From: an uncultured Neomegalonema sp.
Lineage (GTDB): Bacteria; Pseudomonadota; Alphaproteobacteria; Rhodobacterales; Rhodobacteraceae
DNA: 64,000 nt
Assembly (NCBI GenBank): GCA_937958625.1
Contig: CALGNO010000119.1
Coordinates: 3,223 to 67,222, forward strand
Direction: 5' to 3'
Shown here: positions 1 through 64,000 of the stretch, one piece after another
Position numbering within the stretch: position 1 is the first letter of the stretch
Layout: every line of letters begins with the position of its first letter
The notes under the pieces: generated by a model
Seen by the model: only the letters and a program-made list of their open reading frames with translations
What the model was told of the DNA's origin: nothing
The model's database searches: none
Translations under genes and position numbers: made by a program

Positions 1-2943
1 GTTGGCCTCGCCATTGCCAAGGAGGGTATTCGCGCCCGCATTGCCGATGCCGGTGATCGCCGCGCCGGTCAGGGTCAGGTCTTCGATCTCTGCCCCCGTC
101 GCCGTATCGAGGGACCAGTCGACCGAGGCGAGTACCGTGTCATGGCCGCCGGGGCCGCCGCGGGTCAGCTCTCCGATGCGGTCCTCATCGACGATGTCGC
201 CCGCATCATCGACATGGTAGGTATCATCGCCGAGGCCGCCGACCATCACGTCCTGGCCTGCGCCGCCGATCAGCGTGTCGTTGCCGGCGTTGCCGACCAA
301 CACGTCATTGCCGCTGCCGGTTGTCAGGGTGTCGTTGCCCGCCCGGCCCAGCACCGTGACGCCGCCATCGCCCATGGTGATGGTGTCGTCGAAATCCGAG
401 CCCTCGATGATCTCGATGGAGGTCAGCGTATCGCCTTGGGCATCGCCGCCGGTATTGACGTTGGTGATCGTGTTGACCGTGGCGCCCTGCGCCGAGCCTT
501 GATAGCTCGCCTCGTCCTGCCCCGCGCCGCCGTCAATGTCATCGGCCCCGCCGCGCCCGAACAGGCGGTCATTACCGGTGCCGCCGCTGAGGTCATCGTC
601 TCCGCCGCGTCCGTCGAGGTAATCATCATCGGCCCCACCGACAAGCGTATCGCCCGCCGCGCCACCGAACAGGGCATCGTCGCCCACGCCGCCATCGAAA
701 TCGCCGACGACCGTTTCCGACGAGCCAATTGCGAACTGATCGTTCCCAAGCCCGCCATTGCCCTCGACGCGGGTGATGCCGGTAAAGACTTCTTGCGTGC
801 CTTGGATTTCGACCACGAGGCCGTTGGCGTTTGAGCCGATCAGTGCGATCTCGTCGCCATCGGTATTGTCGTTGATCTGGCGCTGTCCCGCGCGCACGCC
901 GGTATTGAGCGTCAATGTGCCCCCGGCGGCGACGGCGAGGCCGAGGGACACAGTGCCCGCCGCCGTCTCGGTCTCATCGAAGTTAAACGATGCGAGGGTG
1001 ATCTGCGGCGAGCGGATGCCCCACTCGCCAATCCCGGCCAGCCGCAGGGTCAGGGACACATCGGCCCGGATTGCGCCCGAGGCGTCGAAGATCGAGAACG
1101 GGTTGGCGACCAGGGCCGCGCCGAACTCGTCGAGATAGAGGCGGTCGGTGCGCTCGCCGAGATCGTCGTTCAGGTCCAGCTCGATGGTGCCGGTGACATT
1201 GGCGCTGCCGAAAAGCTGTGCGGCAAAGACGTCGGCCCCAAGGGACACACTGAGCGATGCTGACAGCGATGCCTCTGCCCCGTCGCCGTCGATGATGTAG
1301 AACCCGTCAAGGGCCGTCGACAACCCACCGCCATCGGCCAGCAAACCCCGCGTATCATATCCGAAACCAAGATCGAGCGATGCCGAAACCCCGCCGCCGA
1401 GCGAGGCATTGATGAAGGGCACAATCGGGATGCTGATCAGCAGCGGTTCATTAAAGGACAGGCCGAATTCCGGCAGGTCCACCTCGACCAGATCGGCAGT
1501 GCCGCCCAGCAGCAGGCTTATGATCTGGGCGGGGTCGGTCAGGATCGGGAAGGCGAAGGCGCTGTCCTCGCCGCCATCCACCAGATCGGTGAAAATTTCC
1601 TGTCCCGAGAAGCCCGAGGCAAGGTCTTCGGCGCTCCACCCGCCGCCCGTCAGGCCCGCGACGGTATCGCCCAGCGTGTCGACGAACCCGCCAAAAGTCG
1701 CCGGGGCATCGGCCAGTGTGGTGGCGAGGTCGCGGATGTCGGCATCGCTGAAGGTGAAATCGCCGATGACGTATTCATCGGCGCCGAAAACCGTGTTGTT
1801 GAAGAACTCGAACCAGTCGAGAATATTGCTCGCGGTATCGACGAATTCCTGAATCGGCGCGGTATCGACCCCGGCGAGGGCAATCATATCGAGCAACGTC
1901 GCGCGGCCATTGCCGTCGGCGTCGAACAGGGCCTCCCAGTTGTCGAACTGCTCCAGCGGCTCGATCCGGGCGGTCAGGACGTCGAGAACTTGGTTGATCG
2001 GCGTCAGGACCGGCGCGATCTGCCCCAGTACGGGGCGGATGAAGTCCGACACAAACGCGCCGAGGTCGATGGTCACGTCGTTCAGCGCGACATCGGGTAC
2101 TTCGCCAAAGCCGGAATTGTCGTCGGTCGGGTCCACGGTCGCCGCGTTGAAATCCCACCCCACGGCCAGCACGGCGGATACCGAGGGCAGGGCGGTCGTG
2201 CCAAGGTCAGCGGTCAGCTCGATGGCCACATCGGACTGGCCCGTTAGGGTTGCCGAGACCAGCGGTCCGTTCAACTCGTCCAGCCGCAGCAGCCCGTCGC
2301 CATTCGCATCGGTCAGGTTGATGTCGAAGGTGCCGGTAAAACCGCTGCCCGCATCTGCCCCGGTGAAGTTCAGGAGGTTGAAGCCCACATCCGAGGTAAG
2401 GGTCGGCGTGCCGATGCTCAGATCAATGTCGATCTCGTTATTGCCAGAGGTATCGACAAAGAACCCGCTGGCATCGACGCCCATCTCAAAGGCCAGCGAA
2501 AAATCGGTGCCCGCCGCTGCGGTGCCGGTCGTGTCGATGTCGATGCCGGGCAGGCCGAGAGCGGTATCGAGGGCCTGGGTCCAACTGCCCGCGCGGTTCT
2601 CGTCAAAGGTCAGCGTTACGTCGCTGCCGTTGACGGCGATGCCGACCGGCGAGCCTGTGAACCCGGCGGCGGCCAGCGCATCGTCGAGGGCATCCTGGAC
2701 ATCTTCGGAGGCGTGGTCGGTCGCCGACCCAAGATCATTGAGGGCGGCGACGATGGCGGTCTTCATCGCTTCGATGGTGCGCAGGGCTTCTGTGCCACTG
2801 GGATGCGCAGCTTGGAGTTGTGTTCCGACCAGCGGCAAGCTCTCGGCATACACTCTCGCGGCGACCGCGTTCTGGATGGCGGTCAGCGCAGACGACGCGC
2901 CAGATTTTAAACTGTCGATCGAAGCCTGCGCAATTACCGGCAT
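1..2943 (-). CDS. Large secreted RTX-type calcium-binding repeat protein (first 981 codons; C-terminus lies beyond the left window edge)
   Basis: Not in the ORF track because it has no stop inside the window. Reverse-complement reading from ATG at 2943-2941 (GAGGG Shine-Dalgarno just upstream) appeared open by eye for all 981 codons to nt 1; consistently, none of the listed minus-strand ORFs in 1-2943 is in this frame. The distal part (about nt 1-700) encodes tandem GGxGxD nonapeptide repeats, e.g. GGAAGDTLVGGADDDYLDGRGGDDDLSGGTGNDRLFGRGGADDIDGGAGQD and GNAGNDTLIGGAGQDVMVGGLGDDTY. Confidence 0.8.
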   Translation of the reverse strand, partial: MPVIAQASIDSLKSGASSALTAIQNAVAARVYAESLPLVGTQLQAAHPSGTEALRTIEAMKTAIVAALNDLGSATDHASEDVQDALDDALAAAGFTGSPVGIAVNGSDVTLTFDENRAGSWTQALDTALGLPGIDIDTTGTAAAGTDFSLAFEMGVDASGFFVDTSGNNEIDIDLSIGTPTLTSDVGFNLLNFTGADAGSGFTGTFDINLTDANGDGLLRLDELNGPLVSATLTGQSDVAIELTADLGTTALPSVSAVLAVGWDFNAATVDPTDDNSGFGEVPDVALNDVTIDLGAFVSDFIRPVLGQIAPVLTPINQVLDVLTARIEPLEQFDNWEALFDADGNGRATLLDMIALAGVDTAPIQEFVDTASNILDWFEFFNNTVFGADEYVIGDFTFSDADIRDLATTLADAPATFGGFVDTLGDTVAGLTGGGWSAEDLASGFSGQEIFTDLVDGGEDSAFAFPILTDPAQIISLLLGGTADLVEVDLPEFGLSFNEPLLISIPIVPFINASLGGGVSASLDLGFGYDTRGLLADGGGLSTALDGFYIIDGDGAEASLSASLSVSLGADVFAAQLFGSANVTGTIELDLNDDLGERTDRLYLDEFGAALVANPFSIFDASGAIRADVSLTLRLAGIGEWGIRSPQITLASFNFDETETAAGTVSLGLAVAAGGTLTLNTGVRAGQRQINDNTDGDEIALIGSNANGLVVEIQGTQEVFTGITRVEGNGGLGNDQFAIGSSETVVGDFDGGVGDDALFGGAAGDTLVGGADDDYLDGRGGDDDLSGGTGNDRLFGRGGADDIDGGAGQDEASYQGSAQGATVNTITNVNTGGDAQGDTLTSIEIIEGSDFDDTITMGDGGVTVLGRAGNDTLTTGSGNDVLVGNAGNDTLIGGAGQDVMVGGLGDDTYHVDDAGDIVDEDRIGELTRGGPGGHDTVLASVDWSLDTATGAEIEDLTLTGAAITGIGNAGANTLLGNGEAN

Positions 2944-3135
2944 AGCACCCTCATACCCGGAACATACTCAATGGACCGTGGTTAGAAGAAACTGCCTAAA
3001 ATTGTCCAGAAGTCTTTCGCCTATAAGGCGATTAAGCGTCTTTGTCGCGGCGCATACAGCGCGAAGGCGAAGCGCTTGTGCAACGGTTACCTTGGGTCAG
3101 CGTTGCTCGGTTGCCGCATTGGCTGAAGCCAGCGC

Positions 3136-3169
3136 AAAAAAATGGTCGCTGAACCGAAGTCCAGCGACC
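3136..3169 (-). terminator. Rho-independent terminator of the 3203-3796 gene
   Basis: On the minus strand: stem GGTCGCTG, loop GACTTCGGTT, stem CAGCGACC, then ATTTTTTT. On the plus strand the stems are at 3144-3151 and 3162-3169 and the A-run is at 3136-3142. Confidence 0.65.
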
Positions 3170-3202
3170 TGTCGTATCGAACCCTTGCCGGTTAAGCCCC
3201 TA

Positions 3203-3796
3203 TCAGGCGGCAACCGAGCGACGACGGCGCCATACGCCAAAGAACAGCGCCATGGCGGCGATCAGGGTCAGCGGCGAAGGAACCGGAACCTGACCGGTCG
3301 GGGTGCCGGCACCGGGGGTTGCTGTTCCGCCGAAGTGGAAGTCACCGAAATGCTGGCTCGTTCCGGCGACAACCAGCCAACCGTCACCACGGATCTCGTC
3401 GCCGAGGGTCAGATTGAAGCCCTTACCGCCAACATCGGCACCGCCAAAGCTGCCCACAGCACCCATGTCGTTCAGGGTCAGCGTGTCGCCGTTCTGCACG
3501 ACGTCGCTGTAGTTCAGCTCGAAAGGCACCAGACCGTTCACCCGGTTGTCGAAGACCTGACCCGAAATCTGCACGGTGCCCGCATCTCTGTCATAGGTCA
3601 GTTTAGCGTCGGCGCCCTGGGCGTCAAAGTTCAGGGGCGTAAAGCCGTCGTCGCCGCGCTGGAAAAAGCCGCCCGGGCCGTTCCGGTTGTCGGTGGAGTC
3701 CTGCAGGTCATAGGTGATCACGCCTGCATGGGCGTCTGCAACAAAACCCATGGCAAGGGCGGTTACGGCGAAGGCAGTGGTCTTGATCATGTTCAT
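3203..3796 (-). CDS. Secreted protein with PEP-CTERM/VPLPA-CTERM-like C-terminal sorting signal
   Basis: N-terminal signal peptide MNMIKTTAFAVTALAMGFVADAHA. The C-terminus is GQVPVPSPLTLIAAMALFFGVWRRRRS: a Pro-rich motif, a hydrophobic helix and an Arg cluster, as in exosortase-type CTERM tags. It has its own terminator. Confidence 0.7.
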   Translation of the reverse strand: MNMIKTTAFAVTALAMGFVADAHAGVITYDLQDSTDNRNGPGGFFQRGDDGFTPLNFDAQGADAKLTYDRDAGTVQISGQVFDNRVNGLVPFELNYSDVVQNGDTLTLNDMGAVGSFGGADVGGKGFNLTLGDEIRGDGWLVVAGTSQHFGDFHFGGTATPGAGTPTGQVPVPSPLTLIAAMALFFGVWRRRRSVAA

Positions 3797-4434
3797 GGTC
3801 GATTTTCCTCAATCTATCCCGGAGCGTTGTCCTGCCCAGTGAACAGCAAAGAGAATACCAGAATCCTCAAGAACGGGGTTTTTAAAAAATAAATCGGTAT
3901 TTTTGGCCTCAATTTCTGTAAATATGACGAAAGTATTAACAAAACCGAGTTATATGCAGTGTATCGCATACAATTCGATGCTTTCGCGATGGGGGCCGTG
4001 CCCGTCGGCGATGATCGCGACACTGTGATTGCGCGTTTTGCGAATGTGACTGCCCGGACCGCGCATCAAACTGGTCCATCGCCGTTCCGCTGCGGGACAT
4101 TGGCGGCGGTGCCTGTCCCGTACCGTCTGGTATAGCAAGAATGCGAGCGGGTTAGGGAGGATAAGAAACGCGCATGGCGGTGCAGCCGGAGCCACGGAAA
4201 CGGCTAAGGCGTTCTGAAAATGCCGTGAAGCGGTCACTCCCGGGCTGCTCGACCCGAGGGTTTTGAGGTGGACCGCGATACGAACCGCTTCCCCCGCCTC
4301 GCGCCGGGGGTCTCGCTGTGACATGCACTGCCCTAACGCGATCCCGGACAGCGCCTGCGGCGCTGCGGGGGATGCGAGGATATGGTTTTACTGACGCCTT
4401 TGGCTTCGAACCATTGCCGTGCAGCCGAAACCTC

Positions 4435-6600
4435 CTAGCCGCGCGCCTTTTTCTCCAGCCGCCGCGCGTGCAGCACCGGCTCGGTATAGCCCGAAGGCTG
4501 CTCGCGGCCTTTGAACACCAGATCACAGGCGGCCTGAAACGCGACCCCATCGAAACCCGGGGCCATGGGCGTATAGGCCGGATCACCCGCGTTCTGACCA
4601 TCCACCTTTTCCGCCATGCGCTTCATGACCGTCATCACCTGATCCTCGGTGACGATGCCGTGGTGCAGCCAGTTGGCGATATGCTGGGATGAAATACGCA
4701 GGGTCGCGCGGTCTTCCATCAGACCAATGTCGTTGATGTCCGGCACCGTAGAACAGCCGACGCCCTGATCGATCCAGCGGACGACATAGCCGAGAATGCC
4801 TTGGGCGTTGTTCTCCAACTCGGCAGTCAGGTCATCGTCGGGCCAGTTGGTATTGGCGGCCAGCGGGATCGTCAGCAAGCCGACGAGGCTCGCCCGCGCA
4901 CCTTCGGCGGCGATTCTCTCCTGCTCGGCTGGGACATTGACCTTGTGATAGTGGGTCGCGTGCAGGGTCGCGGCGGTGGGCGAGGGCACCCAGGCGGTGT
5001 TCGCCCCCGCCTTCGGATGCCCGATCTTTTCCTCCAGCATCGCCGCCATACGGTTCGGCGCGGCCCACATGCCCTTGCCGATCTGGGCGCGGCCCTTCAG
5101 GCCACAGGCGAGGCCCACATCGACGTTCCAGTCCTCATAGGCGGCAATCCACGCGCTTTGCTTCATATCGGCCTTGCGGATCATCGCCCCGGCCTCCATC
5201 GAGGTATGCATCTCGTCGCCGGTACGGTCGAGGAAGCCGGTATTGATAAAGAACAGGCGCTCCTTCACCGCCCGGATCGCCTCGCGCAGGTTCGCGGACA
5301 TGCGGCGTTCTTCGTCCATCACCCCGACCTTGATCGTATGACGCTCGAGGCCCAGCAGGTCTTCGGTACGTGCGAAGATCTCATCGGCAAAGGCGGCTTC
5401 CTCGGCCCCGTGCATCTTGGGCTTGACCACATAGATCGAACCGGTGCGCGAGTTGCGGTAAAGATTGCTGCGCTCCTTCGACAGATCGTGCATGGCGCAC
5501 AAGGCCGTCACAACGGAGTCGATCAGCCCCTCATAAACCTCGTTTCCATCGCGGTCGAGGATGGCTGGATTGGTCATCAGATGCCCGACATTGCGGACCA
5601 GCAAGACCGAGCGCCCGTGCAGGCGGATCTCGCCGCCGCTGGAAGAAATGTATTCGCGGTCGGGGTTTAGCGCGCGGCTGACCGTCTGGCCGTTCTTCTC
5701 GAACGTATCGGTCAGGTCGCCCTTCATCAGGCCCAGCCAGTTGCGATAGGCGGTGACTTTATCCTCGGCATCGACGCAGGCGACGGAATCCTCGCAGTCG
5801 CAGATGGTCGAGACGGCAGCCTCAAGGATGACATCGGCGATACCGGCGGTGTCCCGGCGGCCAATGCGGTGGTCCTTGTCGATGACGATCTCGATGTGCA
5901 GCCCGTTGTTTCGCAACAGCAATGTCTGCGGGTCGTGGGTGGCACCGGTATAGCCGATGAACTGGTCCTCGTTCGACAGGCGCAGGGTCCGGCCATCCTC
6001 GTTGGAAATCCGCAGCTTGCCGTTTTCGACCGCAAAGCCCGTGCGTCCGGCCCAGCCCGACCCGAAAAGGGGCGCAATCTCGTCGAGAAAGCCCATGGTC
6101 CAGTCGACCACCCGGTCGCCGCGATCCACTTCGTATTCCTTGCCGCGCGGCATGTCGCCCATGGCATCGGTGCCGTAGAGCGCATCGTACAAGCTGCCCC
6201 AGCGGGCATTGGCGGCGTTGAGCGCATAGCGGGGATTGGTGACCGGCACGACCAGTTGCGGCCCGGCGATCATGGCAATCTCGTAGTCGATATTGCGCAC
6301 GTCGATCTCAAAATCCCCGCCCTCGGGCGTCAGATAGCCGATCCCGGTTAGAAAATCGCGATAGGTGCCGGGGTCCGGCGTACCGGGATTGGCCTTGTGC
6401 CAGTCATCCAGCTTTCGCTGCAACTCGGCGCGGGTGTCAAGCAAGGCGCGGTTCTTCGGTGTCAGGTCGTGAACCAGCGCGCTGAATCCTTGCCAGAACG
6501 CACCGCTGTCGACGCCGGTGCCGGGCAGGGCCTCGGACTCGATGAAATCAGACAGCTCTTTGGCGACTTGCAGGCCGTTCACCTCGATGCGGTCAGTCAT
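4435..6600 (-). CDS. glcB: Malate synthase G
   Basis: 721 aa, the typical length. Reads as malate synthase G across the full length ([21 protein letters not shown]... to ...[13 protein letters not shown]). GAGGAG Shine-Dalgarno upstream of the ATG. Confidence 0.93.
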
Positions 6601-6639
6601 GGTAGTCTCCTCGTAGATTTGAGCCGAGGAGTATAGGAA

Positions 6640-7095
6640 ATGACAGCCGGGTCAACGCACTCATTAGCGCAGGCGGACGCGGCAACGTTTGACGACGCAA
6701 ACGTTGCCGCTGTCTTCGCCGATTATCCCAAGGCCGTGGTCGGCAGATTGCTACGGTTGCGCGCGCTCGTCTTCGAAACGGCGGCGGCGACAGAGGGTGT
6801 TGGCAAGTTAACCGAAACGCTGCGTTGGGGGCAGCCCGCGTATCTGACCGAGGCAACGAAGTCCGGCAGTACGGTTCGTCTCCACACAACGGAAAAACCC
6901 GGAGAAGTGGCGGTTTTCTTCATCTGTCACACGGGATTGGTCAGCCGTTTCCGGGAATTATTCCCGGATGCGCTACCCTATCAAGGGACGCGGGCGATCG
7001 TTTTTGGTGCTGACGACACGATCGACGAAAATGCGCTGGCGCAGTGTTTATCCATGGCGCTGACATTTAAATTGAAGCGCCATCGGGCAAATTAA
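6640..7095 (+). CDS. DUF1801 (YdhG-like) domain protein
   Basis: 151 aa with the pattern ...LRALVFETA...[11 protein letters not shown]... typical of DUF1801. AGGAA ribosome-binding site. Divergent from glcB. Confidence 0.55.
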
Positions 7096-7137
7096 CGCGT
7101 AATCCGGCGCAATAGGCTGGAGCCTTGAATCGAACAA

Positions 7138-7157
7138 GGGCGACCCGAAGGCCGCCC
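7138..7157. terminator. Possible bidirectional hairpin between convergent genes
   Basis: GGGCGACC-CGAA-GGCCGCCC (one A.C mismatch), lying between the stops of 6640-7095 (+) and 7186-8730 (-). No clear T-tract. Confidence 0.3.
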
Positions 7158-7185
7158 CTGATGCTTTCGTCAAACGCCGTGACGT

Positions 7186-8730
7186 TTATGCGAACGACCA
7201 GCGTTCTGCGATGCGCAGGCCGTCCATCTGCCACGCATTCGATACCTGCTCGGGCTGTTGCAGCTTGGTCGAGGCGGCGTCGATGTAGTTGGCGTACATC
7301 GGGATGACGGTCCCGCCATCGGTGCGCACCAGATCCTGCATCTCGCGGTAAAGCGCGCCGCGCTTGTCGCTGTCCAGTTCAACACGGGCCTGAAGCAGCA
7401 GATCGTTGAACTTCTTGTTGTTCCAGAACGCATCGTTCCAAGGCACACCGGCCTCGTAGGCGGTGTTGAACATCCAGTCCTCGGTGGCACGGCCCGACCA
7501 GTAACAGGCGCAGAACGGCTTTTTCATCCAGACATTGGACCAATAGCCATCCTTCGGCTCGCGGACGAGGTCGATGGTGACGCCACCGGCGGCGGCAGCC
7601 TCCTGATACAGAACGCCCGCATCCACGGCACCGGGGAAGGCGGCGTCGGACACCGACAGCTTGACGGTCAGCGAATCCATTCCGGCCTGTTTCAGATAGA
7701 ACTTCGCCTTGTCCGGGTCATAGCTGTGCTGGTCCAGATCGGGGGCGTAGTACTGGTTTGCGGGACCGATGGGATGGTCATTCGCCACCGCGCCGTGGCC
7801 GTAGAGAACCTTGTCCACCAGCGCCTGACGGTCGATGGCGTGCTTCATGGCCAGGCGGACATTGTTGTCCTCATAGGGCCGCGCACGGGTATCCATCGGG
7901 AAGGTGTAGTGTTGGTTGCCGGTGACTTCGAAGACGAAGACGCCCTTGTTGCGCTCCAGCAGGCGCACGGTCTTGGGTTCGATCTTGTTGATGACATCGA
8001 CTTCGCCGGTCACCAGCGCGTTGATGCGGGCGGCGGTGTCGTTGATGCCGACATATTCGACCGAGTCGAAATGCCCGCGATCATCGCGGTAATCATTACG
8101 GTTTTTCTCGCCCGAGGCCCGAACGCCCGGTTCGAAATCGGTCAGGGTATAGGCCCCGGTGCCGATACCCTTTTCAATCGCCTCGTCAAAGCCCTCGGCG
8201 GGGTACATCAGCAGGTGATAGTCCGACAGCAGATAGGGGAAATCGGCATTGCCGTTTTTCAGCGTAAAGCGGATGGTCCGGTCATCCAGCTTGGTCATTT
8301 CTTCGATGGGCTGAACGATCGGCTTGGCGGCGGATTTCGATTTCTCGCCCCGGTGGTGGTTGAGCGAGGCGATGACGTCGTCGGCCCCAAAGCTCTTGCC
8401 GTTGTGGAACTCGGCCTCGCGCAGTTTGAAGGTCCAGGTCGAGGCATCGGCGCTGGCTTCCCAGCTTTCGGCCAACTCGCCGCCCAGCGAACCGTCGGCT
8501 TTCACTTCGGTCAGGCAGTCGAAGATCGTGCCGGAGCAGAGAAGCTGCATGAACGCATCGGTATGGGTTGCGCCGTCAAGGTTATCGACCGTGTTACCGC
8601 CCGAAATCCCGACGCGCAGGTTGCCGCCCTGTTTCTTTTCGGCGGAGGCAGGCTTGACACCGGCAGCAAGCGCACCGGCACCGACGGCACCGAGTTGCAG
8701 GGCCCTGCGGCGGTTGAGTTCAAAAGACAT
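7186..8730 (-). CDS. ABC transporter substrate-binding protein, family 5 (peptide/nickel type)
   Basis: Start trimmed to ATG 8730, giving MSFELNRRRALQLGAVGAGALAAGVKPASA, a twin-arginine signal. The remainder reads as a family-5 SBP. The longer 600-aa ORF would add an Arg/Trp-rich nonsense leader. Confidence 0.85.
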   Translation of the reverse strand: MSFELNRRRALQLGAVGAGALAAGVKPASAEKKQGGNLRVGISGGNTVDNLDGATHTDAFMQLLCSGTIFDCLTEVKADGSLGGELAESWEASADASTWTFKLREAEFHNGKSFGADDVIASLNHHRGEKSKSAAKPIVQPIEEMTKLDDRTIRFTLKNGNADFPYLLSDYHLLMYPAEGFDEAIEKGIGTGAYTLTDFEPGVRASGEKNRNDYRDDRGHFDSVEYVGINDTAARINALVTGEVDVINKIEPKTVRLLERNKGVFVFEVTGNQHYTFPMDTRARPYEDNNVRLAMKHAIDRQALVDKVLYGHGAVANDHPIGPANQYYAPDLDQHSYDPDKAKFYLKQAGMDSLTVKLSVSDAAFPGAVDAGVLYQEAAAAGGVTIDLVREPKDGYWSNVWMKKPFCACYWSGRATEDWMFNTAYEAGVPWNDAFWNNKKFNDLLLQARVELDSDKRGALYREMQDLVRTDGGTVIPMYANYIDAASTKLQQPEQVSNAWQMDGLRIAERWSFA

Positions 8731-8794
8731 CCTTGTTCTCCCTTGGATTTTCTCGTTTTTGATACTGGGAGTTTCACAATTCCCGCCTGGTAAG

Positions 8795-10015
8795 TCAAAC
8801 GCCGGGCCGGGGACGGGAAAATGCCACCAGGATCGCCGCCAATCCGGTAAAGGCCAAAAGCGCGTAAACCAGCGGTGTCGCGGTGCCGTCATAGAACTGA
8901 GCCACGGAATAGGCCCCGAGGGCCGCGCCAATGCTTTGCCCCGCGCCGAACAGCACGCCCGCCGCCGCGCCGCGTTGCTTCGGCACATTGGCCAGCATCA
9001 CCAGAGGGGCCGACGAAAATGTCAGCCCGAGGCCGAAGGAAAACACCGACATCGCCATCACGATCCTGATCGGGGAGAGCAGCTCTGCCAGATCGAGAAA
9101 CACCATGAGCAGCGCGCCGAGCAGCGACAGCGCAACGCCTACGCGCATGATCGTGCGTGGCAGGGCCATATCCGCCAACCGGTTCGCCACGCCCGCGCCA
9201 ACGATATAGGCGACGACGCCGATTGCGTAATACAGCCCATAACGCTCGGTCGCGACGCCCAGCGTGTCGATCAACAGAAACGGACCGGCGGTGATATAGG
9301 CAAATAACCCTGCAAAAACAGCGCTAAAGGCCAGCCCCGGCAGAACAAAGCGCGAGTCGCTCAACAGCGATTTATAGCGTCGCAGGGACAATCGCCAATC
9401 GAGGGGTGTCTTGCGCCCGGTTTCCGGCACAAAGAGCCAGCCCGCCGCCGCAACGATGATCCCGAGTATGCAGAGAATAACGAAATTCGCCTCCCAGCCC
9501 ATCGTCACATGCACCCAGCCGCCGATGACCGGCCCCAGCGCCGGGGCGACGCCGATAGCCGCGCCATAGATGCTGAGCACGCGCACCGCGTCCGGCCCCT
9601 TGTAGATGTCGCGGATGATCACGACGCCGAGCACCGACACGACCGAGGCCGCCGCGCCTTGCCCAATCCGCAGCGCAATCAGGGCCTCAATGGTTGGTGC
9701 GAGGGCGCAGGCGAGGCTGAAAACGGCGAAAATGCCCATACACCAAGACAAAAGCGGCCTGCGCCCGAACCGGTCAGAGAGCGGCCCGATCAGGAACGGC
9801 CCAAGGGCATAACCGAGGAAATTCGCGCTCATGGTCATCTGCACGGTCCCGGCATCGGTGCCGAAAACCCGCGTCAGATGGGGCAGCGAAGGGGTATAGA
9901 GGTCGGTCGACAGGATCGACACGATCATGCAGGCGATCAGCACCGCCGGGATCGACCAATGCGCCGCTACGTCACCAGTCTGGTGCGGCGCTCGGGTTTT
10001 CCGGGCAACGGTCAC
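8795..10015 (-). CDS. MFS transporter, Bcr/CflA drug-resistance subfamily
   Basis: 406 aa with about 12 hydrophobic segments. Carries the motif GPLSDRFGRRPLL after TM2, typical of Bcr/CflA exporters. Confidence 0.85.
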   Translation of the reverse strand: MTVARKTRAPHQTGDVAAHWSIPAVLIACMIVSILSTDLYTPSLPHLTRVFGTDAGTVQMTMSANFLGYALGPFLIGPLSDRFGRRPLLSWCMGIFAVFSLACALAPTIEALIALRIGQGAAASVVSVLGVVIIRDIYKGPDAVRVLSIYGAAIGVAPALGPVIGGWVHVTMGWEANFVILCILGIIVAAAGWLFVPETGRKTPLDWRLSLRRYKSLLSDSRFVLPGLAFSAVFAGLFAYITAGPFLLIDTLGVATERYGLYYAIGVVAYIVGAGVANRLADMALPRTIMRVGVALSLLGALLMVFLDLAELLSPIRIVMAMSVFSFGLGLTFSSAPLVMLANVPKQRGAAAGVLFGAGQSIGAALGAYSVAQFYDGTATPLVYALLAFTGLAAILVAFSRPRPGV

Positions 10016-10117
10016 AATCGGTCCAGTCCTGATGATGTCGAGCTGCCGCCTACCTCGCCCCCCGGTGCCATCCGGTCAAGAGGTTATGGCAAATCATCCC
10101 AAAAGACTGCGCCCGAT

Positions 10118-10137
10118 TGCCCCTATTTCGCTGCGGC
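10118..10137. repeat. Left copy of a 20-bp direct repeat, TGCCCCTATTTCGCTGCGGC
   Basis: Identical 20-mer at 13465-13484; 22 of 23 positions match if extended 3 nt to the right. Confidence 0.9.
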
Positions 10138-10269
10138 TTCGCGTCCGGCGCACTTTGATCGCAAGGCGGTTGCCGATCTCGCGAATACAGCTTTTAATGT
10201 ACAAAAGGTTGATCAGGCCCATAGCTTGATCGAGTTTCCCGGCGGTTTTGCGAAAACAGGATACACTAC

Positions 10270-11832
10270 GTGGAAGACTATATTGATACTGCCGAGAAAT
10301 ACATCGCCGCCGTACCTGAGATAGGCGCGATCTATGCGTCGATAATCGAAAATCCACTCGCGCTGGCCTTCTGCGTGATCATTGCAGTAGTTTTTGGCAT
10401 CGGCCTGCTGATGTTGGTCAGTACCAGAGCCTTTGGCTTGCGGCGAGGGACAAAGGCAGTCTCGATTATTCCGAGTATGCTCGCGACCCTTGGCGTCTTG
10501 GGGACATTCACAGGCATCCTGCTGGGGTTGCTTGATTTCAATGTCGATGCAATCGATGACAGTATCCCGCGTCTTCTCGGTGGGCTTACCGTTGCGTTCA
10601 GTACGTCGATCGTCGGCATGGGGGCCGCCTTAATATTCAGGGTTCTGGATGTCCTATTGCCTGGGCGGAGGCAGGCCGGAAAAGCAACTGCAGATGATCT
10701 GCGTTTTATCCTCGAGCAGATCCGAGAAGAAAATCGCATAAGTGCAGCGTCTGTAATCAATGCCATGTCGATGGATGGCGCGATCGTCAGCGCCTTGGAG
10801 GCCGGTCGCGCTCAAACCGAAAGGCAATCGGTTCTGCTTGGCGAAGGCATCGCCGATTTGCGGAAGGCGGTCTCCTCCGATGCTGACTCGAGCCTCGTCA
10901 CACAGCTTCAGAAACTGCGCAGCACCATTCAGGATGGTCAGAGCGATCTGATCCGCGAGTTTCGTGAATTTGCGCGTCATATGACCGAAAACACCAACAA
11001 GGTTTTGATCGAGGCACTTCAGAACGTCATCCGTGATTTCAACGACAAGATCACGGAGCAGTTTGGTGATAACTTCAAAGAGCTGAACCGCGCTGTTGGC
11101 GCTTTGCTCGAATGGCAGGAGAACTACAAGGATTTCGTCGAACGGACGGAAACGCGGGTCGCGGCGACTCTCGAAGCATTGGAGTCGAGCGAAAGAGCAA
11201 TCGGATCGGTAAAGGAGCATACGGCAGCCATCCCTGCGGCAATGGCGCTTTTGACCCCGCCTCTGATGACTTTGAATGAACAGTCGAGCACACTGGCATC
11301 GCATCTCGATGCCGTTGGTGGCCTGCGCGAAAAGGCCCTCGAAGCATTCCCGGTTGTCGAGGAAAATCTCAGGAAAATAACCGATGATCTTGGCAATCAC
11401 GTAACCTCGGCGGTGACCTCGACGGGCGAAGCATTGGAGAAGCAACGCGCAGCAAATGAAGATTTGTCATCGCGGTGTGCCGAGTTGTCCGCAGATTCTT
11501 CACGGTTGCAGAAGACGTTTTCTACTGAACTCGAACGTGCCCTCGGAAAAATGGCGGAGGAAACAAACGCTGCATTCGCCAGTCATTCTCAAACGATTGA
11601 GCAGACGACGGCTGAGATCCAGCGTCAGGTATCGGAAGCATGGAAAAGGACTGAAGACTCGATCAACGGTCGCATGGAAACGTTGGATAATGAAATTCAG
11701 CAGGAGTTGCAGCGAACGCTTTCCGTGATGGGCAGTAATCTGGCGTCCATCTCGGAGAAATTCGTGTCGGACTACACGCCACTCACCGAGCGGTTGCGCG
11801 ATGTCGTGCAGATTGCGTCGAGGGTATCGTGA
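10270..11832 (+). CDS. zorA: ZorA-like MotA/ExbB-family proton-channel protein with a long helical tail
   Basis: Three TM helices (LALAFCVIIAVVFGIGLLMLV; IIPSMLATLGVLGTFTGILLGLL; LLGGLTVAFSTSIVGMGAALIFRVL) in MotA/ExbB arrangement. These are followed by about 370 aa of charged helical sequence. GTG start is uncertain. Confidence 0.72.
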   Translation: MEDYIDTAEKYIAAVPEIGAIYASIIENPLALAFCVIIAVVFGIGLLMLVSTRAFGLRRGTKAVSIIPSMLATLGVLGTFTGILLGLLDFNVDAIDDSIPRLLGGLTVAFSTSIVGMGAALIFRVLDVLLPGRRQAGKATADDLRFILEQIREENRISAASVINAMSMDGAIVSALEAGRAQTERQSVLLGEGIADLRKAVSSDADSSLVTQLQKLRSTIQDGQSDLIREFREFARHMTENTNKVLIEALQNVIRDFNDKITEQFGDNFKELNRAVGALLEWQENYKDFVERTETRVAATLEALESSERAIGSVKEHTAAIPAAMALLTPPLMTLNEQSSTLASHLDAVGGLREKALEAFPVVEENLRKITDDLGNHVTSAVTSTGEALEKQRAANEDLSSRCAELSADSSRLQKTFSTELERALGKMAEETNAAFASHSQTIEQTTAEIQRQVSEAWKRTEDSINGRMETLDNEIQQELQRTLSVMGSNLASISEKFVSDYTPLTERLRDVVQIASRVS

Positions 11833-12572
11833 GCGGCATATTTGAAGACGGCACGTCCGATGACAGCGAATGGGTTTCGATTTCGGATCTGATGGCGGGA
11901 TTGATGCTGATCTTCTTGTTCATCGCGATCATATATATTCGAGTACAGGTCGCCGACAAGGAAAAGGCGATAGCCGAAAGCCGTGCATTGGCGACGACGC
12001 AGGAGCAGATTCAGGAAATCGTCGTCACATGGCAGAGGTCATCCGAAGAGATCGTCGTCGCGCTTCAGGACGAATTCAGGGACGATCTTGACCGCTGGAA
12101 TGCCGAGATCGACGCAGATAATTTGACGATCCGCTTCAAGGCACCCGATGTCCTGTTCGAAGAGGGTAAAGCGGAACTGCAACCTCGATTTAAGGATATC
12201 CTACGTGATTTCTTCCCCCGCTATCTTCGGGTACTTCGAGAGTATCTGGATGTCATTGACGAAGTAAGGATCGAAGGTCATAGCTCCTCGGAATGGATCG
12301 CCGGAATGGACCCGGTCGATGCCTTCTTCCGCAACATGAAGTTGTCACAGGACCGAACCCGTTCGGTGCTCGAATTTTCATTGACTGTCGATGGAACCCA
12401 GAATGATCGCGCCTGGGCGTTGAGCCGGATTACTGCCAACGGTCTGTCTTCCAGCCGCCTTGTCTTTCGTGAAGATGGAACGGAAGATCGTTTCGCCTCG
12501 CGGCGCGTGGAATTCAAGGTGAGAACGAAGACTGAAGAGCAGATCGTCAGAATTCTGGAATCGATTCAATGA
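11829..12572 (+). CDS. zorB: ZorB-like MotB/OmpA-family stator protein
   Basis: GTGA overlap with the upstream stop. Has a MotB-type TM helix with the conserved Asp (WVSISDLMAGLMLIFLFIAIIYI). The C-terminus is OmpA-like (RIEGHSSSEW...LSQDRTRSVLEF...ASRRVEFKV). Confidence 0.75.
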   Translation: MSGIFEDGTSDDSEWVSISDLMAGLMLIFLFIAIIYIRVQVADKEKAIAESRALATTQEQIQEIVVTWQRSSEEIVVALQDEFRDDLDRWNAEIDADNLTIRFKAPDVLFEEGKAELQPRFKDILRDFFPRYLRVLREYLDVIDEVRIEGHSSSEWIAGMDPVDAFFRNMKLSQDRTRSVLEFSLTVDGTQNDRAWALSRITANGLSSSRLVFREDGTEDRFASRRVEFKVRTKTEEQIVRILESIQ

Positions 12573-13429
12573 AGCTCGATGTGGATTTCTCGGCGCTCGC
12601 CGAGAGCGTTCGCCGAATGGGTGCTTCGGCTGTGGCATGGACTCCCGAAGCCCCGGGTCTGGACGAACGAGCGATTCTCCGCGAGCGCCTGAGTAGTACC
12701 GGCATCGAAATTTCGCTGAACGATGTCGTGGCAGGTCCCGGTGGGCTGCTCACCTACAAGAATGAACAGGTCATTCTCTATATCAAGGATACTCACAAGT
12801 CTTTGGAAGTGCTGCGCGATGAGCCGGAGAAGGCAGTACGCTTCCACGTCGCCGATTGCAGGACGCTCGAAAGTATGCGCGCGGAAAGCCGGTTTGAACG
12901 CTATGTGGTGACGCGAAATACAACCGGCGTTTTTCAGTGCGACTGGAAGAATTTTGATACTGGAGAACGCGGAGAAGTCGGTTCCAGGCTAAAGGTTTGC
13001 AAAAACTGTCTGAACTTGCTTCGATGGCGCGGATATGGGATGCCTCGGCATCCAAAAGGCCCGATCTGGAACGGTTTTGACCTGTCAGACTTTCTTCTGG
13101 AGTATGCAACTTTCTTCACGTCCTTGCCGTCGCGCGTCGCCGAGGAGACCGGCTTGGATGACTACGTCAAAGACTGGTCGGTCATCTCAATGAGAACGCG
13201 CGAGGCCAGCGGTTTTACCTGCAGCGAATGTGGTGTCGTGGCGTCGACCCAAAAGTCGGTACTGCATGTTCACCACAAGGATCGCATTCGCAGCAATAAC
13301 GACCCACAGAATTTACAGGTCTTATGCGCGCTCTGTCACCGCAATCAAGCCGGCCATAGTCATATGCATATTCGCAATCAGGACGAACGAACGATCCGTA
13401 AGTTGCGAGCAGCGCAGGGCATTCCATAG
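12569..13429 (+). CDS. zorE: ZorE-like HNH endonuclease
   Basis: ATGA overlap with the zorB-like stop. C-terminal HNH motif HVHHKDRIRSNNDPQNLQVLCALCHRNQ, preceded by CxxC pairs (CKNCLN, CSECGV). Confidence 0.75.
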   Translation: MKLDVDFSALAESVRRMGASAVAWTPEAPGLDERAILRERLSSTGIEISLNDVVAGPGGLLTYKNEQVILYIKDTHKSLEVLRDEPEKAVRFHVADCRTLESMRAESRFERYVVTRNTTGVFQCDWKNFDTGERGEVGSRLKVCKNCLNLLRWRGYGMPRHPKGPIWNGFDLSDFLLEYATFFTSLPSRVAEETGLDDYVKDWSVISMRTREASGFTCSECGVVASTQKSVLHVHHKDRIRSNNDPQNLQVLCALCHRNQAGHSHMHIRNQDERTIRKLRAAQGIP

Positions 13430-13464
13430 CCTCATACTTGATCGCGCATCTTGCATTCTGATGC

Positions 13465-13484
13465 TGCCCCTATTTCGCTGCGGC
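13465..13484. repeat. Right copy of the 20-bp direct repeat, TGCCCCTATTTCGCTGCGGC
   Basis: Identical to 10118-10137. Overlaps the stop codon and last four codons (AAAK*) of the ABC ATPase gene 13470-15143 (-). Confidence 0.9.
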
Positions 13485-15143
13485 ATCCGCATCATCCGGG
13501 TCGACTGCATCGCCGCGTTCCCGGGCGGCGAGCAAGTCGGTCAGCCAGTCTGGGTCCATTTCCGGCACCGATGATAGCAGTAGGTCGGTGTAGGGATGGT
13601 GCGGCGGGCGGAACATTTCGACCTTCGGTCCCTGTTCGACCACCTTGCCATATTGCATCACCACGACCTCGTCAGCGATGGCGCGTACGGTGGCCAAATC
13701 GTGGGTTATGAACATATAAGCGAGGCCCAGATCGATCTGCAACTTGTCGAGCAGGCGCAGGATGCCCTCCGCCACGAGTTGATCGAGGGCGCTGGTGACT
13801 TCGTCGCAGATGATGAACTGCGGGTCCGCCGCCAGGGCGCGGGCGATGCCGATGCGCTGTTTCTGGCCGCCGGACAACTCACCCGGAAAGCGGTGCATGT
13901 AGATATCGGGTTCCAGCTCGATCAGGTCGAGCAACTCGCGGACCCGCTCGCGCTGTTGCTTGCCGCTGAGGCCGAGATAGAACCCCACGGGCCGCCCGAT
14001 AATATCGCCGATGCGCTGTTTCGGGTTCAGGGCGGTATCGGCCATCTGATAGATCATCTGGGCCTGGCGCAGCTGATCCTTGTTCCGCTTGCGGTAATCG
14101 GCGGGCAGGGTCTCGCCGTTGAACAGGATTTCGCCGGTGCTGGGCGGCAGCAGGCCGGTGATGACACGGGCTGCGGTTGATTTCCCCGAGCCGGACTCGC
14201 CCACGACAGCGACCGTGCGGCCCTTGTGGATCTTGAAATTGACGTCGAACAGAACCTGGGTGGTGCCATAGGCGGCATCCACATTCTTCAGCTCGACGAC
14301 CGGCACTTCATCGACGGGCGGCTTGGGTTTCGCGGTGGCCTTGAAGCTGCGCACGGCCCAGAGCGACTTGGTATAGTCCTCCTCGGGCTGGGACAGCATC
14401 TTGCGCGTTTCGGCCTCTTCGACCGTCTCGCCGAGCTTGAAGACCTGGATCCGGTCGGCCATCTGCGCGACGACCGCGAGGTCGTGGGTGATGTACATCG
14501 CGGCAGTGCCGAACTGTTCGACGGCATCGCGGATCGCCGACAGCACCTCGATCTGCGTCGTCACGTCCAGGGCCGTGGTCGGTTCGTCAAAGATGATCAG
14601 GTCGGGGCGGCAGGACATCGCCATCGCGGTCATCGCGCGTTGCAGTTGCCCGCCCGAGACCTGATGCGGATAGCGGAAGCCGATTTCATCGGGGTTCGGC
14701 AGTTGCAGGCGACGATAGAGGTCGGTCGCATCGCTCTGCGCTTCGGCGGAGGCCATCACGCCATGCTGGATCGGGGCCTCGGAATACTGGTCGATGAGCC
14801 GATGGGCCGGGTTGAAGCTGGCCGCCGCCGATTGCGCGACATAGGCGATACGCTTGCCGCGCAGCTTGCGGCGATAGGTCTCCGATGCCTGCACCAGATC
14901 GGTGCCGTCGAAATTGACCGTGCCGCCCGAGATGCGACACCCGCCGCGGGTATAGCCCATGGCGGCGAGGCCGATGGTGGACTTGCCCGCCCCGGATTCG
15001 CCGATGACGCCCAAGACCTCGCCGCGATTGAGGTCGAGGTCGATGCCCTTCAGGATCGGCAGCCAGTCGTCACCGCTTTTGCCATCAATCTTGAGGTTGC
15101 GGATTTCGAGGATTTTATCGTCGGACATGGGATGCTGTTCCAT
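13470..15143 (-). CDS. ABC transporter ATP-binding protein with two fused ATPase domains (DppD/DppF-like)
   Basis: Two Walker A sites (GESGAGKST, GESGSGKST), two signature motifs (VSGGQLQR, LSGGQKQR) and two Walker B motifs (IIFDEPTTALD, FIICDEVTSALD). Confidence 0.92.
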   Translation of the reverse strand: MEQHPMSDDKILEIRNLKIDGKSGDDWLPILKGIDLDLNRGEVLGVIGESGAGKSTIGLAAMGYTRGGCRISGGTVNFDGTDLVQASETYRRKLRGKRIAYVAQSAAASFNPAHRLIDQYSEAPIQHGVMASAEAQSDATDLYRRLQLPNPDEIGFRYPHQVSGGQLQRAMTAMAMSCRPDLIIFDEPTTALDVTTQIEVLSAIRDAVEQFGTAAMYITHDLAVVAQMADRIQVFKLGETVEEAETRKMLSQPEEDYTKSLWAVRSFKATAKPKPPVDEVPVVELKNVDAAYGTTQVLFDVNFKIHKGRTVAVVGESGSGKSTAARVITGLLPPSTGEILFNGETLPADYRKRNKDQLRQAQMIYQMADTALNPKQRIGDIIGRPVGFYLGLSGKQQRERVRELLDLIELEPDIYMHRFPGELSGGQKQRIGIARALAADPQFIICDEVTSALDQLVAEGILRLLDKLQIDLGLAYMFITHDLATVRAIADEVVVMQYGKVVEQGPKVEMFRPPHHPYTDLLLSSVPEMDPDWLTDLLAARERGDAVDPDDADAAAK

Positions 15144-15223
15144 CTCTGTTTTTTTAGAAGGCTGCGGGCTGTGTATGCCTGAACCTCAATGCCCCTCGCG
15201 CGGTTCGGGGCGTTCGTTGTTTT

Positions 15224-15244
15224 GATCGCTCCACCGGAGCGATC
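15224..15244. other. Perfect 9-bp stem hairpin in the 123-bp intercistronic gap of the ABC operon
   Basis: GATCGCTCC-ACC-GGAGCGATC, lying between the permease stop (15267) and the ATPase start (15143). Confidence 0.5.
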
Positions 15245-15266
15245 AATCGGCGTTGGCGCCCCCGCC

Positions 15267-16178
15267 TTACTCTTTCAGTCCGCTGGAGCGGTGCAGCATC
15301 CAGTCGACGACGAAATTCACGGCCACGGTCAGCAGCGCGATGGCGGCGGCGGGATAGAGCGGGATGATCTCGCCGAAGGTGATCAGCTGCGCATTATCGC
15401 GCACCATGGTGCCCCAATCGGCGGTGGGCGGCTGGATGCCAAGCCCGAGGAAGGACAGCGCCGCGATGGTCAGGAACACGAAGCAAAAGCGCAGGCCGAA
15501 TTCCGCGATCAGCGGGGCCATGGCATTGGGCAGGATTTCCTTGCGGATCAGCCAGACCAGCCCCTCGCCGCGCAGTTTGGCGGCCTCGACATAATCCATC
15601 ACCACGATGTTCATGCCGACGGCGCGCATCAGGCGATAGACGCGGGTACTGTCGAGCAGGGCGATGACGAGGATCATGTTCACCACATTCGCGCCGACGA
15701 TGGTCAGCAACAGCAGGGCGAAGATCAACTGCGGGATCGACATCAGCACGTCGACGATCCGCGACAGGATATTGTCGGTCCAGCCGCCCATGACGGCGGC
15801 CATCATGCCGAGGAAACTGCCGAGCAGGAACGACAGGATCGTGGTGATCAGCGCGATTCCGACCGTGTTGCGGGCCGCATAGATCATCCGCGAGAGCATA
15901 TCTCGGCCAAGCTGATCCGTGCCGAGCAGATAGGTGTCGTCGGGGATCTCGAAGGCATCGGCGACGATCTCGCGCTCGCCGAACGGGGCCAGCGCCGGGG
16001 CGAAGATCGCGACCAGAATATAAAGCAGGATCACGATCATCCCGAACCACGCCGTCAGGGGCGCGGTTCGAAACGCACGCATTGCCGTCGTCCAGCGCGA
16101 TTCCTGTTCGACGCGCGGGGCTTGCGCATCGGCGGACAGGGCGGTCGGGTCGGCGGGCTTCACTGTGTTGTCGGTCAT
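15267..16178 (-). CDS. ABC transporter permease (DppC/OppC-like)
   Basis: 303 aa and multi-TM. Reads as a binding-protein-dependent transport inner-membrane component, with N-terminal OppC-like region ...LTAWFGMIVILLYILVAIFAPALAPFG... Confidence 0.9.
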   Translation of the reverse strand: MTDNTVKPADPTALSADAQAPRVEQESRWTTAMRAFRTAPLTAWFGMIVILLYILVAIFAPALAPFGEREIVADAFEIPDDTYLLGTDQLGRDMLSRMIYAARNTVGIALITTILSFLLGSFLGMMAAVMGGWTDNILSRIVDVLMSIPQLIFALLLLTIVGANVVNMILVIALLDSTRVYRLMRAVGMNIVVMDYVEAAKLRGEGLVWLIRKEILPNAMAPLIAEFGLRFCFVFLTIAALSFLGLGIQPPTADWGTMVRDNAQLITFGEIIPLYPAAAIALLTVAVNFVVDWMLHRSSGLKE

Positions 16179-16190
16179 CCCTGATCCTCC

Positions 16191-17336
16191 TTATTTCGGG
16201 TGCAGGAGACGCGGGTTCGTGGCAATCGCCAGAATATCCGCAGTCAGGTTGAGCAGAATGTAGGTGGCCGCAAAGATCAGGCAGCAGCCCTGAACCACCG
16301 TGATGTCACGCTTCGACACCGAATCGACCAGCAATTGGCCAAGGCCGGGATAAACGAACACCACCTCGACCACGACCACGCCGGTAATCAGATAGGCGAG
16401 GTTGATGGCGATGACGTTGATGATCGGGGCCAGCGCATTGGGCAGGGCGTGCTTAAAGATGATGCGCCCCGGCGACATGCCCTTCAGCCGCGCCATCTCG
16501 ATATAGGGCGAGGCCATCAGGTTGATGATCGAGGCCCGCGTCATTCGCATCATATGCGCCGTGACCACCAGCGTCAGGGTCAGGGCGGGCAGGAAGCTGC
16601 GATAGACCCGTTCGCCGAACGGTGTATTGGGCGAGATGTTCGAGATCGACGGAAAGGCCTGCACCGGCTCGACCTGATAGGTCCACCAGCTGAAGACGGC
16701 ATTGACGACCAGCGCGAGGCCGAGCACGCCGACGATTGCGCCGATGAACGAGAACCGTCCGCTGTCCTTGAGGGCCGATTTAACCGCGCCCCCGCCCTCG
16801 ACCAGCAATAGCAGCCCCAGAACCGCCAGAACCCAGCGGGCATCGAAGCCATAGCCCACCGACAGGAACAGGATCAGGACATAGGCGACGAAGAATTCCG
16901 GAAAGGAAATCGACGACAGGGTCGAGACATTGACCAGTCTATCGAACCACGAATTGCGATACAGCGCGGCCAGCATCCCCAGCGTCACGGCCAGCGGCAC
17001 CGCGATCAGGGCCGCGAACCCGGCCAGGAACAGCGTGTTGCCGAGGCGGGCCGCAATCAGGTCCGAAATTGGCCGCTTGGTGGCCAGCGACACGCCGAAA
17101 TCCCCCTGCGCCACCCCGCCAAGCCAGGAGAAATATCGCTCGACGGGCGGTTTATCGAGGCCGACCTCGGCCCGGAAGGCGGCGACCGCCTCGGGCGTGG
17201 CGGACTGTCCGAGAATTTCCTGGGCAAGATCGCCCGGCAAAAACTCGACGGCGCCGGCGATGATGATGGACACGACGAAAAGCGTAAAGACGCCAAGTGC
17301 GAGTCTCTGGAGGGCCATTTTGGCGATGGGGTGCAT
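16191..17336 (-). CDS. ABC transporter permease (DppB/OppB-like, with an internal insertion)
   Basis: Start trimmed to ATG 17336 (MHPIAKMALQRLALGVFTLFVVSIII...), the usual DppB N-terminus. At about 381 aa it is longer than the roughly 310-340 aa I recall as typical, because of an extra hydrophobic segment in mid-protein. Confidence 0.85.
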   Translation of the reverse strand: MHPIAKMALQRLALGVFTLFVVSIIIAGAVEFLPGDLAQEILGQSATPEAVAAFRAEVGLDKPPVERYFSWLGGVAQGDFGVSLATKRPISDLIAARLGNTLFLAGFAALIAVPLAVTLGMLAALYRNSWFDRLVNVSTLSSISFPEFFVAYVLILFLSVGYGFDARWVLAVLGLLLLVEGGGAVKSALKDSGRFSFIGAIVGVLGLALVVNAVFSWWTYQVEPVQAFPSISNISPNTPFGERVYRSFLPALTLTLVVTAHMMRMTRASIINLMASPYIEMARLKGMSPGRIIFKHALPNALAPIINVIAINLAYLITGVVVVEVVFVYPGLGQLLVDSVSKRDITVVQGCCLIFAATYILLNLTADILAIATNPRLLHPK

Positions 17337-17381
17337 GGGCAGCGCGTCTCCTCTTTGGACTGACGTTAACAGGCGAGTGTC

Positions 17382-17415
17382 ATTGCGCAACCGTCAATCA
17401 GCGGCGGTGCGCAAT
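17382..17415. other. 8-bp perfect inverted repeat, ATTGCGCA...TGCGCAAT (18-nt spacer)
   Basis: Arms at 17382-17389 and 17408-17415, lying between the dctM stop (17419) and the ABC permease start (17336). Could be a dctM terminator or an operator for the ABC operon. Confidence 0.3.
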
Positions 17416-17418
17416 GAT

Positions 17419-18801
17419 TCAGAGGATCGACGGCAGCCAGAGGACAAGTCCGGGCAGCGCCAGCAACAGCCCGATGCGCAATATTTCGACGGCGAAGAAC
17501 GGCATCACGCCCTTGAAGGTCTCGATAATCGGCACGTCCTTCGCCAGCGACGCGATGATGAAGACGTTCAGGCCCACCGGCGGCGTGATCAGACCCAGCT
17601 CGACCACCACCAGTGCCAAAATCCCGAACCAGAGCTTCAGGTCGCCGGAGTCCATGCCATAGGCGGCGCTGTCGGCGCTGACATAATCGCCGCCATTCAG
17701 GGCGACCAGCGCGGGCCAGAAAAACGGCACCACCACCAGAATCATCGCCAGCGATTCCATGAAACAGCCGAGCACGATCAAAATGGCCAGCATCAGGATC
17801 AGTACGACCCACGGATTATAGCCGCTCGCCCCGGCCCAGTCGGCCAGTGCGGTGGGCAGACCCGCGCGGCTGAAAAACGTCTTCAGAACCTCGGCCCCGA
17901 ACAGGATGAACGCGATCATTCCGGCGGTGACGGCGGTTTCCTGCAACGATGTGCCGAGGCGCGTCACGGTCAGTCCCCGCCCCTCGCCGCGCACGATCAA
18001 GCCGTAGACGAGGATGGCAAAGACCCCGACGGCGGCGGCGGGGGTCGGGGTGAACAATCCGAACCCAAGCCCGAGGATGATGCCCAGAAAGATACCGAGG
18101 ATCGGCCAAAGCCGCCGCAGGGCCGCCCCCCGCGCCCCCGCGTCCATATCATCCTGTGCGGGCACCAGATCGGGACGCATCCGCGCGATCACCGCGATCA
18201 CGCCGATGAAGAAAGCGACCGCAATCAGGCCGGGGATCATCGCGGCCTGAAACATCTCGATGATCGAGGCTTCGACGATCAGCGCATAGATAATCAGCGC
18301 CACCGAGGGTGGGATCAGAATTCCCAGCGTCCCCCCCGCCGCCAGCGTCCCCGTGGCCAGCCGCGCCGAATACTTCATGCGCCGCAATTCGGGCAGGGCG
18401 ACCTTGCCCATGGTCGAGGCGGTCGCGAGTGACGATCCGCAAACCGCCCCGAACCCGGCACAGGCCCCGATGGCCGCCATGGCGACCCCGCCGCGAAACC
18501 GCCCGACCAGCGCGCGGATGCCCTGGAACAGGTCGCGCGACATGCCGGTTTCCGACGCCAGATATCCCATCAGGATGAACAGCGGCACGACGCTGAGGTC
18601 GTAATTGGCGACCGAGTTGAAAAACAGCGTCTTGAACTGTTTCAGATACGGGGCGAATTTCAGAAAGCCTGTGACCTCGGACAAGGCATAATTACCGCCA
18701 ATCCCGACGATCATCATCGCCAGCGCCACCGGCACGCGCAGCACCAGCAACAGAAAGACCGCGCCGAGACCGGCCAGCCCGACCAGCTCGCGGTCACCCA
18801 T
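17419..18801 (-). CDS. dctM: TRAP transporter large permease
   Basis: Start trimmed to ATG 18801 (MGDRELVGLAGLGAVFLLLVLRVPVALAMMIVG...). This gives the classical 8-bp ATGGGTGA overlap with the dctQ stop. 460 aa, multi-TM. Confidence 0.9.
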   Translation of the reverse strand: MGDRELVGLAGLGAVFLLLVLRVPVALAMMIVGIGGNYALSEVTGFLKFAPYLKQFKTLFFNSVANYDLSVVPLFILMGYLASETGMSRDLFQGIRALVGRFRGGVAMAAIGACAGFGAVCGSSLATASTMGKVALPELRRMKYSARLATGTLAAGGTLGILIPPSVALIIYALIVEASIIEMFQAAMIPGLIAVAFFIGVIAVIARMRPDLVPAQDDMDAGARGAALRRLWPILGIFLGIILGLGFGLFTPTPAAAVGVFAILVYGLIVRGEGRGLTVTRLGTSLQETAVTAGMIAFILFGAEVLKTFFSRAGLPTALADWAGASGYNPWVVLILMLAILIVLGCFMESLAMILVVVPFFWPALVALNGGDYVSADSAAYGMDSGDLKLWFGILALVVVELGLITPPVGLNVFIIASLAKDVPIIETFKGVMPFFAVEILRIGLLLALPGLVLWLPSIL

Positions 18802-19297
18802 GCTGCGCCGCGTCCTTCTCGAAGACCTGCGCCAGCGCGACGGCGGCCCAGAGGACCAGCGAGGCAATACCCGGCAGGTAGAACGGCCATTCCTGCCACC
18901 CCAGAACCCGGCTGAGCGCGCCGTCTGCACGGGTCTCGGCCATGCCCAGCACCATCCAATAGGCCAGAAACAGCGCTGCCCCCGCCATCAGCCCCAGCGA
19001 CACCCGGTCGAGCGCCCGGTTCAGCGCCGCCGGAGCGCGCTTGAGGAACAGATCGACGGCGATATGCCCGCGCCGTACCTGACAAAACGGCAACAGCATC
19101 GGCAGGGCCGCCGCCACGGCGAGGCGCACGAAATCCTCATATCCGGGCAGGGCCGACACGCTCTCACCCCAGAACCCGGCCAGCCGATCAAGGGCAAAAA
19201 GCCCGACATTCGCGGCGGTGACGACAACGATGCTCAACAAAACCAGACCGCCCAGAATGGCCCATCCAGCCGCCAGTCTTTCAAGCGCAGCCCGCAT
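18794..19297 (-). CDS. dctQ: TRAP transporter small permease
   Basis: 167 aa with four hydrophobic helices, overlapping the dctM start. Confidence 0.8.
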   Translation of the reverse strand: MRAALERLAAGWAILGGLVLLSIVVVTAANVGLFALDRLAGFWGESVSALPGYEDFVRLAVAAALPMLLPFCQVRRGHIAVDLFLKRAPAALNRALDRVSLGLMAGAALFLAYWMVLGMAETRADGALSRVLGWQEWPFYLPGIASLVLWAAVALAQVFEKDAAQHG

Positions 19298-19408
19298 TGC
19301 GCGCTCCCCTGATAACGCTCGGTCTCACTTTAGACACCTCGCCGGGCAATGTCTTGCGCGTTGTCAGAGGGCCTCTGATAGGCTCAGGAACACAAAAAGG
19401 ATTATGCC

Positions 19409-19741
19409 ATGAAAACTTCGTGGATAGCGGCGGCGCTCTTTGCGTCCATGGCAGGAGGGCCGGTTTTGGCGAATTCGACCTCATCGGTCAGTCTGAACGG
19501 CAAGGCCATCACCGTCAGCGGCGCGCAGTCACAAAGCGTCAGTGCGGCGAATGGTGTTGCGATCATCGCGGCGGACGACCTGCGCATCATGATCGACGGC
19601 GAGACCCTGACGATGGACGGACGCTCGGTCGATCTTGGCCCGTTCAGGATGCTCGACATTCAGATCATCAACGGCGAACCGAGCATCACCGTCGATGGCG
19701 AATTGATCATGCTGCCCTCAAAGGACGACAGCGATTTGTAG
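19409..19741 (+). CDS. Small secreted hypothetical protein
   Basis: Signal peptide MKTSWIAAALFASMAGGPVLA. Internally repetitive sequence (GKAITVSGA.../GETLTMDGR.../EPSITVDGE...). Lies on the opposite strand between dctQ and dctP. Confidence 0.45.
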   Translation: MKTSWIAAALFASMAGGPVLANSTSSVSLNGKAITVSGAQSQSVSAANGVAIIAADDLRIMIDGETLTMDGRSVDLGPFRMLDIQIINGEPSITVDGELIMLPSKDDSDL

Positions 19742-19998
19742 CGATACCGCTTGGCGCGCTGTTGCGGTCACCGGGGGCGCAAGATGATCAGCCGGTCTGA
19801 GTCTTCATCCTGCTCCGCCCGACCGCGCGGATTGTGCCGCCTATCGCCCCGGAACATAATCCCGAGGCGCAGGCGGCGCTTCCAACCCCTAAAGACGTTC
19901 AGGTTTATTCGGAATCGAAAGCCGCTGCCTCTCACCTTCGGCTCGAACGCGCCTTTCGAGGCACGTGTTTCGATGTAAACCTGAAACGCTCGGAATGA

Positions 19999-21054
19999 TC
20001 ATTCTTCGGGTTTGTGTACATCCATCGCCTTGCGGGCGTGCTCGACGATGGCCATGCCCTCGATGTCCTTTTCCGCAACTTCGTCGATCCAGCGTTCCAC
20101 GATGCCCTCGCCGAGTTTGGTGAGTTCGGCGGTCTTGTCCGCGTCAAGGGTGGCAACCGCGCCGCCGGATTCCTCCTGAAGCGTCTTGCCGCGCTCCTCT
20201 TCGCCATCCCACATCTTGCCCATCTCGATGGCGAACGCTTCGCCGGAGTGCTCGTCGATGATCTTTTTCAGGTCATCGGGCAGGGACGCATAACTGTCCT
20301 TGTTCATGGCGTAGAGAAACACCGAGGTGCCGAACCGCTCGCCATTCTCGCCCTCGACCGACATGGCGGTCAGGTCAGCGAGCTTCAGCGGTACGGTGAC
20401 TTCGTAAGGCACGAACGCGCCATCAACCGTCCCCTTCGCCAACGCTTGCGGCAAGGCAGGCACGGGCATCCCGACCGGCTCCGCGCCCAGTGCCTCGATC
20501 AGCCACGCGCCCGTGCGCGAGGGGGTGCGCAGTTTCAGGCCCTTCATCGGGTCATCGGCGGTCAGGTCCAGCGGCTCGACCAGATGCAAGGCATTGCCAG
20601 CATGAACATGGACCAGCAGCGGGTGCAAATCCGCATAATCCTCGGCGATCAGGTCCATGGAATCCTGTATCGCGCGGTTGGTCTGCTCCGCCGATCCGAC
20701 ATGCACCGAGGGCAACTCGAACACTTCGGAGCGCGGGAAGACGCCGGGGGTATAGCCGATGAGTGTCCAGACAATATCCGCAGACCCGTCCCGCACCTGC
20801 CGATACAGCTCGGGCGGTTTGCCGCCCAGGGACATCGACGGAAAGATCTCGAACTTGATGCGCCCGTCCGATGCCGCCTCGATACGCTCGGCCCAGGGCT
20901 TGATCATCTTCGTCTGGGTCACGGCCTTGGGGCTGAGGAAATGATGGATCGAGAACGTGAATTCCGGTTCCTGATGTTCATCGGCAAGGGCGGGTAGGGT
21001 CGCGACGAACAGCGACGAAAGCGCCAGCGTGCCGAGTTTCTTGATCAGGGTCAT
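19999..21054 (-). CDS. dctP: TRAP transporter substrate-binding protein
   Basis: Start trimmed to ATG 21054 (MTLIKKLGTLALSSLFVATLPALA signal peptide). The rest reads as a DctP-family SBP. Confidence 0.85.
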   Translation of the reverse strand: MTLIKKLGTLALSSLFVATLPALADEHQEPEFTFSIHHFLSPKAVTQTKMIKPWAERIEAASDGRIKFEIFPSMSLGGKPPELYRQVRDGSADIVWTLIGYTPGVFPRSEVFELPSVHVGSAEQTNRAIQDSMDLIAEDYADLHPLLVHVHAGNALHLVEPLDLTADDPMKGLKLRTPSRTGAWLIEALGAEPVGMPVPALPQALAKGTVDGAFVPYEVTVPLKLADLTAMSVEGENGERFGTSVFLYAMNKDSYASLPDDLKKIIDEHSGEAFAIEMGKMWDGEEERGKTLQEESGGAVATLDADKTAELTKLGEGIVERWIDEVAEKDIEGMAIVEHARKAMDVHKPEE

Positions 21055-21174
21055 GGTCTCATCCTCTCCAGAATCGGCCCGAGGCCGGTCACGGATGTAC
21101 GTGTATGTTGAAGCCGCCAGATACAAGCGTTTACCGTCGAAAGGGCGACGCACAAGCGGCGATTGCAAGGCAGA

Positions 21175-21678
21175 TCAACCGTTCCAGAGGGCGGCGTCCA
21201 TCCACGGGCCGGGTACGTGCAGGGTCGTCGCCTCAATCGCTTCTTTTTCAGCAAAAACAAGCGACTGCCACGCGCTGCGCCATTGCGCCGGGATAGGATA
21301 AGGGGTCGCAATCCGCTTTTCTTCGGAAAATCCGAAACGCCCATAATAACCGGGATCACCGAGGACAAAGACCTGCCGCAAATTCGCGGCGCGCAGCCGG
21401 GCGAGCCCGGCCTCGATCAGCGCCGTCCCGATGCCCTTGCGTTGATGATCCGGCAATACGCCCAGGGGTCCGAGCAGGGCCGCGTCGCCCCCCTCGCCGA
21501 GGGTAAAGATCACATGGCCGACCGGCGTATCGCCCTCGAAATGCGCGAGCGAAACCACGTCGGCCCCGCCCCCGATCAAGGCCGAAACAAGCGGGCGCAA
21601 ATCCTCGTCGGGAAACATCAGCGGATAGAGCGCCACTATCGCCGCCGCCTCATCCGCCCTCGTCTCGCGGATGGTCAT
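21175..21678 (-). CDS. GNAT family N-acetyltransferase
   Basis: Start trimmed to ATG 21678, giving an ATGA overlap with the upstream peptidase stop. Acetyl-CoA-binding motif LGVLPDHQRKGIGTALIEAGL. Confidence 0.8.
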   Translation of the reverse strand: MTIRETRADEAAAIVALYPLMFPDEDLRPLVSALIGGGADVVSLAHFEGDTPVGHVIFTLGEGGDAALLGPLGVLPDHQRKGIGTALIEAGLARLRAANLRQVFVLGDPGYYGRFGFSEEKRIATPYPIPAQWRSAWQSLVFAEKEAIEATTLHVPGPWMDAALWNG

Positions 21679-23063
21679 GCCGCCAGCGCGGCCAATATCC
21701 GCGCCCAGCTTCGTGCCCCGCGCTGATAGCTTTGCAGGTCGTATTTCTCGTTCGGCGAGTGGATGCGGTCGTCCTTCAGCCCGTATCCGACCAGCAGGCA
21801 ATCCATGCCAAGCCGGCCCTTGAATTCGCCGACCACGGGGATCGAGCCGCCCATGCCGATGACGGCGGCTTCCTCGTTCCATTCGTCGGTCAGTGCCTGT
21901 TTCGCCTTCTGGATCACCGGATTATTGGGCGAAAGCGCAATGCCGCCGGACCCGCCATGGGGATGAAATTCGGCGGTGCAGTCGGGGGGCAGGCACGACT
22001 CGATGTAGGCGCGCAGGTTGGCGCGGATGGCATCGGGGTCTTGATCGCCCACCAGACGGCAACTGATCTTGGCCGAGGCCTCGGCGGGCAGCACGGTCTT
22101 AAAGCCCTCGCCGGTATAGCCCCCCGTTATGCCATTGAATTCGCAGGTCGGGCGCGCCCAGATCATCTCCAGCGGTGAACGGTCCTGCTCGCCCGCCGGA
22201 TGCGACAGGCCAACGCCGCCGAGAAAATCTTCGGTGGTGAAACCCAGCGTCTCCCACTGGGCCTTGATGGCGTCCGGGGTCTCGCCCACGCCGTCATAGA
22301 AATCCTTGATCGTGATGCGGCCCGTGTCGTCGTGCAGCCCCGCAAGAATCTTCGCCAGCACCCGGATCGGGTTGGCCGCCGGGCCGCCGAACGTGCCCGA
22401 ATGCAGGTCCATATCCGCGCCCTTGATGGTCACCTCCTCGCCCACCAAGCCGCGCAGGCCGGTACAGATGGCGGGGCGGGTGCGCGACCACATCTCGGTG
22501 TCACAGACCAGCGCGGCATCGGCGCGCAGCTCGTCGCCGTGGCTTTCGAGAAAACCGGGCAGCGACGGCGAGCCGCTCTCCTCTTCGCCCTCCAGAAAGA
22601 CGGTGATGCGGCACGGCAGTTTGCCGGTCTCGCTAATCCACGCGCGGCAGGCTTCGACAAAGGTCATGAGCTGACCCTTGTCGTCCTGCGCCCCGCGCGC
22701 GACGATCATTTTCGAGCCGTCCTCGCGGGTGACGATCTGCGGGTCGAACGGGTCGGTATTCCAGAGGCTCAGCGGATCGACCGGTTGCACGTCGTAATGG
22801 CCGTAGAACAGAAAATGCGGCGCGTCGGCCCCGGCGCTGTCATTGCGGCCCACGACCATCGGATGCCCCGGCGTGTCGCGCAGGCTGGCATCGAAACCCA
22901 AGCCCCGCAGGTCTTCGGCCATATGCTCGGCGGCGCGGCGGCAGTCATCCTTGTAGGCCGGGTCGGTCGAGATCGACGGAATTTTCAGCAGCGTAACCAG
23001 CCGGTCCAGCGCCCCCGCGCGGTCGGCATCGAGACGGGTGAGGACGGCATCGAGATCGGACAT
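21675..23063 (-). CDS. M20 family metallopeptidase / dipeptidase (ArgE/DapE/CPG2-like)
   Basis: Start trimmed to ATG 23063 (MSDLDAVLTRL...LLKIPSISTDP...). Shows M20 hallmarks, e.g. FLFYGHYDVQPVD and GRGAQDDKGQL-type motifs (here VARGAQDDKGQL). Confidence 0.85.
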   Translation of the reverse strand: MSDLDAVLTRLDADRAGALDRLVTLLKIPSISTDPAYKDDCRRAAEHMAEDLRGLGFDASLRDTPGHPMVVGRNDSAGADAPHFLFYGHYDVQPVDPLSLWNTDPFDPQIVTREDGSKMIVARGAQDDKGQLMTFVEACRAWISETGKLPCRITVFLEGEEESGSPSLPGFLESHGDELRADAALVCDTEMWSRTRPAICTGLRGLVGEEVTIKGADMDLHSGTFGGPAANPIRVLAKILAGLHDDTGRITIKDFYDGVGETPDAIKAQWETLGFTTEDFLGGVGLSHPAGEQDRSPLEMIWARPTCEFNGITGGYTGEGFKTVLPAEASAKISCRLVGDQDPDAIRANLRAYIESCLPPDCTAEFHPHGGSGGIALSPNNPVIQKAKQALTDEWNEEAAVIGMGGSIPVVGEFKGRLGMDCLLVGYGLKDDRIHSPNEKYDLQSYQRGARSWARILAALAA

Positions 23064-23126
23064 GGACGGCGGCTCCGTGCTGAGTTTCGCTGGAGCAATA
23101 ACCTGAACCAATGCAAGCTGCGAGTC

Positions 23127-23363
23127 ATGAAACACCTGCTCCATTCAATCACCGACCCCGTCGTCTGCTCCAGGTGCGCCGACGAATACACCAGCGGCGC
23201 AACCGACGCGGCATCCTTGCGCGATTACACCCGCGTCGATGTCGGCTTTACGGACCAAGGCATCCAAGTCTGGTGCCGCCGCCATGACCTGAACGTCGTG
23301 CACGTAGATTTCGAAGACGCCCGCCCGAATGCCGATTTTCGGTGTCTGGAGCGGAAGGGGTAG
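23127..23363 (+). CDS. Small Cys-containing hypothetical protein (78 aa)
   Basis: This is the 3' portion of track ORF 22200-23363; the part upstream of ATG 23127 is antisense to the peptidase gene. Sequence MKHLLHSITDPVVCSRCADEY...WCRRHD...FRCLERKG. Codon usage matches the host. Confidence 0.45.
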   Translation: MKHLLHSITDPVVCSRCADEYTSGATDAASLRDYTRVDVGFTDQGIQVWCRRHDLNVVHVDFEDARPNADFRCLERKG

Positions 23364-23379
23364 GGGGAGTTGGGGAGGG
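23357..23379 (+). other. Canonical G-quadruplex motif
   Basis: GGGG-TA-GGGGG-AGTT-GGGG-A-GGG: four G-runs of at least 3 with loops of 1-4 nt. It sits exactly at the GC-to-AT compositional switch. Confidence 0.6.
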
Positions 23380-23483
23380 CGGTGGCGGTGTCGGTAATTG
23401 CTGTTTCTTGCCGTCTCTCGACAAAATTAGAAGTTGGTTGTATTGTGAAAAATATTGCATCAAGGGTTGAGAAATTAAGCGAT

Positions 23484-24284
23484 ATGGGGAAACGGCATCA
23501 TATTCTTCCCGAGGCTTTTCAGTTGCTCTTTTCCTCAGATGGAAAAAAGAAAGTTTGGTCTGTCGTCCGTGGAAAAGTCTTTGAAACAAACGCCCTTAAT
23601 TCAGCTGTCGTGGGGAGACACTATGATTATGTTGAAAACGGTGAGAAAAAAACATGGATTGAAGATCGATTGTCCATTTTGGAAGGGCAGTTCTTACCAA
23701 TAGTTCAAAAAATTATTTTCAGCCGGTCATTGAAAAAACTGAAGCAAGGTGAATGCGAGAATATTACTGAATTTCATCGATTATGTATGATGCGATTTTT
23801 TGAGTTTAATCTGGTTCCTGATCCAAAAAAAGAAGATGAATCGCTTGAGATGTTGCGCGAAGCGATCCATGCTCGCGCTGCAGCTTTGGGTCGGATGCCT
23901 TCTGAAAAAACTCTGAGTGCAGAAAATCTCACTGAAATATCGAATGCTGCTAAAAAGCAGGCTATTCTTGATAGCACACCCAATGATGCCGACCAGGTAA
24001 TGGTGGGGATGAAACTTTCATTGGTGGAAGCCTCTGACGAAGTCCAATTCATTACTGGCGAACATCCAAGCGCGTATTTCTCGAGCGGAACAGGTGATCT
24101 AGCTGTTATGCCGATCTGCCCTTCACTTGCATTGCGCTGGTCAAGAAGAAATAGCTCTCCACTACAGCGACTGAAAAAGTGTCAAATCATGCGGGTGAAC
24201 CGCCAAATATTCGATATGAGCACATACTCAATTGCATCAAGAAAGGACGATCTTTCGATGCTGATGCAGAAAGGCGAGGACTGA
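23484..24284 (+). CDS. DUF4238 domain protein
   Basis: Start placed at ATG 23484 (MGKRHHILPEAFQLLFS...). The N-terminal H-H-x-hydrophobic-P-x-x-F pattern is the DUF4238 signature as I remember it. Strongly AT-rich: 25 G+C of 60 at 23581-23640. Confidence 0.6.
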   Translation: MGKRHHILPEAFQLLFSSDGKKKVWSVVRGKVFETNALNSAVVGRHYDYVENGEKKTWIEDRLSILEGQFLPIVQKIIFSRSLKKLKQGECENITEFHRLCMMRFFEFNLVPDPKKEDESLEMLREAIHARAAALGRMPSEKTLSAENLTEISNAAKKQAILDSTPNDADQVMVGMKLSLVEASDEVQFITGEHPSAYFSSGTGDLAVMPICPSLALRWSRRNSSPLQRLKKCQIMRVNRQIFDMSTYSIASRKDDLSMLMQKGED

Positions 24285-24364
24285 CTCTCATACGTGTATC
24301 AGGTATCATGTTATCTCGTTCAACCGCCTGCAATACGACCGCCTACCCGTGGCGTCATGCCCCT

Positions 24365-25510
24365 TCAAACCAACCCCACCCGCTCCACGAACCAATAGGC
24401 CCCGACCATGGCAATCGCCACGCTGGCCGGGATGGTAATCAGGCTACGATACCAAGACTTGTCCCGAAACCAGAGGCCGACGGCCAGAAAACACGCGGCG
24501 ATGACGGTGAGTTGCCCGAGTTCGACGCCGATATTGAACGCCACCAAGGCCGTGACGAACTGCCCTTGGGGCATCCCCAACTCGCCCAGCACTCCGGCAA
24601 ACCCCAGACCGTGCAACAGGCCGAACCCGAACACCACCAAGGGCCTCCACGCGGCCATGCGGTCGGAGAATATGTTCTCGACGCAGATCCAGACAATGGA
24701 CGCAGCGATCAGCGGCTCGACGATCTCGGACGAGATCGACACGACGCCGGTGATCCCCAGCGCCAGCGTCACCGTATGCGCGACGGTAAAGCTGGTGACT
24801 TGCCACAGCAGGGGTCGCAACCGCGCGCTGAGCAGGAAAAGCCCAATGACGAACAGGATATGGTCGAGGCCCTTGGGCAGAATATGGGTATAGCCGAGGC
24901 CGAGATAGTCCCACGCCACCGCCAGCGCCCCCTGCGCCGCCGCGCCCGCGACCGGGATCGCGTCGCTCGTTTGGCCCTCGGTCAGATAGGCGGAATAGGG
25001 CGTGTCGGGATTCTCGCCGGGGGCGCGCAGGACCAGCGGCCCGAGGCTCTCGTCCCATCCCACCGTCACGGCGTCGGCCCCCGGTGGCAGCGTCGCGGCG
25101 AGGGTCAGCACGGACTCGCGCGCAAGGTCGGTATCGCCCACTGCCGGGATCGCGGTGTCGAGAATGCGCGGCTCGATTGCCTCTCCATCGACCTGAACGG
25201 ACAGCATCGACAGAAACCTCGCCTCGAACGCGGCAAAGGCGGCGGCCAGCGCCGCCGGGTCCGCCGCGCGCAGGGTGTCATAGGCCGCGGCCTCGGGCGC
25301 GTCTTCGGTATCGTCATGCTCTGGCCCGATACCCGCAATCGCGGCCTCTAGATTGAGGTCGATGGCCAGCCGCGCCTCGTCGCCTGCAAAGGACAAATCG
25401 GCGATGGCGGGGCGCATCTCGTGGGCGATGGCGGGCGCGGCGAACAGCATCGGCAGGCCGAAGACCAGCCTTGCCACTGCCGCTTTCCATTGAAAGATTT
25501 GGTGTGTCAT
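24365..25510 (-). CDS. HupE/UreJ family metal (Ni/Co) transporter with periplasmic N-terminal domain
   Basis: Signal peptide, about 190 aa of soluble domain, then LGYTHILPKGLDHILFVIGLFLL and five further TM helices (HupE_UreJ_2-like). Confidence 0.75.
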   Translation of the reverse strand: MTHQIFQWKAAVARLVFGLPMLFAAPAIAHEMRPAIADLSFAGDEARLAIDLNLEAAIAGIGPEHDDTEDAPEAAAYDTLRAADPAALAAAFAAFEARFLSMLSVQVDGEAIEPRILDTAIPAVGDTDLARESVLTLAATLPPGADAVTVGWDESLGPLVLRAPGENPDTPYSAYLTEGQTSDAIPVAGAAAQGALAVAWDYLGLGYTHILPKGLDHILFVIGLFLLSARLRPLLWQVTSFTVAHTVTLALGITGVVSISSEIVEPLIAASIVWICVENIFSDRMAAWRPLVVFGFGLLHGLGFAGVLGELGMPQGQFVTALVAFNIGVELGQLTVIAACFLAVGLWFRDKSWYRSLITIPASVAIAMVGAYWFVERVGLV

Positions 25511-25547
25511 GCCGTTTTTGTTTCACAGGTTGCGCCCCATGCCAACG

Positions 25548-26351
25548 ATGCGTCTGCTTCTTGCCGCCGGTATTTTGCTGGGTACGGCGGTGCACGCCCA
25601 GGCCCATGAGTTCTGGATTGAGCCATTGGATTTCACGCCCGAACCCGGTGTGGCCATCGCGGCTCAGACCCATGTGGGGCAAATGCTGAAGGGCGATACC
25701 TATTCGTATATCCCGGCCTCCTTCGTGCGGTTCGATATAGCAGATTCCGAGGGGGTGCGCCCGGTGGAGGGAACAATCGGCGACCGCCCCGCCCTGCGCG
25801 TCGACCCGCTGGTAGAGGGGCTGCACATCGCCGTTTATCAATCGACGCCCTCGACCCTGCGCTATCGCAAGGCAGAGAAATTCGCCGCTTTCGTAGCCAA
25901 GGAAGGGCTGGACGGTACGCTGGAGGCTCATGCCGAACGGGGCTTGCCGGCGGTCGATTTTCGCGAGGCCTATACCCGGTTCGCCAAGGCGCTGGTCGCG
26001 GTGGGCGCGGGCGCGGGGGAGGACCGGGCGCTCGGCCTGCGCCTCGAGCTGATCGCGTTGACAAATCCGTATGAGAGCGATGGCCCGGTCGCCGCAGAGG
26101 TGCGTTTTGAGGGCGCGCCGCTGGCGGATGTGCAGGTCGCCGCGTTTCGCCGGGATGAGGAGGGCACCGTCACCCGCACCCTGTTTCATACCGATGCCAA
26201 GGGCCGCGTGACCGTGCCCCGCGAAAATGCGGCGATGACCCTCCTCAGCGCCGTCCATATGGTCGAACCAAAGCCCGACCTCGCCGAGCGCCGCAATGTC
26301 GTCTGGCACAGCCTGTGGGCCTCGCTGACCTATGGCGCGGAGTCCGATTGA
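25548..26351 (+). CDS. DUF4198 domain periplasmic protein (NikM/CbiK-like metal-uptake component)
   Basis: Signal peptide MRLLLAAGILLGTAVHAQA, followed by HEFWIEP, the usual DUF4198 N-terminus. Start is ambiguous (25509, 25539 or 25548). Confidence 0.7.
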   Translation: MRLLLAAGILLGTAVHAQAHEFWIEPLDFTPEPGVAIAAQTHVGQMLKGDTYSYIPASFVRFDIADSEGVRPVEGTIGDRPALRVDPLVEGLHIAVYQSTPSTLRYRKAEKFAAFVAKEGLDGTLEAHAERGLPAVDFREAYTRFAKALVAVGAGAGEDRALGLRLELIALTNPYESDGPVAAEVRFEGAPLADVQVAAFRRDEEGTVTRTLFHTDAKGRVTVPRENAAMTLLSAVHMVEPKPDLAERRNVVWHSLWASLTYGAESD

Positions 26352-26391
26352 CCGCTTGCCAGCCTGCCCGTCCCGCCCCATGATAGTTCCC

Positions 26392-26967
26392 ATGAACGCG
26401 GTTCTTAAGATAGGCAATACCGAATACGAACCGGCCCGCTTTGACCGCGAGCTTATTCTCGCGGCGGCGGAGAGCGGATTTTTCCATCGTCTCGGGCGGG
26501 TCGAAGTTATCGACGGGGTGCTGGTACGCGCGTCTCGTTCTTATCTGCCGCACGGTGCAGCGCTTATGAAAACCGGGGCCGCTCTGCTGTCGCGCCTGCC
26601 AGAGCCTTTAACCGTTACCTCGGACACCATCGTCCTGTTCGGCACCGAGGGGATGCGCGCGCCGGATATTGCGGTGGTGGACCGGGCACTGGACGCTGAC
26701 ATCCTCGAACCGGGCGACCTGCATCTTGCTATCGAGATCGCGGACTCGTCCCTGGGTTATGACTTGGGCGACAAGGCCAGATTCTACGCCGCCCACGGCA
26801 TTGCGGAATACTGGGTCATCGACCTGACGGGCCAACGCACCGTCTGCCATCGTGATCCGGCCTCCGAAGGGTATGCCGATGTCAGAGACGTGCCGTGGAC
26901 CCGCGCCATCAGCCCGGGCGCGGCGCCAGAAGTCTCTTTGATCTTTTCGGAGCTGCTCGAAGACTGA
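26392..26967 (+). CDS. Uma2 family (DUF820) PD-(D/E)xK-like endonuclease
   Basis: Motifs PDIAVV...LAIEIADSS...DKARFYAAHGIAEYWVIDL in the order typical of Uma2 proteins. Start at ATG 26392. Confidence 0.7.
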   Translation: MNAVLKIGNTEYEPARFDRELILAAAESGFFHRLGRVEVIDGVLVRASRSYLPHGAALMKTGAALLSRLPEPLTVTSDTIVLFGTEGMRAPDIAVVDRALDADILEPGDLHLAIEIADSSLGYDLGDKARFYAAHGIAEYWVIDLTGQRTVCHRDPASEGYADVRDVPWTRAISPGAAPEVSLIFSELLED

Positions 26968-27033
26968 CCCCCCTTGCCCGCCGCCCGCGCTGGTGTAGGG
27001 TCAGGCCGACCCACAACCCGAGACCGCGCGCCC

Positions 27034-28152
27034 ATGTTCCGCTTCATCCACAGTTCCGACCTGCATCTCGGCAAGCCCTATGGCCAGATGCCCGAGGATA
27101 TTCGCGGCAATCTGACCGAGGCGCGGTTCGCGAAGATCGAGGCTTTGCTTGATCTTGCCGAGCGTGAGGGGGCGACGCATATCCTGTTGGCGGGGGATAC
27201 GTTCGACGCCGAGACGCCCTCGGACAAAACCCGCAGACAGGCGATCCGGGCGATGGCGCGGGACAGCGGTATCCGCTGGGTGATCATCCCCGGCAATCAT
27301 GATTCCCTGGCTGCCGATGAGCTGTGGCGCACCCTTGCGAGCGAAGCCCCGGAGAATGTGACCCTTGCGCTCGAGGCGCAGCCGATGGCGCTCGCAGATG
27401 GTGTTATGCTGTTGCCCGCGCCATGCCCTGCGCGCCGCTCTGGGCGCGACCTCGGGGCGTGGATGGACGAGGCGGCGACGCCCGAGGGAACCCTGCGAAT
27501 CGGTCTCGCCCATGGCGGGGTGCAGTCGTTCGCCGAGGACGGGTCCGCCGATACGCTGGCCCCGGATCGGGCCGCTCGGGCGGGTCTGGATTACCTCGCG
27601 CTCGGTGACTGGCATGGGCAAATGCAGGTCGAACCGCGCACGTGGTATTCGGGCACCCCCGAGGCTGACCAGTTCAAGCACGCGGGCCGCGCCGGGGCGC
27701 TGGTGGTCACGCTCACCGGGTCTGGCGCGCTGCCGCAGATACAGGCGGCGGATACGGGCGAGTATCTCTGGCAAAGCCATGATCTGTCGGTCACCCCGGG
27801 CACGGATGCCGCCGCTCAGGCTGCGGCGCTGTTACCGCCCGAGGCCGAGCGCCGTAAGGCCCTGTTGCGCTTTAATCTATCCGGGCGGATCGACCCCGCC
27901 GGGCGCGGCGCGCTCATCGCGGCACTGCAACAGTCCGCACCAGATTTTGCCTTTCTCGACTGGCGCGAGCGCGATTTGCGTGTCGAATATGACGCTGAAG
28001 ACCTCGACCAGATTGATCAGGGGGGCGTCTTGCGGGCCGCTGCCGAGACCCTGCGCGCCGAAGCCGATGACGCCGATCTTTCCGCCGCCGACCGCGCCAT
28101 CGCCCGCCGCGCGCTCAACCGCCTTTATGGCTACGCGGTCGAAGCACCATGA
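27034..28152 (+). CDS. SbcD/YhaO-like metallophosphoesterase (DNA repair exonuclease family)
   Basis: MFRFIHSSDLHLG...ILLAGDTFD...IIPGNHD...GLAHG are calcineurin-like phosphoesterase motifs I-IV. Confidence 0.8.
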   Translation: MFRFIHSSDLHLGKPYGQMPEDIRGNLTEARFAKIEALLDLAEREGATHILLAGDTFDAETPSDKTRRQAIRAMARDSGIRWVIIPGNHDSLAADELWRTLASEAPENVTLALEAQPMALADGVMLLPAPCPARRSGRDLGAWMDEAATPEGTLRIGLAHGGVQSFAEDGSADTLAPDRAARAGLDYLALGDWHGQMQVEPRTWYSGTPEADQFKHAGRAGALVVTLTGSGALPQIQAADTGEYLWQSHDLSVTPGTDAAAQAAALLPPEAERRKALLRFNLSGRIDPAGRGALIAALQQSAPDFAFLDWRERDLRVEYDAEDLDQIDQGGVLRAAAETLRAEADDADLSAADRAIARRALNRLYGYAVEAP

Positions 28153-30791
28153 GGCTGACCGCGATCCGCCTGCATAATGTGCGCAGCTTTGCGGGGCGCG
28201 GCATTGCCATCGACGCGATTGGCGAGGGCGTGAATGTGCTGGCCGAGGCCAATGAATACGGCAAATCCACGATCTTCGACGCCGTCCACGCACTCTTCTT
28301 TCAGTCCCACAAGGGCAAGGGCGGCGCGATCAAGGCGCTGCAACCCTATAGCGGTGGCTCGATCACTGTAGAGGCCGAGGTCGAGACCCCCGAGGGCCGG
28401 TTTCACCTGCGCAAACGCTGGCTCTCGAAGGCGCAGGCAACCGTGGCCGATGCCGCGACCGGGCGGCTGATTGCCCAGGCCGACGAGGCCGACCGCTGGA
28501 TCGACGCCCGGATGCGCGGCGGTGCGGCGGGACCGGCGGGCTTGCTGTGGGTGCAGCAGGGCGCGGTCGAAATGGGCAAGGGCGGCGGCAAGGCGGGCGA
28601 GGCTGAAAAAGCGGCGCGGGAGGATGTGCTGACCTCGGTATCCGGCGAGATCGAGGCCCTGACCGGCGGGCGGCGCATGGCGCAAGTCTTGGCAAAATGC
28701 AGCGCCGAACTTGATCCGCTGGTGACCGCCACGGGCAGGCAAAAAGCCGGTGGCCCTTATGCCGCAGCGCTGCAACATCGGGACGAGTTACAGGCGCGGC
28801 GCGACGAACTGGACGGTATCGTCAACGAGTTGCGCGGCCATCTGGATCAACGGGCGACCGCCCGCCGCCGCCTTGCTGACTTGCAAGAGGCGGACACCGC
28901 CGAGCATGACAGACACGCCCTCGCCGCCGCGACCAAGGCACTGATCGACGCCGAGGCGCAGGCGGAAAAACTGGAGCGCGCCGAACTCGCCGAACGGCTG
29001 GCACGGCAGGAGCAACAGGCGGCAAGCGAGGCCCTTGCCGGGTTCGAAAAGGCACTCGCCGGTATCGCGGCGCTCAAGACGCGCATCGACGGCGAAGCAG
29101 CGGTTTTTACGGAGGCCACCGAGAAACGCGACCGGGGCCGCGCCGCCCGCGATACCGCCGCCGAGGCACTAGGCGCAGCCGACGAGGCCCTGCGCCGCGC
29201 CGATGCAGCGCTCACCGCTGCCCGAAAAGCCGACCTCGCCCGCGCCGCTGCCGCCCGACTGTCCGAACGTCGCCAGACCTTGACCGGTGCCGAAACCGCC
29301 GCGCGGGAGGCGGATGAGGCGCGGGCGCAGGCGACGGCGCTCGATGTGCCCAAGGCAGACTTAACGCGCCTTGATGGTTTGACCGACGAGGTCGCCACCC
29401 TGACCGCCGAGCAGCGGGCAAGTTCGGCCTCGATCCGCATCGCCTATGCCGGGCCCGATGCGCCGCGTATCCGGCGGGATGGTGCGGTGGTGCCCGATGA
29501 TGAACCGATGGCGATCGAGGGCACAGCGCGTTTTGACATCGACGGCGTCGGGGCGCTGACCGTTTCCTCCGGTGCAGGTTCAGCGTCGGGCGCGGTGCAG
29601 CAAAACCTTGCCCGCGCAAGGCAGGGACTTGCTGATCTGCTGACGAAAATCGGCGTTCCTACACCCGATGCCGCCCGCACGCGCGCGCGGAAAGCCGATG
29701 GGCACCGCCATGCCGCCGACCTCGCCACCACCCGCCTTGAAACCCTCGCGCCGAAGGGTCTCGATGCCCTGCGGACGGAGGTTGCCGCCTTGGCGGCGCA
29801 GGCCGAGGAAATGCCGGAATCAGCGGAGCCGGTCGAGACCCTCGCCGAGCGCCATCGTCTGGCGGGCGATGCCCGCGCCCGCGCGGAAGCGCAGAGAGAT
29901 GCTGCGCAGACGGCGCTCAATACCCTTGAGCGGGGATTGGTCGAGAGCGAAACTAACCTCGCCCGCTCGCGTGAGGCGCTTCAGCGCGATGAAACCGCCG
30001 CGGGCGAGGGTGGCGACCCCGACGCGCGGCGCGCTGCGTTGACCCAGGCCAGCGCGGAGACGGCGCGGGCGTTTGACGTCGCTAAGAGTGCCGCCGATGC
30101 GTTGCGCGCGCAGACCCCCGACCTTATCACCCTGCGCGCCGCAAAGGCCCGCGCCGAAAGCGTGCTGACCCGCAGCCGCGCCGAGACAGAGAGCCTTGGC
30201 CGGACCATCAGCGAACTCGATGGCCGCATCGGCACCCGTGCCGAGCAGGGCGTCGAGGAAGAACTGGCCGAAGTCGAAGGCCGCCTTTCCCGCGCCGCTG
30301 ACCATGTCGCCGGACTGGAAACGGAAATCGCCGCGCTCCAGCGTCTCAAGACCGTGCTGACCGACGCACGGGCGCAGGCCAAGGAGCATTTTTTCGAACC
30401 GGTCATGGCCGAACTCCGCCCGCTGCTATCGCTCGTTTTCGGAGATGCCGTCGTGACGTTCGATGAGACGACCCTGCTGCCGGTTTCGGTTGAACGCGGC
30501 GGCGAGGTGGAAAAATTCGATGTGCTCAGCGGTGGGATGCGCGAGCAGATAACGATCCTGACCCGCCTCGCCTTTGCCCGCCTGCTGGCCCAGGACGGGC
30601 GCACGGTGCCGGTCATTCTCGACGATGCGCTGATCTATTCCGATGATGCGCGGATCGAGCGGATGTTCGATGCCTTGCACCGGCAGGCCACCGACCTGCA
30701 AATCCTCGTCTTCACCTGCCGCCAGCGCGCCTTCCGCGCCCTTGGCGGGCGAGAGATGCAGGTGGCGGCATGGTCGCCGGAGGATGGTTGA
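28149..30791 (+). CDS. SbcC/YhaN-like AAA/SMC-type ATPase with long coiled coil
   Basis: ATGA overlap with the phosphoesterase gene. N-terminal Walker A (LAEANEYGKSTIFDA), about 600 aa of Ala/Arg/Glu-rich coiled coil, then a C-terminal LSGGMREQ signature and VPVILDDALIYSDD Walker B. Confidence 0.8.
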   Translation: MRLTAIRLHNVRSFAGRGIAIDAIGEGVNVLAEANEYGKSTIFDAVHALFFQSHKGKGGAIKALQPYSGGSITVEAEVETPEGRFHLRKRWLSKAQATVADAATGRLIAQADEADRWIDARMRGGAAGPAGLLWVQQGAVEMGKGGGKAGEAEKAAREDVLTSVSGEIEALTGGRRMAQVLAKCSAELDPLVTATGRQKAGGPYAAALQHRDELQARRDELDGIVNELRGHLDQRATARRRLADLQEADTAEHDRHALAAATKALIDAEAQAEKLERAELAERLARQEQQAASEALAGFEKALAGIAALKTRIDGEAAVFTEATEKRDRGRAARDTAAEALGAADEALRRADAALTAARKADLARAAAARLSERRQTLTGAETAAREADEARAQATALDVPKADLTRLDGLTDEVATLTAEQRASSASIRIAYAGPDAPRIRRDGAVVPDDEPMAIEGTARFDIDGVGALTVSSGAGSASGAVQQNLARARQGLADLLTKIGVPTPDAARTRARKADGHRHAADLATTRLETLAPKGLDALRTEVAALAAQAEEMPESAEPVETLAERHRLAGDARARAEAQRDAAQTALNTLERGLVESETNLARSREALQRDETAAGEGGDPDARRAALTQASAETARAFDVAKSAADALRAQTPDLITLRAAKARAESVLTRSRAETESLGRTISELDGRIGTRAEQGVEEELAEVEGRLSRAADHVAGLETEIAALQRLKTVLTDARAQAKEHFFEPVMAELRPLLSLVFGDAVVTFDETTLLPVSVERGGEVEKFDVLSGGMREQITILTRLAFARLLAQDGRTVPVILDDALIYSDDARIERMFDALHRQATDLQILVFTCRQRAFRALGGREMQVAAWSPEDG

Positions 30792-31562
30792 CTACCGCAG
30801 GTCCACCACCAGCGCCGTGACATTGTCCGATGCGCCGCGCTCCAGCGCGAGATCAATCATCACACGGCACGCGGCATCGGCGTCGCGTTGTTGCAGCATG
30901 ATCTGCAAAATCTCCGGGTCCGATACCATGCGGGTCAGGCCATCGGAGCAGAGCAGATAGCGGTCGCCGTTTTTCAGGTCGATGGTCTCGAAATCGAGGT
31001 CGAGTTCTTCCGCCGCACCGATGGCGCGGGTCAGGACATGGGCGTGGGGATGATCCTCGGCGTCCTCGCGCTTTAGCAGACCGGCATCGACCAGTTCTTC
31101 GACAACCGAGTGATCCTTGCTCAGTTGTTCGATCCGTTGGTTGCGCACGCGATAGGCGCGGCTGTCCCCGGCCCAGACGATGATGCCCTGGGTCTCCAGC
31201 GCCAGCATACAAATGACCGTGCTGCCGATGGCCGTGCTGCCATCGCTGGCGGCGGCGGATTGCAGAACCCGGTTCGCATCCTCCAGCCGCGCGACGACGT
31301 CGTGCATCAGCTGGCGCGGCAAGGCCCACGGGCGCACATGGTTCAGATAGCTGACGACCGTTTCGCTGGCATAATCGCCCCGCGCGTGCCCGCCCATGCC
31401 GTCGGCCACGGCCCAGAGGCACAGGCGACGACGGATGATGTAGTTATCCTCGTTTACCTTGCGCACGGTGCCGACATCACTGATGCCCGCGCAGGAGATA
31501 TCGAAATTCGTGCGCGGCATATCGCCGGTCTGGGTCGTCGGCAGATCAAAGCTCATGCGCAT
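30792..31562 (-). CDS. pppA: PP2C-family Ser/Thr phosphatase, T6SS-associated
   Basis: Motifs VRKVNEDNY...AVADGMGGHARGDYAS...LLCSDGLT...DNVTALVV. Last gene of the minus T6SS operon. Start overlaps tagF, and the exact start (31562, 31556 or 31520) is uncertain. Confidence 0.85.
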   Translation of the reverse strand: MRMSFDLPTTQTGDMPRTNFDISCAGISDVGTVRKVNEDNYIIRRRLCLWAVADGMGGHARGDYASETVVSYLNHVRPWALPRQLMHDVVARLEDANRVLQSAAASDGSTAIGSTVICMLALETQGIIVWAGDSRAYRVRNQRIEQLSKDHSVVEELVDAGLLKREDAEDHPHAHVLTRAIGAAEELDLDFETIDLKNGDRYLLCSDGLTRMVSDPEILQIMLQQRDADAACRVMIDLALERGASDNVTALVVDLR

Positions 31563-32217
31563 CGCCCCCCGTAACCAAGCGCGCGAAAAGCGCGTCCGTG
31601 GCCGTTCCGTATTGCGTCACGCCCTGGGCCGATCCGTCGATGCCGCCAAGGGCGATCCATGCGCCATCTCCGGCTTGCGGTTCGTCGTCGGACAGGTCCA
31701 GATCCATGCCGGTATCGGCAATCGGCTCGCCCTCGGCATTGACCGATAATGGTCCGATGCCGGGCGTGCTTGCCAATTGATGCGCAGTGCCCTTGCCGCG
31801 CAGGGGGGCCGGATCGTCGATGGCGCGGGCGAGGGCGTCCGTCGTGGCCTCGGGGTCGAGGGCGGCAAGCACCGCCGCCTCCACCCGCTCGAACCACGGC
31901 GTCAGCGCGCCGCAAGCCGCCATCGGCGTGACGCCCTCGGTCAATTCGGTGACGACGGCAAAGGGAAACAAGCGCCCGACCTTGTCCATGCTGGGGCAAA
32001 ACACCCCGGCTACGGGAGCATCGCCGAAAACGTGATCGGCGACGGCGAAACGCCAGATCGGCGAGGTCAGGAACGTATCGGCAAAGCCCGCATGACCGCG
32101 GCACGCCGCCAGCCCGCTCTCGGCCCATTCGCTCCATTTCTGGCAGGCCCGCAAAGACCCGCCCCCTTGGACGAAATCGCCGTAGGCTGGCAGCTTTCCG
32201 GTATATCCGATTTGCAT
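31546..32217 (-). CDS. tagF: T6SS-associated protein TagF (DUF2094)
   Basis: N-terminus IGYTGKLPAYGDFV is the TagF hallmark (GxxGKLPxxGDF). Position is directly after tssM. Confidence 0.8.
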   Translation of the reverse strand: MQIGYTGKLPAYGDFVQGGGSLRACQKWSEWAESGLAACRGHAGFADTFLTSPIWRFAVADHVFGDAPVAGVFCPSMDKVGRLFPFAVVTELTEGVTPMAACGALTPWFERVEAAVLAALDPEATTDALARAIDDPAPLRGKGTAHQLASTPGIGPLSVNAEGEPIADTGMDLDLSDDEPQAGDGAWIALGGIDGSAQGVTQYGTATDALFARLVTGGDAHEL

Positions 32218-32231
32218 GGTCCCGCCCCCCC

Positions 32232-35200
32232 TTACAGCGAAGCCGGACAGCGGAAGGCCGCCATGGCATCGCGCAGCGCGAGCGGGTTGTTCGACGAGCG
32301 CATCCTCAGTTCCAGCGTGGCCGAGCGCCCGCCGAGGGCGATGCGGATGCGGCCCCGTGCGCCGCCCTCCCGGGCGCGGAAGCCGAGTTCATCGACCAGA
32401 TAAAAGAGACCCCAGGTGCCGGGTTTGCCGTTCGTCAGTTCCTTGGTCTCCGGCGCGCCCGTTTCCGGGTTGATGAAGTCGGATACCGCCAGGGAGGCGG
32501 TGGCCCCGTTCGCGGCCTGCACTCCCGGCCATTCGAGCGGTTTAGGGGTCTCGTCGACACTGGCAAAGCGGGCTGAGACGCCGCCGACATTCAGGCCGAC
32601 GCCCCCGACGCCATCGTCGAGCGTGATCGGGTAGACGGTGAATTTCATCGTCGGTTCGCGCGACCCGTTCGGATAGAGCGCATCGCGCAGCACGGCGGCT
32701 TGTTCAAAGAAATACAGTCGGTCCTGCGCCATACCGAGCGCCGCGCCAACGCCGGGTCGCCAGCGCCAGGGCGAGACGGTAGTGTTGACGTATTGCGCCA
32801 GCTCGCGCTGGAAAAACCCGTCGATGGCACCGTTCGGTCCCAGCACGGCGGTCATGTCCCCTTGGGGAATTTCCACGCCATTACCAAAGGGGAAACGCCC
32901 GTGCAGCAGGTCACGGCATTGGGGATAGGCCGTACTCGACCACGCCTCGGCAATGCGGGCGCGGACACCGGCGGAACTGGTGCTGTCCGCCTGTTCCAGC
33001 ATCTCCATGAAGATCTTTTTGACTGCCGGGGGCGCGTACGCGACATCGTCCTTCAGTTGCTTCGCTTCGGGCGTCGTGGAGAGCAGGCTGATATCCTCGC
33101 CCCCGCGCGCCAGATCGGAAACCTGCGCGTAGAACTCTCGCAGGGCCGCCATGACGCGGGTGGACTCCGCCCCGCGTGTGAAGTCATACAGCGGCTCGAA
33201 CGTGTCTTGGACCGGGCGACCGAATTTGTTTTCTTCGGCGGCGGCGGCGAGGCCGACCTGACCGATGGCGCCAAACTTCGCCAGCACCTTTTGCGACCCA
33301 AGCTGCTTGATCTTCGACATGGCCCGCGAATCCTCGCCGGGCGTCACCGCCAGCCGGGTTTCCTTTGACGCGCTGTCGAGGATGCGTTTCAGCGGCGACG
33401 TGTTCGACGACAGGGCGACAAGAATATCCGCCGCTTGCTGCGCGTTTCCGAATGGAGAGATACGCAGATCTTCCAGCATCGACTGCCAGCGATCGACATA
33501 TTCGTCGTAATAGAGGTCGAACATCTCGCGGGTGATGGTCTCGAGATTCGGCGTCCGCGTTTCCGCGTCATCGACGATCAGCCATGTTTCATCCAGCGCC
33601 GCATTTGCCGCGACACCGGCGCGTTGCAGGAAGAACGCCCAAAAGCCGTCATAGGTGAAAAGGCCGGGAATCGGCTCGTCCAGTGGCTTGCCCGACAGGC
33701 GGACAAACACCTTCTGGGTCGAACCACCCCCGGTACTGACCGGGCTCCATGGCTCCAGCGCAATTGCTTCGGGGCTGGAGCGCAGGCTGCGGAAGGCACG
33801 CTCGGCGATGGTCGTTTGGGCGATGGCTTCGCGGGCCAGCGCCACGGCCTCGTTGTTCAACTCGCGCGGATCGAGAAACTCGTCGGCCAGCATTGCTTCG
33901 AGATGTTCGTCGAGCGCCGTCAGGGTCGCGCCATCGACGATGGGATTATACTGCTCCAGCCAGTCGGCGCTGACCTGATCCTTTACGAACTGCGTGTTGA
34001 GCGGTCCGGCCCCGGCGACCATCAGATAGGTCTTGAGGATCGAATACAGCTCTCCGGGACGGTGCAGGTTCTCTTCGATCAGGCGCTCATAGCGGTACAT
34101 GATCCGCGGACGCAGCAGGTTGTCGAGGGCCGCGTCGTAGGACTGCCCCGCCCGTGCTGCGATCACCTCGGTATCGTCGACCCCGAGGCCAAGCAGCGGG
34201 GCTTCGGCCTCTTCGGATTTCAGGCGCAGGGCCTCCTCGCGCAATTCGGCCAAGGCGGGCAGGATCGACACGAAGTTGTTGTCGTCCACCGGACTGACCG
34301 GCAGGGAGGCGATTTCGGTCTTGTAGTCCTCGATCGCCGTGTTGAAGGACGCGGCCTGGGCCTGATTGTGCTGGTAGACCATGAAAAGGCCACCGGCGAA
34401 GGCCAGCGGAACCAGAATCGACGCGGCAATGGCGGCATAGCGGCCCACCGAGCTCTTGCGCTTCGCCGTCTGGGTGATCAGGCCCTGTTCAGGAAAGACC
34501 ACCTTGCGCAGCAGGTCCGACAGGAAATACGACCGACCCGACCCGCCCATGGTGGCGACGGCGCGTTGCTCGACGCCGAATTCCCGTGCCAGCGTCGCAA
34601 CGAGGCGGTCGACCGGTTGGCCGATCTGGGTCGCCGAGGTGAAATACATCCCGCGGAGCAGCATCGGCTGCGAATAGCGATCCGCGCCGAAGGTCTGGTC
34701 CATAAAGCGCTGGATAACCGGCTTGAGGGTCGAGAACTGGGCGGGAAAGCCGAAGATGCGCGAGCGCGAACCAAGGTCTGCCTCTTCCTGCAACCGGGTG
34801 AAGTGCATCTCGCCCAATTGTTCCAGCAGGTTGTCGAGATCGTCACCGATTCCCGCCAGATTGGCGGGCAGGGTCGCGCCGGGGTCTTGGACGTCGCCGA
34901 GGGGGAAGGTCGTGCCCCAGACCTGCTCGCGCTCTTGCGGACGCATGGACTGGAAAAACTCTGTAAAGCCGATCAACAGGTCGGCCTTGGTGAACATCAC
35001 ATAGACCGGCACCTGCGCCTGCATCCGCTCGCAGACCTCTTGCAGGCGTTGGCGGACGGATTTGGCGTAATCATCCAGTTCCTCGGCGCTGGCGACGGCC
35101 AGATCCTTGACGCTGATCGCGACGATGACGCCGTTGATCGGCTCGCGCGGGCGGTATTTGCGCAGCAGATCGAGAAAGCTGGTCCAGGAGGCGGAATCGA

Positions 35201-35771
35201 CGGTCTTGTCCGAGGTCTGGGTAGTATAGCGCCCCGCCGTGTCGATGAAGACGGCCTCGTTGGTAAAGACCCAGTCGCAATCGCGGGTGCCCGCACCGCC
35301 ATCGATGCTGATCGGCCCATCGCCTTTGCGCAGCGGAAATTCGAGGCCGCAATTCTTCAGGGCCTCGGTCTTGCCCGCCCCGGGAGGGCCGATAAAGATG
35401 TACCACGGGAGTTCATAGATATAGCGAGAGCCGCCGGATTTGCTCTTGAATTTCAGCTTCGACAGGTCGCGCATCGCGCTTGCGAATTTTGCCTGCAGGT
35501 CTTGTTGTTGCGCGCTGATCGCCTCGCCGGTGGGGTCTGGTTCCGGCGCGATTTCGGCGAGCATCGCCTTGTTGCGCTTGCGCCGCCGCCAGTACCAGAT
35601 GCCGACCAGCAACAGATACAGCGCGACCACGACACCGATGATGATCCACATCACCATCCCGTCCAGGAACGGCAACAGACCGCTCAGGAACCAGACGCTG
35701 GCAATGATGATCGCGGCGGCGATAAAGCCGCTGACCGGGGCAAGGGCGAGGAAACTCAGGACTTTACGCAT
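32232..35771 (-). CDS. tssM: T6SS membrane subunit TssM (IcmF)
   Basis: 1179 aa. N-terminal TM helices, Walker A GPPGAGKTE, and IcmF-like middle and C-terminal domains. TAATG overlap with tssL. Confidence 0.92.
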   Translation of the reverse strand: MRKVLSFLALAPVSGFIAAAIIIASVWFLSGLLPFLDGMVMWIIIGVVVALYLLLVGIWYWRRRKRNKAMLAEIAPEPDPTGEAISAQQQDLQAKFASAMRDLSKLKFKSKSGGSRYIYELPWYIFIGPPGAGKTEALKNCGLEFPLRKGDGPISIDGGAGTRDCDWVFTNEAVFIDTAGRYTTQTSDKTVDSASWTSFLDLLRKYRPREPINGVIVAISVKDLAVASAEELDDYAKSVRQRLQEVCERMQAQVPVYVMFTKADLLIGFTEFFQSMRPQEREQVWGTTFPLGDVQDPGATLPANLAGIGDDLDNLLEQLGEMHFTRLQEEADLGSRSRIFGFPAQFSTLKPVIQRFMDQTFGADRYSQPMLLRGMYFTSATQIGQPVDRLVATLAREFGVEQRAVATMGGSGRSYFLSDLLRKVVFPEQGLITQTAKRKSSVGRYAAIAASILVPLAFAGGLFMVYQHNQAQAASFNTAIEDYKTEIASLPVSPVDDNNFVSILPALAELREEALRLKSEEAEAPLLGLGVDDTEVIAARAGQSYDAALDNLLRPRIMYRYERLIEENLHRPGELYSILKTYLMVAGAGPLNTQFVKDQVSADWLEQYNPIVDGATLTALDEHLEAMLADEFLDPRELNNEAVALAREAIAQTTIAERAFRSLRSSPEAIALEPWSPVSTGGGSTQKVFVRLSGKPLDEPIPGLFTYDGFWAFFLQRAGVAANAALDETWLIVDDAETRTPNLETITREMFDLYYDEYVDRWQSMLEDLRISPFGNAQQAADILVALSSNTSPLKRILDSASKETRLAVTPGEDSRAMSKIKQLGSQKVLAKFGAIGQVGLAAAAEENKFGRPVQDTFEPLYDFTRGAESTRVMAALREFYAQVSDLARGGEDISLLSTTPEAKQLKDDVAYAPPAVKKIFMEMLEQADSTSSAGVRARIAEAWSSTAYPQCRDLLHGRFPFGNGVEIPQGDMTAVLGPNGAIDGFFQRELAQYVNTTVSPWRWRPGVGAALGMAQDRLYFFEQAAVLRDALYPNGSREPTMKFTVYPITLDDGVGGVGLNVGGVSARFASVDETPKPLEWPGVQAANGATASLAVSDFINPETGAPETKELTNGKPGTWGLFYLVDELGFRAREGGARGRIRIALGGRSATLELRMRSSNNPLALRDAMAAFRCPASL

Positions 35772-37141
35772 TACTCCAACCCTGTTCTGTCGGACAGAAG
35801 CAACAGTTCTATCCGTCTGTTGAGGGCGCGGCCCTCGGGCGTGGCATTGTCGGCGATGGGATCGCGGGCACCGCGTCCCTCCACCTGCATCCGACTCGGA
35901 TCGTCGATATAATTGACCATCAGATCAGCGGTCGCCTTCGACCGCGCGAGGGACAGCTCGAAATTGCTGGGAAAACGGGCGGTGCGGATCGGGATATTGT
36001 CGGAATAACCGATAACCCGGATGCGCCCCGGTTCGTCGTTCAAGGCCCGGCCCAGCCGTTCCAGCGCCTCGTAGTAGCGTGGCTGTACCTCGGCCCTGCC
36101 GGACCCGAACATCGCCTCCCCGTCCTTGGCGACGGTGTTGATGCGGATCAGGGTTGCGCCGCCGACGGTCTGCGGCGGCTCGATGATGCCATCGGCGATT
36201 TCGGGTTCGAGGAATTGCCGAATCTTCTCCTGCTGCGTCACCACAACCGGCGGTGGGGGAGGCGGCGGCGGCGGGGCGACCTTGGGCGAAGGGCGCACAA
36301 TCGCCACGGTTTCGGTCGGCGGCATCGCGTTGGCGACCTCGACGGCGATAGAGCTTGTGTCGTTGACCAGCAGGGTCGCGCCAAAGAACATCAGCGCGGC
36401 GACCCCGGCGGCGATGGCACCGATCAGCCAGGTTGGAAACAGCGAGCTGAGCTTGCGCCGGGTCGTTTCCTCGCCCTCCCACCGTACCGACAGGCGGTCG
36501 GTGATGCCGCCGCGTTCCTGGTCGATGACACGATAGATGGCCGCGCGTTTGCCTTCGAGTTCGCCGAGCAATTGCTTTTCGCGGCGATAGCGGCCCTGAA
36601 ACCCGAGCGACAGACAGACATACATCAGCTCGATCAGGTTCTTGAACCGCCCGGGATCGCGTTGGGCGGTTTCCAGCAACTCGAAGAACTTGTCACCGCC
36701 ATAGACCTCGCCGTGCAACTCGGAAACCAGTGTCTTGCGCTGCCATCCCGCGTCATAGCCCCAGGGCGAGGACAGGATCACATCGTCGATGGTCGCGCTG
36801 ATGGCATAGCGCGCGACGGTCACCACCTTTTGCGGCTCGCCCGACCCCAGCGCCTCGCGTTCGAAGGTGCGGATCAGGGCCAGCACTTTCTCGCGCAGGG
36901 TATTGATCTCGATGGGCGTGGTCTGACCGCGCAGGTAAACGGCCAGTTCCAGCAGTTCGGCGGCCTCGTTCACCAGCGGGTTGACGCCGACGCTCTCCAC
37001 ATCGATCCCGACCGGTCCCGCCGAGGGCGCGCCGAGGTCCAGCCCGCCGCTTGGTGGCGGGGCGGGTTGCTGCGGTGGCGGCGTGCGCCGACCCCCCGGA
37101 TTGGGGGCGAAGACGGTGCGCGGTGGCTCGTTATCCGCCAT
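35771..37141 (-). CDS. tssL: T6SS TssL (DotU) fused to a C-terminal OmpA-like peptidoglycan-binding domain
   Basis: DotU-like cytoplasmic domain (NPLVNEAAELLELAVYLR...), a TM helix, a poly-Pro linker (APPPPPPPPPVVV), and an OmpA-like end (RIRVIGYSDNIPI...ELSLARSKA...RALNRRIELLL). Confidence 0.87.
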   Translation of the reverse strand: MADNEPPRTVFAPNPGGRRTPPPQQPAPPPSGGLDLGAPSAGPVGIDVESVGVNPLVNEAAELLELAVYLRGQTTPIEINTLREKVLALIRTFEREALGSGEPQKVVTVARYAISATIDDVILSSPWGYDAGWQRKTLVSELHGEVYGGDKFFELLETAQRDPGRFKNLIELMYVCLSLGFQGRYRREKQLLGELEGKRAAIYRVIDQERGGITDRLSVRWEGEETTRRKLSSLFPTWLIGAIAAGVAALMFFGATLLVNDTSSIAVEVANAMPPTETVAIVRPSPKVAPPPPPPPPPVVVTQQEKIRQFLEPEIADGIIEPPQTVGGATLIRINTVAKDGEAMFGSGRAEVQPRYYEALERLGRALNDEPGRIRVIGYSDNIPIRTARFPSNFELSLARSKATADLMVNYIDDPSRMQVEGRGARDPIADNATPEGRALNRRIELLLLSDRTGLE

Positions 37142-37144
37142 CGG

Positions 37145-38491
37145 TCACTCCTTGATTCCCCAAAGATGCAGCTTCAGGTCGGGCAGGTTTTCGGCACAGT
37201 GAATCGCGATACTGCGCCCTTTTTCGATGCCTTTCCATGCCGCCGAGTTCCGGTCGATCTCGAAGTAAGTGTACCCGGCGAGGGGCGGCAGCTCTTGCGG
37301 TTTCATCGACAGGGCGCGAATACGCACGCTGCGGTCGGCGGCGGCGATGAAGTCGCGGATCTCGTCCATCGACCCGATGGTGATCTGGCGCGGGAACCGA
37401 GTGCGGAAATCGTCCTCGTCCATCGACGCCCTCGAGATAATGACCAGCCGTCCCTTTGCCAGAACCTCTGCATCGGGGATCGGGCCGAACCAGACCCCTG
37501 CCTTGGAATATTTCAGCGGGATTTCGGCGGCCTTGCGCTCGCCAATATCGGCAAGGGCATTGCGGATCGTCTCGATCACCGGCGCAAAGCAGGCCGCGAT
37601 ATTGTCGTGGTCATAGCGCGGGAAGTTCGGTGCCCGGCGCGAGCCTTGGGAGGTGAATGTCACCAACTCCGCCGCCAGTTCCACCGATGCCCGATAGATC
37701 ATCTCGGGGTGATGCACCTGCGCATCGCGGATTTCAGCGAACAGCGCACCCTTGGCATTGGCAACGCGCAACAGCAGAAAGTCAGCGGGCACACTTTCCG
37801 CCGCCGTTCCCCCGGCAGATGAGAGCGTTGCCGCGATTCCTTCGGCGCGGGCCGATAGCAGCGAAGCGATCTCCTCGACCAGCCCGGTCAGCGTCGCCGA
37901 CGCGTCGCAGCGGGTGACGGTGGGGATGAAATCGTTGTCGAGCACGACATTGCGGTCCGTGCCGACCTCGCGAATCCGGGCGACGGGCAGGCGGACATAA
38001 CCGGGGCGTTCTTCCGAGCCGATTTCGAGGCGCGCATTCGTGGTGCCGACCTCGATCTCGATCGGCTGCGCACCATCGGTCATTGCGTCCTGTACCGGGC
38101 CATCCTCGATGATATAGCGCGTGCCAGGAGCGGTTCCGTCGCCGCTCCGGCGGGCACCGATGCGGCTGCCCCGCGCCAGTTCCGGCGCGATCAGATAGAC
38201 GGTTTCCCCCGTCGTATCCTTCGGCACCTCAATCGAGGGGGCCGCGCCAAGCTCGCCGGGAAAGGCGAATACGGCGGAATCCGAGAACGCCCCGGTGCAT
38301 TTCGCCAGCGTCACCCGCCCGGATTTCAGCGCCGCCTCGTCCAGCACCACCTGCGAAAAACCCCAGTGAAACGGCTGTGCCATCGCCGAGCGTTCGGCAA
38401 GGGCCGAGGCAAAATGGCGGTCCTGTTGCTGGAAGTGTTGGGGCCGGAGGAACATTCCCTCCAACCACATGACCCGTCTTTCGATACTCAC
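37145..38491 (-). CDS. tssK: T6SS baseplate subunit TssK
   Basis: N-terminus VMWLEGMFLRPQHFQQQDRHF is the canonical TssK start. GTG start preceded by GGGGGTAGAGGG. Confidence 0.92.
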   Translation of the reverse strand: MSIERRVMWLEGMFLRPQHFQQQDRHFASALAERSAMAQPFHWGFSQVVLDEAALKSGRVTLAKCTGAFSDSAVFAFPGELGAAPSIEVPKDTTGETVYLIAPELARGSRIGARRSGDGTAPGTRYIIEDGPVQDAMTDGAQPIEIEVGTTNARLEIGSEERPGYVRLPVARIREVGTDRNVVLDNDFIPTVTRCDASATLTGLVEEIASLLSARAEGIAATLSSAGGTAAESVPADFLLLRVANAKGALFAEIRDAQVHHPEMIYRASVELAAELVTFTSQGSRRAPNFPRYDHDNIAACFAPVIETIRNALADIGERKAAEIPLKYSKAGVWFGPIPDAEVLAKGRLVIISRASMDEDDFRTRFPRQITIGSMDEIRDFIAAADRSVRIRALSMKPQELPPLAGYTYFEIDRNSAAWKGIEKGRSIAIHCAENLPDLKLHLWGIKE

Positions 38492-38533
38492 CCTCTACCC
38501 CCGGTATTCCAGCGACCAAGTCGCCGTGATCGC

Positions 38534-40216
38534 TTACAAATTCAGCTTCGCGCGCGAGCGCGTCGCCTCATCGGCATACAGTTGCTCCAGTTGCTTGCCT
38601 ATGACGCGGCGCACATCTTCGTCGGCTTCGGCGGCAAATTCCTTGTAGTTTTCGACGAACTGTTCCCAGAGCTCCGCCTTGCGCTTCATGGGAATGATCT
38701 GGCTGATGCCCTTTTTGGTCAGCTTTTTCTCGACCTGATCGGGATCGAAGGCGGCGAGGGCCGTCTTCATGGATGCCTTGACGCCGCCGACCAGGGCGAC
38801 CTGATGCTGTTGCAGGGCTTGGGTCGCGTCCTCCACTGCCGTCGATCCGGTCAGAAAACCGCTGGCGGTGGGCTTGAGCAGGGCATTGACCGCATCATTG
38901 GCATCCCGCGCGAATTTCAGCGGGTTCGAGCCGGTCTCGATCTGGGTCGCGCCTAGACCGAGGGCGATCTTCACATCCCGGCGTGAGGCCAGCAACTCGC
39001 GCATCCCGTCGGCGAGGGTCCGAAAACAGCGCCCGATTTCGCCCGCCAGTTCCTGTCGCTGGTCCGCCGGAATGTCTTCAAGGCGCAGGCCAAGGCTGGC
39101 AAAGAGCGCGGCCATCATCCGGTCCGCCTCGCCGTTTCCGGCGGCAGAGGAGGCCGCGCCGGATGCCGGGCGCGGCGCGGGCTGGGCCGGGGCTTGCTGA
39201 ACAGCGGCTTGCTGAACAGGGGCGGGGGCCACCGGTGCCCGCGGCGGCATAACGGTCGTCGGATGCTCGCCGGTCTCGCGGCGCGGCATGGCATCGAAGG
39301 TCGTGCGCGGCTGCGCCGGAGCAGGCCGGGTCGCGGTCTCGGCATCGTTGAGGGACAGCGGATCGGACTGGCGCGGCGGCAGATCATCATCGAGGGATAG
39401 CGGGTCCGGGGCCGCCGGTCGGGGCGCTGGCGTGTCATCCAGCGACAGCGGGTCTGGCGCGGCGGGCCTCGGTGCCGGTGCATCATCCAGCGACAGCGGA
39501 TCACCGCCGCCGCTTGCGCCGGAGCGTGGAGACATATCGCCAAACGGATCGTCACTGTCGCCGCCGCCGTCATCGAGGGCGAACAGGTCTTCTGGCCCCG
39601 ATGAGGCCGGGGTTGCGAAAGTCATCGTGTCCGGTGCCGGACGCGGCGGCTCGGGCCTTTCCCGTGCCGGTGCGGGGTCGTCATCGAGACTGAGCAGATC
39701 ATCGATCGGCCTGCGATCCGGCGTCGCGTCGAGCGCCAGCGACAGCGGATTGTCGCGATCCGGGTCGTCATCCGCGAACAGATTGAGGTCGTCATCGGCG
39801 GGCAGCTTGCGATTTTCAGGCTGGCTGCGGGATCGTTTGATCTCCTTGACGCCCCAAAAATCATCGTCGGTATCCACGGGCGCTTCGGAGAGCTGACATT
39901 CATAGTCGATGCGCACATGCTCGCCGCCCAGAAAGATAACGGCGGTGTCCGGCAGGGGCGTGGGCTGGCCCTGCACGAGTCTGTTCGCGGCGCTGCCCAG
40001 TGAGGTGCCATTGCTGCTGAGATCGGTCAACAAGACCGCATCGCCTTGTTTTTTTAGCGAACAATGCCGCCGCGACATCATCTGCAAGCGGTCGGAAACC
40101 GGCCAGTCACAACTCGGGTCACGACCGATGAAGAAGTCGCGGTCAGTCAGGGTCACGGTCTTGAGCGACCCCCCCTCGACATCCGCCTCTCCGGACAACC
40201 GCAACACAACCCGCAC
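38534..40216 (-). CDS. tagH: T6SS FHA-domain protein TagH (Fha)
   Basis: FHA core FFIGRDPSCDWPV...SRRHCSL...LTDLSSNGTSL. The TagH C-terminal region is conserved. Start moved to GTG 40216 (GGAGG 5 nt upstream). The track ATG at 40411 would overlap ppkA by 128 nt. The start remains uncertain; TTG 40246 is an alternative. Confidence 0.8.
   Translation of the reverse strand: MRVVLRLSGEADVEGGSLKTVTLTDRDFFIGRDPSCDWPVSDRLQMMSRRHCSLKKQGDAVLLTDLSSNGTSLGSAANRLVQGQPTPLPDTAVIFLGGEHVRIDYECQLSEAPVDTDDDFWGVKEIKRSRSQPENRKLPADDDLNLFADDDPDRDNPLSLALDATPDRRPIDDLLSLDDDPAPARERPEPPRPAPDTMTFATPASSGPEDLFALDDGGGDSDDPFGDMSPRSGASGGGDPLSLDDAPAPRPAAPDPLSLDDTPAPRPAAPDPLSLDDDLPPRQSDPLSLNDAETATRPAPAQPRTTFDAMPRRETGEHPTTVMPPRAPVAPAPVQQAAVQQAPAQPAPRPASGAASSAAGNGEADRMMAALFASLGLRLEDIPADQRQELAGEIGRCFRTLADGMRELLASRRDVKIALGLGATQIETGSNPLKFARDANDAVNALLKPTASGFLTGSTAVEDATQALQQHQVALVGGVKASMKTALAAFDPDQVEKKLTKKGISQIIPMKRKAELWEQFVENYKEFAAEADEDVRRVIGKQLEQLYADEATRSRAKLNL
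39340..39510 (-). repeat. In-frame tandem repeats inside tagH encoding DPLSLDD(A/T)PAPRPAAP units
   Basis: Protein reads ...DPLSLDDAPAPRPAAPDPLSLDDTPAPRPAAPDPLSLDDDLPPRQSDPLSLNDAE... Further degenerate copies (NPLSLALD, DLLSLDDD) lie N-terminal to these in the protein, at nt about 39690-39760. Confidence 0.85.
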
Positions 40217-40283
40217 TGAACCCTCCGCAACCCTTGAATGGGTCAATCTTACCTTTTCGACGTCGGTGACGCCAGCGCCGCCG

Positions 40284-42947
40284 TCAATCCTCGTCCACCA
40301 GGATAAACCGCTGGATGTGCGCGACGATGCCCCCTTGCTCTTGAAGTGCCTTGATGGACGGTTCCAGCACCGCCACGAGGTCGCGTACGTTTTCCCCTCC
40401 CGCGCGAACATGGGGAAACAGGGTGCTGTCCTTATCGGTCACTACCATGAATATCATCGCGATTCCGTAAGGTTCGGTGAAGGCGAGTACCGGTTGGGAC
40501 CGCGAACCTTCCTGGGGCGGCCAGCTGAGCTGTAACCGGCGTTTGCCGTCCTCGACGGCACCGATCTCGGATACCAGCGTGTTGAGCCGCGTCGGCATCG
40601 GATAGATGTGAAAGGCGTTGAACTCGTTATCGACGATGAAGACGTAGAGGTTCCCGTCCAGATTTTCGGGCGCAACAAAGCTCACCACGGCCTGATCGTC
40701 GGGCTTCAGGGCATCGCCCTGCACCAGCGCGCCGGTCTTGGCCGAGTTGTAGAGAAGGCTCGCCGGTCCCGAATTGCGCGAAGGCATCACGGCCTTGACC
40801 ATGCAGACCGACGGATTCAGTATCGAAATACCGCTGGTGTCGATGCGGCGACCGTCGGCGATTTCAGCCAGGGCGCGGCGTAACCGGCTCTCGTCTTCCA
40901 CCGTCGCCAGATCGCCGCGCACGCGAATGCTTTCGGTCTTGCCGAAGCCGCGGCTGCTGGAGAAGCGCACGGTCAGCGGGCCGCAATTCTGAATCGGGTC
41001 CAGCACCGCCTCGACCTTCTCGCGGCGCAAGCGTTCGTCGACCGGCGGTGACGGGCGCGGGTCGGTGGCAAGGGCAGCGACACGGGCGGCCTCGCGTTCT
41101 GCTTCGGCTTGTCGCTCGGCCTCCGCCAGACGTTCCGCCTCCGCCAAACGTTCTGCTTCCGCCTGCCGCTCGGCCTCGGCGCGCTGCTCGGCAGCCTCCG
41201 CTTCTCGCTGCGCCCGTTCTGCCTCGGCAAGGCGTTCCGCCTCTTGCGCCTCGCGCTGTCGGCGTTCGGCTTGGGCGCGTTCTTCGGCTTCTTGGGCGCG
41301 TTCCGCTTCAGCAAGACGATTAGCCTCTTCCTCCTGCGCCTGACGTTCGCTCTCCGCCCGTTCATCCGCCTCGCGTTGCAGGCGTTCTTCCTCGGCAAGG
41401 CGAGCGGCCTCGCGCTCTGCATTTCGAAGGCGCTCTTGCTCGGCCAGCCGCTCGGCTTCGGCCTCTTCGCGTTGTCGCTCCTGCGCTGCCGCCTCGCGTG
41501 CCGCGCGCTCTGCCGCTGCGGTATCGGGGGGCGGTGCCACGACCGGAGCCGGTGCCTTCAGCACCAGCGCAATGCGATAGTCACCGTTGCTGGCGATGGT
41601 CCGTGCGGTGCGCTCGACCTGGGACTTGATCGACTCCGAAGACGCATCGCCCTCGAAGGTAATCTGATCATCGCGAAATTTCAGTTCGCCGCTTTCCAGC
41701 TTCGACAGCTCGCCGGCCAGCGCCGTGATCGTCGCCTGCCATGCTTCGTTGGGCGCGCCGCTCGCGGCGGTCAGGGTACTGCCGTCAACCTCGTCGGACA
41801 GGCGGTCTGAAAGCGCCGAGGCCAGTTTCTGCACCGCATCGGCGCTGGGCACATTGCCGGAAACGGTTGCGTCGTCGCCGTCATATCCGATGGTCATCAG
41901 ATAGGGGCTGGCCTCCTCCAACCCGCCGCCCGAGAGCATGTCGGCCCCCGGACCCACGGTGAAGAATGCACCGGCACCGCCGACGACGACCAGCGCCACC
42001 AACGCCCCGACGAGCCCGCCCTTGCCCTTTTTCTCGGTGCCCGGAACCACCGTGACCGGATTTTGACGCGTCCCGGTCTCGGGCGATTCCGCCTCCTCGG
42101 CCAGCAGGCTTTCGATCCCCGGTTCCGCTGGACCACCGCCCATCAAGCGCAGCAGTTCTACTGCCGTCTGAGGCCGGTCTTCCGGCGCGGGGCGCACCAT
42201 GGCATCAATGATCCCGCGCAAGGGCTCGCCGACGCCGGACGTGTCCACTTCGGTGTGCTTCGCCTTGACGATTTCGAGGAAGCTGGTGCCAAGCTTTGGC
42301 GATTCGCCCCGCGCGGCGGCCAGCAGGGTCATGCCGAAGCTATAGATGTCGCTGCGGCTGTCGGCGATGCCGTCCAGTTGTTCCGGCGCGGCGTATTCGT
42401 ACTTGCCCGCAAAGCCGCCGCCCACGACGGTTTTGGCATCGGGGTTGACGTCCTTGGCGATGCCGAAATCGATCAGCACTGACTGGGTCGGATCACCATC
42501 ACGCAGGATGATGTTATCGGGCGAGATGTCCCGGTGAAAGATGCTGGCCCGGTGACAGGCGGCAAGGCCCTGGGTCACATGCTTGGCCATGACCATCAGG
42601 GTATCGACGTCCACCGGCCCCTTTCGCATGAGGTCCGACAAGGGCGGACCGGCGATATAGTCCATGACCAGAAAATAGAGGCCGCCCTGATCTTCCGCAG
42701 TCCGGAGCAAGTCGTAATAGCGCACGACCGCATCGTCGGACACGTTATGCAACAATTCCCGCCGCATCAGGTCGATGAACTTCGGATCTTGGGAAAACTG
42801 TTCCTTGAGAATCTTGATCGCAACGGTCCGCTGGGATGCGGTGTTGATCGCGCGATAGACCTCGCCGGTGCCGCCCTCGCCGACCAGTTCTTCGATCTGA
42901 TACGTACTGTTAAGAACGGCGCCCGGTTTGAGCAGGCCTGCATCCAT
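40284..42947 (-). CDS. ppkA: T6SS-associated Hanks-type Ser/Thr kinase PpkA with coiled-coil and C-terminal sensor-like domain
   Basis: Kinase motifs GEGGTGEVY, HRDISPDNIIL, DFGIAK and APE. A TM segment (LVGALVALVVVGGAGAFF) is followed by an E/A/R-rich coiled coil. The C-terminal region with NLYVFIVDNEFNAFHIYP resembles DUF4384. Confidence 0.87.
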   Translation of the reverse strand: MDAGLLKPGAVLNSTYQIEELVGEGGTGEVYRAINTASQRTVAIKILKEQFSQDPKFIDLMRRELLHNVSDDAVVRYYDLLRTAEDQGGLYFLVMDYIAGPPLSDLMRKGPVDVDTLMVMAKHVTQGLAACHRASIFHRDISPDNIILRDGDPTQSVLIDFGIAKDVNPDAKTVVGGGFAGKYEYAAPEQLDGIADSRSDIYSFGMTLLAAARGESPKLGTSFLEIVKAKHTEVDTSGVGEPLRGIIDAMVRPAPEDRPQTAVELLRLMGGGPAEPGIESLLAEEAESPETGTRQNPVTVVPGTEKKGKGGLVGALVALVVVGGAGAFFTVGPGADMLSGGGLEEASPYLMTIGYDGDDATVSGNVPSADAVQKLASALSDRLSDEVDGSTLTAASGAPNEAWQATITALAGELSKLESGELKFRDDQITFEGDASSESIKSQVERTARTIASNGDYRIALVLKAPAPVVAPPPDTAAAERAAREAAAQERQREEAEAERLAEQERLRNAEREAARLAEEERLQREADERAESERQAQEEEANRLAEAERAQEAEERAQAERRQREAQEAERLAEAERAQREAEAAEQRAEAERQAEAERLAEAERLAEAERQAEAEREAARVAALATDPRPSPPVDERLRREKVEAVLDPIQNCGPLTVRFSSSRGFGKTESIRVRGDLATVEDESRLRRALAEIADGRRIDTSGISILNPSVCMVKAVMPSRNSGPASLLYNSAKTGALVQGDALKPDDQAVVSFVAPENLDGNLYVFIVDNEFNAFHIYPMPTRLNTLVSEIGAVEDGKRRLQLSWPPQEGSRSQPVLAFTEPYGIAMIFMVVTDKDSTLFPHVRAGGENVRDLVAVLEPSIKALQEQGGIVAHIQRFILVDED
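41075..41525 (-). repeat. Low-complexity Glu/Ala/Arg-rich (AERLAEAERQAEAE-type) coding repeat inside ppkA
   Basis: About 150 aa of reiterated (A/Q)E(A/R)ERLAEAER units. On the plus strand this appears as reiterated cgctcggcctc/gccgcctc strings. Confidence 0.85.
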
Positions 42948-43286
42948 CGTCGATCACCTCTGCCGGCGTTGCCCTGAAACTTTGCCCATGCGGGCGTCTT
43001 GGCGGCGACTGTTCCCCAAGCCGCACCCTGCAAGCAACGGTAAATTTATCCCAAGGGCACCATATACCACGACTAGGATAATGCGTGCGGGCCATTGCGG
43101 AAAGGGCTAAGATTCCCGTATTGGCTGAACGGTTACGGGTGTGCCGACTGTCACAGTCGATACCATGATGCGCTTGTAAGCTAGGGTATGCGGTTCGGTG
43201 CGCGCATGTCTCGCCAAGTGAGGCGGGGTCTGTTACGATCTTTTGAGTTGTGTGTATGTTTGCGTTGTTAGTGAGAGGGTTCTCTG

Positions 43287-45422
43287 GTGGCTATCTCAGA
43301 ATCGGCTAAAGAATTGAAGCGGGCGATCCTTCCGGGCGTCACGCAGATCAACCGCCCGTATCGTGTCAAGACGTCCCTTGCCGAAGACCACCTTGTTTTC
43401 CGGTCGATGCGGATCACCGAAACCCTCAGTATGCCGTTCGAGATGGACGTCGAGATGCTGTCCAGCGATCCGGCGATCAACTTCGATGATGTGCTCGGCC
43501 ACAATATTACCGTGGGCGCGAATCGCCCGCGCGGCGGCGAGCGGTACTTCAACGGATACGTCACCGGTTTCGGCCTGTCCGGCGTTCGTGGACGCATGTT
43601 TCTCTATCGCGCCACGGTCTCGCCGTGGCTGTGGCTGTTGCAGCAGACCGAAAACTGCATGATCTTTCACGAAATGTCGGCGATCGACATTGCCGAGGCG
43701 ATTTTCGGAGCTCACGGCTTTGCGGACTATCGCGTCGAGGGCGGTGTCAGCCCGCCGACCTATGAATATTGCGTCCAGTATCGCGAGAGTGATTTCAACC
43801 TGATTTCACGCCTCTTCGAGAAAGAGGGCATCTACTATTATTTCGAGCATGAAAACGGCAAGCACACGATGGTGATTGTCAACAGCATGGATGCTCACAA
43901 GACCGATTCGGGCTATGAAAAGCTGCCGATGGTGATCGACGACGGCACCATGCGCCGCCAGCGCGAGGGCATTTTCAGTTGGCGCAATCGCCAGCAGATC
44001 CGCGCCACGCAAGTCACGATGCAGGACTACAACTTCGTGTCGCCCCGGGCCGAGATGCTGGTGAGCGATACGATCCCTCGCAATCATGCGGCCTCGGGCC
44101 TCGAACTCTACCAGTATCCCGGCGAATACAAGGATACCGGCGCGGGCGCGGCCTATGCCAAGCTGCGGATCGAAGAACAGCAATCCGGGTTCGAGGTTGC
44201 CCAGGCCGAGACCAACGCCCACGGCATCCGCACCGGCTATCGCTTCGAACTCGAGCGCCATCCGGTCGAGAAGATGAACGACGATTACCTCGTCACCTCG
44301 TCCCATATCGAATGTTATGCGGGCAGCTATACTTCGGGGTCGAGCGACAGCGAGGCGGAGTATTCCTGTACCTTCACCGCCATGCCCATGAGCGGCACGT
44401 TCCGCCCGCCGCGACTTGCCGTCAAACCCCGCGTTCACGGCCCGCAGACCGCGGTCGTCAGCAACCGCACTCAGGGCGAAGAGATCGAGCCGGTCGACAA
44501 GCATGGCCGCGTCACGGTGCAGTTCGAATGGGAGCGCGAGGGCAAGCTGTCCTGCCCCGTGCGCGTCTCGCAGACCTGGGCCGGGGCGGGCTGGGGCGCG
44601 ATGATGATCCCGCGCCACGGGCAGGAGGTCATCGTCGAGTTCGAGGAGGGCAATCCCGACCGTCCCCTCATCACGGGCCGGGTCTATAACGGCAAGTCCG
44701 AGCCGCCCTACGATCCGATGAGCAAGCCGACCATCACGACCTTCAAGACCAACAGTTCCAAGGGCGGCGGCGGTTTCAACGAATTGCGCTTCGACGACAA
44801 GAAGGGCGATGAGAACGTCTTCATCCATGCCGAAAAGACCATGGATACGAGGGTTAAAAGCACCCGTCGGACCTATATCGGTTATGACGACCACCTGATC
44901 GTCGAGAATGACCAGTTCCTCCAGATCAAGCAAAACAAACACGAACGGATCGAGGCCGAATCGCGCCTCGAAGTGGCCGATGATTTCTCGACCAGCATTG
45001 GCGGCAGCGAACACCATGCCGTGGGCGGTGACATCGCTGCCGAAGCGGGCGGCCACGTCCACTACAAGGCCGGGCGCAAAGCCGTGATCGAGGCGGGTCA
45101 GGGCCTTACGATCAAATGCGGTGGCAACTTCATCACCCTCGACCCCTCGGGCGTTTCCATCAAGGGGACGATGGTCAAGATCAACTCCGGCGGTTCGGCG
45201 CTTTCCGGTCCCGGCGAGGCGGCCCAGCCCCCCGACGAACCCGCCATCGCCAAGAATGATCAGGCGGGCGAGATCAGTCCGGCTCCAAGGGGCCGCGACT
45301 ATAACCCCACCCAGACCGATCTGGATTCGCATCCGGTCGCCGTCGCACTGATCAATGCGGCGAAAAGCGGCAAGGTCGTCTGCAAGGTTTGTGACCAAAT
45401 GGCCAAGAGCGGATCGAAATGA
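43287..45422 (+). CDS. vgrG: T6SS spike protein VgrG (TssI)
   Basis: 711 aa with a gp27/gp5-like core (RPYRVKTSL...LVFRSMRITETLSMPFEMDVEMLS...; VRVSQTWAGAGWGAMMIPRHGQEV.VEFEEGNPDRPLITGRVYNG). GTG start with GAGAGGG upstream. Has a C-terminal tail with CKVC. Confidence 0.92.
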   Translation: MAISESAKELKRAILPGVTQINRPYRVKTSLAEDHLVFRSMRITETLSMPFEMDVEMLSSDPAINFDDVLGHNITVGANRPRGGERYFNGYVTGFGLSGVRGRMFLYRATVSPWLWLLQQTENCMIFHEMSAIDIAEAIFGAHGFADYRVEGGVSPPTYEYCVQYRESDFNLISRLFEKEGIYYYFEHENGKHTMVIVNSMDAHKTDSGYEKLPMVIDDGTMRRQREGIFSWRNRQQIRATQVTMQDYNFVSPRAEMLVSDTIPRNHAASGLELYQYPGEYKDTGAGAAYAKLRIEEQQSGFEVAQAETNAHGIRTGYRFELERHPVEKMNDDYLVTSSHIECYAGSYTSGSSDSEAEYSCTFTAMPMSGTFRPPRLAVKPRVHGPQTAVVSNRTQGEEIEPVDKHGRVTVQFEWEREGKLSCPVRVSQTWAGAGWGAMMIPRHGQEVIVEFEEGNPDRPLITGRVYNGKSEPPYDPMSKPTITTFKTNSSKGGGGFNELRFDDKKGDENVFIHAEKTMDTRVKSTRRTYIGYDDHLIVENDQFLQIKQNKHERIEAESRLEVADDFSTSIGGSEHHAVGGDIAAEAGGHVHYKAGRKAVIEAGQGLTIKCGGNFITLDPSGVSIKGTMVKINSGGSALSGPGEAAQPPDEPAIAKNDQAGEISPAPRGRDYNPTQTDLDSHPVAVALINAAKSGKVVCKVCDQMAKSGSK

Positions 45423-45946
45423 GCGCAGTGGACAAGTCTGAGATAAAGCGCGCGCTGGAGGACAGGCTGTTCGATGGCACGGGCCGGTTCGTCTATGCCG
45501 TGCTGGATGGCGCACGGAATCTCGACACGCTCTATATGCTGGAGGATTCCGACGCGCCGTTTCTTTGTGTCTATACCGGACGGCTCGACCCGGAGGTGGC
45601 GGTGACGGCCCCGTACCTCGTGGAACTGCGCGAGGAAGACGGCCTGTTCGATACCCTGTTCGACGAGGGCTGGGGCGATTCGCGGGGGATATTCCTGACC
45701 TCGGATCAGCGATTGCGCAGCGTAAGGCGGCATTTGCGCTCGCTGACCTATGCCGAGATGCCCGATGGCGAGATGGTCCTGTTCCGCTTCTATGACCCCC
45801 GCGCCCTGCGCACCTTCATGCCCGTGGCCACCGAAGAACAGCGTGCGGGCATGTTCGATACCGTGATCGACAGTTTCGTGCTGGAGAACGAGGCCGCCGA
45901 CGGGCTGGTGATCTATGAACCCGTTGCCGCCGTCGAGACGGCCTGA
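45419..45946 (+). CDS. DUF4123 domain protein (T6SS effector adaptor/chaperone family, short form)
   Basis: ATGA overlap with the vgrG stop. Motifs YAVLDGARN...APYLVEL...RHLRSL...MPDGEMVLFRFYDPRALR in DUF4123 order. Confidence 0.7.
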   Translation: MSAVDKSEIKRALEDRLFDGTGRFVYAVLDGARNLDTLYMLEDSDAPFLCVYTGRLDPEVAVTAPYLVELREEDGLFDTLFDEGWGDSRGIFLTSDQRLRSVRRHLRSLTYAEMPDGEMVLFRFYDPRALRTFMPVATEEQRAGMFDTVIDSFVLENEAADGLVIYEPVAAVETA

Positions 45947-46223
45947 CGATGCCGATTGTCCCGTTTCCCGCGACCCATGCGCATAACGGACAGAGCAGGG
46001 CGGTTGCCGCTGCGCCCGCATTTCACGCTATGGCGTCTTCAGGAGTGCGCGACACGGAGACCGGCTTTTCGTCCGAAAACGTGACAAAACAACAAGCTAG
46101 AGATCTTCAACCGATCATAGACCGTGGACAAAACGCGAGAGTGCTTTCACGGTGAGGGAATACTGGTTGTTCGCGCAAGGGCGCGTGATCACGAAAAATA
46201 CCCCAGTCCAGTCGAGGTGAGCT

Positions 46224-47999
46224 TTGTCCGAAGAAGAAAACCAGCCCCCCGCCGAGACGCCCCCCGCCGAGGCTGAGGGCACGCCGCCCCCCGCAGCACA
46301 GCCCGCCGCCGAAGAGGTGCCTGCCGAGGCTGCGCCCGAGGAGGCCCCTGTGGCGGAGCAGCCCGAAGAGGCCGCACCGGCGGTCGAGGCCGCCCCGTCC
46401 TTTCGATACGACGACAAATTCTACGAACCAATCTCTGCCGATGCGCCTGCTGGCAAGGACTACGAGCCTTATCATTTCACCGAAATGGAGCAGGAGCTTG
46501 CCTGGCCGCTGAATGATTTCGGTCGGCCCGATGCCGAGGAGCGCCCGAATTTTCGTGCTGTTCGGGATCAGGCGCTCGCCTTCCTGAACGGGACCAAGGA
46601 CATCAAGGCAACCCGCGATGTGCGGCCCTTGCTGGCCCTGACCATTGCCGAGGCGGGGGACAAGGGACCGGTGGGCCTCGCCCGCACCCTTGATCTTTTC
46701 GTCAGCTTCACGACCCAATATTGGGACACGGTGCATCCCCAGGACGAGGACGGCGACGGCGAGTTTTTCGACCGGATGCTGCAATTCCAGACCCTGTTCA
46801 ATCCGGCTGTGTTTTCGCTTGCGGTCGAGAGTGTGGGAATCGCCCGCTCGCCTCGGGTCGGCGACCTCACAACCCGGACCTTTGGCATTGCCGCCGCCAA
46901 GATTTCGCCGCGCGAAGGAGAGTTCGCGCCCAATGGCGATGCCCTGTTTGCGTTGCTGGCAGACGAGGAGGAGGTCGCCGCAGGGGTTGCCGAAGCCCAC
47001 GCCGCCTATCGCCACGCGATCGAGCGGTTGGAGGAATTCGCGGCCTTCATCGCCGAGCGCCCGGATCTCGACCCTCCCCTCGATATTGCACCGGTGATCG
47101 AGGGGCTGGAAAAGCTGGATGCTTATCTGGAACCCTATGCCGGTGGTGGCTCCGGCGCGGTTCCCAGTGGCGACGCTATGCCCTCCGGCGACGCGGAGTC
47201 GGCGGGCGCGCCCTCCGGGGCCGCATCGTCTGCCGCGCCCTCCGCTCCGGTCGGCGGTGCCAACACCCTTGACGAGGCCATGGGGCTGATTGACGACGTG
47301 CTCACCTTTTACGCGCGCCGGGGGCGGTCAAGCCCCGTCCCGCTAGGGTTGATAGCCCTGCGCGATCTGATGGCCGGTGATTTCAACAGCTGGATCAGCA
47401 AAACCGCCTCAGCGGGTTTGGGCGAGGCGGGGATCGTGATCTCCGAGGTCGATGCCTCGCGCCTGTCTAGTTTTGCGTCGGGCGAGGCGCCTGCGGCGGC
47501 GGCACCCGTGGATATGCCCGAACTTGATTTCGACGAAATCGACAAGGCCATCTATGAGGGCGAAACCGCCTACGCGGCCATGGATAACGCCCTCTATCAG
47601 CACCAGCAGACGCTGCCCCCCGATGAAGGAGCCGAGGAAAACACTGTTCTTGCGGCAGAACTGCAATCCTTCCGCGCCGCCCTCGATCAGATACTTGCCG
47701 CGAAAGTCGCCTTGCAGGCGGGGCCGAAATCTGAAAACAATGTGTCCGAAGAGGGGGGAAATGTGACGGAGGGTGATGATCGTCACAGTCGAATCACCGA
47801 CAGAAATGGTGTAAAGCAAGCATTGGATGCAGTCGCAGCCTACTTCGAACGGGAGGAGCCCAGCAGTCCGGCGCCAGCTTACCTGAGACGGTTGAAAAGT
47901 CTGGTCGATGCCCGCTTTACTGAAATCGCGCGGGAGTTGATGCCGGAAGAGGGTGGTGAGGCGAAACTACGTCTCGAACCGCGAACGAGTTTGCGATAA
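46224..47999 (+). CDS. tssA: T6SS TssA (ImpA N-terminal domain protein) with Pro/Ala/Glu-rich N-terminal extension
   Basis: ImpA_N-like segment YEPISADAPAGKDYEPYHF...L. TTG start at 46224 (GAGGTGA upstream). There is no in-frame ATG before the ImpA_N domain. Confidence 0.8.
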   Translation: MSEEENQPPAETPPAEAEGTPPPAAQPAAEEVPAEAAPEEAPVAEQPEEAAPAVEAAPSFRYDDKFYEPISADAPAGKDYEPYHFTEMEQELAWPLNDFGRPDAEERPNFRAVRDQALAFLNGTKDIKATRDVRPLLALTIAEAGDKGPVGLARTLDLFVSFTTQYWDTVHPQDEDGDGEFFDRMLQFQTLFNPAVFSLAVESVGIARSPRVGDLTTRTFGIAAAKISPREGEFAPNGDALFALLADEEEVAAGVAEAHAAYRHAIERLEEFAAFIAERPDLDPPLDIAPVIEGLEKLDAYLEPYAGGGSGAVPSGDAMPSGDAESAGAPSGAASSAAPSAPVGGANTLDEAMGLIDDVLTFYARRGRSSPVPLGLIALRDLMAGDFNSWISKTASAGLGEAGIVISEVDASRLSSFASGEAPAAAAPVDMPELDFDEIDKAIYEGETAYAAMDNALYQHQQTLPPDEGAEENTVLAAELQSFRAALDQILAAKVALQAGPKSENNVSEEGGNVTEGDDRHSRITDRNGVKQALDAVAAYFEREEPSSPAPAYLRRLKSLVDARFTEIARELMPEEGGEAKLRLEPRTSLR

Positions 48000-48038
48000 G
48001 GTTGCGCCACAAGGCGTACTAGAAGGGGAAGTGAAACA

Positions 48039-48581
48039 GTGAGCGACAGCGCACAGAAATTCGTCGGTCGAAACCGCGCACCGCGTGTTCAGATCGAATA
48101 CGATACCGAAGTTTACGGTTCACAGAAGAAAGTCGAACTGCCCTTCGTGATGGCAGTGATGGCCGACCTCAAGGGCAAGGCGCAGGAGGGCGAGGAAATC
48201 GTCCCCGCTTCCCAGCGTGAGTTCGAAGAGGTCGAGGCCGGTACGCTCGACTCCTACATGGCCGGCACCAAGCCTCGCGCCACCTTCCATGTCGACAACA
48301 AGCTGAGCGAAGAGGGCGGCCAGATGCCCGTCGATCTTACGTTCACGTCGATGGAAGATTTCTCGCCAGCGCGCATTGCCGAGCAGGTTGGTCCGCTGAA
48401 AGAGCTGCTGGATGCCCGCAATCAACTCAAGAGCCTGCTGAGCCTGATGGACGGTCGCCTCGGAGCTGAAAAGCTGATCGAGGACGTTCTGAAGAACAAG
48501 ACGCTGCTTGAATCCCTGAAGGACATGAGCCCCGAGGAAGTCGCGGCCAAGTTCTCCAGTGGCGATAAAGAAGAGGACTGA
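48039..48581 (+). CDS. tssB: T6SS sheath small subunit TssB (VipA)
   Basis: RAPRVQIEYDTEVYGSQKKVELPFVMAVMADL is the canonical TssB N-terminus. Confidence 0.95.
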   Translation: MSDSAQKFVGRNRAPRVQIEYDTEVYGSQKKVELPFVMAVMADLKGKAQEGEEIVPASQREFEEVEAGTLDSYMAGTKPRATFHVDNKLSEEGGQMPVDLTFTSMEDFSPARIAEQVGPLKELLDARNQLKSLLSLMDGRLGAEKLIEDVLKNKTLLESLKDMSPEEVAAKFSSGDKEED

Positions 48582-48586
48582 GGCCC

Positions 48587-50077
48587 ATGGCAGACACAGA
48601 AGCAGGTGCCCTCCCGGCCAGTGCCGTCGAAGCGACCTCCGTCGATGAATTCGCCGCGCTGCTCGAGAAAGACTTTGCCCCGAAATCCGGCGAGATGCGG
48701 ACCGAGGCGCATAAGGCAGTCCAGACCCTCGCCGAGATGGCCCTCAAAAAGGCGAACCTCGTTCCCGAAGAGGCGGTCAATCAGATCAAGGAGATGATCG
48801 AGGAGATCGACAAAAAGCTCACCGATCAGATCAACGAAGTTCTCCACCACGCCGACTTCCAGAAAATGGAGGGGGCATGGCGCGGACTGGCTCACCTGCT
48901 CGGACGTTCGGAAACCGGTGCCGACCTGAAGATCAAGGTCATGCCGATCTCGAAAAAAGAACTCCGCAAGGAACTGGCACGCACGGCAGATTCCGAATTC
49001 GACCAGAACCCGCTGTTCAAGAAGATCTACGAACAGGGCTACGGCGTTCTCGGCGGCGATCCCTATGCCGCCATCGTTGCGGATTTCCACTTCGACCACG
49101 GGGCGGCGGATGTGAAAATCCTCCAGGGCATGGCGCGTATCGCGGCATCGGCCCACGCGCCCTTCATCGCCGGGGCCTCGCACACGTTGTTCAACCTCGA
49201 TGACTGGCAAGGCCTGCCGGACCGCAAGGATCTCGCCAACATCATGACGACGGCACCCTATGCCTCGTGGCGTGCCCTGCGCGAATCCGAGGATTCTCGC
49301 TATCTGGGTCTTGCGATGCCGCGGTTCCTGGCGCGCACGCCCTATGGTGCCGATAACCCGGTCGATGAGTTCGACTTCAAAGAGCAGATCGACGGGGCGG
49401 ATGCTTCGAAATTCTGCTGGGCGAACTCGGCCTATGCGATGGCCGCGAACATTACGCGCGCGTTCAAGACCTATGGCTGGTGCTCGCGCATCCGCGGCGT
49501 CGAGTCCGGCGGGGCGGTCGAGAACCTGTCGACCTATACCTTCCCGACCGACAAGGGTGGCTATGCCTCCCAATGTCCGACGGAGGTTTCGATCACCGAC
49601 CGCCGCGAGATGGAACTGGCCAATGCCGGTCTCATGCCGCTGGTCTACAAGCAGAACTCGAATATGGCCGCCTTTATCGGCGCACAATCGGTGCACCAGC
49701 CGGCGGTGTACGACAATCCGGATGCAAGCAAGAACGCCCAGTTGGGCGCGCGCCTGCCCTATATCTTCGCCTGTGCACGCTTCGCCCACTATCTGAAGCA
49801 CATGGTGCGCAACAAGGTCGGCTCCTACATGGAGCGGGACGATATGGAGCGCTGGCTCGGCGGCTGGATCAACAACTACGTCCAGTCCAGCGCAACGGCA
49901 TCCGAAATTCAGAAAGCACAGAAGCCGCTCGCAGCGGCGGAAGTGGAGGTCGTCTCAGACCCGGAAAATCCGGGCATGTATTCGGCTAAGTTCTTCCTGC
50001 GACCTCACTATCAGCTTGAGGGCACGAACGTTTCGCTACGTCTCGTCTCCAAGCTACCGTCGCAGGCAGGTGGGTGA
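48587..50077 (+). CDS. tssC: T6SS sheath large subunit TssC (VipB)
   Basis: 496 aa. TssC-like throughout (...HHADFQKMEGAWRGL..., ...RPHYQLEG...). Confidence 0.95.
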   Translation: MADTEAGALPASAVEATSVDEFAALLEKDFAPKSGEMRTEAHKAVQTLAEMALKKANLVPEEAVNQIKEMIEEIDKKLTDQINEVLHHADFQKMEGAWRGLAHLLGRSETGADLKIKVMPISKKELRKELARTADSEFDQNPLFKKIYEQGYGVLGGDPYAAIVADFHFDHGAADVKILQGMARIAASAHAPFIAGASHTLFNLDDWQGLPDRKDLANIMTTAPYASWRALRESEDSRYLGLAMPRFLARTPYGADNPVDEFDFKEQIDGADASKFCWANSAYAMAANITRAFKTYGWCSRIRGVESGGAVENLSTYTFPTDKGGYASQCPTEVSITDRREMELANAGLMPLVYKQNSNMAAFIGAQSVHQPAVYDNPDASKNAQLGARLPYIFACARFAHYLKHMVRNKVGSYMERDDMERWLGGWINNYVQSSATASEIQKAQKPLAAAEVEVVSDPENPGMYSAKFFLRPHYQLEGTNVSLRLVSKLPSQAGG

Positions 50078-50136
50078 ACGCCATGGGCGATCACAGTGTA
50101 AACGTAGACAACTTTATCTGGTAAAGGAGAGCGATC

Positions 50137-50637
50137 ATGGCACAGGATATGTTCCTGAAACTTACGGACATCAAAGGCGAGTCGAAGGATAAGGTCCACA
50201 AGGACGAAATCGACATTCTTGCCTGGAGCTGGGGTGCCAGCCAGTCCGCGACCATGCACATGGGCGGCGGCGGCGGCGGCGGCAAGGTTGCCGTGCAGGA
50301 TCTGAGCTGCACGAAATACAACGACAAGTCGACCGTTATCCTGATGCAGCACTGCTTCCAGGGTAAGCACATCGCCGAAGGCAAGCTGACGGTCCGCAAG
50401 GCCGGTGGCAAGCCGATCGAATACCTGACGATCTCGATGAAAGACATCCTGGTCAGCTCGGTTTCGGCTGGTGGTTCGGGCGGTGAAGACCGTCTTACGG
50501 AAAACGTCACCCTCAACTTCGCAAAGGTCTCGGTCAAATACATCGAGCAGAAGTTCGACGGTTCCGAAGGCGACAAGCCCGACTACGCCTACGACATGTC
50601 CGAGAACACGGATATGGGTACGTTCCTGATGGGCTAA
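50137..50637 (+). CDS. hcp: T6SS tube protein Hcp (TssD)
   Basis: MAQDMFLKLTDIKGESKDKVHKDEIDILAWSWG is the canonical Hcp1-family start. Strong RBS AAAGGAGAG. Confidence 0.95.
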   Translation: MAQDMFLKLTDIKGESKDKVHKDEIDILAWSWGASQSATMHMGGGGGGGKVAVQDLSCTKYNDKSTVILMQHCFQGKHIAEGKLTVRKAGGKPIEYLTISMKDILVSSVSAGGSGGEDRLTENVTLNFAKVSVKYIEQKFDGSEGDKPDYAYDMSENTDMGTFLMG

Positions 50638-50655
50638 GGCTTTTCAGGCTGCATA

Positions 50656-50681
50656 AGACGGCGGGCCACGGTCCGCCGTCT
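50656..50681 (+). terminator. Perfect 9-bp stem-loop immediately after hcp (attenuator/stabiliser or partial terminator)
   Basis: AGACGGCGG-GCCACGGT-CCGCCGTCT, 18 nt after the hcp stop. No T-tract. Confidence 0.5.
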
Positions 50682-50701
50682 GCCTATCGGGGGGATTAGA
50701 C

Positions 50702-51583
50702 GTGGCGACAATGACTCCGCAAGAGGCGCTTGGCGCCGGAGATGTGATGGCCTGCAAGGCCGCCCAGATGGAGCGGGTCAAGTCCGCCCCCGGCGACGCG
50801 AAAGAGCGCGCTTTTCTCGCACAAATATTCATGGTCGAAGGCGATTGGGATCGCGCCGAAAAGCAGCTCAAGATGCTGGCTGATCTTCAGGCGGACGCCA
50901 TCGACCTCGTGACCGACTATTGCGCGGCCCTTGCCGCCGAACGGATGCGCGTCGATGTGATGGCGGGCAAAATCGCCCCCGCGATCATGGGCGAACCCGA
51001 GGCATGGCTCGCCAAGATGGTCGAGGCCCTGCGCCTTGACGCGTCGGGTGCCAATGCCGATGCTTACGCCCTGCGCAACGAGGCGTTTGCCGAGGCCCCT
51101 GCCGTGCCCGGCACCATAGACGGCAAGACGTTTCAATGGCTCTCGGACGCCGATAACCGCTTTGGCCCGGTACTGGAAGCGGTCATGAACGGCGAGTATC
51201 ACTGGATACCGTTCAACGCCATTGCGACCCTGACTTTCGAACCGCCCCGCGACCTGCGTGACATGGTCTGGACCGTCGGCATCATCACCCTGACCAATGG
51301 CGGCGAGTGGCCGGTGCTCGTGCCGACCCGCTATCCCGGCTCCGACCTCAAGGCCGGTGCCGAGGATGGCCATTCCCTCGCGCGCCGTACCGATTGGTCG
51401 GTGCTGCACGAAGATCACTATGCGGGCCTTGGGCAGCGGATGCTGGCCAGCGATGAAGACGACATCGCCCTGCTCGATGTGCGTGAGCTGGCCTTCGATC
51501 ATCCCGATGCGCCGGACGTGACCATCGACGACATCGTTGCTGGCGACGAGGCCCCGGCGGGTTCCGCAACCGATGGCGGGTGA
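50702..51583 (+). CDS. tagJ: T6SS accessory protein TagJ (ImpE family)
   Basis: ImpE-type motifs: GEPEAWL, DADNRFGPVLEAVMNGEYHWIPF, PRDLRDMVW, PTRYPGS. Confidence 0.82.
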   Translation: MATMTPQEALGAGDVMACKAAQMERVKSAPGDAKERAFLAQIFMVEGDWDRAEKQLKMLADLQADAIDLVTDYCAALAAERMRVDVMAGKIAPAIMGEPEAWLAKMVEALRLDASGANADAYALRNEAFAEAPAVPGTIDGKTFQWLSDADNRFGPVLEAVMNGEYHWIPFNAIATLTFEPPRDLRDMVWTVGIITLTNGGEWPVLVPTRYPGSDLKAGAEDGHSLARRTDWSVLHEDHYAGLGQRMLASDEDDIALLDVRELAFDHPDAPDVTIDDIVAGDEAPAGSATDGG

Positions 51584-52073
51584 GAACGACCGGTTCTGGC
51601 CCTCGCTTTATGACCGCTTGCGGACGGGGGAAGCCGAGGGGATCGATGACTACTTCGTGGACGGATCGCGCCTGCGCAATGTGGTCAAGCGTGATCTTGA
51701 AACCCTGCTCAACGCCACGTCACTCGAATCGACCGTCGATCTGGAGGGCTATCCGCGCATTCGGGCCTCGGTGCTGAATTACGGCCTGCCCGACCTCACC
51801 GGTAAGATCGTCGCCGGTCTCTCGGCCTGGAATATTCAGGAAGCCCTGCGCGACGCGCTGAGTAATTACGAACCCCGGATTATGCCGGACAGTCTGAATG
51901 TAGCCGTCGATACCACCGGCGTCGGCATGAACTCGCCCCGCGCCTATGATCCGGAAAGGGGGCTGACCTTGTCGATTGCAGGCACCATTCTGGGGACGCC
52001 GATGCCCGAGTCGGTCTTTATTCAGACCCGGTGGGACATCGAGACAAACGAGCTGCAAGTGAATCTGGAGTAG
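51573..52073 (+). CDS. tssE: T6SS baseplate wedge protein TssE (gp25-like)
   Basis: Start placed at ATG 51573, overlapping the tagJ stop. FWPSLYDRL...LRNVVKRDLETLLNAT...VLNYGLPD are typical TssE motifs. Confidence 0.85.
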   Translation: MAGENDRFWPSLYDRLRTGEAEGIDDYFVDGSRLRNVVKRDLETLLNATSLESTVDLEGYPRIRASVLNYGLPDLTGKIVAGLSAWNIQEALRDALSNYEPRIMPDSLNVAVDTTGVGMNSPRAYDPERGLTLSIAGTILGTPMPESVFIQTRWDIETNELQVNLE

Positions 52074-52076
52074 GTC

Positions 52077-54026
52077 TTGGACGAGCGGCTGAAGGCATTA
52101 TACGAGGCGGAACTCCATCATCTGGAGACCCATGCGAGTGAGTTCGTCACCCGCAGCCGGTACTCGCGTCTGGCCGAGCGGCTGGGGCTTGGCGAAAGCG
52201 CGCAATTGCGAGACCCGTTCGTGGATTGGCTGCTCGACGGCTCCGCGTTTCTGTCGGCGCGTATCCAGCATCTCATCGAGTCGGAATTCCCTCGTTTTAC
52301 CCAGTCGCTGCTCTCCATCGTCTACCCCCACCTTGCGCGCCCGACCCCGTCGATGATGGTCGCGCAGTTCGGTTTCGATCAGGCGGGCAAGGCGACCATG
52401 GGCGGCCCCATCGTGCCGAAAGACCTTGCGCTGACCATGCGGGCCTTTGGTCGGCGCAGCGGCGAGCGCAAATCCGAAGCAAAGCGGGTCACCTTTACCA
52501 CGGGGCGCAGCATACGCCTCTGGCCGGTCAAGGCGACCGAGGCCGAGTTCCTGCCCACTTCGGCGGCGCTGGTGAATTATCTCGGTCCCAATAGCGGCGA
52601 TCCGGCCTCGGGTATCCGGGTCAAGCTAGAGCTGCAATGCGAGGGCAGTTTCGCCGAATCGACGCTGGATCAGATGGACCTGTTTTTGGCGGGCGGCCCC
52701 TCGGTTGCGCCGATTTTGTTCGAGGCGATTGGCCTGTCGCGGGCCAGAGCATCGGTGATGATCGGCGCGGATCGCAAGCGCGGATCGAAGCGGAGCATCC
52801 CCATTGAGGTCGAACCCCTGGGTCTGGATGGCGAGGTCACGACCGAGGGCATCGGCACCGAACGCGATGCGCTGCTCCCCTATGATGACCGTAGTTTCGA
52901 GGGCTATCGCCTGCTGCACGAATTTTTTGCGCTGCCGGATCGGTTCCATTTCGTGCGGCTGTCAGGCCTGCAAAAGGCGTTGGAGGGGGTCTCCGAACGC
53001 GAGGTCACGCTGGTCTTCCTGTTCGACCAGCCCTTCGAGCAATTGACGGGCCGGGTGGGGCCGGAGGCGTTCCGCACGAACTGCGTTCCTGCGATCAACT
53101 TGTTTGCAAAATCGGCGGATAATGTCGATTTCAACCCGAAACGCCCGGAACATCACGTCGTCCCGGACCTCGATGATCCCACGGCGTTCGAGGTCCACTC
53201 GATCCGCTCACTGGTCGGGCGTACCGAGGGCGGCGACCGCCTGCGCTTCAAGCCGTTTTTTTCCTCCTCCGGTTTCGGGGCCGAGGATACCCGCGCGGCG
53301 CGCTATTTCTCGGTCGATCGCCGAGCCCGCTCTGCGCCGCAAACCCTCGAAGATGATCCCCTGCTGAAAGAATATCGCGGGTCCGAGGTGTTCGTGTCGC
53401 TCTCGGACGAGGCCTTTGCGCCCTATCGCGGCGACCTGCGTTCGCTGTCGGTCGAGACGCTCTGTTCGAACCGCCATCTCGCGCTCTATCGCCGGACCGG
53501 GGATATTGACCTGAGCAGCAGCGAGGATGTCGGCGCCGACTGGATTCGTTCGGTGGCCGGACCGTCGGAGCCGCGCGCGGGGCTGACCGACGGGCGGCGG
53601 CAATGGGATATCGTCTCGCATCTCAGCCTCAATCACCTTTCCTTGCTCGATGACGGCGGCGGCGAGGCGGTCGAGGCGATGCGCCAGATGTTGCGGCTTT
53701 ACGCGTCCCGTTCGTCGGCGGCCCCGTCCTCGCGCATGATCAAGAACCTGCGCAGCATCGCGGCTGAGCCGGCCATTGCCCGCCTGCAACCCCAGAAAAG
53801 TTCGGGATCGGGCGCGCCGCAGCCCATTGTCTTCGGGCGCGGCATCGACATCAGTCTCACCTTCGAGGAATCCGAGGTGGCCGCCGCCACGCTGGCCGCC
53901 GTACTTGATCGTTTCATGGCCGGATATGCACCGGCGAATTCATTCACACGCACCACGCTGAAGGGCGTGGATGGCAGGACGAGGGTCGAATGGCCGACGA
54001 GGGCGGGTCTGAGGACCATTCTCTAG
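52077..54026 (+). CDS. tssF: T6SS baseplate subunit TssF
   Basis: 649 aa. N-terminus LKALYEAELHHLETHASEF matches the TssF pattern (YYxxELxYLRxxGxEFA). TTG start directly after the tssE stop. Confidence 0.9.
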   Translation: MDERLKALYEAELHHLETHASEFVTRSRYSRLAERLGLGESAQLRDPFVDWLLDGSAFLSARIQHLIESEFPRFTQSLLSIVYPHLARPTPSMMVAQFGFDQAGKATMGGPIVPKDLALTMRAFGRRSGERKSEAKRVTFTTGRSIRLWPVKATEAEFLPTSAALVNYLGPNSGDPASGIRVKLELQCEGSFAESTLDQMDLFLAGGPSVAPILFEAIGLSRARASVMIGADRKRGSKRSIPIEVEPLGLDGEVTTEGIGTERDALLPYDDRSFEGYRLLHEFFALPDRFHFVRLSGLQKALEGVSEREVTLVFLFDQPFEQLTGRVGPEAFRTNCVPAINLFAKSADNVDFNPKRPEHHVVPDLDDPTAFEVHSIRSLVGRTEGGDRLRFKPFFSSSGFGAEDTRAARYFSVDRRARSAPQTLEDDPLLKEYRGSEVFVSLSDEAFAPYRGDLRSLSVETLCSNRHLALYRRTGDIDLSSSEDVGADWIRSVAGPSEPRAGLTDGRRQWDIVSHLSLNHLSLLDDGGGEAVEAMRQMLRLYASRSSAAPSSRMIKNLRSIAAEPAIARLQPQKSSGSGAPQPIVFGRGIDISLTFEESEVAAATLAAVLDRFMAGYAPANSFTRTTLKGVDGRTRVEWPTRAGLRTIL

Positions 54027-55018
54027 ACGCCGTCGCAGCGATTATGGAGAACCCCGAGGCGTGGGAGTTCTTCGCTGCGGTCAGGGCGCTGCAATCGGCC
54101 CGGGGGGATCGCCCCGCGGTCGGTCGCTCCACGCGCATCGAACAGGATTTCCTACGCTTCAAACAGGAACCGAGCCTCTCGTTCCAGCCCTCGGAGTTGA
54201 TGGAATTCAAGGCGGCGGAAAATACCGTGGCCCCGGCCTGGGAAATGCGGCAGGTGTTCTTTGGCTTTTTCGGGCCGAACGGGCCTTTGCCGACCCATAT
54301 CACCGAGGATGCCATCGCCGATATGCGCGGGCCGGATCGGCACCGTCTGCTCCCGGATTTCTGCGATATTCTTCAACACCGCATGACCTCGCTGCTCTAT
54401 CGCGCATGGGAGTCAGTACAGATCACGGCCAGTCGCGATCTCGGCGGTGACGACCCCTACAAGCGCCGCATCGGCGCGCTTTACGGCGAGGCGATGCCCG
54501 CCTTTGTCGAACGCGAGGCGCTGGGGGACGATTCGAAGCGTTTCATCTCGGGCCATCTTGCGGCGCGGCGTGGGTCGGTTGCGGCGCTAGAAGCGGTGGT
54601 CGAGACGATCACTGGTGCGAAGGCCACGGTGGATCAATATGTCGGTGAATGGCTGATCATTCCCGAGAATGAACGCTCGTGTCTCGGGACCGCGCGCCTT
54701 GGCGTCGATACGACCATCGGCGAGCGCGCCTACAGCGCCCAGAGCCGCATAGCGATCCGCACCGCGCGGTTGAGTTTCGACGAGTATCAAGAACTGCTGC
54801 CCGATGGCGATCTGTTCGGGCCGTTGCGCGATGCCGTGCGCCATATCGTCGGCCTCGGCATGGCGTGGGAGTTGCGCCCGGTTCTCAAGGTCAGTGAAAT
54901 CCCGGACTGCGCCCTCGACGGCAACCGCCGCCTTGGCTGGGATACCTGGATTGCCGCGGGCGATCGGATGCAGGACGGCAACGAGCTCGCGCTGGAGGGA
55001 ACGCTGGGCGCGGTGTGA
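53990..55018 (+). CDS. tssG: T6SS baseplate subunit TssG
   Basis: ENPEAWEFFAAVRALQ...FLRFKQEPSLSFQPSEL are typical TssG N-terminal motifs. Overlaps the tssF end. Confidence 0.9.
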   Translation: MADEGGSEDHSLDAVAAIMENPEAWEFFAAVRALQSARGDRPAVGRSTRIEQDFLRFKQEPSLSFQPSELMEFKAAENTVAPAWEMRQVFFGFFGPNGPLPTHITEDAIADMRGPDRHRLLPDFCDILQHRMTSLLYRAWESVQITASRDLGGDDPYKRRIGALYGEAMPAFVEREALGDDSKRFISGHLAARRGSVAALEAVVETITGAKATVDQYVGEWLIIPENERSCLGTARLGVDTTIGERAYSAQSRIAIRTARLSFDEYQELLPDGDLFGPLRDAVRHIVGLGMAWELRPVLKVSEIPDCALDGNRRLGWDTWIAAGDRMQDGNELALEGTLGAV

Positions 55019-55048
55019 CGTGTAGGTTTTAAATCTGTGGAGAGTGAC

Positions 55049-55810
55049 ATGAGTGACAAGAACACGGTTCGCGACAACTACGGTTGTTTCACCGGTATCG
55101 GGATGACCTATTGGCACGATCTTGCCCGGGGTTTGAAGCCGTCCCTTGTGCGGGATCGCATGGGAACCCGCATTGATTATGCCCCTGATCCGGAGGACGG
55201 GCTGGCGGCCAATAATGGCGGAATCCTCGCGCCCGAGATCGGGTATGTGGAGCGCAGAAAGCTCTACTACCGGTTCTACTCTGCCTATGCCCATAACAAG
55301 TATGCCGGGCGCGGCTGGCATGGCCATTGGTGGATCACCGAGAATGTCTTTCAAACACTGAAGGCCGAGGCGCTGGAGAACGACGAATCCTTGCGCGCCG
55401 TTGCCTCTCGCCGCCTCGCCCTGCCTCTGGTGTGGAGCGACATCCGTTATGTCGTTTGCGCGACGCCGAAAACGAATTTGAAGGTGTGGTTCGGCCCCGG
55501 CAAGGTGGCGCATCCCTCGATTTCTCCCGCCTCCGCCGCGCGCACCAAGCCTTGGGACAAGGCAGAGCCGGAAACCCACGAGGATCGGGCGAAACGCGCG
55601 AAGGACGAGGGCCTCTATGGTGATGCGCCATCAACGTCGTTGCAGCAGCTTTTTGTGCCCGGCGACATCGCGGCAGGTGTCTTCGACGACTTTTTCCACG
55701 TTGTCGGAGTCGGACGCGTGCTCGACCGCGAGGCGCTGGAGTTTGACTTCGGCGGTTCGACGAAAGACGCGAAGTGGCCGGGGGCCAAGCGCGGGGCCAC
55801 CCATGTCTGA
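55049..55810 (+). CDS. Hypothetical protein (253 aa) embedded between tssG and clpV
   Basis: ATG 55049 is preceded by GGAGAG. Host-like codon usage, no signal peptide or TM helix, and no family recognised by eye. Notable strings: GRGWHGHWWITENVF and LALPLVWSDIRYVV. Confidence 0.6.
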   Translation: MSDKNTVRDNYGCFTGIGMTYWHDLARGLKPSLVRDRMGTRIDYAPDPEDGLAANNGGILAPEIGYVERRKLYYRFYSAYAHNKYAGRGWHGHWWITENVFQTLKAEALENDESLRAVASRRLALPLVWSDIRYVVCATPKTNLKVWFGPGKVAHPSISPASAARTKPWDKAEPETHEDRAKRAKDEGLYGDAPSTSLQQLFVPGDIAAGVFDDFFHVVGVGRVLDREALEFDFGGSTKDAKWPGAKRGATHV

Positions 55811-55907
55811 CGCGCGGCTTACGGGTACTGTGGTGCATATCACACGCCCGAAACCCGTGTTACGGTAAAGAAAAACGAACGAGTCACCCAAGGGGAGAGG
55901 GTCCACT

Positions 55908-58691
55908 ATGTCGTCGATGAAACGCTCCGATATTGTCGCCAAGCTGAATGCACCGTGCCGCCGGGCACTGGAAAACGCCATGAAGCTGGCGAAGCTGCGC
56001 GGTAATCCCTATGTCGAGCTGGTCCACTGGATCGAACAGATTGCGCGCACCGAAAACGCGGATTTTCAGAGAATCTGCAAACACTTCGGCGTCGACGAAT
56101 CGCATCTGATGGCGGATCTGACCGGTGCGCTCGACCGGTTGCCGCGCGGGGCGAGTTCGATCTCCGATATTTCCGACCATGTCTTCGATGCCATCGAGCG
56201 CGGCTATGCACGCGGGTCGATGAAGTTTGGCGATGACGTGGTGCGCTCGGGCTATGTGCTGGTCGCCGCGCTGCAAACGCCCCGGCTTGAGAACATGCTG
56301 GAGGGCATGTCGGCACAGTTCACCAAGATTGACCGCGACGATCTGGTCGAGGGCTTTGCCGGCATCACCAAAGGCTCGGTCGAAGACCATATCGGGGCCG
56401 TCGGTGCCTCCGCCGGTGCGCCGGGCGAGAGCAGCGGTGCGATGAAGCAAGAGGGTGGAGCCGAGGGCGGCGCGCTTGCCACCTATGCCACCGACATGAC
56501 GGCGCGGGCGAAGTCCGGCGATATGGACCCGATCGTAGGCCGCGATCCCGAAATCCGCCAGATCGTCAATATTCTCATGCGCCGTCGACAGAACAACCCG
56601 ATCCTGACCGGCGAGGCAGGCGTCGGCAAGACGGCGGTGGTCGAGGGCTTCGCCCAGCGTCTCGCGCGCGGCGACGTGCCTCCGCAGTTGAAGGATGTGT
56701 CGCTCTGGATGCTCGACATCGGCCTGCTGCAAGCGGGCGCGAGCATGAAGGGCGAGTTCGAGAACCGCCTGCGTCAGGTGATTGACGAGGTCCAAGGCTC
56801 TGAAAAACCCATCATCCTCTTCATCGACGAGGCCCACACCCTGATCGGGGCGGGCGGCGCGGCGGGCACCGGCGATGCTGCCAATCTGCTTAAGCCTGCT
56901 CTGGCGCGGGGCGAGTTGCGCACGGTCGCGGCGACGACTTGGGCGGAATACAAGAAACACATCGAGAAAGACCCGGCCCTTACCCGCCGTTTCGAGGTGG
57001 TGAAGGTCGAGGAACCCTCCGAAGAAAAAGCCCTGCTGATGATGCGGGGCATGGCTTCGGTGCTCGAAAAACATCACCGGATCCAGATTCTCGACGAGGC
57101 GCTCGAGGCGTCGGTGCAACTCTCGGCGCGCTACATCCCCGCGCGGCAGTTGCCCGATAAATCCATCTCCCTGCTCGATACCGCCTGTGCCCGCGTCGCG
57201 GTCAGTCAACACGCGGTTCCGGCGGAAGTCGAAGACCTGCGCCGCAAGATTGACGCGCTGGTGATCGAGACCGACATCGTGAAACGTGAAACAGCGGTGG
57301 GCGTCGATTCCGGCGAGCGCGGTGAAGAGATTGCTGCTGAACTGGCCGAGGCTCGCGAGGCGCTGGTCGAGGTCGAGGCGCGCTGGGAGAAAGAACAGGC
57401 GCTCGTCACCAACATCCTCGACATCCGCGCGAAACTGCGCGGCGATGCGGCCCCGGTCGAGGGCACCGGGTCTGAACTCGAAGAGGATACCGAAGCCGCA
57501 GTGGCGGAGCAGGCCGATGAGGCTGCGAGCGATGCCGCCGAGTCGAATGGTCCTGCGCCCGAAGAAACGCCGGATACCTCAGCGGGTCTCAGCGATGAAG
57601 AGCGTGCGTCCCTGCGCGAAGAACTCGATGGCGAGTTGGCCAAACTGACCGAATTGCAAGGCCAGAACCCGCTGATCCTGCCGACGGTCGACCGTCAGGC
57701 CGTTGCCGTCGTGGTCGAAGACTGGACCGGCATTCCGGTCGGGTCGATGATCTCCGACGAAATCGAGACGATCCTGAACCTGCCCTCCTTCCTGTCGAAG
57801 CGGGTGGTCGGGCAGGATCACGCGATGGAGATGATCTCCAAGCGCATCCAGACCAGCCGTGCGGGCCTCGATGCGCCGGAAAAACCCATCGGCGTCTTTA
57901 TGCTCTGCGGTCCGTCCGGTGTCGGTAAGACCGAGACCGCCCTGACATTGGCCGAGGCGCTCTATGGCGGCGAGCAGAACCTTATCACCATCAACATGAG
58001 CGAATTTCAGGAGGCGCATACCGTCTCGACCCTGAAAGGCGCGCCTCCGGGCTATGTCGGCTACGGCGAGGGCGGGGTGCTGACCGAGGCTGTGCGGCGG
58101 CGGCCCTATTCGGTCGTGCTGCTGGATGAGGTGGAAAAGGCCCACCCGGACGTGCATGAAATCTTTTTCCAGGTCTTCGACAAGGGCGTCATGGAAGATG
58201 GCGAGGGACGGCGCATCGACTTCCGCAACACGCTTATCCTGCTGACCTCGAATGTCGGCTCCGACCTGATCCTGAAGATGTGCGAAGACCCTGAACTCGC
58301 GCCTGAACCCGAGGCGATTGCCAAGGCGCTGCGGCCCGAACAGTTGGAGACTTTCCCGGCGGCGTTGCTGGGCCGTCTGGTGACGATCCCCTACTTCCCG
58401 CTGTCGGATTCGATGATCGACATGATCGCCGGATTGCAACTGCGCAAAATCCAGCGCCGGGTCCGCGACAACCACGATGCCGAGCTGACCTACGACGATG
58501 GCGTCCTCGACCTGATCCGCTCCCGCTGTACCGAACTGGCGTCGGGCGGGCGCATGATCGATACGATCCTGACCAACACCATGTTGCCCGCCATCTCCCG
58601 CGAGGTGCTGGGCCGCATGGCGGAAGGCGAGCCGCTCTCGTCGATTGCGGTCACCGTCGAAGACGGCGAATTCGCGTATCAGGTGAGTTGA
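55908..58691 (+). CDS. clpV: T6SS AAA+ ATPase ClpV (TssH)
   Basis: 927 aa. Clp N-domain and two AAA+ modules (GEAGVGKTA...LFIDEAHTL; GPSGVGKTE...[10 protein letters not shown]). Confidence 0.95.
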
Positions 58692-58695
58692 CGCT

Positions 58696-58732
58696 ATTGT
58701 ACCCTGCCGATACTCGAACGGTAGGGTACAAT
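58696..58732. terminator. 10-bp perfect inverted repeat after clpV (terminator or operator)
   Basis: ATTGTACCCT (58696-58705) and AGGGTACAAT (58723-58732) with a 17-nt loop, extendable to 13 of 15 bp. Begins 5 nt after the clpV stop. Confidence 0.35.
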
Positions 58733-58779
58733 TGTATTTCAGGTGTTGTGTGAAGTTCTCGAAAACCAATCTCGACCGG

Positions 58780-59079
58780 ATGGCTGACCAGCGTGTCGAA
58801 AGGTTCTATCTTCGCCTCGCCGAGTATCTGCGCCAGAATGTACCCGAGGCCAAACCGATGACGCAGCATGAGTTGATTGCCCATGTGCGAGAGGCTTCGC
58901 GTGTCGCGCGCGACCATGGCTTCCGCTGTGAACAGGCGCTCGCGTTCTGGTCTGAAGTCAGTCTACGCGAAGGGAGCGGTGTGTGGTTCGATTCCGCGAT
59001 ACAGCCAGCTCTGAAGGATCGCGAGGCTGCCGAAGCTGATCGCGTCACCCGCGCCATTGATGCCCTGGAGGCAGCTTGA
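58780..59079 (+). CDS. Hypothetical helical protein (99 aa), first gene of the post-clpV module
   Basis: ATG 58780 (MADQRVERFYLRLAEYL...). Its stop overlaps the next start (TGATG at 59077-59081). Confidence 0.5.
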   Translation: MADQRVERFYLRLAEYLRQNVPEAKPMTQHELIAHVREASRVARDHGFRCEQALAFWSEVSLREGSGVWFDSAIQPALKDREAAEADRVTRAIDALEAA

Positions 59080-59696
59080 TGGGCATTTTCGGTGACGCAT
59101 GGGACCGGATTACCGGTATTTTCTCGTCCGATCCGCCGGAAGAGGTGGTGGGTGCGTGCCCCGATGCCATCTCGCCAGAGGCGGCGCAGGCGTTGTTCGA
59201 TGATATGGCGGCGCAGGTCGATATCCCGTTCGATTACCCGCCCGATTGCTGCTATGCCCGCGCGCAGCGCATGGCACAGCTGATGTCTGACCGCGGCATC
59301 GCGAGTAAGAAAGCCTGGGTCTATGGCAGTCTAACCCCCGTTACCTCCAGCGGCGATCCGGTTCGGTTTCCGCCGACCCCGTCCGGCGATGTCGTGACCT
59401 GGGGCTATCACGTTGCCCCGACGGTTAGTGTTCGGCAGCCAGACGGCTCTTGCCGCGATATGGTAATCGATCCGTCCCTGCGCGATCGTCCGCTGACAAT
59501 CTCCGAATGGGAGGAAACCATGGGGGGTGGCAGCATGTCGAGGCTGACCCCGAGCGATACATATCTTTATCGCCCGGACGCCGGATATCCGCCACTGACC
59601 CAGGATGAAACCACCGACCTGCTCGGCGCGGATTCGGGGATGCGCGGTGCCTTCGCCGCGCATGTCGATACGCGCGATTCCGTTCTGGGACGATGA
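59079..59696 (+). CDS. Protein-glutaminase-like (papain/transglutaminase-fold Cys-His-Asp deamidase) protein; candidate T6SS effector
   Basis: PDCCYARAQRMAQLM...KKAWVYGSL...VVTWGYHVAPTVSV...MVIDPSL...YLYR. Order and spacing match the catalytic Cys, His and Asp segments of Chryseobacterium protein-glutaminase as I recall them (DGCYARAHKMRQIL...FVYGNL...WSYHVA...IIDPSLF). No signal peptide. Confidence 0.65.
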   Translation: MGIFGDAWDRITGIFSSDPPEEVVGACPDAISPEAAQALFDDMAAQVDIPFDYPPDCCYARAQRMAQLMSDRGIASKKAWVYGSLTPVTSSGDPVRFPPTPSGDVVTWGYHVAPTVSVRQPDGSCRDMVIDPSLRDRPLTISEWEETMGGGSMSRLTPSDTYLYRPDAGYPPLTQDETTDLLGADSGMRGAFAAHVDTRDSVLGR

Positions 59697-60265
59697 AGGC
59701 GTGGATCATTTGCGGTCTTGCTGCGATTGGCATTGCCCTGTCGGTGTTGGTTCTTGGACCGTCCACGACAATGCAGCCCAAAGAGGATAATGCGATGACG
59801 GCACAGTTGAAATACGTCAAAGATTTCACCGTCGATGAGCAAGGCGAAAGCGCCGTCGTCACCTTCGAGGATGGTCAAAGCGTCACCTTGGTCAACGGCC
59901 AGGACGGTGTCGATCTGCAACGCAAGCGCGCGTGGCTCGAAGCTGATCTGGCCCGGGGCGCGCCGGTGGCGTATTTTCCGGAGGAGAGCGGTGTCATGCC
60001 CGCTACAGTCACTTTCGGCGTTGAAATACGCGACGCCGGGCCTGACCGGGCGGGCGCAATGGCTGTTTTCGGGTTTCCGCGCCCGTCGCTTATGTATCTG
60101 ATGCCGGAGGTAGAAGGCAGGGATCGCCTCGCAAAACTGATTGAGCAGGCCGCCGAAGAGGGCTCTGCCGCAGTCTTCGCAATCAGAGGCGCCTTCGAGA
60201 TCGAAGATGTCTTGCTTATCAGCCGCGAGGCCGCCGGTGCGATGAAGGGTGTCGAAGCGCGATAG
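59693..60265 (+). CDS. Membrane-anchored or secreted hypothetical protein; candidate cognate immunity protein
   Basis: ATGA overlap with the upstream stop. N-terminal hydrophobic anchor MKAWIICGLAAIGIALSVLVLG, followed by about 165 aa of soluble domain. Confidence 0.55.
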   Translation: MKAWIICGLAAIGIALSVLVLGPSTTMQPKEDNAMTAQLKYVKDFTVDEQGESAVVTFEDGQSVTLVNGQDGVDLQRKRAWLEADLARGAPVAYFPEESGVMPATVTFGVEIRDAGPDRAGAMAVFGFPRPSLMYLMPEVEGRDRLAKLIEQAAEEGSAAVFAIRGAFEIEDVLLISREAAGAMKGVEAR

Positions 60266-60350
60266 GGGGTCGCCGGGGTCTTTCAGACCGAATGGCGCGC
60301 AATTTGCTTTACTGGGTCCATCCTTGTCTAAGATGGGACACCATACAATT

Positions 60351-60695
60351 ATGGCTGAATACCTCTTTTGCATATCGCGGCCCGACCGTGACGGTGTTGT
60401 CGAGATCATGACGTCACGCGATGACCCGCGGCTCGAATCAGCGGCGAGTATCATGCTGCGGCGCAGCCTCGGCATCCACGCTATCGAATGGACCCTGCCG
60501 GTCGTCAGTGGCGACCTGTCCATGGCAGCTTTGAAAAAATCACTGCGCGGCCATCGCCTTCGCGGCAAAAGTCTTGGTTTCCGCTGCGATCCCATGACGG
60601 CACGCGGCGAGGCGATCAAGCTCACGACCCTGCGTCCAGGCAAGGCAAAGGACCAAAAACGCAGTCTGTTCAAGCGGCTGATCCGCGCGGCATAA
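60351..60695 (+). CDS. Hypothetical protein (114 aa)
   Basis: ORF MAEYLFCISRPDRDGVVEIMTSRDDP... with a basic C-terminus. Start is uncertain (60249, 60333 or 60351). No family recognised. Confidence 0.3.
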   Translation: MAEYLFCISRPDRDGVVEIMTSRDDPRLESAASIMLRRSLGIHAIEWTLPVVSGDLSMAALKKSLRGHRLRGKSLGFRCDPMTARGEAIKLTTLRPGKAKDQKRSLFKRLIRAA

Positions 60696-60827
60696 AGGCG
60701 ACACCGGCGACAATATGACAACAGCCGTTGGAACTTTTGCCTTATTCCAGCGTCAGAGCGGTGTCTTCAAAGCGAAATGCGATCAGCGTGATTGCGTTTC
60801 TCTCCAGCCGCCAGAGGTCGTGCCGCC

Positions 60828-61844
60828 ATGTCCCGTGTTTTTTCGATTGCCACCGCCGTTATCGCGCTTCTGCCCCTGTCGGCCCTTGCCCAAGACCTTG
60901 GCGAGTCCGCGGCTCCGCGCCCGGATGAGCGGGGCACCTATACCATCGTGTCCGAGAACGATGTCTTCGTGAACACCGACCGGAACTACACCAACGGGTT
61001 TCGGGCGTCCTATCTGTCGGGCACCACAAGATCGAGCGATGGCCCCGAGGGATGGATTGCTAAGAAAATCTTCGGCGTGCCGGAAACGGCGGCGATTCGG
61101 CGCGGCATTGCCTTCGGCCATTCGATTTTCACGCCTCAGGATATTGTCGAGCCGGGGCCTCTGCCCGATCAGCATCCCTATGCCGCGTGGCTCTATGGCG
61201 AATACAGCGCCGTGATCGAGCGCAAGCATGAGGTTGATCAGGTTGTCCTGCAACTCGGCATTGTCGGCCCCTCCGCCCGGGGTGAGCGTATCCAGAACGA
61301 GGTGCACGCCCTGATCGGTTCCGACGAGGCGGCGGGCTGGGATAACCAGATCGATGACGAGCCGGGCTTCGTGCTTGCCTATGACAAGCGCCTGCGCGCG
61401 CTGGTGAAGATCGGCGATGACGATTTCGGTGCGGACCTGACGCCGAATTTCGGCGCGTCGGTGGGGAATATCCACACCAACGCCCGCGCGGGCATGACCC
61501 TGCGCATCGGCGAAAACCTACGGAATGATTTCGGCCCGCCCCGGGTGCGCCCGTCCCTCGGGGGCGCGGGATATTTCAATCCCATCGACGAATTCAGCTG
61601 GTATCTTTTTGCCGGGGTCGAGGGCAGGGCGGTGGCCCATAACATTTTTCTGGATGGCAGCCTGTTCGATGACGATTCGCCCAGCGTGAAAAAGCGCCCC
61701 TTCGTGGCGGATTTCCAAGGCGGCGCCGTGGTCCAGTATCGAAACGCCCAGCTCGCCTTTACCTATGTCGAGCGGACGGACGAGTTCGATACCCAGGAAG
61801 AGCGTCAGGCCTTTGGGGCGATCAGCTTGTCTTTGAAGTACTGA
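60828..61844 (+). CDS. LpxR family (DUF2219) outer-membrane lipid A deacylase-like protein
   Basis: Signal peptide MSRVFSIATAVIALLPLSALA, then SENDVFVNTDRNYTNGFRASY, the LpxR/DUF2219 signature (ENDxF...DxxYTNG). Confidence 0.75.
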   Translation: MSRVFSIATAVIALLPLSALAQDLGESAAPRPDERGTYTIVSENDVFVNTDRNYTNGFRASYLSGTTRSSDGPEGWIAKKIFGVPETAAIRRGIAFGHSIFTPQDIVEPGPLPDQHPYAAWLYGEYSAVIERKHEVDQVVLQLGIVGPSARGERIQNEVHALIGSDEAAGWDNQIDDEPGFVLAYDKRLRALVKIGDDDFGADLTPNFGASVGNIHTNARAGMTLRIGENLRNDFGPPRVRPSLGGAGYFNPIDEFSWYLFAGVEGRAVAHNIFLDGSLFDDDSPSVKKRPFVADFQGGAVVQYRNAQLAFTYVERTDEFDTQEERQAFGAISLSLKY

Positions 61845-62230
61845 GAATCACGGCAGAGCGAAAAAGCGTTCTCTTTTCAGAGCTTTGCTGAAAGCTACAC
61901 CAGCTATTGCGGGTGTTTAGGTCGGACTGCGTCGGATCGTTGTATCGCGACGGCCCGGTTGCAAATATTCGTTTAAGTTGCTAATGAATATTCAGAACTC
62001 TCTTTATGCATCTTGTTGCGGCATGAGATGGCCTGCTCCCGACTTTCGCGGGTCGCCATGATCGCGAAGTTGACCTTAGCTGGTATGCTGAAGACTTTGC
62101 ACATGTTCAGAACGGTCGCCGACGGTGGCGTGCTTGTGCTGATCGTCACAGCGTTGGTCGACAACATGGTGTACGAAAGAGAAATTCGTCGTTGAATGTG
62201 AATCCTTTAAGCCTCCAGGGGGTAACGAAT

Positions 62231-63148
62231 ATGCGCGTATCAGTATCGCTTTCACTCAGCACGGCACTGTTCGTCGCGGCGGGTATGTCCACCGCGTCGG
62301 CTATGGATGCCAATGAGATCTTCAACCGCCTCAAGGCGCAGGCCAACGATGCACCGACTGCCTTATATCAGGGCGAGTCAGCCACCCGCGGCATGACGAT
62401 GACCTATGGTGCCGACCGCAAGGCGCCGGTGCCCGCCGAGACGGCCCCGGCCCTGCCTTCGGTTCAGGCTGCGCCCGCACGGCCCGGTGTCGTCGATACC
62501 ACGTCCTATGTCACCGTGACCGAGCCCGCATCGGCACCGATGGTTGAGCAGCCCAAGCCTGCCTACACGATCATCAGCGAACCGACGGAGTCCGGCGTGA
62601 CGCCGTTCGAAACCGTGACGGCTCCGGCTGCCCCGCAATATGTGCCGGCCCAGCCCGCCCGGGTTCAGATGGCCCCGATCCAGACCGCTCCGGTGACCCC
62701 GACCTATCAGGCCGAGCCTGCCTATACGGTCGTTGAAACGCCGAAGGCGATTCCTGTGGCAACGCGGGCACCGAGCGCCGACAGCTACAGCCAGGTCGCT
62801 GAAGACAAGCGCGTCGATCTGCGCATCTACTTCGAGTGGAACTCGGCATCGCTCAAGCCCGAGGCCGTACAGCAGCTTTCCGAGCTTTGCAGTGCGATCC
62901 GCCGGGTGGGTGCCTCGCCGGATAACCGCTTCAAGATCATCGGTCACACGGACAAGTCGGGCACGTACGACTACAACCTCTACCTGTCCAATGCCCGTGC
63001 CAAGGAGGTGAAACGTCACCTGGTCGAGTCCTGTGCACTGCCTGCCGAATCGCTTCTCGCGGTCGGTGAAGGTGAGCGCCAGTCTTCGCCCACGACGCCA
63101 TCCAATGCGCCGCAAGAGCGCCGGGTGGAAATTCAGTTCGTCAGCTGA
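62231..63148 (+). CDS. OmpA family protein with Pro-rich linker
   Basis: Signal peptide MRVSVSLSLSTALFVAAGMSTASA, a Pro/Ala/Thr-rich middle, and a C-terminal OmpA-like domain (IYFEWNSASL...IIGHTDKSGTYDYNLYLSNARAKEV...RRVEIQF). Confidence 0.85.
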   Translation: MRVSVSLSLSTALFVAAGMSTASAMDANEIFNRLKAQANDAPTALYQGESATRGMTMTYGADRKAPVPAETAPALPSVQAAPARPGVVDTTSYVTVTEPASAPMVEQPKPAYTIISEPTESGVTPFETVTAPAAPQYVPAQPARVQMAPIQTAPVTPTYQAEPAYTVVETPKAIPVATRAPSADSYSQVAEDKRVDLRIYFEWNSASLKPEAVQQLSELCSAIRRVGASPDNRFKIIGHTDKSGTYDYNLYLSNARAKEVKRHLVESCALPAESLLAVGEGERQSSPTTPSNAPQERRVEIQFVS

Positions 63149-63160
63149 TTAAGTATACAG

Positions 63161-63190
63161 GCCACGCCGCAGCATGATCTGCGGCGTGGC
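63161..63190 (+). terminator. 12-bp perfect stem-loop after the OmpA-family gene
   Basis: GCCACGCCGCAG-CATGAT-CTGCGGCGTGGC, 12 nt after the stop. Only a weak T-tract follows. Confidence 0.5.
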
Positions 63191-63230
63191 TCTGGGATAT
63201 TGAGATTGTAATCGCTGGGGGGTCTAGGCG

Positions 63231-64000
63231 ATGAAGTGGTTATCAGGGCCGGTTGGCCTGCTCGCCTTCCTCGGATCGAGTTCTTTGGCGTTTGCCCAGA
63301 CTGCTCCTGGTCCTGTCGTTGTTCCGCAAAACATTGCCGAAATCTCGGGTATATCAGGAGAATCGCTCGATACTGCCGTCGAGGCGTTGCCGACGGTCAA
63401 TCCTGAAGAATCGGCCTTGCCGAACATCACGATTGAATTCCCGACGCAGCAACCCCCGGCAAACTCGTCGACCCTCAATTTCAGACTTTCCGACATCGCA
63501 ATCGAAGGCCCCGAGGTCGTACCGCGCGAGACTTTGCGCCCGATCTATGCCGATCTCATTGGCACTGAAATTACCCTGCTCAAGGCTTTTGAAGTCCTCG
63601 AACAGATTCAGGCGAAGCATCGGGAGGCAGGCTATGTCTTCACCCGTGTGATCGCCCCGCCCCAGGAAATCGATGCCGGTATCTTCAAGGTTCAGGTGGT
63701 CGAGGCCTTTATCGGCAAGGTCGAGATCGAAGAGCCGGAGGGGCCGGTCGGCGCGCCGATGCCCTTGGTCCGAAAGATTGTCGGGCGCATTGAGGGCGTT
63801 GAAAATCCGAGCTTGCAGGAACTCGAGCGCGTTCTGCTCCTGATCAATGATATTCCCGGCATTACCCAGGCAACCGCTGTCCCGCGTCCCGGCGAGGGCC
63901 TAGGTGCCGTCGATCTTTTCATCAATGTTGTCCGCGACCCGTTCTCGGGTGTGTTCTTCGCCGATAATCGCCAGTCACCGATCCTCGGCCCGCTGATTTT
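63231..64000 (+). CDS. ShlB/FhaC/HecB-family two-partner-secretion transporter (TpsB), N-terminal 256 codons; continues beyond the right edge
   Basis: Not in the ORF track because it has no stop in the window. ATG 63231 and signal peptide MKWLSGPVGLLAFLGSSSLAFA. POTRA-like segment FRLSDIAIEGPEVVPRETLRPIYADLIGTEITL...GYVFTRVIAPPQEIDAGIFKVQVVEAFIGKVEIE. Confidence 0.8.
   Translation, partial: MKWLSGPVGLLAFLGSSSLAFAQTAPGPVVVPQNIAEISGISGESLDTAVEALPTVNPEESALPNITIEFPTQQPPANSSTLNFRLSDIAIEGPEVVPRETLRPIYADLIGTEITLLKAFEVLEQIQAKHREAGYVFTRVIAPPQEIDAGIFKVQVVEAFIGKVEIEEPEGPVGAPMPLVRKIVGRIEGVENPSLQELERVLLLINDIPGITQATAVPRPGEGLGAVDLFINVVRDPFSGVFFADNRQSPILGPLI

What the first reader, a model, noticed from the sequence alone, without database searches (positions are those of the whole stretch)
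10118..13484. Type II Zorya-like MotA/MotB/HNH defence cassette bracketed by a perfect 20-bp direct repeat on the 3' end of an ABC ATPase gene
Three plus-strand genes, coupled by a GTGA overlap at 11829-11832 and an ATGA overlap at 12569-12572, lie antiparallel inside a minus-strand transporter block.
- Gene 1: MotA/ExbB-type TM helices plus a helical tail of about 370 aa.
- Gene 2: a MotB-type TM helix with the conserved Asp (ISDLMAG) plus an OmpA-like domain.
- Gene 3: HNH (HVHHKD...NLQVLCALCH).

This is the ZorA-ZorB-ZorE architecture of the known type II Zorya anti-phage system. The system itself is therefore not new, but its context is informative.

G+C is about 52% (31/60 at 11461-11520) against about 68% in the flank (41/60 at 14161-14220). 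The 20-mer TGCCCCTATTTCGCTGCGGC occurs at 10118-10137 and again at 13465-13484. The right copy supplies the last four codons and the stop of the ATPase gene.

This looks like an att-core or target duplication from site-specific insertion. However, no integrase or transposase lies between the repeats, so the cassette would have to be mobilised in trans or be a stranded cargo.
Basis: partly seen in the sequence, partly recalled or inferred. Interest (0 to 1): 0.7.

Follow-up and report, generated by a model that had tools for sequence, protein, structure and literature searches.

The report
Zorya II defence cassette, recent insertion
A three-gene anti-phage operon (type II Zorya) was recently inserted just past the end of a transporter gene, duplicating 20 bases of the target. 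A near-identical strain still has the uninterrupted site, yet the insert carries no enzyme that could have moved it.

Summary

- **The repeat.** The 20-mer TGCCCCTATTTCGCTGCGGC occurs only at 10118-10137 and 13465-13484. It is the longest exact direct repeat in the window.
- **The cargo.** The repeat brackets 3,327 bp holding only zorA2-zorB2-zorE. PADLOC E-values are 1e-93, 3e-85 and 7e-85; the best solved-structure match is the type II ZorAB complex 8VVI. This stretch is the lowest-GC segment of the window (53.5% against 62.6%).
- **The empty site.** Contig L217, from a conspecific (98.6% DNA identity), runs ATPase, 107 bp, MFS with one copy of the 20-mer. Removing the insert plus one repeat from the window reproduces L217 base for base in length.
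- **No mobility gene.** I found no integrase, transposase, terminal inverted repeats or tRNA in or beside the insert. Homology stops exactly at the 20-mer.
- **Recurrence.** Other, distant Zorya II cassettes are also bracketed by target-derived repeats of different sequence (19, 19, 20, 26 and 27 bp, and longer). This holds for 7 of 58 cassettes against 2 of 292 mock segments.
- **Open question.** How the cassette moved is unresolved. I favour a staggered-cut target duplication made in trans over an att core.

The defence system is known. The recombinase-free insertion is the interesting part.

The parts
10118..10137 (.). Left copy of the 20-bp direct repeat. It is a duplicate of the ATPase 3' end and serves no gene here.
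   Evidence: The empty site L217 has only one copy.
10138..10269 (+). 5' non-coding end of the insert, probably the promoter and leader of zorA. A possible -35 TTGCCG lies at 10170-10175 and a possible -10 TTTAAT at 10193-10198. An AGGA ribosome-binding site precedes the GTG start. Three TTGATC motifs are present.
   Evidence: Sequence read. The consensus scan found no strict sigma-70 site, so the promoter is inferred by eye.
10270..11832 (+). zorA2, 520 aa. MotA/ExbB-type hydrophobic segments span about residues 18-132, followed by a helical tail of about 390 aa.
   Evidence: PADLOC ZorA2 1.5e-93. PDB 8vvi_F 5.4e-54. Pfam MotA_ExbB 21.2 bits, just under its cut-off. Hydropathy.
11829..12572 (+). 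zorB2, 247 aa. One transmembrane helix carrying Asp20, followed by an OmpA-like peptidoglycan-binding domain.
   Evidence: PADLOC ZorB2 3.3e-85. PDB 8vvi_A 2.4e-42, with SISDLMAGLM aligned to SLSDMMTSLM. Pfam OmpA 29.9 bits, above its cut-off of 27.2.
12569..13429 (+). zorE, 286 aa. HNH nuclease effector, with H233-H236, N248 and H257.
   Evidence: PADLOC ZorE2 7.5e-85 over residues 1-285. NCBIfam ZorE is the only hit. Pfam HNH and HNH_3 are weak. Motif positions.
13430..13464 (+). 3' non-coding end of the insert, 35 bp, carrying one further TTGATCGC motif.
13465..13484 (.). Right copy of the 20-bp direct repeat. It supplies the last four codons, the stop and 5 nt of trailer of the ATPase gene.
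13470..15128 (-). Target gene: a fused two-domain ABC ATPase of a peptide-type transporter, 552 aa from the called start. It is intact.
   Evidence: Pfam ABC_tran with two matched stretches, plus oligo_HPY. This exact protein is on record. Conspecific allele P0127.
8795..10015 (-). MFS transporter gene. It is the downstream neighbour of the ATPase gene in the empty site, 107 bp away.
   Evidence: Pfam MFS_1 5.3e-53. The same adjacency is seen in L217 and in the sister species L218.

Best explanation
**What it is (shown).** The segment 10138-13464 is a self-contained type II Zorya anti-phage operon (zorA2-zorB2-zorE with its own upstream leader). It was inserted recently as one 3,327-bp piece, 5 nt downstream of the stop codon of an ABC ATPase gene in a Rhodobacterales-like alphaproteobacterium.

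- The insertion duplicated 20 bp of the target, so the ATPase reading frame is kept by the right-hand copy.
- A conspecific strain still has the uninterrupted site with one copy of the 20-mer.

**How the defence works (inferred from the family).** A ZorA5B2 proton-driven membrane motor senses phage attack. It recruits or activates the ZorE HNH nickase, which damages DNA.

**How it got there (inferred).** The cassette is non-autonomous.

- It encodes no recombinase and has no inverted ends.
- Homology with the target stops exactly at the 20-mer.
- The target is a non-conserved C-terminal tail.

I therefore commit to this reading: the repeat is a target-site duplication made at the moment of insertion. 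Two nicks about 20 nt apart on opposite strands were filled in around an incoming DNA fragment, and the machinery acted in trans (host end-joining or repair enzymes, or an unidentified transposition-like enzyme).

After that first event the filled allele could spread within the species by ordinary homologous recombination through its flanks.
For: **System identity.**. The known mechanism is taken from PMC11890865.

**Insertion and duplication.**
- The repeat is unique.
- Both junctions are confirmed by an independent assembly.
- The empty site L217 reads ...CCCGAT|20-mer|ATCCGC....
- The window minus the insert and one repeat copy is 3,522 bases, the same as L217. It differs by 46 substitutions and two offsetting 1-nt indels. 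None lies within 320 bp to the left or 90 bp to the right of the junction.
- The sister species L218 is syntenic and has no cassette.

**Foreign composition.**
- The insert is 53.5% G+C against 62.6% for the rest of the window.
- Third-codon-position G+C is 0.61-0.62 in the zor genes against 0.77-0.87 in the adjacent transporter genes.

**Non-autonomy.**
- Only the three ORFs lie inside the repeats.
- There are no terminal inverted repeats.
- There is no tRNA in the window.
- No integrase was found among the window ORFs examined.

**Duplication rather than pre-existing homology.**
- Alignment scores beyond the 20-mer equal those of shuffled sequence.
- The 20-mer is absent from the 91%-identical sister ATPase locus and from 80 other relatives.

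**Recurrence elsewhere.**
- Distant Zorya II cassettes carry their own target-derived repeats of unrelated sequence: L132 20 bp, L125 19 bp, L082 19 bp with 2 mismatches, L129 27 bp, L141 26 bp.
- Repeats scoring 15 or more bracket 7 of 58 cassettes against 2 of 292 mock 3.3-kb segments (p = 7e-5). Leaving out the window and collapsing related loci gives p = 1.5e-3.
Against: - No enzyme is known to make 20-bp duplications around a DNA piece that lacks inverted ends. The nearest precedents, IS1634 and IS1549, carry a transposase.
- The repeat lies on a gene's 3' end and includes the stop codon, as it also does in L082 and L125. That is the classic signature of integrase att sites.
- Four same-strand TTGATC motifs in the 167 bp of non-coding cassette ends could be recombinase arm sites.
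- Other loci clearly used homology or att-type routes:
  - L146, L151 and L152 have 314-561-bp repeats whose two copies differ.
  - L127 has a 50-bp repeat that is the 3' half of tRNA-Asp.
- Most Zorya II loci in the sample (about 80%) show no flanking repeat.
- The donor of this cassette and any free form of it are unknown.
Confidence: 0.5

Rival explanations
1. The 20-mer is the identity core of attL and attR. The cassette would be an integrase-less integrative element (CIME-like, or a miniature satellite). It would be integrated and excised by a tyrosine recombinase encoded elsewhere in the genome or on a helper element.
For: - The repeat length falls in the usual att-core range.
- It restores the 3' end of a gene, as do the repeats in L082 and L125.
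- L127 shows a Zorya II islet at the 3' half of tRNA-Asp, with a 50-bp repeat and no integrase inside.
- TTGATC(G) occurs four times, on the same strand, in the non-coding ends.
- CIMEs are an established category.
- L082 and L090 hold cassettes only about 69% identical at one and the same site, in hosts whose flanks are about 88% identical by my reading of the flanks printed (for the cassettes).
Against: - There is no integrase in or next to the cassette, and none among the ORFs checked in the 64 kb.
- There is no third copy of the core and no tandem partner element.
- The target is a non-conserved protein tail, absent from the sister species. An incoming attP would need a perfect 20/20 match to it.
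- Related cassettes share no end sequences.
- The attB region shows no dyad symmetry (my reading).
Confidence: 0.3
2. A circular DNA carrying the cassette plus a short stretch identical to the ATPase 3' end integrated by a single (Campbell-type) crossover, using host or phage homologous-recombination proteins.
For: - Pasteurellaceae-like loci L146, L151 and L152 have 314-561-bp repeats flanking Zorya II, with the two copies 91-99% identical. That fits a homology-driven insertion-duplication.
- The L151 insert also carries dld and a pta fragment, which are the cassette's neighbours in another genome, L156.
Against: - 20 bp is at or below the length at which RecA-type recombination is efficient (my own knowledge).
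- The identity ends abruptly, with no decaying homology on either side.
- The circle would have had to contain this species-specific 20-mer beforehand.
Confidence: 0.1
3. The cassette promotes its own insertion. ZorE, a nickase that also cuts host DNA, would make the offset nicks into which the operon DNA is then captured.
For: - ZorE mainly makes single-strand breaks in host and phage DNA, with occasional double-strand breaks attributed to nicks on opposing strands (PMC11890865).
- Repeat-bracketing was seen around cassettes from distant lineages whose only shared content is ZorABE.
Against: - There is no evidence that ZorE is sequence- or site-specific, or that it joins DNA.
- I did not test whether other small operons show the same repeats, so specificity to Zorya is unproven.
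- The recipient lacks ZorE before it acquires the cassette.
Confidence: 0.05
4. The repeat is a coincidence or an assembly artefact.
For: The length equals k-1 for k=21 assemblers.
Against: - None of 100 shuffles gave two copies.
- A k=31 assembly from another run has both junctions.
- The empty allele exists, with exactly one copy.
Confidence: 0.01

Closest known systems
Type II Zorya (ZorA2-ZorB2-ZorE), as in E. coli and in the Sulfuricurvum kujiense ZorAB structure 8VVI
   Same: - Same three genes, in the same order and translationally coupled.
- ZorA has MotA-like membrane segments and a long helical tail.
- ZorB has the conserved Asp and an OmpA-like domain.
- ZorE has an HNH motif.

(PMC11890865)
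   Different: - It is divergent. ZorA is only about 25% identical to the E. coli plasmid ZorA2.
- All three proteins fall far below NCBI's naming cut-offs: 211 against 700, 210 against 400, and 214 against 600 bits. Public annotation gives them no name.
- It stands alone rather than beside Druantia III, as it does in E. coli.
CIMEs and other integrase-less att-flanked islets (decayed ICEs or IMEs)
   Same: [quoted passage not shown]
   Different: - No related integrase-bearing element lies in tandem or nearby.
- The target is a non-conserved gene tail.
- Only a promoter plus one operon lies inside, and the same tight layout recurs in unrelated hosts.
IS1634 and IS1549, insertion sequences that create long, variable direct repeats (8-514 bp)
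   Same: Target duplications far longer than the usual 2-14 bp and variable between copies. This matches the 19-27 bp and longer repeats seen here across loci.
   Different: Those elements encode a DDE transposase and have terminal inverted repeats. This cassette has neither.
Genomic islands that integrate into the 3' end of protein genes with repeats of about 17-27 bp (for example SGI1 in trmE; from my own knowledge)
   Same: The repeat has a similar length and overlaps the stop codon of the target gene.
   Different: Those islands carry their own integrase and target conserved genes.

Membership tests
Type II Zorya | ZorA: MotA/ExbB-type membrane domain plus a long cytoplasmic helical tail | tested here: met
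   PADLOC ZorA2 1.5e-93, far ahead of ZorA1 and ZorA3 models. 8vvi_F 5.4e-54. Hydrophobic segments at residues 18-132, then about 390 aa of tail.
Type II Zorya | ZorB: transmembrane helix with the conserved Asp, plus a peptidoglycan-binding OmpA-like domain | tested here: met
   PADLOC ZorB2 3.3e-85. 8vvi_A 2.4e-42, with Asp20 aligned. Pfam OmpA above its cut-off.
Type II Zorya | ZorE: HNH nuclease effector as the third gene, with no ZorC, ZorD, ZorF or ZorG | tested here: met
   PADLOC ZorE2 7.5e-85, full length. HNH residues located. The neighbouring genes are transporters.
Type II Zorya | Scores above NCBIfam equivalog cut-offs (naming-level equivalence to the enterobacterial system) | tested here: inconclusive
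   The best, or only, hits are ZorA2, ZorB2 and ZorE, but at 211, 210 and 214 bits against cut-offs of 700, 400 and 600. This is a curation threshold rather than a biological feature. It marks the cassette as a divergent subclade.
Type II Zorya | Protects against phage, dependent on ion flow and on the nuclease | not testable with these tools
   Needs cloning and phage challenge.
Integrase-mobilised integrative element or CIME | Direct repeats at both ends and an empty site with a single copy in relatives | tested here: met
Integrase-mobilised integrative element or CIME | Integrase inside, adjacent, or on a tandem partner sharing the att site | tested here: not met
   Only the Zor ORFs lie inside. 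There are only two copies of the 20-mer in 64 kb. No integrase was found among the ORFs examined. The rest of the genome was not available.
Integrase-mobilised integrative element or CIME | Excised circular form carrying attP | not testable with these tools
   Needs the raw reads. Short contigs of related cassettes are not circular.
Transposon or insertion sequence | Target-site duplication | tested here: met
   20 bp, sharply bounded. This is unusually long.
Transposon or insertion sequence | Terminal inverted repeats and a transposase | tested here: not met

The most novel reading that the evidence does not exclude
Compact type II Zorya operons, and perhaps small defence operons in general, may move by a recombinase-free, duplicative insertion route. 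That route would leave target duplications of about 19-27 bp next to stop codons and would need no conserved element ends. It could work by capture of a DNA fragment at offset nicks, conceivably helped by the ZorE nickase itself. This would be an unrecognised way for defence genes to enter genomes outside classical mobile elements.
Probability: 0.2. Interest if true: 0.8.

Novelty: new member of a known kind. Interest (0 to 1): 0.5.

Why it matters
How defence systems that do not sit on recognisable mobile elements get into genomes is an open question. This locus offers an unusually clean natural experiment. A filled and an empty allele exist in strains 98.6% identical, the junctions are exact, and a 20-bp duplication is present with no mobility gene. 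Distant Zorya II cassettes carry their own flanking repeats, which suggests a general process that could be tested by a pangenome survey and by integration assays. The locus also adds a divergent alphaproteobacterial subclade of type II Zorya that current NCBI naming thresholds miss.

Tried and rejected
- **Species-level genome scan with the ATPase.** The 80 loci were at most 82% identical. None had Zor genes or the 20-mer. They were too distant for an empty-site test.
- **Exact look-up of the long ATPase ORF.** It failed because the called gene starts 5 codons later. The MFS look-up only re-found the filled allele.
- **90% identity clusters.** Each holds essentially one member. The partial MFS contigs L093 and L094 do not reach the junction.
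- **Plasmid collection.** There is no DNA match to the cassette. Protein matches are few and distant.
- **E. coli Zorya II.** It sits in a larger island beside Druantia, so it is not comparable.
- **Viral contigs.** One real ZorA2 relative; the rest are other MotA-like proteins.
- **Locus L216 (P0053).** A single context across 22 contigs, with no flanking repeat.
- **Searches that found nothing.**
  - Extended homology beyond the 20-mer.
  - Terminal inverted repeats or end motifs shared between cassettes.
  - tRNA genes.
  - Circular contigs.
- **Assembly artefact with k-1 = 20.** Rejected.
- **Loss of an ancestral integrase.** Rejected as the general explanation. The tight promoter-plus-operon layout between repeats recurs independently.
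Full report
**1. The observation**

The 20-mer TGCCCCTATTTCGCTGCGGC is present exactly twice in the window, at 10118-10137 and 13465-13484. No further copy appears even with three mismatches, and none of 100 dinucleotide-preserving shuffles gave two matches. It is the longest exact direct repeat in the 64 kb.

Between the two copies lie 3,327 bp holding three plus-strand ORFs at 10270-11832, 11829-12572 and 12569-13429. They sit between a minus-strand MFS gene (8795-10015) and a minus-strand ABC ATPase gene that ends at 13470.

Read on the minus strand, the right repeat copy is GCC GCA GCG AAA TAG GGGCA. That is the last four codons, the stop and 5 nt of trailer of the ATPase gene.

The insert is 53.5% G+C, the flanks are 61-63%, and the insert is the lowest-GC 3.3-kb stretch of the window. 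Third-codon-position G+C is 0.61-0.62 in the three genes against 0.77-0.87 in the adjacent transporter genes.

A contig assembled independently from another sequencing run (L081, Logan, k=31) matches window 7513-13866 with four mismatches. None is near either repeat, so the structure is not an assembly artefact.

**2. What the three genes are**

| Protein | PADLOC type II model | Closest solved structure | Other evidence |
|---|---|---|---|
| ZorA (520 aa) | ZorA2, 1.5e-93 | 8vvi_F, 5.4e-54 | Hydrophobic segments at residues 18-132, then about 390 aa of tail |
| ZorB (247 aa) | ZorB2, 3.3e-85 | 8vvi_A, 2.4e-42 | One membrane helix with Asp20 aligned to the structure's Asp; Pfam OmpA above its cut-off |
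| ZorE (286 aa) | ZorE2, 7.5e-85 | none by sequence | HNH residues H233-H236, N248, H257 |

The PADLOC hits cover the proteins' full length and score far better than type I or III models. 8VVI is the type II ZorAB complex (PMC11890865). ZorE has no sequence relative among solved structures.

By gene content, order and motifs this is a type II Zorya system. The published mechanism is a ZorA5B2 ion-driven motor that recruits the ZorE nickase on infection. That is the best inference for what the cassette does here.

The cassette is a divergent member.
- NCBIfam's ZorA2, ZorB2 and ZorE models are the top hits, but at 211, 210 and 214 bits against cut-offs of 700, 400 and 600.
- No public source names these proteins.
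- The nearest ZorA homologues are only 58-69% identical and come from a handful of metagenome contigs.

**3. The decisive test: an empty site**

Genomes of other species were too distant to help. The best ATPase match was 82% identical, with no Zor genes and no 20-mer.

A protein search with the ATPase then found a near-identical allele, P0127, and a 91%-identical one, P0128.

The contig carrying P0127 is L217 (3,522 bp, ENA ERZ23495526). It is 98.5-98.7% identical to the window and runs permease, ATPase, 107 bp, MFS with no Zorya genes. Its junction reads ...GACTGCGCCCGAT TGCCCCTATTTCGCTGCGGC ATCCGCATCATCC.... That is the window's left flank, one copy of the 20-mer, and the window's right flank.

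Deleting the insert plus one repeat copy from the window gives a sequence of exactly 3,522 bases, colinear with L217.
- It differs by 46 substitutions and two offsetting single-base indels.
- There is no difference within 320 bp to the left or 90 bp to the right of the junction.

The sister species L218 has the same gene order (permease, ATPase, MFS, binding protein, DUF1801). It has no cassette and no exact 20-mer.

So the cassette is an insertion, the 20-mer belongs to the target, and the event is recent enough to be polymorphic within a species.

**4. What moved it**

- Nothing between the repeats could have moved it; only the Zor ORFs are there.
- There are no terminal inverted repeats.
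- There is no tRNA in the window.
- No integrase was found among the window ORFs I examined.
- Similarity between the two junction regions stops exactly at the 20-mer. Alignment scores on either side are no better than shuffled sequence.
- The target is a poorly conserved C-terminal tail, absent from the 91%-identical sister locus.

**5. Related cassettes**

The closest cassettes (ZorA 58-69% identical) sit in at least four other contexts. One of them is L082.
- It is bracketed by its own 19-bp repeat, CAATGTCGTAAGGGCGTAG and CAATGTCGTAAGGGCATAA, with a period of 3,321 bp.
- Both copies encode NVVRA-stop, the end of the upstream gene.
- L090 is the same site in a related organism, but it holds a cassette only about 69% identical and lacks the second repeat copy.

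I then screened 58 Zorya II loci that had both flanks, drawn from a metagenome scan plus the look-ups. The repeats found, all of unrelated sequence, were:

| Locus | Repeat | Note |
|---|---|---|
| L132 | 20 bp, perfect | |
| L125 | 19 bp, perfect | includes the stop codon of the convergent neighbour |
| L129 | 27 bp, 1 mismatch | |
| L141 | 26 bp, 2 mismatches | |
| L127 | 50 bp | the 3' half of tRNA-Asp, around a 4.9-kb islet with no integrase inside |
| L148 | 104 bp | lies next to a resolvase gene |
| L146, L151, L152 | 314-561 bp | at one tyrA/queF junction; the two copies are 91-99% identical |

In L151 the insert also carries dld and a pta fragment. These are the cassette's neighbours in a different genome, L156. 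So there a plain piece of chromosome moved.

Repeats scoring 15 or more bracket 7 of 58 cassettes, against 2 of 292 mock 3.3-kb segments in ordinary genomic DNA (Fisher p = 7e-5). With the window left out and related loci collapsed, p = 1.5e-3.

The inserts share no end motifs. Most loci, about 80%, show no repeat, for example L083 and L216. That is expected if repeats decay with time, or if several insertion routes exist.

**6. Interpretation**

*Shown:* this is a type II Zorya operon, inserted as a discrete unit, with a 20-bp duplication of a target that exists uninterrupted in a conspecific.

*Inferred:* the mechanism of insertion.

I favour a target duplication created at insertion: offset nicks filled in around an incoming fragment, by trans-acting or host enzymes. 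My reasons are:
- an incoming att site would need a perfect 20/20 match to a species-specific, non-conserved sequence;
- the identity is sharply bounded;
- the cassette ends are not conserved;
- four independent tight cases cluster at 19-20 bp with unrelated sequences.

Precedent for long, variable duplications exists only for the transposase-bearing IS1634 and IS1549.

The main rival is an att core used by a recombinase in trans, as for CIMEs. It is supported by:
- the position of the repeat on a gene's 3' end;
- the tRNA-Asp case, L127;
- four same-strand TTGATC motifs in the 167 bp of non-coding ends, against 30 on that strand in the whole window.

A homology-driven insertion-duplication clearly happened in the Pasteurellaceae-like loci. 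It fits poorly here, because 20 bp is short and no extended homology exists.

A role for the ZorE nickase in making the breaks is speculative.

**7. Verdict**

The defence system is a new, divergent member of a known kind. The recombinase-free insertion with a proven 20-bp target duplication, together with its apparent recurrence, is the part worth following up.

Noticed in passing
window 10155, 10209, 10226, 13438: The hexamer TTGATC, mostly as TTGATCG, occurs four times on the same strand within the 167 bp of non-coding cassette ends. There are only 30 copies on that strand in the whole 64 kb. One copy lies 17 nt inside the left repeat and one 21 nt inside the right repeat. These could be recombinase arm sites, operator sites or chance.
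   Followed up: partly
window about 30800-58700: A large type VI secretion gene cluster, judged by eye from the translations. It includes TssM-, TssL- and TssK-like genes, VgrG, TssB and TssC, Hcp, TssE, TssF and TssG, a ClpV-like ATPase, and a Ser/Thr kinase at 40284-42947. The kinase also hits PADLOC kinase models.
   Followed up: partly
window 26332-30791: A Uma2-family endonuclease gene is followed by a metallophosphoesterase gene and an 880-aa SMC/AAA-like gene. The pair is SbcCD-like, with weak PADLOC hits to LmuB and mad3. It could be a second defence-related module.
   Followed up: partly
L151 7400-14220 and L156 7885-13773: In Pasteurellaceae-like contigs the Zorya II operon moved together with its neighbours dld and part of pta. 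It moved from one chromosomal context (truB, lipoprotein gene, ZorABE, dld, pta, ackA) into the tyrA/queF convergent junction. There it is flanked by a 314-bp repeat whose copies are 95% identical. L146 has only ZorABE at that site, with a 561-bp repeat.
   Followed up: partly
L127 21-4993: A 4.9-kb islet holding ZorABE plus three small ORFs sits at tRNA-Asp, bounded by a 50-bp repeat of the tRNA's 3' half. No integrase lies between the repeats. The contig ends 49 bp past the second copy, so a tandem partner cannot be excluded.
   Followed up: partly
L082 versus L090: Two related organisms carry Zorya II at the same site, right after the stop codon of a nucleotide-sugar-dehydrogenase-like gene. 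The left flanks are about 88% identical by my reading of the printed sequences, but the cassettes are only about 69% identical. Only L082 keeps the 19-bp repeat. This could reflect a hotspot, cassette replacement, or fast cassette evolution.
   Followed up: partly
L086, L092, L090, L091 (contig ends): Several contigs (three from Logan, one from ENA) of related cassettes are only 3.3-3.7 kb long and stop 60-250 bp outside the operon. L086 begins 29 nt before the stop codon of the upstream SOUL gene. Breaks like these are what a filled/empty polymorphism would cause in an assembly graph.
   Followed up: no
L088 about 3490-3627: ZorE is cut short at about residue 178. It is followed by sequence with an inverted repeat (GATCTGACAG...CTGTCAGATC-like), perhaps the end of an insertion sequence that disrupted the cassette.
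   Followed up: no
window 7186-10015, L218, and L010, L019, L040 and others: In this species and its sister, the MFS gene lies between the ABC ATPase gene and the substrate-binding-protein gene. In several Rhodobacterales relatives the binding-protein gene appears to follow the ATPase gene directly, judged from partial SBP matches beginning about 0.7-1 kb downstream with no MFS match. The MFS gene may itself be an older insertion into the operon.
   Followed up: no

Follow-up and report, generated by a model that had tools for sequence, protein, structure and literature searches.

A complete T6SS cluster lies within the window, by which we mean the whole 64-kb stretch of DNA that was analysed, and a module of three genes is situated at the 3' end of this cluster. 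The core T6SS genes ahead of the module end with clpV (55908..58691, + strand), which encodes a ClpV ATPase of 927 aa with AAA_2 (2.3e-55), AAA_lid_9 and ClpB_D2-small domains. A spacer of 58 nt separates clpV from the module and contains a 14-bp inverted repeat at 58696..58732 (+ strand), whose arms are 93% complementary and enclose a 9-nt loop; the RNA fold of this stem-loop has an energy of -26.5 kcal/mol (z=-3.68). Directly 3' of clpV, three ORFs on the same strand were found at 58780-59079, 59079-59696 and 59693-60265. A TGATG overlap at 59077-59081 joins the first gene to the second, and the ATGA overlap between the second and the third (59693-59696) indicates translational coupling. The first-pass annotation had described three coupled genes directly after clpV, and the ORFs and both overlaps are present as it described them; the peptides that it quoted were also found, as the middle ORF contains PDCCYARAQRMAQLM, VVTWGYHVAPTV and MVIDPSL, and WIICGLAAIGIALSVLVLG occurs in the downstream one. 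The drop in G+C content that it reported at the module turned out to be trivial (0.57-0.58 versus about 0.62 in 300-nt windows), and it is no evidence of a foreign origin. No PAAR gene was found within the 64-kb window.

The middle gene (59079..59696, + strand) encodes a protein of 205 aa, hereafter the effector, which was identified as a Cys-His-Asp enzyme of the protein-glutaminase fold by Pfam, PDB, AF2 and Foldseek analyses. It matched the Pfam family PF18626 (Gln_deamidase_2) with E=2.7e-27 and 95.5 bits (cut-off 25) over profile positions 1-106 of 106 and effector residues 36-148, and no other Pfam match was found. Sequence matches in the PDB were 2ksv, 2zk9 and 3a56, with E about 1e-11. 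When the AF2 model of the effector (pLDDT 88.1) was searched with Foldseek, the top six PDB entries were all protein-glutaminases (E about 5e-11 to 1.4e-10; TM 0.64 and rmsd 2.6 A for 2zk9), followed by transglutaminases and then by NTAQ1, and there was no Tae, NlpC/P60 or CHAP amidase among the best 50 matches (E<=0.56). The catalytic residues lie on the + strand at codons 59250..59252 (Cys58, aligned with Cys42 of mature protein-glutaminase in 2ksv_A), 59409..59411 (His111 in WGYHVAP, aligned with WSYHVA) and 59469..59471 (Asp131 in VIDPSL, aligned with IIDPSL). Each of the three is invariant in 28/28 sequences, and together they line up with the Cys42-His83-Asp103 triad of mature protein-glutaminase; the Cys57 that precedes Cys58 (59247-59249) is present in 25/28. 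The likeness to protein-glutaminase, which the first-pass annotation had proposed, thus proved significant by profile, by sequence and by structure, with the triad aligned residue for residue, and the structure and profile check recommended for 59079-59696 returned PF18626 and protein-glutaminase matches rather than none. However, the effector scored 79.1 bits against the NCBIfam equivalog PG_glutam_Chrys, below the cut-off of 250. Judged from its sequence, the effector is a member of the protein-glutaminase family and not an ortholog of the characterised secreted enzyme, and because its score is far below the equivalog cut-off, its substrate specificity may differ from that of the characterised enzyme.

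No hydrophobic core was found in the N-terminus of the effector (MGIFGDAWDRITGIFSSDPPEE), hence no Sec/Tat signal was seen, in agreement with the earlier statement that the protein lacks a signal peptide; no cis pro-region is present either. This segment was modelled as an amphipathic helix (AF2 helix at residues 4-13), and together with its conservation this makes the motif GIFGDAWDRITGIFSSDPP (59082..59138, + strand) a candidate tag for co-adaptor binding or loading. The N-terminal consensus MxW[LI]xDxWxxhxxxFS is kept in stand-alone effector homologs, being present in the window and in L001, L002, L010, L011 and L012, while PAAR takes its place in the fusions.

The third gene (59693..60265, + strand) encodes a protein of 190 aa with an N-terminal membrane anchor and a predicted periplasmic domain, and the family alignments A1, A4 and A7 point to an immunity protein. 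Its signal anchor (AWIICGLAAIGIALSVLVLG, 59699..59758, + strand), recognised by hydropathy and conservation, consists of 20 hydrophobic residues without a lipobox; its mean Kyte-Doolittle hydropathy was 2.57 over 19 residues, as measured on the near-identical L006 copy, and the homolog P0032, which is 75% identical, has kept the segment. More distant homologs have lipoboxes or signal peptides in place of the anchor, and members of the family nearly always carry one or the other. In at least 47 of 87 loci, the glutaminase gene is immediately followed by an ORF of the immunity family. The downstream proteins in alignment A1 are 26-31% identical and have an invariant PRP motif, and two clades of the family were linked by hhalign with 90% probability. 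A periplasm-facing immunity protein had been expected at this position, and the way in which the family tracks the effector, as well as the export signals of its homologs, bears this out.

The C-terminal half of the immunity protein resembles the pro-region of protein-glutaminase. In a search of the whole PDB with the A7 profile, the best match was to residues 30-95 of 3a56_A (E=0.0013, 21.7 bits), which belong to the pro-region because the mature and pro chains are offset by 114 residues; the next unrelated match had an E value of 0.31. This similarity is modest at 21.7 bits and emerged only with the broadest profile, since the narrow profile A1 found nothing in the PDB and A4 gave E=1.3. Comparison of the family with the pro-region by hhalign gave a probability of 91.8% (E=7.2e-7), and the pro-region score of 24.4 bits was reached in 0/2,000 shuffles, the maximum of which was 6.1. 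By these alignments, the immunity family shares homology in its core with the zymogen pro-region of Chryseobacterium, and a cis fusion exists in L087. The P129-R130-P131-S132 loop (60077..60088, + strand) is predicted from conservation and from the pro-region alignment to be an active-site plug. P129, R130 and P131 are invariant in alignment A1, and P131 aligns with Ala47 of pro-protein-glutaminase, the residue that is replaced by Gln in the structure 3a54 ('A47Q1 mutant of pro-protein-glutaminase'). The pro-region loop around Ala47 presumably occupies the active site of the zymogen. The propeptide kinship of the immunity protein had not been part of the first-pass annotation.

The first gene of the module (58750..59079, + strand) encodes a five-helix bundle, which we call the co-adaptor on account of its fold, its conserved position and the fusion protein P0106. 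Translation from GTG 58750 gives 109 aa, while ATG 58780 gives the 99 aa of the earlier description. The GTG start is more likely by sequence comparison: homologs that are 100% and 71% identical were called as 109 aa, the extra residues are conserved and agree with the N-terminal consensus of the family, and AGGTG lies 4 nt upstream of the GTG. No Pfam or NCBIfam match was found for the co-adaptor. A conserved helper gene is present upstream of the effector gene in L001, L002, L011, L012, L014, L015, L016, L019, L022 and L027, and it is missing from loci with a direct fusion of PAAR to the toxin. The AF2 model of the co-adaptor (pLDDT 82.1) has five helices, and its best Foldseek match was Tap3 (9r8g_B; probability 1.00, TM 0.65, 104 columns), but with E=0.17 and for a type of fold, the helical bundle, that matches easily; all other matches had TM <=0.41. 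In addition, P0106 (459 aa) combines DUF4123 (residues 17-135, 1.7e-32) with two copies of the helper domain, one of them at residues 205-315, and it is the sole DUF4123 fusion among the 150 matches listed for the helper domain.

The module is inseparable from two genes that lie beyond 58780-60265. The first of them, vgrG (43287..45422, + strand), encodes a spike protein of 711 aa with Phage_GPD (5.2e-90), Gp5_trimer_C and Phage_base_V domains and about 120 residues beyond the gp5 domain, which is the probable effector carrier. The second (45419..45946, + strand) overlaps the vgrG stop codon and is directly followed by tssA. It encodes a short DUF4123 (Tap/Tec) adaptor of 175 aa, which has only the N-lobe (PF13503, 1.1e-28 over residues 25-143) and a weak match to the NCBIfam Tla1 chaperone, and no effector gene adjoins it at 45419-45946. 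Its equivalents in L012, L014 and L015 have 177-184 aa, with Pfam confirmation for L012. Tap3, by comparison, has 307 aa, of which residues 1-198 form the N-lobe and residues 199-302 a C-lobe that is a five-helix bundle (PMC12909789). In published adaptors, contact with the spike is made by the N-lobe and contact with the effector by the C-lobe or co-adaptor (PMC11582642; PMC12909789); split DUF4123 adaptors (TecT/co-TecT) are documented, and the N-lobes dock on C-terminal helix-turn-helix motifs of VgrG (PMC11582642). By analogy, the short DUF4123 protein may dock on the VgrG of the window, and the co-adaptor is predicted from its model to be the separate lobe that binds the effector in a split, TecT/co-TecT-like adaptor. 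This resemblance makes VgrG the likely carrier rather than Hcp, the other carrier that the first-pass annotation had considered. Its proposal that the upstream protein is a loading adaptor agrees with Tap3 as the best fold match, the DUF4123 fusion in P0106 and the documented split adaptors.

Homologs of the effector are found in several delivery contexts. PAAR-glutaminase fusions are present in P0023, P0027, P0028, L004, L023 and L028, and a DUF4280-glutaminase fusion is present in L066. In L004, VgrG is followed by the PAAR-glutaminase and then by an immunity homolog, all inside a T6SS cluster, while L012, L014 and L015, which belong to other phyla, have contiguous VgrG-DUF4123-(PAAR)-helper-glutaminase-immunity operons. 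These fusions and operons uphold the assignment of the protein as a T6SS effector. The same glutaminase domain is also fused to WXG100 and to eCIS_core, and because of this it can be regarded as a polymorphic toxin module; these two fusions suggest that the domain can act in a cytoplasm as well. No T6SS gene was found within 10 kb of the triplets in L001 and L002, and glutaminase-inhibitor pairs also occur in genomes without detectable T6SS genes nearby. T6SS commonly have orphan effector-immunity modules at a distance from the main cluster.

Taken as a whole, we interpret the three genes as a T6SS cassette for an antibacterial cargo effector, with a glutaminase effector, loading by a split adaptor, action in the periplasm and a propeptide-like immunity protein, and we assign this reading a probability of roughly 0.7. 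The effector would be a Cys-His-Asp hydrolase of the papain/transglutaminase superfamily that most likely converts peptide-bound glutamine to glutamate, and, unlike the secreted zymogen of Chryseobacterium, it has neither a signal peptide nor an inhibitory pro-region. The 109-aa co-adaptor would bind the effector, probably through the conserved N-terminal helix of the latter, and the N-lobe-only DUF4123 protein would link this complex to the VgrG spike, so that secretion would depend on the T6SS. After firing, the effector would act in the periplasm or envelope of the recipient and be toxic there; an immunity protein that is conserved and exported points to a target in the bacterial envelope. 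The 190-aa protein, anchored in the inner membrane and facing the periplasm as a free-standing relative of the zymogen pro-domain, would neutralise the toxin and protect sister cells, and its invariant PRPS loop may block the active-site cleft as a glutamine-free pseudosubstrate. The effector is uninhibited in the cytoplasm of its producer, which would be difficult to explain for a protein deamidase of broad specificity if its activity did not depend on the periplasm.

The same cassette might instead be directed at peptidoglycan, with the effector deamidating stem peptides (D-iso-Gln, amidated meso-DAP) or cleaving amide bonds as Tae effectors do. Such a target would fit a periplasmic action as implied by the exported immunity protein, an effector fold from the papain/transglutaminase superfamily and the abundance of relatives in the predatory Bdellovibrionota, which remodel prey walls; moreover, the known periplasm-acting Cys-His effectors of the T6SS (Tae1-4) are cell-wall amidases. 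We nevertheless consider it unlikely. The amide of D-iso-Gln differs stereochemically and positionally from the gamma-amide of L-Gln, cell-wall amidases of the Tae, NlpC/P60 and CHAP types were missing from the best 50 structural matches, and the fusions to WXG100 and eCIS_core are an argument against a target confined to the wall. In addition, the characterised family members attack the gamma-amide of peptide-bound L-Gln and have no protease activity (PMC6132073, PMC9396377). The characterised members are also secreted enzymes with a nutritional or processing role (PMC6132073, PMC9396377), which would suit an enzyme-inhibitor pair that is unrelated to the T6SS and lies beside clpV by chance, the deamidase, cytoplasmic or exported by another route, serving protein modification or nutrition and the inhibitor its regulation. 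Several homologous triplets that are not near T6SS genes, and the glutaminase-inhibitor loci in genomes without such genes detectable nearby, point in the same direction. Chance association is nonetheless quite improbable, because the closest clades are tied to the T6SS by PAAR and DUF4280 fusions and by VgrG-DUF4123 operons, and P0106 joins the helper family to DUF4123; furthermore, an effector without a signal peptide and an inhibitor with one would be kept in separate compartments of the producing cell, as expected of immunity rather than of regulation.

Two further explanations concern the downstream gene. If it did not encode an immunity protein, the effector might be an anti-eukaryotic one that deamidates a host protein in the manner of TecA, CNF1 and Cif-type toxins; the known T6SS deamidase effectors (TecA, RIX deamidases) are anti-eukaryotic, and eCIS_core fusions of the glutaminase domain exist. 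However, a conserved, exported and co-evolving downstream partner is a hallmark of antibacterial effectors, the anti-eukaryotic RIX deamidases have no such partner, and the partner seen here is homologous to the inhibitor of the same enzyme family, so that we regard an anti-eukaryotic role as highly improbable. The downstream protein might also be a trans-acting folding pro-domain, analogous to an intramolecular chaperone, that matures the enzyme: pro-regions of secreted hydrolases often aid folding, the protein is homologous to the zymogen pro-region, and L087 provides a cis-fused form. Very little probability attaches to this, since the gene order, the translational coupling and the co-variation are typical of effector-immunity pairs, and an exported protein cannot meet an effector without an export signal in the cytoplasm of the producer before secretion.

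The antibacterial cassette that we favour shares its PF18626 fold with the protein-glutaminases of Chryseobacterium proteolyticum (EC 3.5.1.44; 2ZK9, 2KSV; zymogen 3A56) and Flavobacterium (FBPG, 8Z3I); the triad has the same order and context (DxCYARA, W-x-YHVA, IDPSL), and the zymogen pro-region is homologous to the immunity protein of the window. The known enzyme, which is used in the food industry, is a Sec-secreted zymogen whose 21-aa signal peptide is followed by a 114-aa cis pro-region that is removed extracellularly (PMC6132073). In contrast, the effector has neither of these parts, its inhibitor is a separate exported protein, it possesses the N-terminal candidate loading motif and about 55 extra C-terminal residues, and the identity is about 27-28%. 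A free-standing inhibitor that adjoins the gene of a papain-superfamily enzyme is known from Streptococcus pyogenes, namely Spi, a homolog of the SpeB propeptide. Like the immunity protein of the window, Spi is homologous to the pro-region of the family of the neighbouring enzyme, but inhibitors of this type shield the cytoplasm of the producer from a secreted protease and do not provide immunity to the toxin of a contact-dependent weapon.

Tae effectors are small Cys-His hydrolase cargoes without signal peptide that act in the periplasm of the recipient, and they are neutralised by exported Tai immunity proteins, whose genes follow immediately downstream. The effector of the window is likewise a small Cys-His cargo without signal peptide and with exported downstream immunity. 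Nevertheless, Tae proteins belong to other fold families (NlpC/P60 or CHAP), which the fold search with the effector did not retrieve, and they cleave stem-peptide bonds rather than a side-chain amide, while Tai proteins are unrelated to any propeptide. A deamidase chemistry, as predicted for the effector of the window, is known from TecA (Burkholderia cenocepacia), the RIX-deamidases (Vibrio), CNF1, Cif and PMT, Cys-His(-Asp) enzymes that intoxicate by converting Gln/Asn to Glu/Asp on a target protein, and some deamidase toxins delivered by secretion systems are T6SS substrates. These toxins belong to families other than PF18626, as the first-pass annotation had supposed of the known deamidase effectors, and they have eukaryotic targets and no immunity gene, whereas the window combines PF18626 with exported immunity.

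With regard to loading, TecT/co-TecT and TseT/TsiT of Pseudomonas aeruginosa also comprise an N-lobe-only DUF4123 protein and a second, small helical protein whose gene directly precedes that of the effector, and it is in this layout that our co-adaptor is likened to co-TecT. Among the bilobed adaptors Tap3 (9R8G), Tap6 and Tap14, the first is the best fold match of the co-adaptor, and P0106 demonstrates that the fused form exists. In the window, however, the two adaptor halves are about 13 kb apart, one beside vgrG and the other with the effector-immunity pair, and they would serve a small enzyme instead of a nuclease, Rhs or MIX toxin. A published survey of DUF4123 neighbourhoods includes Rhs, Tle, alpha/beta hydrolase, MIX and MATE proteins and no glutaminase. 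Another tricistronic system, VP1388-VP1390 of Vibrio parahaemolyticus, has a non-toxic partner that loads a small periplasm-acting toxin and an immunity protein with a signal peptide (PMC8728615). Its partner is a large secreted MIX-domain protein, whereas that of the window is modelled as a 109-aa bundle resembling a Tap C-lobe and is linked to DUF4123.

Our literature search found no paper that links the protein-glutaminase fold to the T6SS, and the protein-glutaminase toxin family is so far undescribed for this system. Beyond the present locus, we tentatively suggest, at somewhat less than even odds, that the protein-glutaminase domain is an unrecognised polymorphic toxin module with at least three delivery routes, which kills by glutamine deamidation and is countered by immunity of a 'liberated propeptide' kind. 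The routes would be the T6SS (through PAAR, DUF4280 or the split Tap adaptor), type VII secretion (through WXG100) and eCIS (through eCIS_core), and glutamine side chains on envelope proteins or peptides would be deamidated. The effector-immunity pair may then represent a zymogen split into two genes, the exported inhibitor half of which guards the periplasm. If this is true, the deamidation of glutamine side chains would be a chemistry new to interbacterial weapons.

The gene for ClpV (927 aa; 55908-58691, plus strand) is directly followed by three plus-strand ORFs, at 58780-59079 as first noted, 59079-59696 and 59693-60265, which we refer to as the helper, effector and immunity genes. The TGATG and ATGA overlaps by which the first-pass annotation had described them as coupled were found, as were all of the peptides it quoted from these ORFs. 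The helper ORF is also real, but the start that gave it 99 aa was probably misplaced: the most likely start is the GTG at 58750, which gives 109 aa, because the gene calls for homologs 100% and 71% identical to the protein have this length, the additional N-terminal residues are conserved and agree with the family consensus, and an AGGTG lies upstream of this GTG. The G+C drop claimed for this region proved to be negligible (0.57-0.58 vs. approximately 0.62) and within normal variation, and it was rejected as a sign of foreign origin. The T6SS cluster in the window is complete. Its plus-strand order is vgrG (43287-45422), a short ORF encoding a DUF4123 protein of 175 aa (45419-45946, plus strand) that overlaps the vgrG stop codon, tssA, tssB, tssC, hcp, tagJ, tssE, tssF, tssG, a 257-aa ORF and clpV, and the minus strand carries pppA, tagF, tssM, tssL, tssK, fha and ppkA; beyond the module lie lpxR and then an ompA-family gene. 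No PAAR gene was found within the window, and a promoter and terminator scan of 58500-60900 returned sites no commoner than in shuffled sequence. A near-identical contig was found in an ENA metagenome (L006), and the nearest genomic relatives of the effector come from a Paracoccaceae MAG (58%) and a Yoonia species (55%).

Several further features of this region were observed. The 58-nt spacer that separates the clpV stop from the module is largely occupied by a 14-bp inverted repeat (58696-58732; 93% complementary, 9-nt loop). Its RNA folds at -26.5 kcal/mol (z=-3.68), a value equalled by 1 of 200 shuffles, and the repeat is followed by UUGUAUUU and then by AGGUG and the GUG start. Possible roles are those of an attenuator, of an element for processing or stability, or of a palindrome bound by a protein. 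The 257-aa ORF between tssG and clpV (55037-55810) matched nothing significant in Pfam and NCBIfam and has no small partner gene beside it; there is no room for an equivalent in locus L015, where tssG and clpV are 25 nt apart, and the gap in locus L023 is approximately 880 nt. This ORF could encode a further cargo or a lineage-specific accessory protein of the T6SS. The immunity gene and lpxR are separated by an ORF of 114 aa (60351-60695), which is also called as a gene at 2216-2560 of L006 and gave no family match, and an ORF of 880 aa (28149-30791) that matches SMC_N and AAA_23 weakly adjoins the pppA end of the cluster.

The effector had been likened to the Chryseobacterium protein-glutaminase, and database searches bore this out. 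It matched Pfam PF18626 (Gln_deamidase_2) across the whole model (E=2.7e-27) and the solved protein-glutaminases 2KSV, 2ZK9, 3A56 and 8Z3I with E values of 1e-10 to 1e-11, with the catalytic triad in register: the second Cys of DCCYARA aligns with Cys42 of the mature enzyme, WGYHVA with WSYHVA, and VIDPSL with IIDPSL. Cys58, His111 and Asp131 are present in all 28 of the 28 aligned homologs. The structural comparison of 59079-59696 that the first-pass annotation had proposed gave the same answer, as the six best PDB matches (Foldseek) of an AlphaFold2 model built on the 28-homolog alignment (pLDDT 88.1) were all protein-glutaminases (2zk9, TM 0.64, 2.6 Å); below these, at E > 1e-3, came transglutaminases and NTAQ1, an amidase of N-terminal glutamine. 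The best 50 PDB matches listed included no Tae-type cell-wall amidase, and the candidate of a Tae-like amidase was ranked low because such structures were not retrieved. The effector scored 79 bits against the NCBIfam equivalog cut-off of 250 for the industrial enzyme; judged by sequence, it is a member of the protein-glutaminase family and not an ortholog of that enzyme. The secreted Chryseobacterium zymogen bears a signal peptide and a 114-residue pro-region (PMC6132073), whereas the effector has neither, and the lack of a signal peptide noted at first stood, as no export signal was seen. We also observed a non-catalytic Cys57 (59247-59249) directly before Cys58 in 25/28 homologs, where the Chryseobacterium enzyme has a Gly, and an N-terminal Cys27 (59157-59159) in 22/28, always alongside Cys57. 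The two may form a disulfide beside the active site and, speculatively, a disulfide formed only in the periplasm could gate the activity of the effector.

Comparative evidence from several independent directions argues that this protein is a T6SS effector. Three of the 30 database homologs are PAAR fusions, and one of them, the PAAR-glutaminase gene of locus L004, lies inside a T6SS cluster, where vgrG immediately precedes it and a homolog of the downstream gene in the window follows it. A genome scan with one genome per species yielded 573 loci with an effector relative, and among the best 80 of these, T6SS genes flank the gene in L011, L012, L014, L015, L023, L028 and L066, which cover Alpha-, Gamma- and Deltaproteobacteria, Acidobacteriota and Bacteroidota. 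The contiguous order in L012, L014 and L015 is vgrG, DUF4123, (PAAR), helper, glutaminase and downstream gene, and the glutaminase domain is fused to PAAR in L023 and L028 and to the PAAR-like DUF4280 in L066. WXG100 is the delivery domain of type VII secretion, and eCIS_core is the cargo domain of extracellular contractile injection systems. WXG100-glutaminase fusions occur in four Chloroflexota loci (L036, L041, L071 and L078), including Herpetosiphon, and eCIS_core-glutaminase fusions in a cyanobacterium, Richelia (L024), and in Acidobacteriota (L032); the sequence directly downstream of these WXG100 and eCIS fusions showed no ORF resembling the propeptide. Because it is fused to WXG100 and eCIS_core as well as to T6SS domains, the glutaminase domain behaves like the module of a polymorphic toxin. 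Bdellovibrionota have more distant relatives, proteins of 540-620 aa with no T6SS link. At eight loci of these predatory bacteria (L037, L054, L058, L059, L073, L074, L075 and L085), a propeptide-like ORF of 95-108 aa that starts with a signal peptide comes after a glutaminase gene of approximately 240-285 aa; the two resemble a minimal pair of enzyme and inhibitor, and no T6SS genes are close by.

The immunity protein had no match in Pfam, and neither protein flanking the effector gave anything significant in Pfam and NCBIfam. Since a word-indexed homolog search with the immunity protein returned only two close relatives, its family was assembled from the neighbour genes of effector loci; jackhmmer seeded by the window protein alone stalled at 10 loci. 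The closest clade (the window, L001, L002, L004, L007 and L010) shows 26-31% identity and an invariant P-R-P motif, and profile-profile comparison connects this clade with a second one, which lies downstream in the other T6SS loci (90% probability, E=1.5e-6). With the combined profile, an immunity-family ORF was found no more than 600 nt downstream on the same strand in at least 47 of 87 loci, a lower bound because several contigs end at that point. The homologs, read as their longest ORFs, start with signal peptides or lipoboxes, such as MILRLSLIAPVLLASC in L002, TLLALVLAC in L007 and VVGAACSVTAC in L004, and the window protein and a 75%-identical relative carry a 20-residue hydrophobic helix, a predicted signal anchor, with no lipobox. 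This agrees with the membrane-anchored, periplasm-facing immunity protein that had been proposed.

A search of a plasmid collection returned one unannotated Sinorhizobium hit, which exposed a cis fusion (L087, 8416-9528; Sinorhizobium sp. BG8 plasmid pEMPC1, NZ_CP044012.1). Its single 370-aa ORF carries an immunity/propeptide-like domain at residues 5-155 (E=3e-30 to the family HMM) and a glutaminase domain at 202-311, joined by a very tryptophan-rich linker, PLIWPWWRRLLDWIWRWPIWPWWWF; a signal peptide is not evident. Because this is the layout of the zymogen, homology to the pro-region was tested by searching 177,635 distinct PDB sequences with immunity-family profiles. One narrow profile (A1) gave no relevant hit, and another (A4) gave mostly spurious DARPin hits from an 'EIxDV' motif, with 3a56 at E=1.3. 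The best hit of the broadest profile (A7; 28 sequences, none from Chryseobacterium) was the zymogen, 3a56_A, at residues 30-95 (E=0.0013), followed by its A47Q mutant 3a54, and the next unrelated hit had E=0.31; the signal thus became clearer as the profile broadened and was significant only with 28 sequences. Residue 28 of the mature enzyme aligns with residue 142 of the pro-chain, and this offset, together with the length of the pro-sequence, 114 residues (PMC6132073), places residues 30-95 inside the pro-region. In hhalign, the immunity family and the pro-region matched over 64 columns (91.8% probability, E=7.2e-7), and the family HMM gave the pro-region segment 24.4 bits, whereas the best of 2,000 shuffles reached 6.1. 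These comparisons, which point to a link that the first-pass annotation had not made, provide evidence for the immunity protein being a free-standing relative of the pro-domain in the zymogen. In the window protein, P131 of the invariant PRPS is aligned with Ala47 of the pro-region (MLT-A-QFY), and the loop around Ala47 reportedly covers the catalytic Cys in the zymogen structure described by Hashizume in 2011. The immunity protein is predicted to plug the active site with its PRPS loop, acting as a glutamine-free pseudosubstrate.

The helper, which had been guessed to be a loading adaptor, matched neither Pfam nor NCBIfam, and an exhaustive profile search placed it in a family of 9,580 representative clusters (E<=1e-3), most members of which are approximately 250 aa long with the domain in two tandem copies. 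In many loci its gene is again the one just before the effector gene; its absence from L004, where the toxin itself is a PAAR fusion, suggests a role in loading. The AlphaFold2 model (pLDDT 82.1) is a five-helix bundle, and its sole notable PDB match was 9R8G chain B (probability 1.00, TM 0.65, 104 columns, E=0.17), with the remaining hits at TM <=0.41. This chain is Tap3, as its modelled residues 13-302 amount to 290 residues; in Tap3, a DUF4123 alpha/beta N-lobe (1-198) is followed by a C-lobe of five helices (199-302), which makes the contact with the effector (PMC12909789). The DUF4123 protein of the window (45419-45946; PF13503 at 1.1e-28) has no neighbouring effector and, being just 175 aa long, comprises the N-lobe only; the DUF4123 proteins of L012, L014 and L015 are also 177-184 aa long (Pfam confirmation for L012). 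Neither the DUF4123 protein of the window nor the helper profile retrieved anything meaningful when searched against PDB sequences. The fused form expected for a split adaptor was found in P0106, a 459-aa protein with DUF4123 at 17-135 and the helper domain at 205-315, one case among 150 matches listed. Such an arrangement is already documented by Colautti et al. (PMC11582642), according to whom the DUF4123 N-lobe binds a C-terminal helix-turn-helix of VgrG and the C-lobe binds the effector, and who cite TecT/co-TecT as 'split DUF4123 proteins'; a glutaminase is not among the DUF4123 neighbours that they surveyed. The effector itself has a conserved N-terminal motif, W-[DH]-x-h-x-x-h-F-[SG]-x-x-P (a looser form, read by eye). 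The model shows this motif as a helix, PAAR takes its place in the fusions, and the helper may dock on it; a strict regular expression for the motif failed to distinguish loci that have the helper gene from loci that lack it. In the Geobacterales locus L012, the immunity gene is followed by a second helper-family gene (11269-11628), where another effector cassette may begin.

The best-supported explanation, to which we assign a probability of approximately 0.7, combines split-adaptor loading, periplasmic glutamine deamidation and propeptide-like immunity. Under this model, helper and effector would pair in the cytoplasm, the short DUF4123 protein would tether the pair to VgrG, the enzyme would hydrolyse glutamine side-chain amides in the periplasm of a neighbour cell, and the anchored propeptide-like inhibitor would shield sister cells; we infer the deamidase chemistry from family membership alone. 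The idea that the downstream protein is instead a trans-acting folding helper of the effector is very improbable, as the effector has no export signal and its partner is exported, so that the two cannot meet in the cytoplasm of the producer; this difference in compartments follows the logic of immunity against a periplasm-acting toxin. Peptidoglycan as the substrate is less favoured and seems unlikely, since the characterised family members act on peptide-bound L-Gln and have no protease activity (PMC6132073, PMC9396377), and the WXG100 and eCIS fusions speak against a wall-restricted substrate. For the favoured model of periplasmic glutamine deamidation, the tolerance of the producer for uninhibited enzyme in its own cytoplasm is a puzzle, to which the speculative Cys27-Cys57 disulfide is one lead.

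The first-pass annotation knew of no characterised T6SS effector of this fold, and our full-text search of the literature likewise turned up no paper that connects T6SS to PF18626 or protein-glutaminase; the sole mention of PF18626 in the literature searched was made in passing in a paper on Dot/Icm neighbourhoods, and these terms were absent from the supplements of a structural-bioinformatics effector survey. The eCIS toxin EAT14 was not equated with this family, as it is transglutaminase-like but its mutated residues follow another order, C298, D397, H410. The antibacterial T6SS effector classes covered by the literature consulted are nucleases, lipases, NADases, peptidases, glycoside hydrolases, deaminases and ADP-ribosyltransferases. 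T6SS deamidases known so far fall into different families, act against eukaryotes and come without immunity genes. The system is ordinary in kind, a probable cargo effector that is accompanied by its immunity protein and loaded by a predicted split Tap adaptor; the novelty, all of it computational, lies in the toxin family, its probable chemistry and the evidence for immunity as a free-standing pro-domain relative. If the effector is indeed a periplasm-acting glutamine deamidase, it would represent a new chemistry in interbacterial antagonism and point to an envelope target harmed by a Gln-to-Glu change. The kinship of immunity protein and propeptide suggests a route to immunity in which a zymogen was split and its inhibitor domain exported, and it offers a concrete, testable structural mechanism of immunity. 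If recognised as a detached effector-binding lobe of Tap adaptors, the helper would carry the TecT/co-TecT principle well beyond Pseudomonas, and its large family, which has no Pfam or NCBIfam model, would serve as a marker gene for new cargo effectors. Finally, protein-glutaminase is an industrial food enzyme, and natural variants that have no pro-domain and come with dedicated protein inhibitors may be useful.
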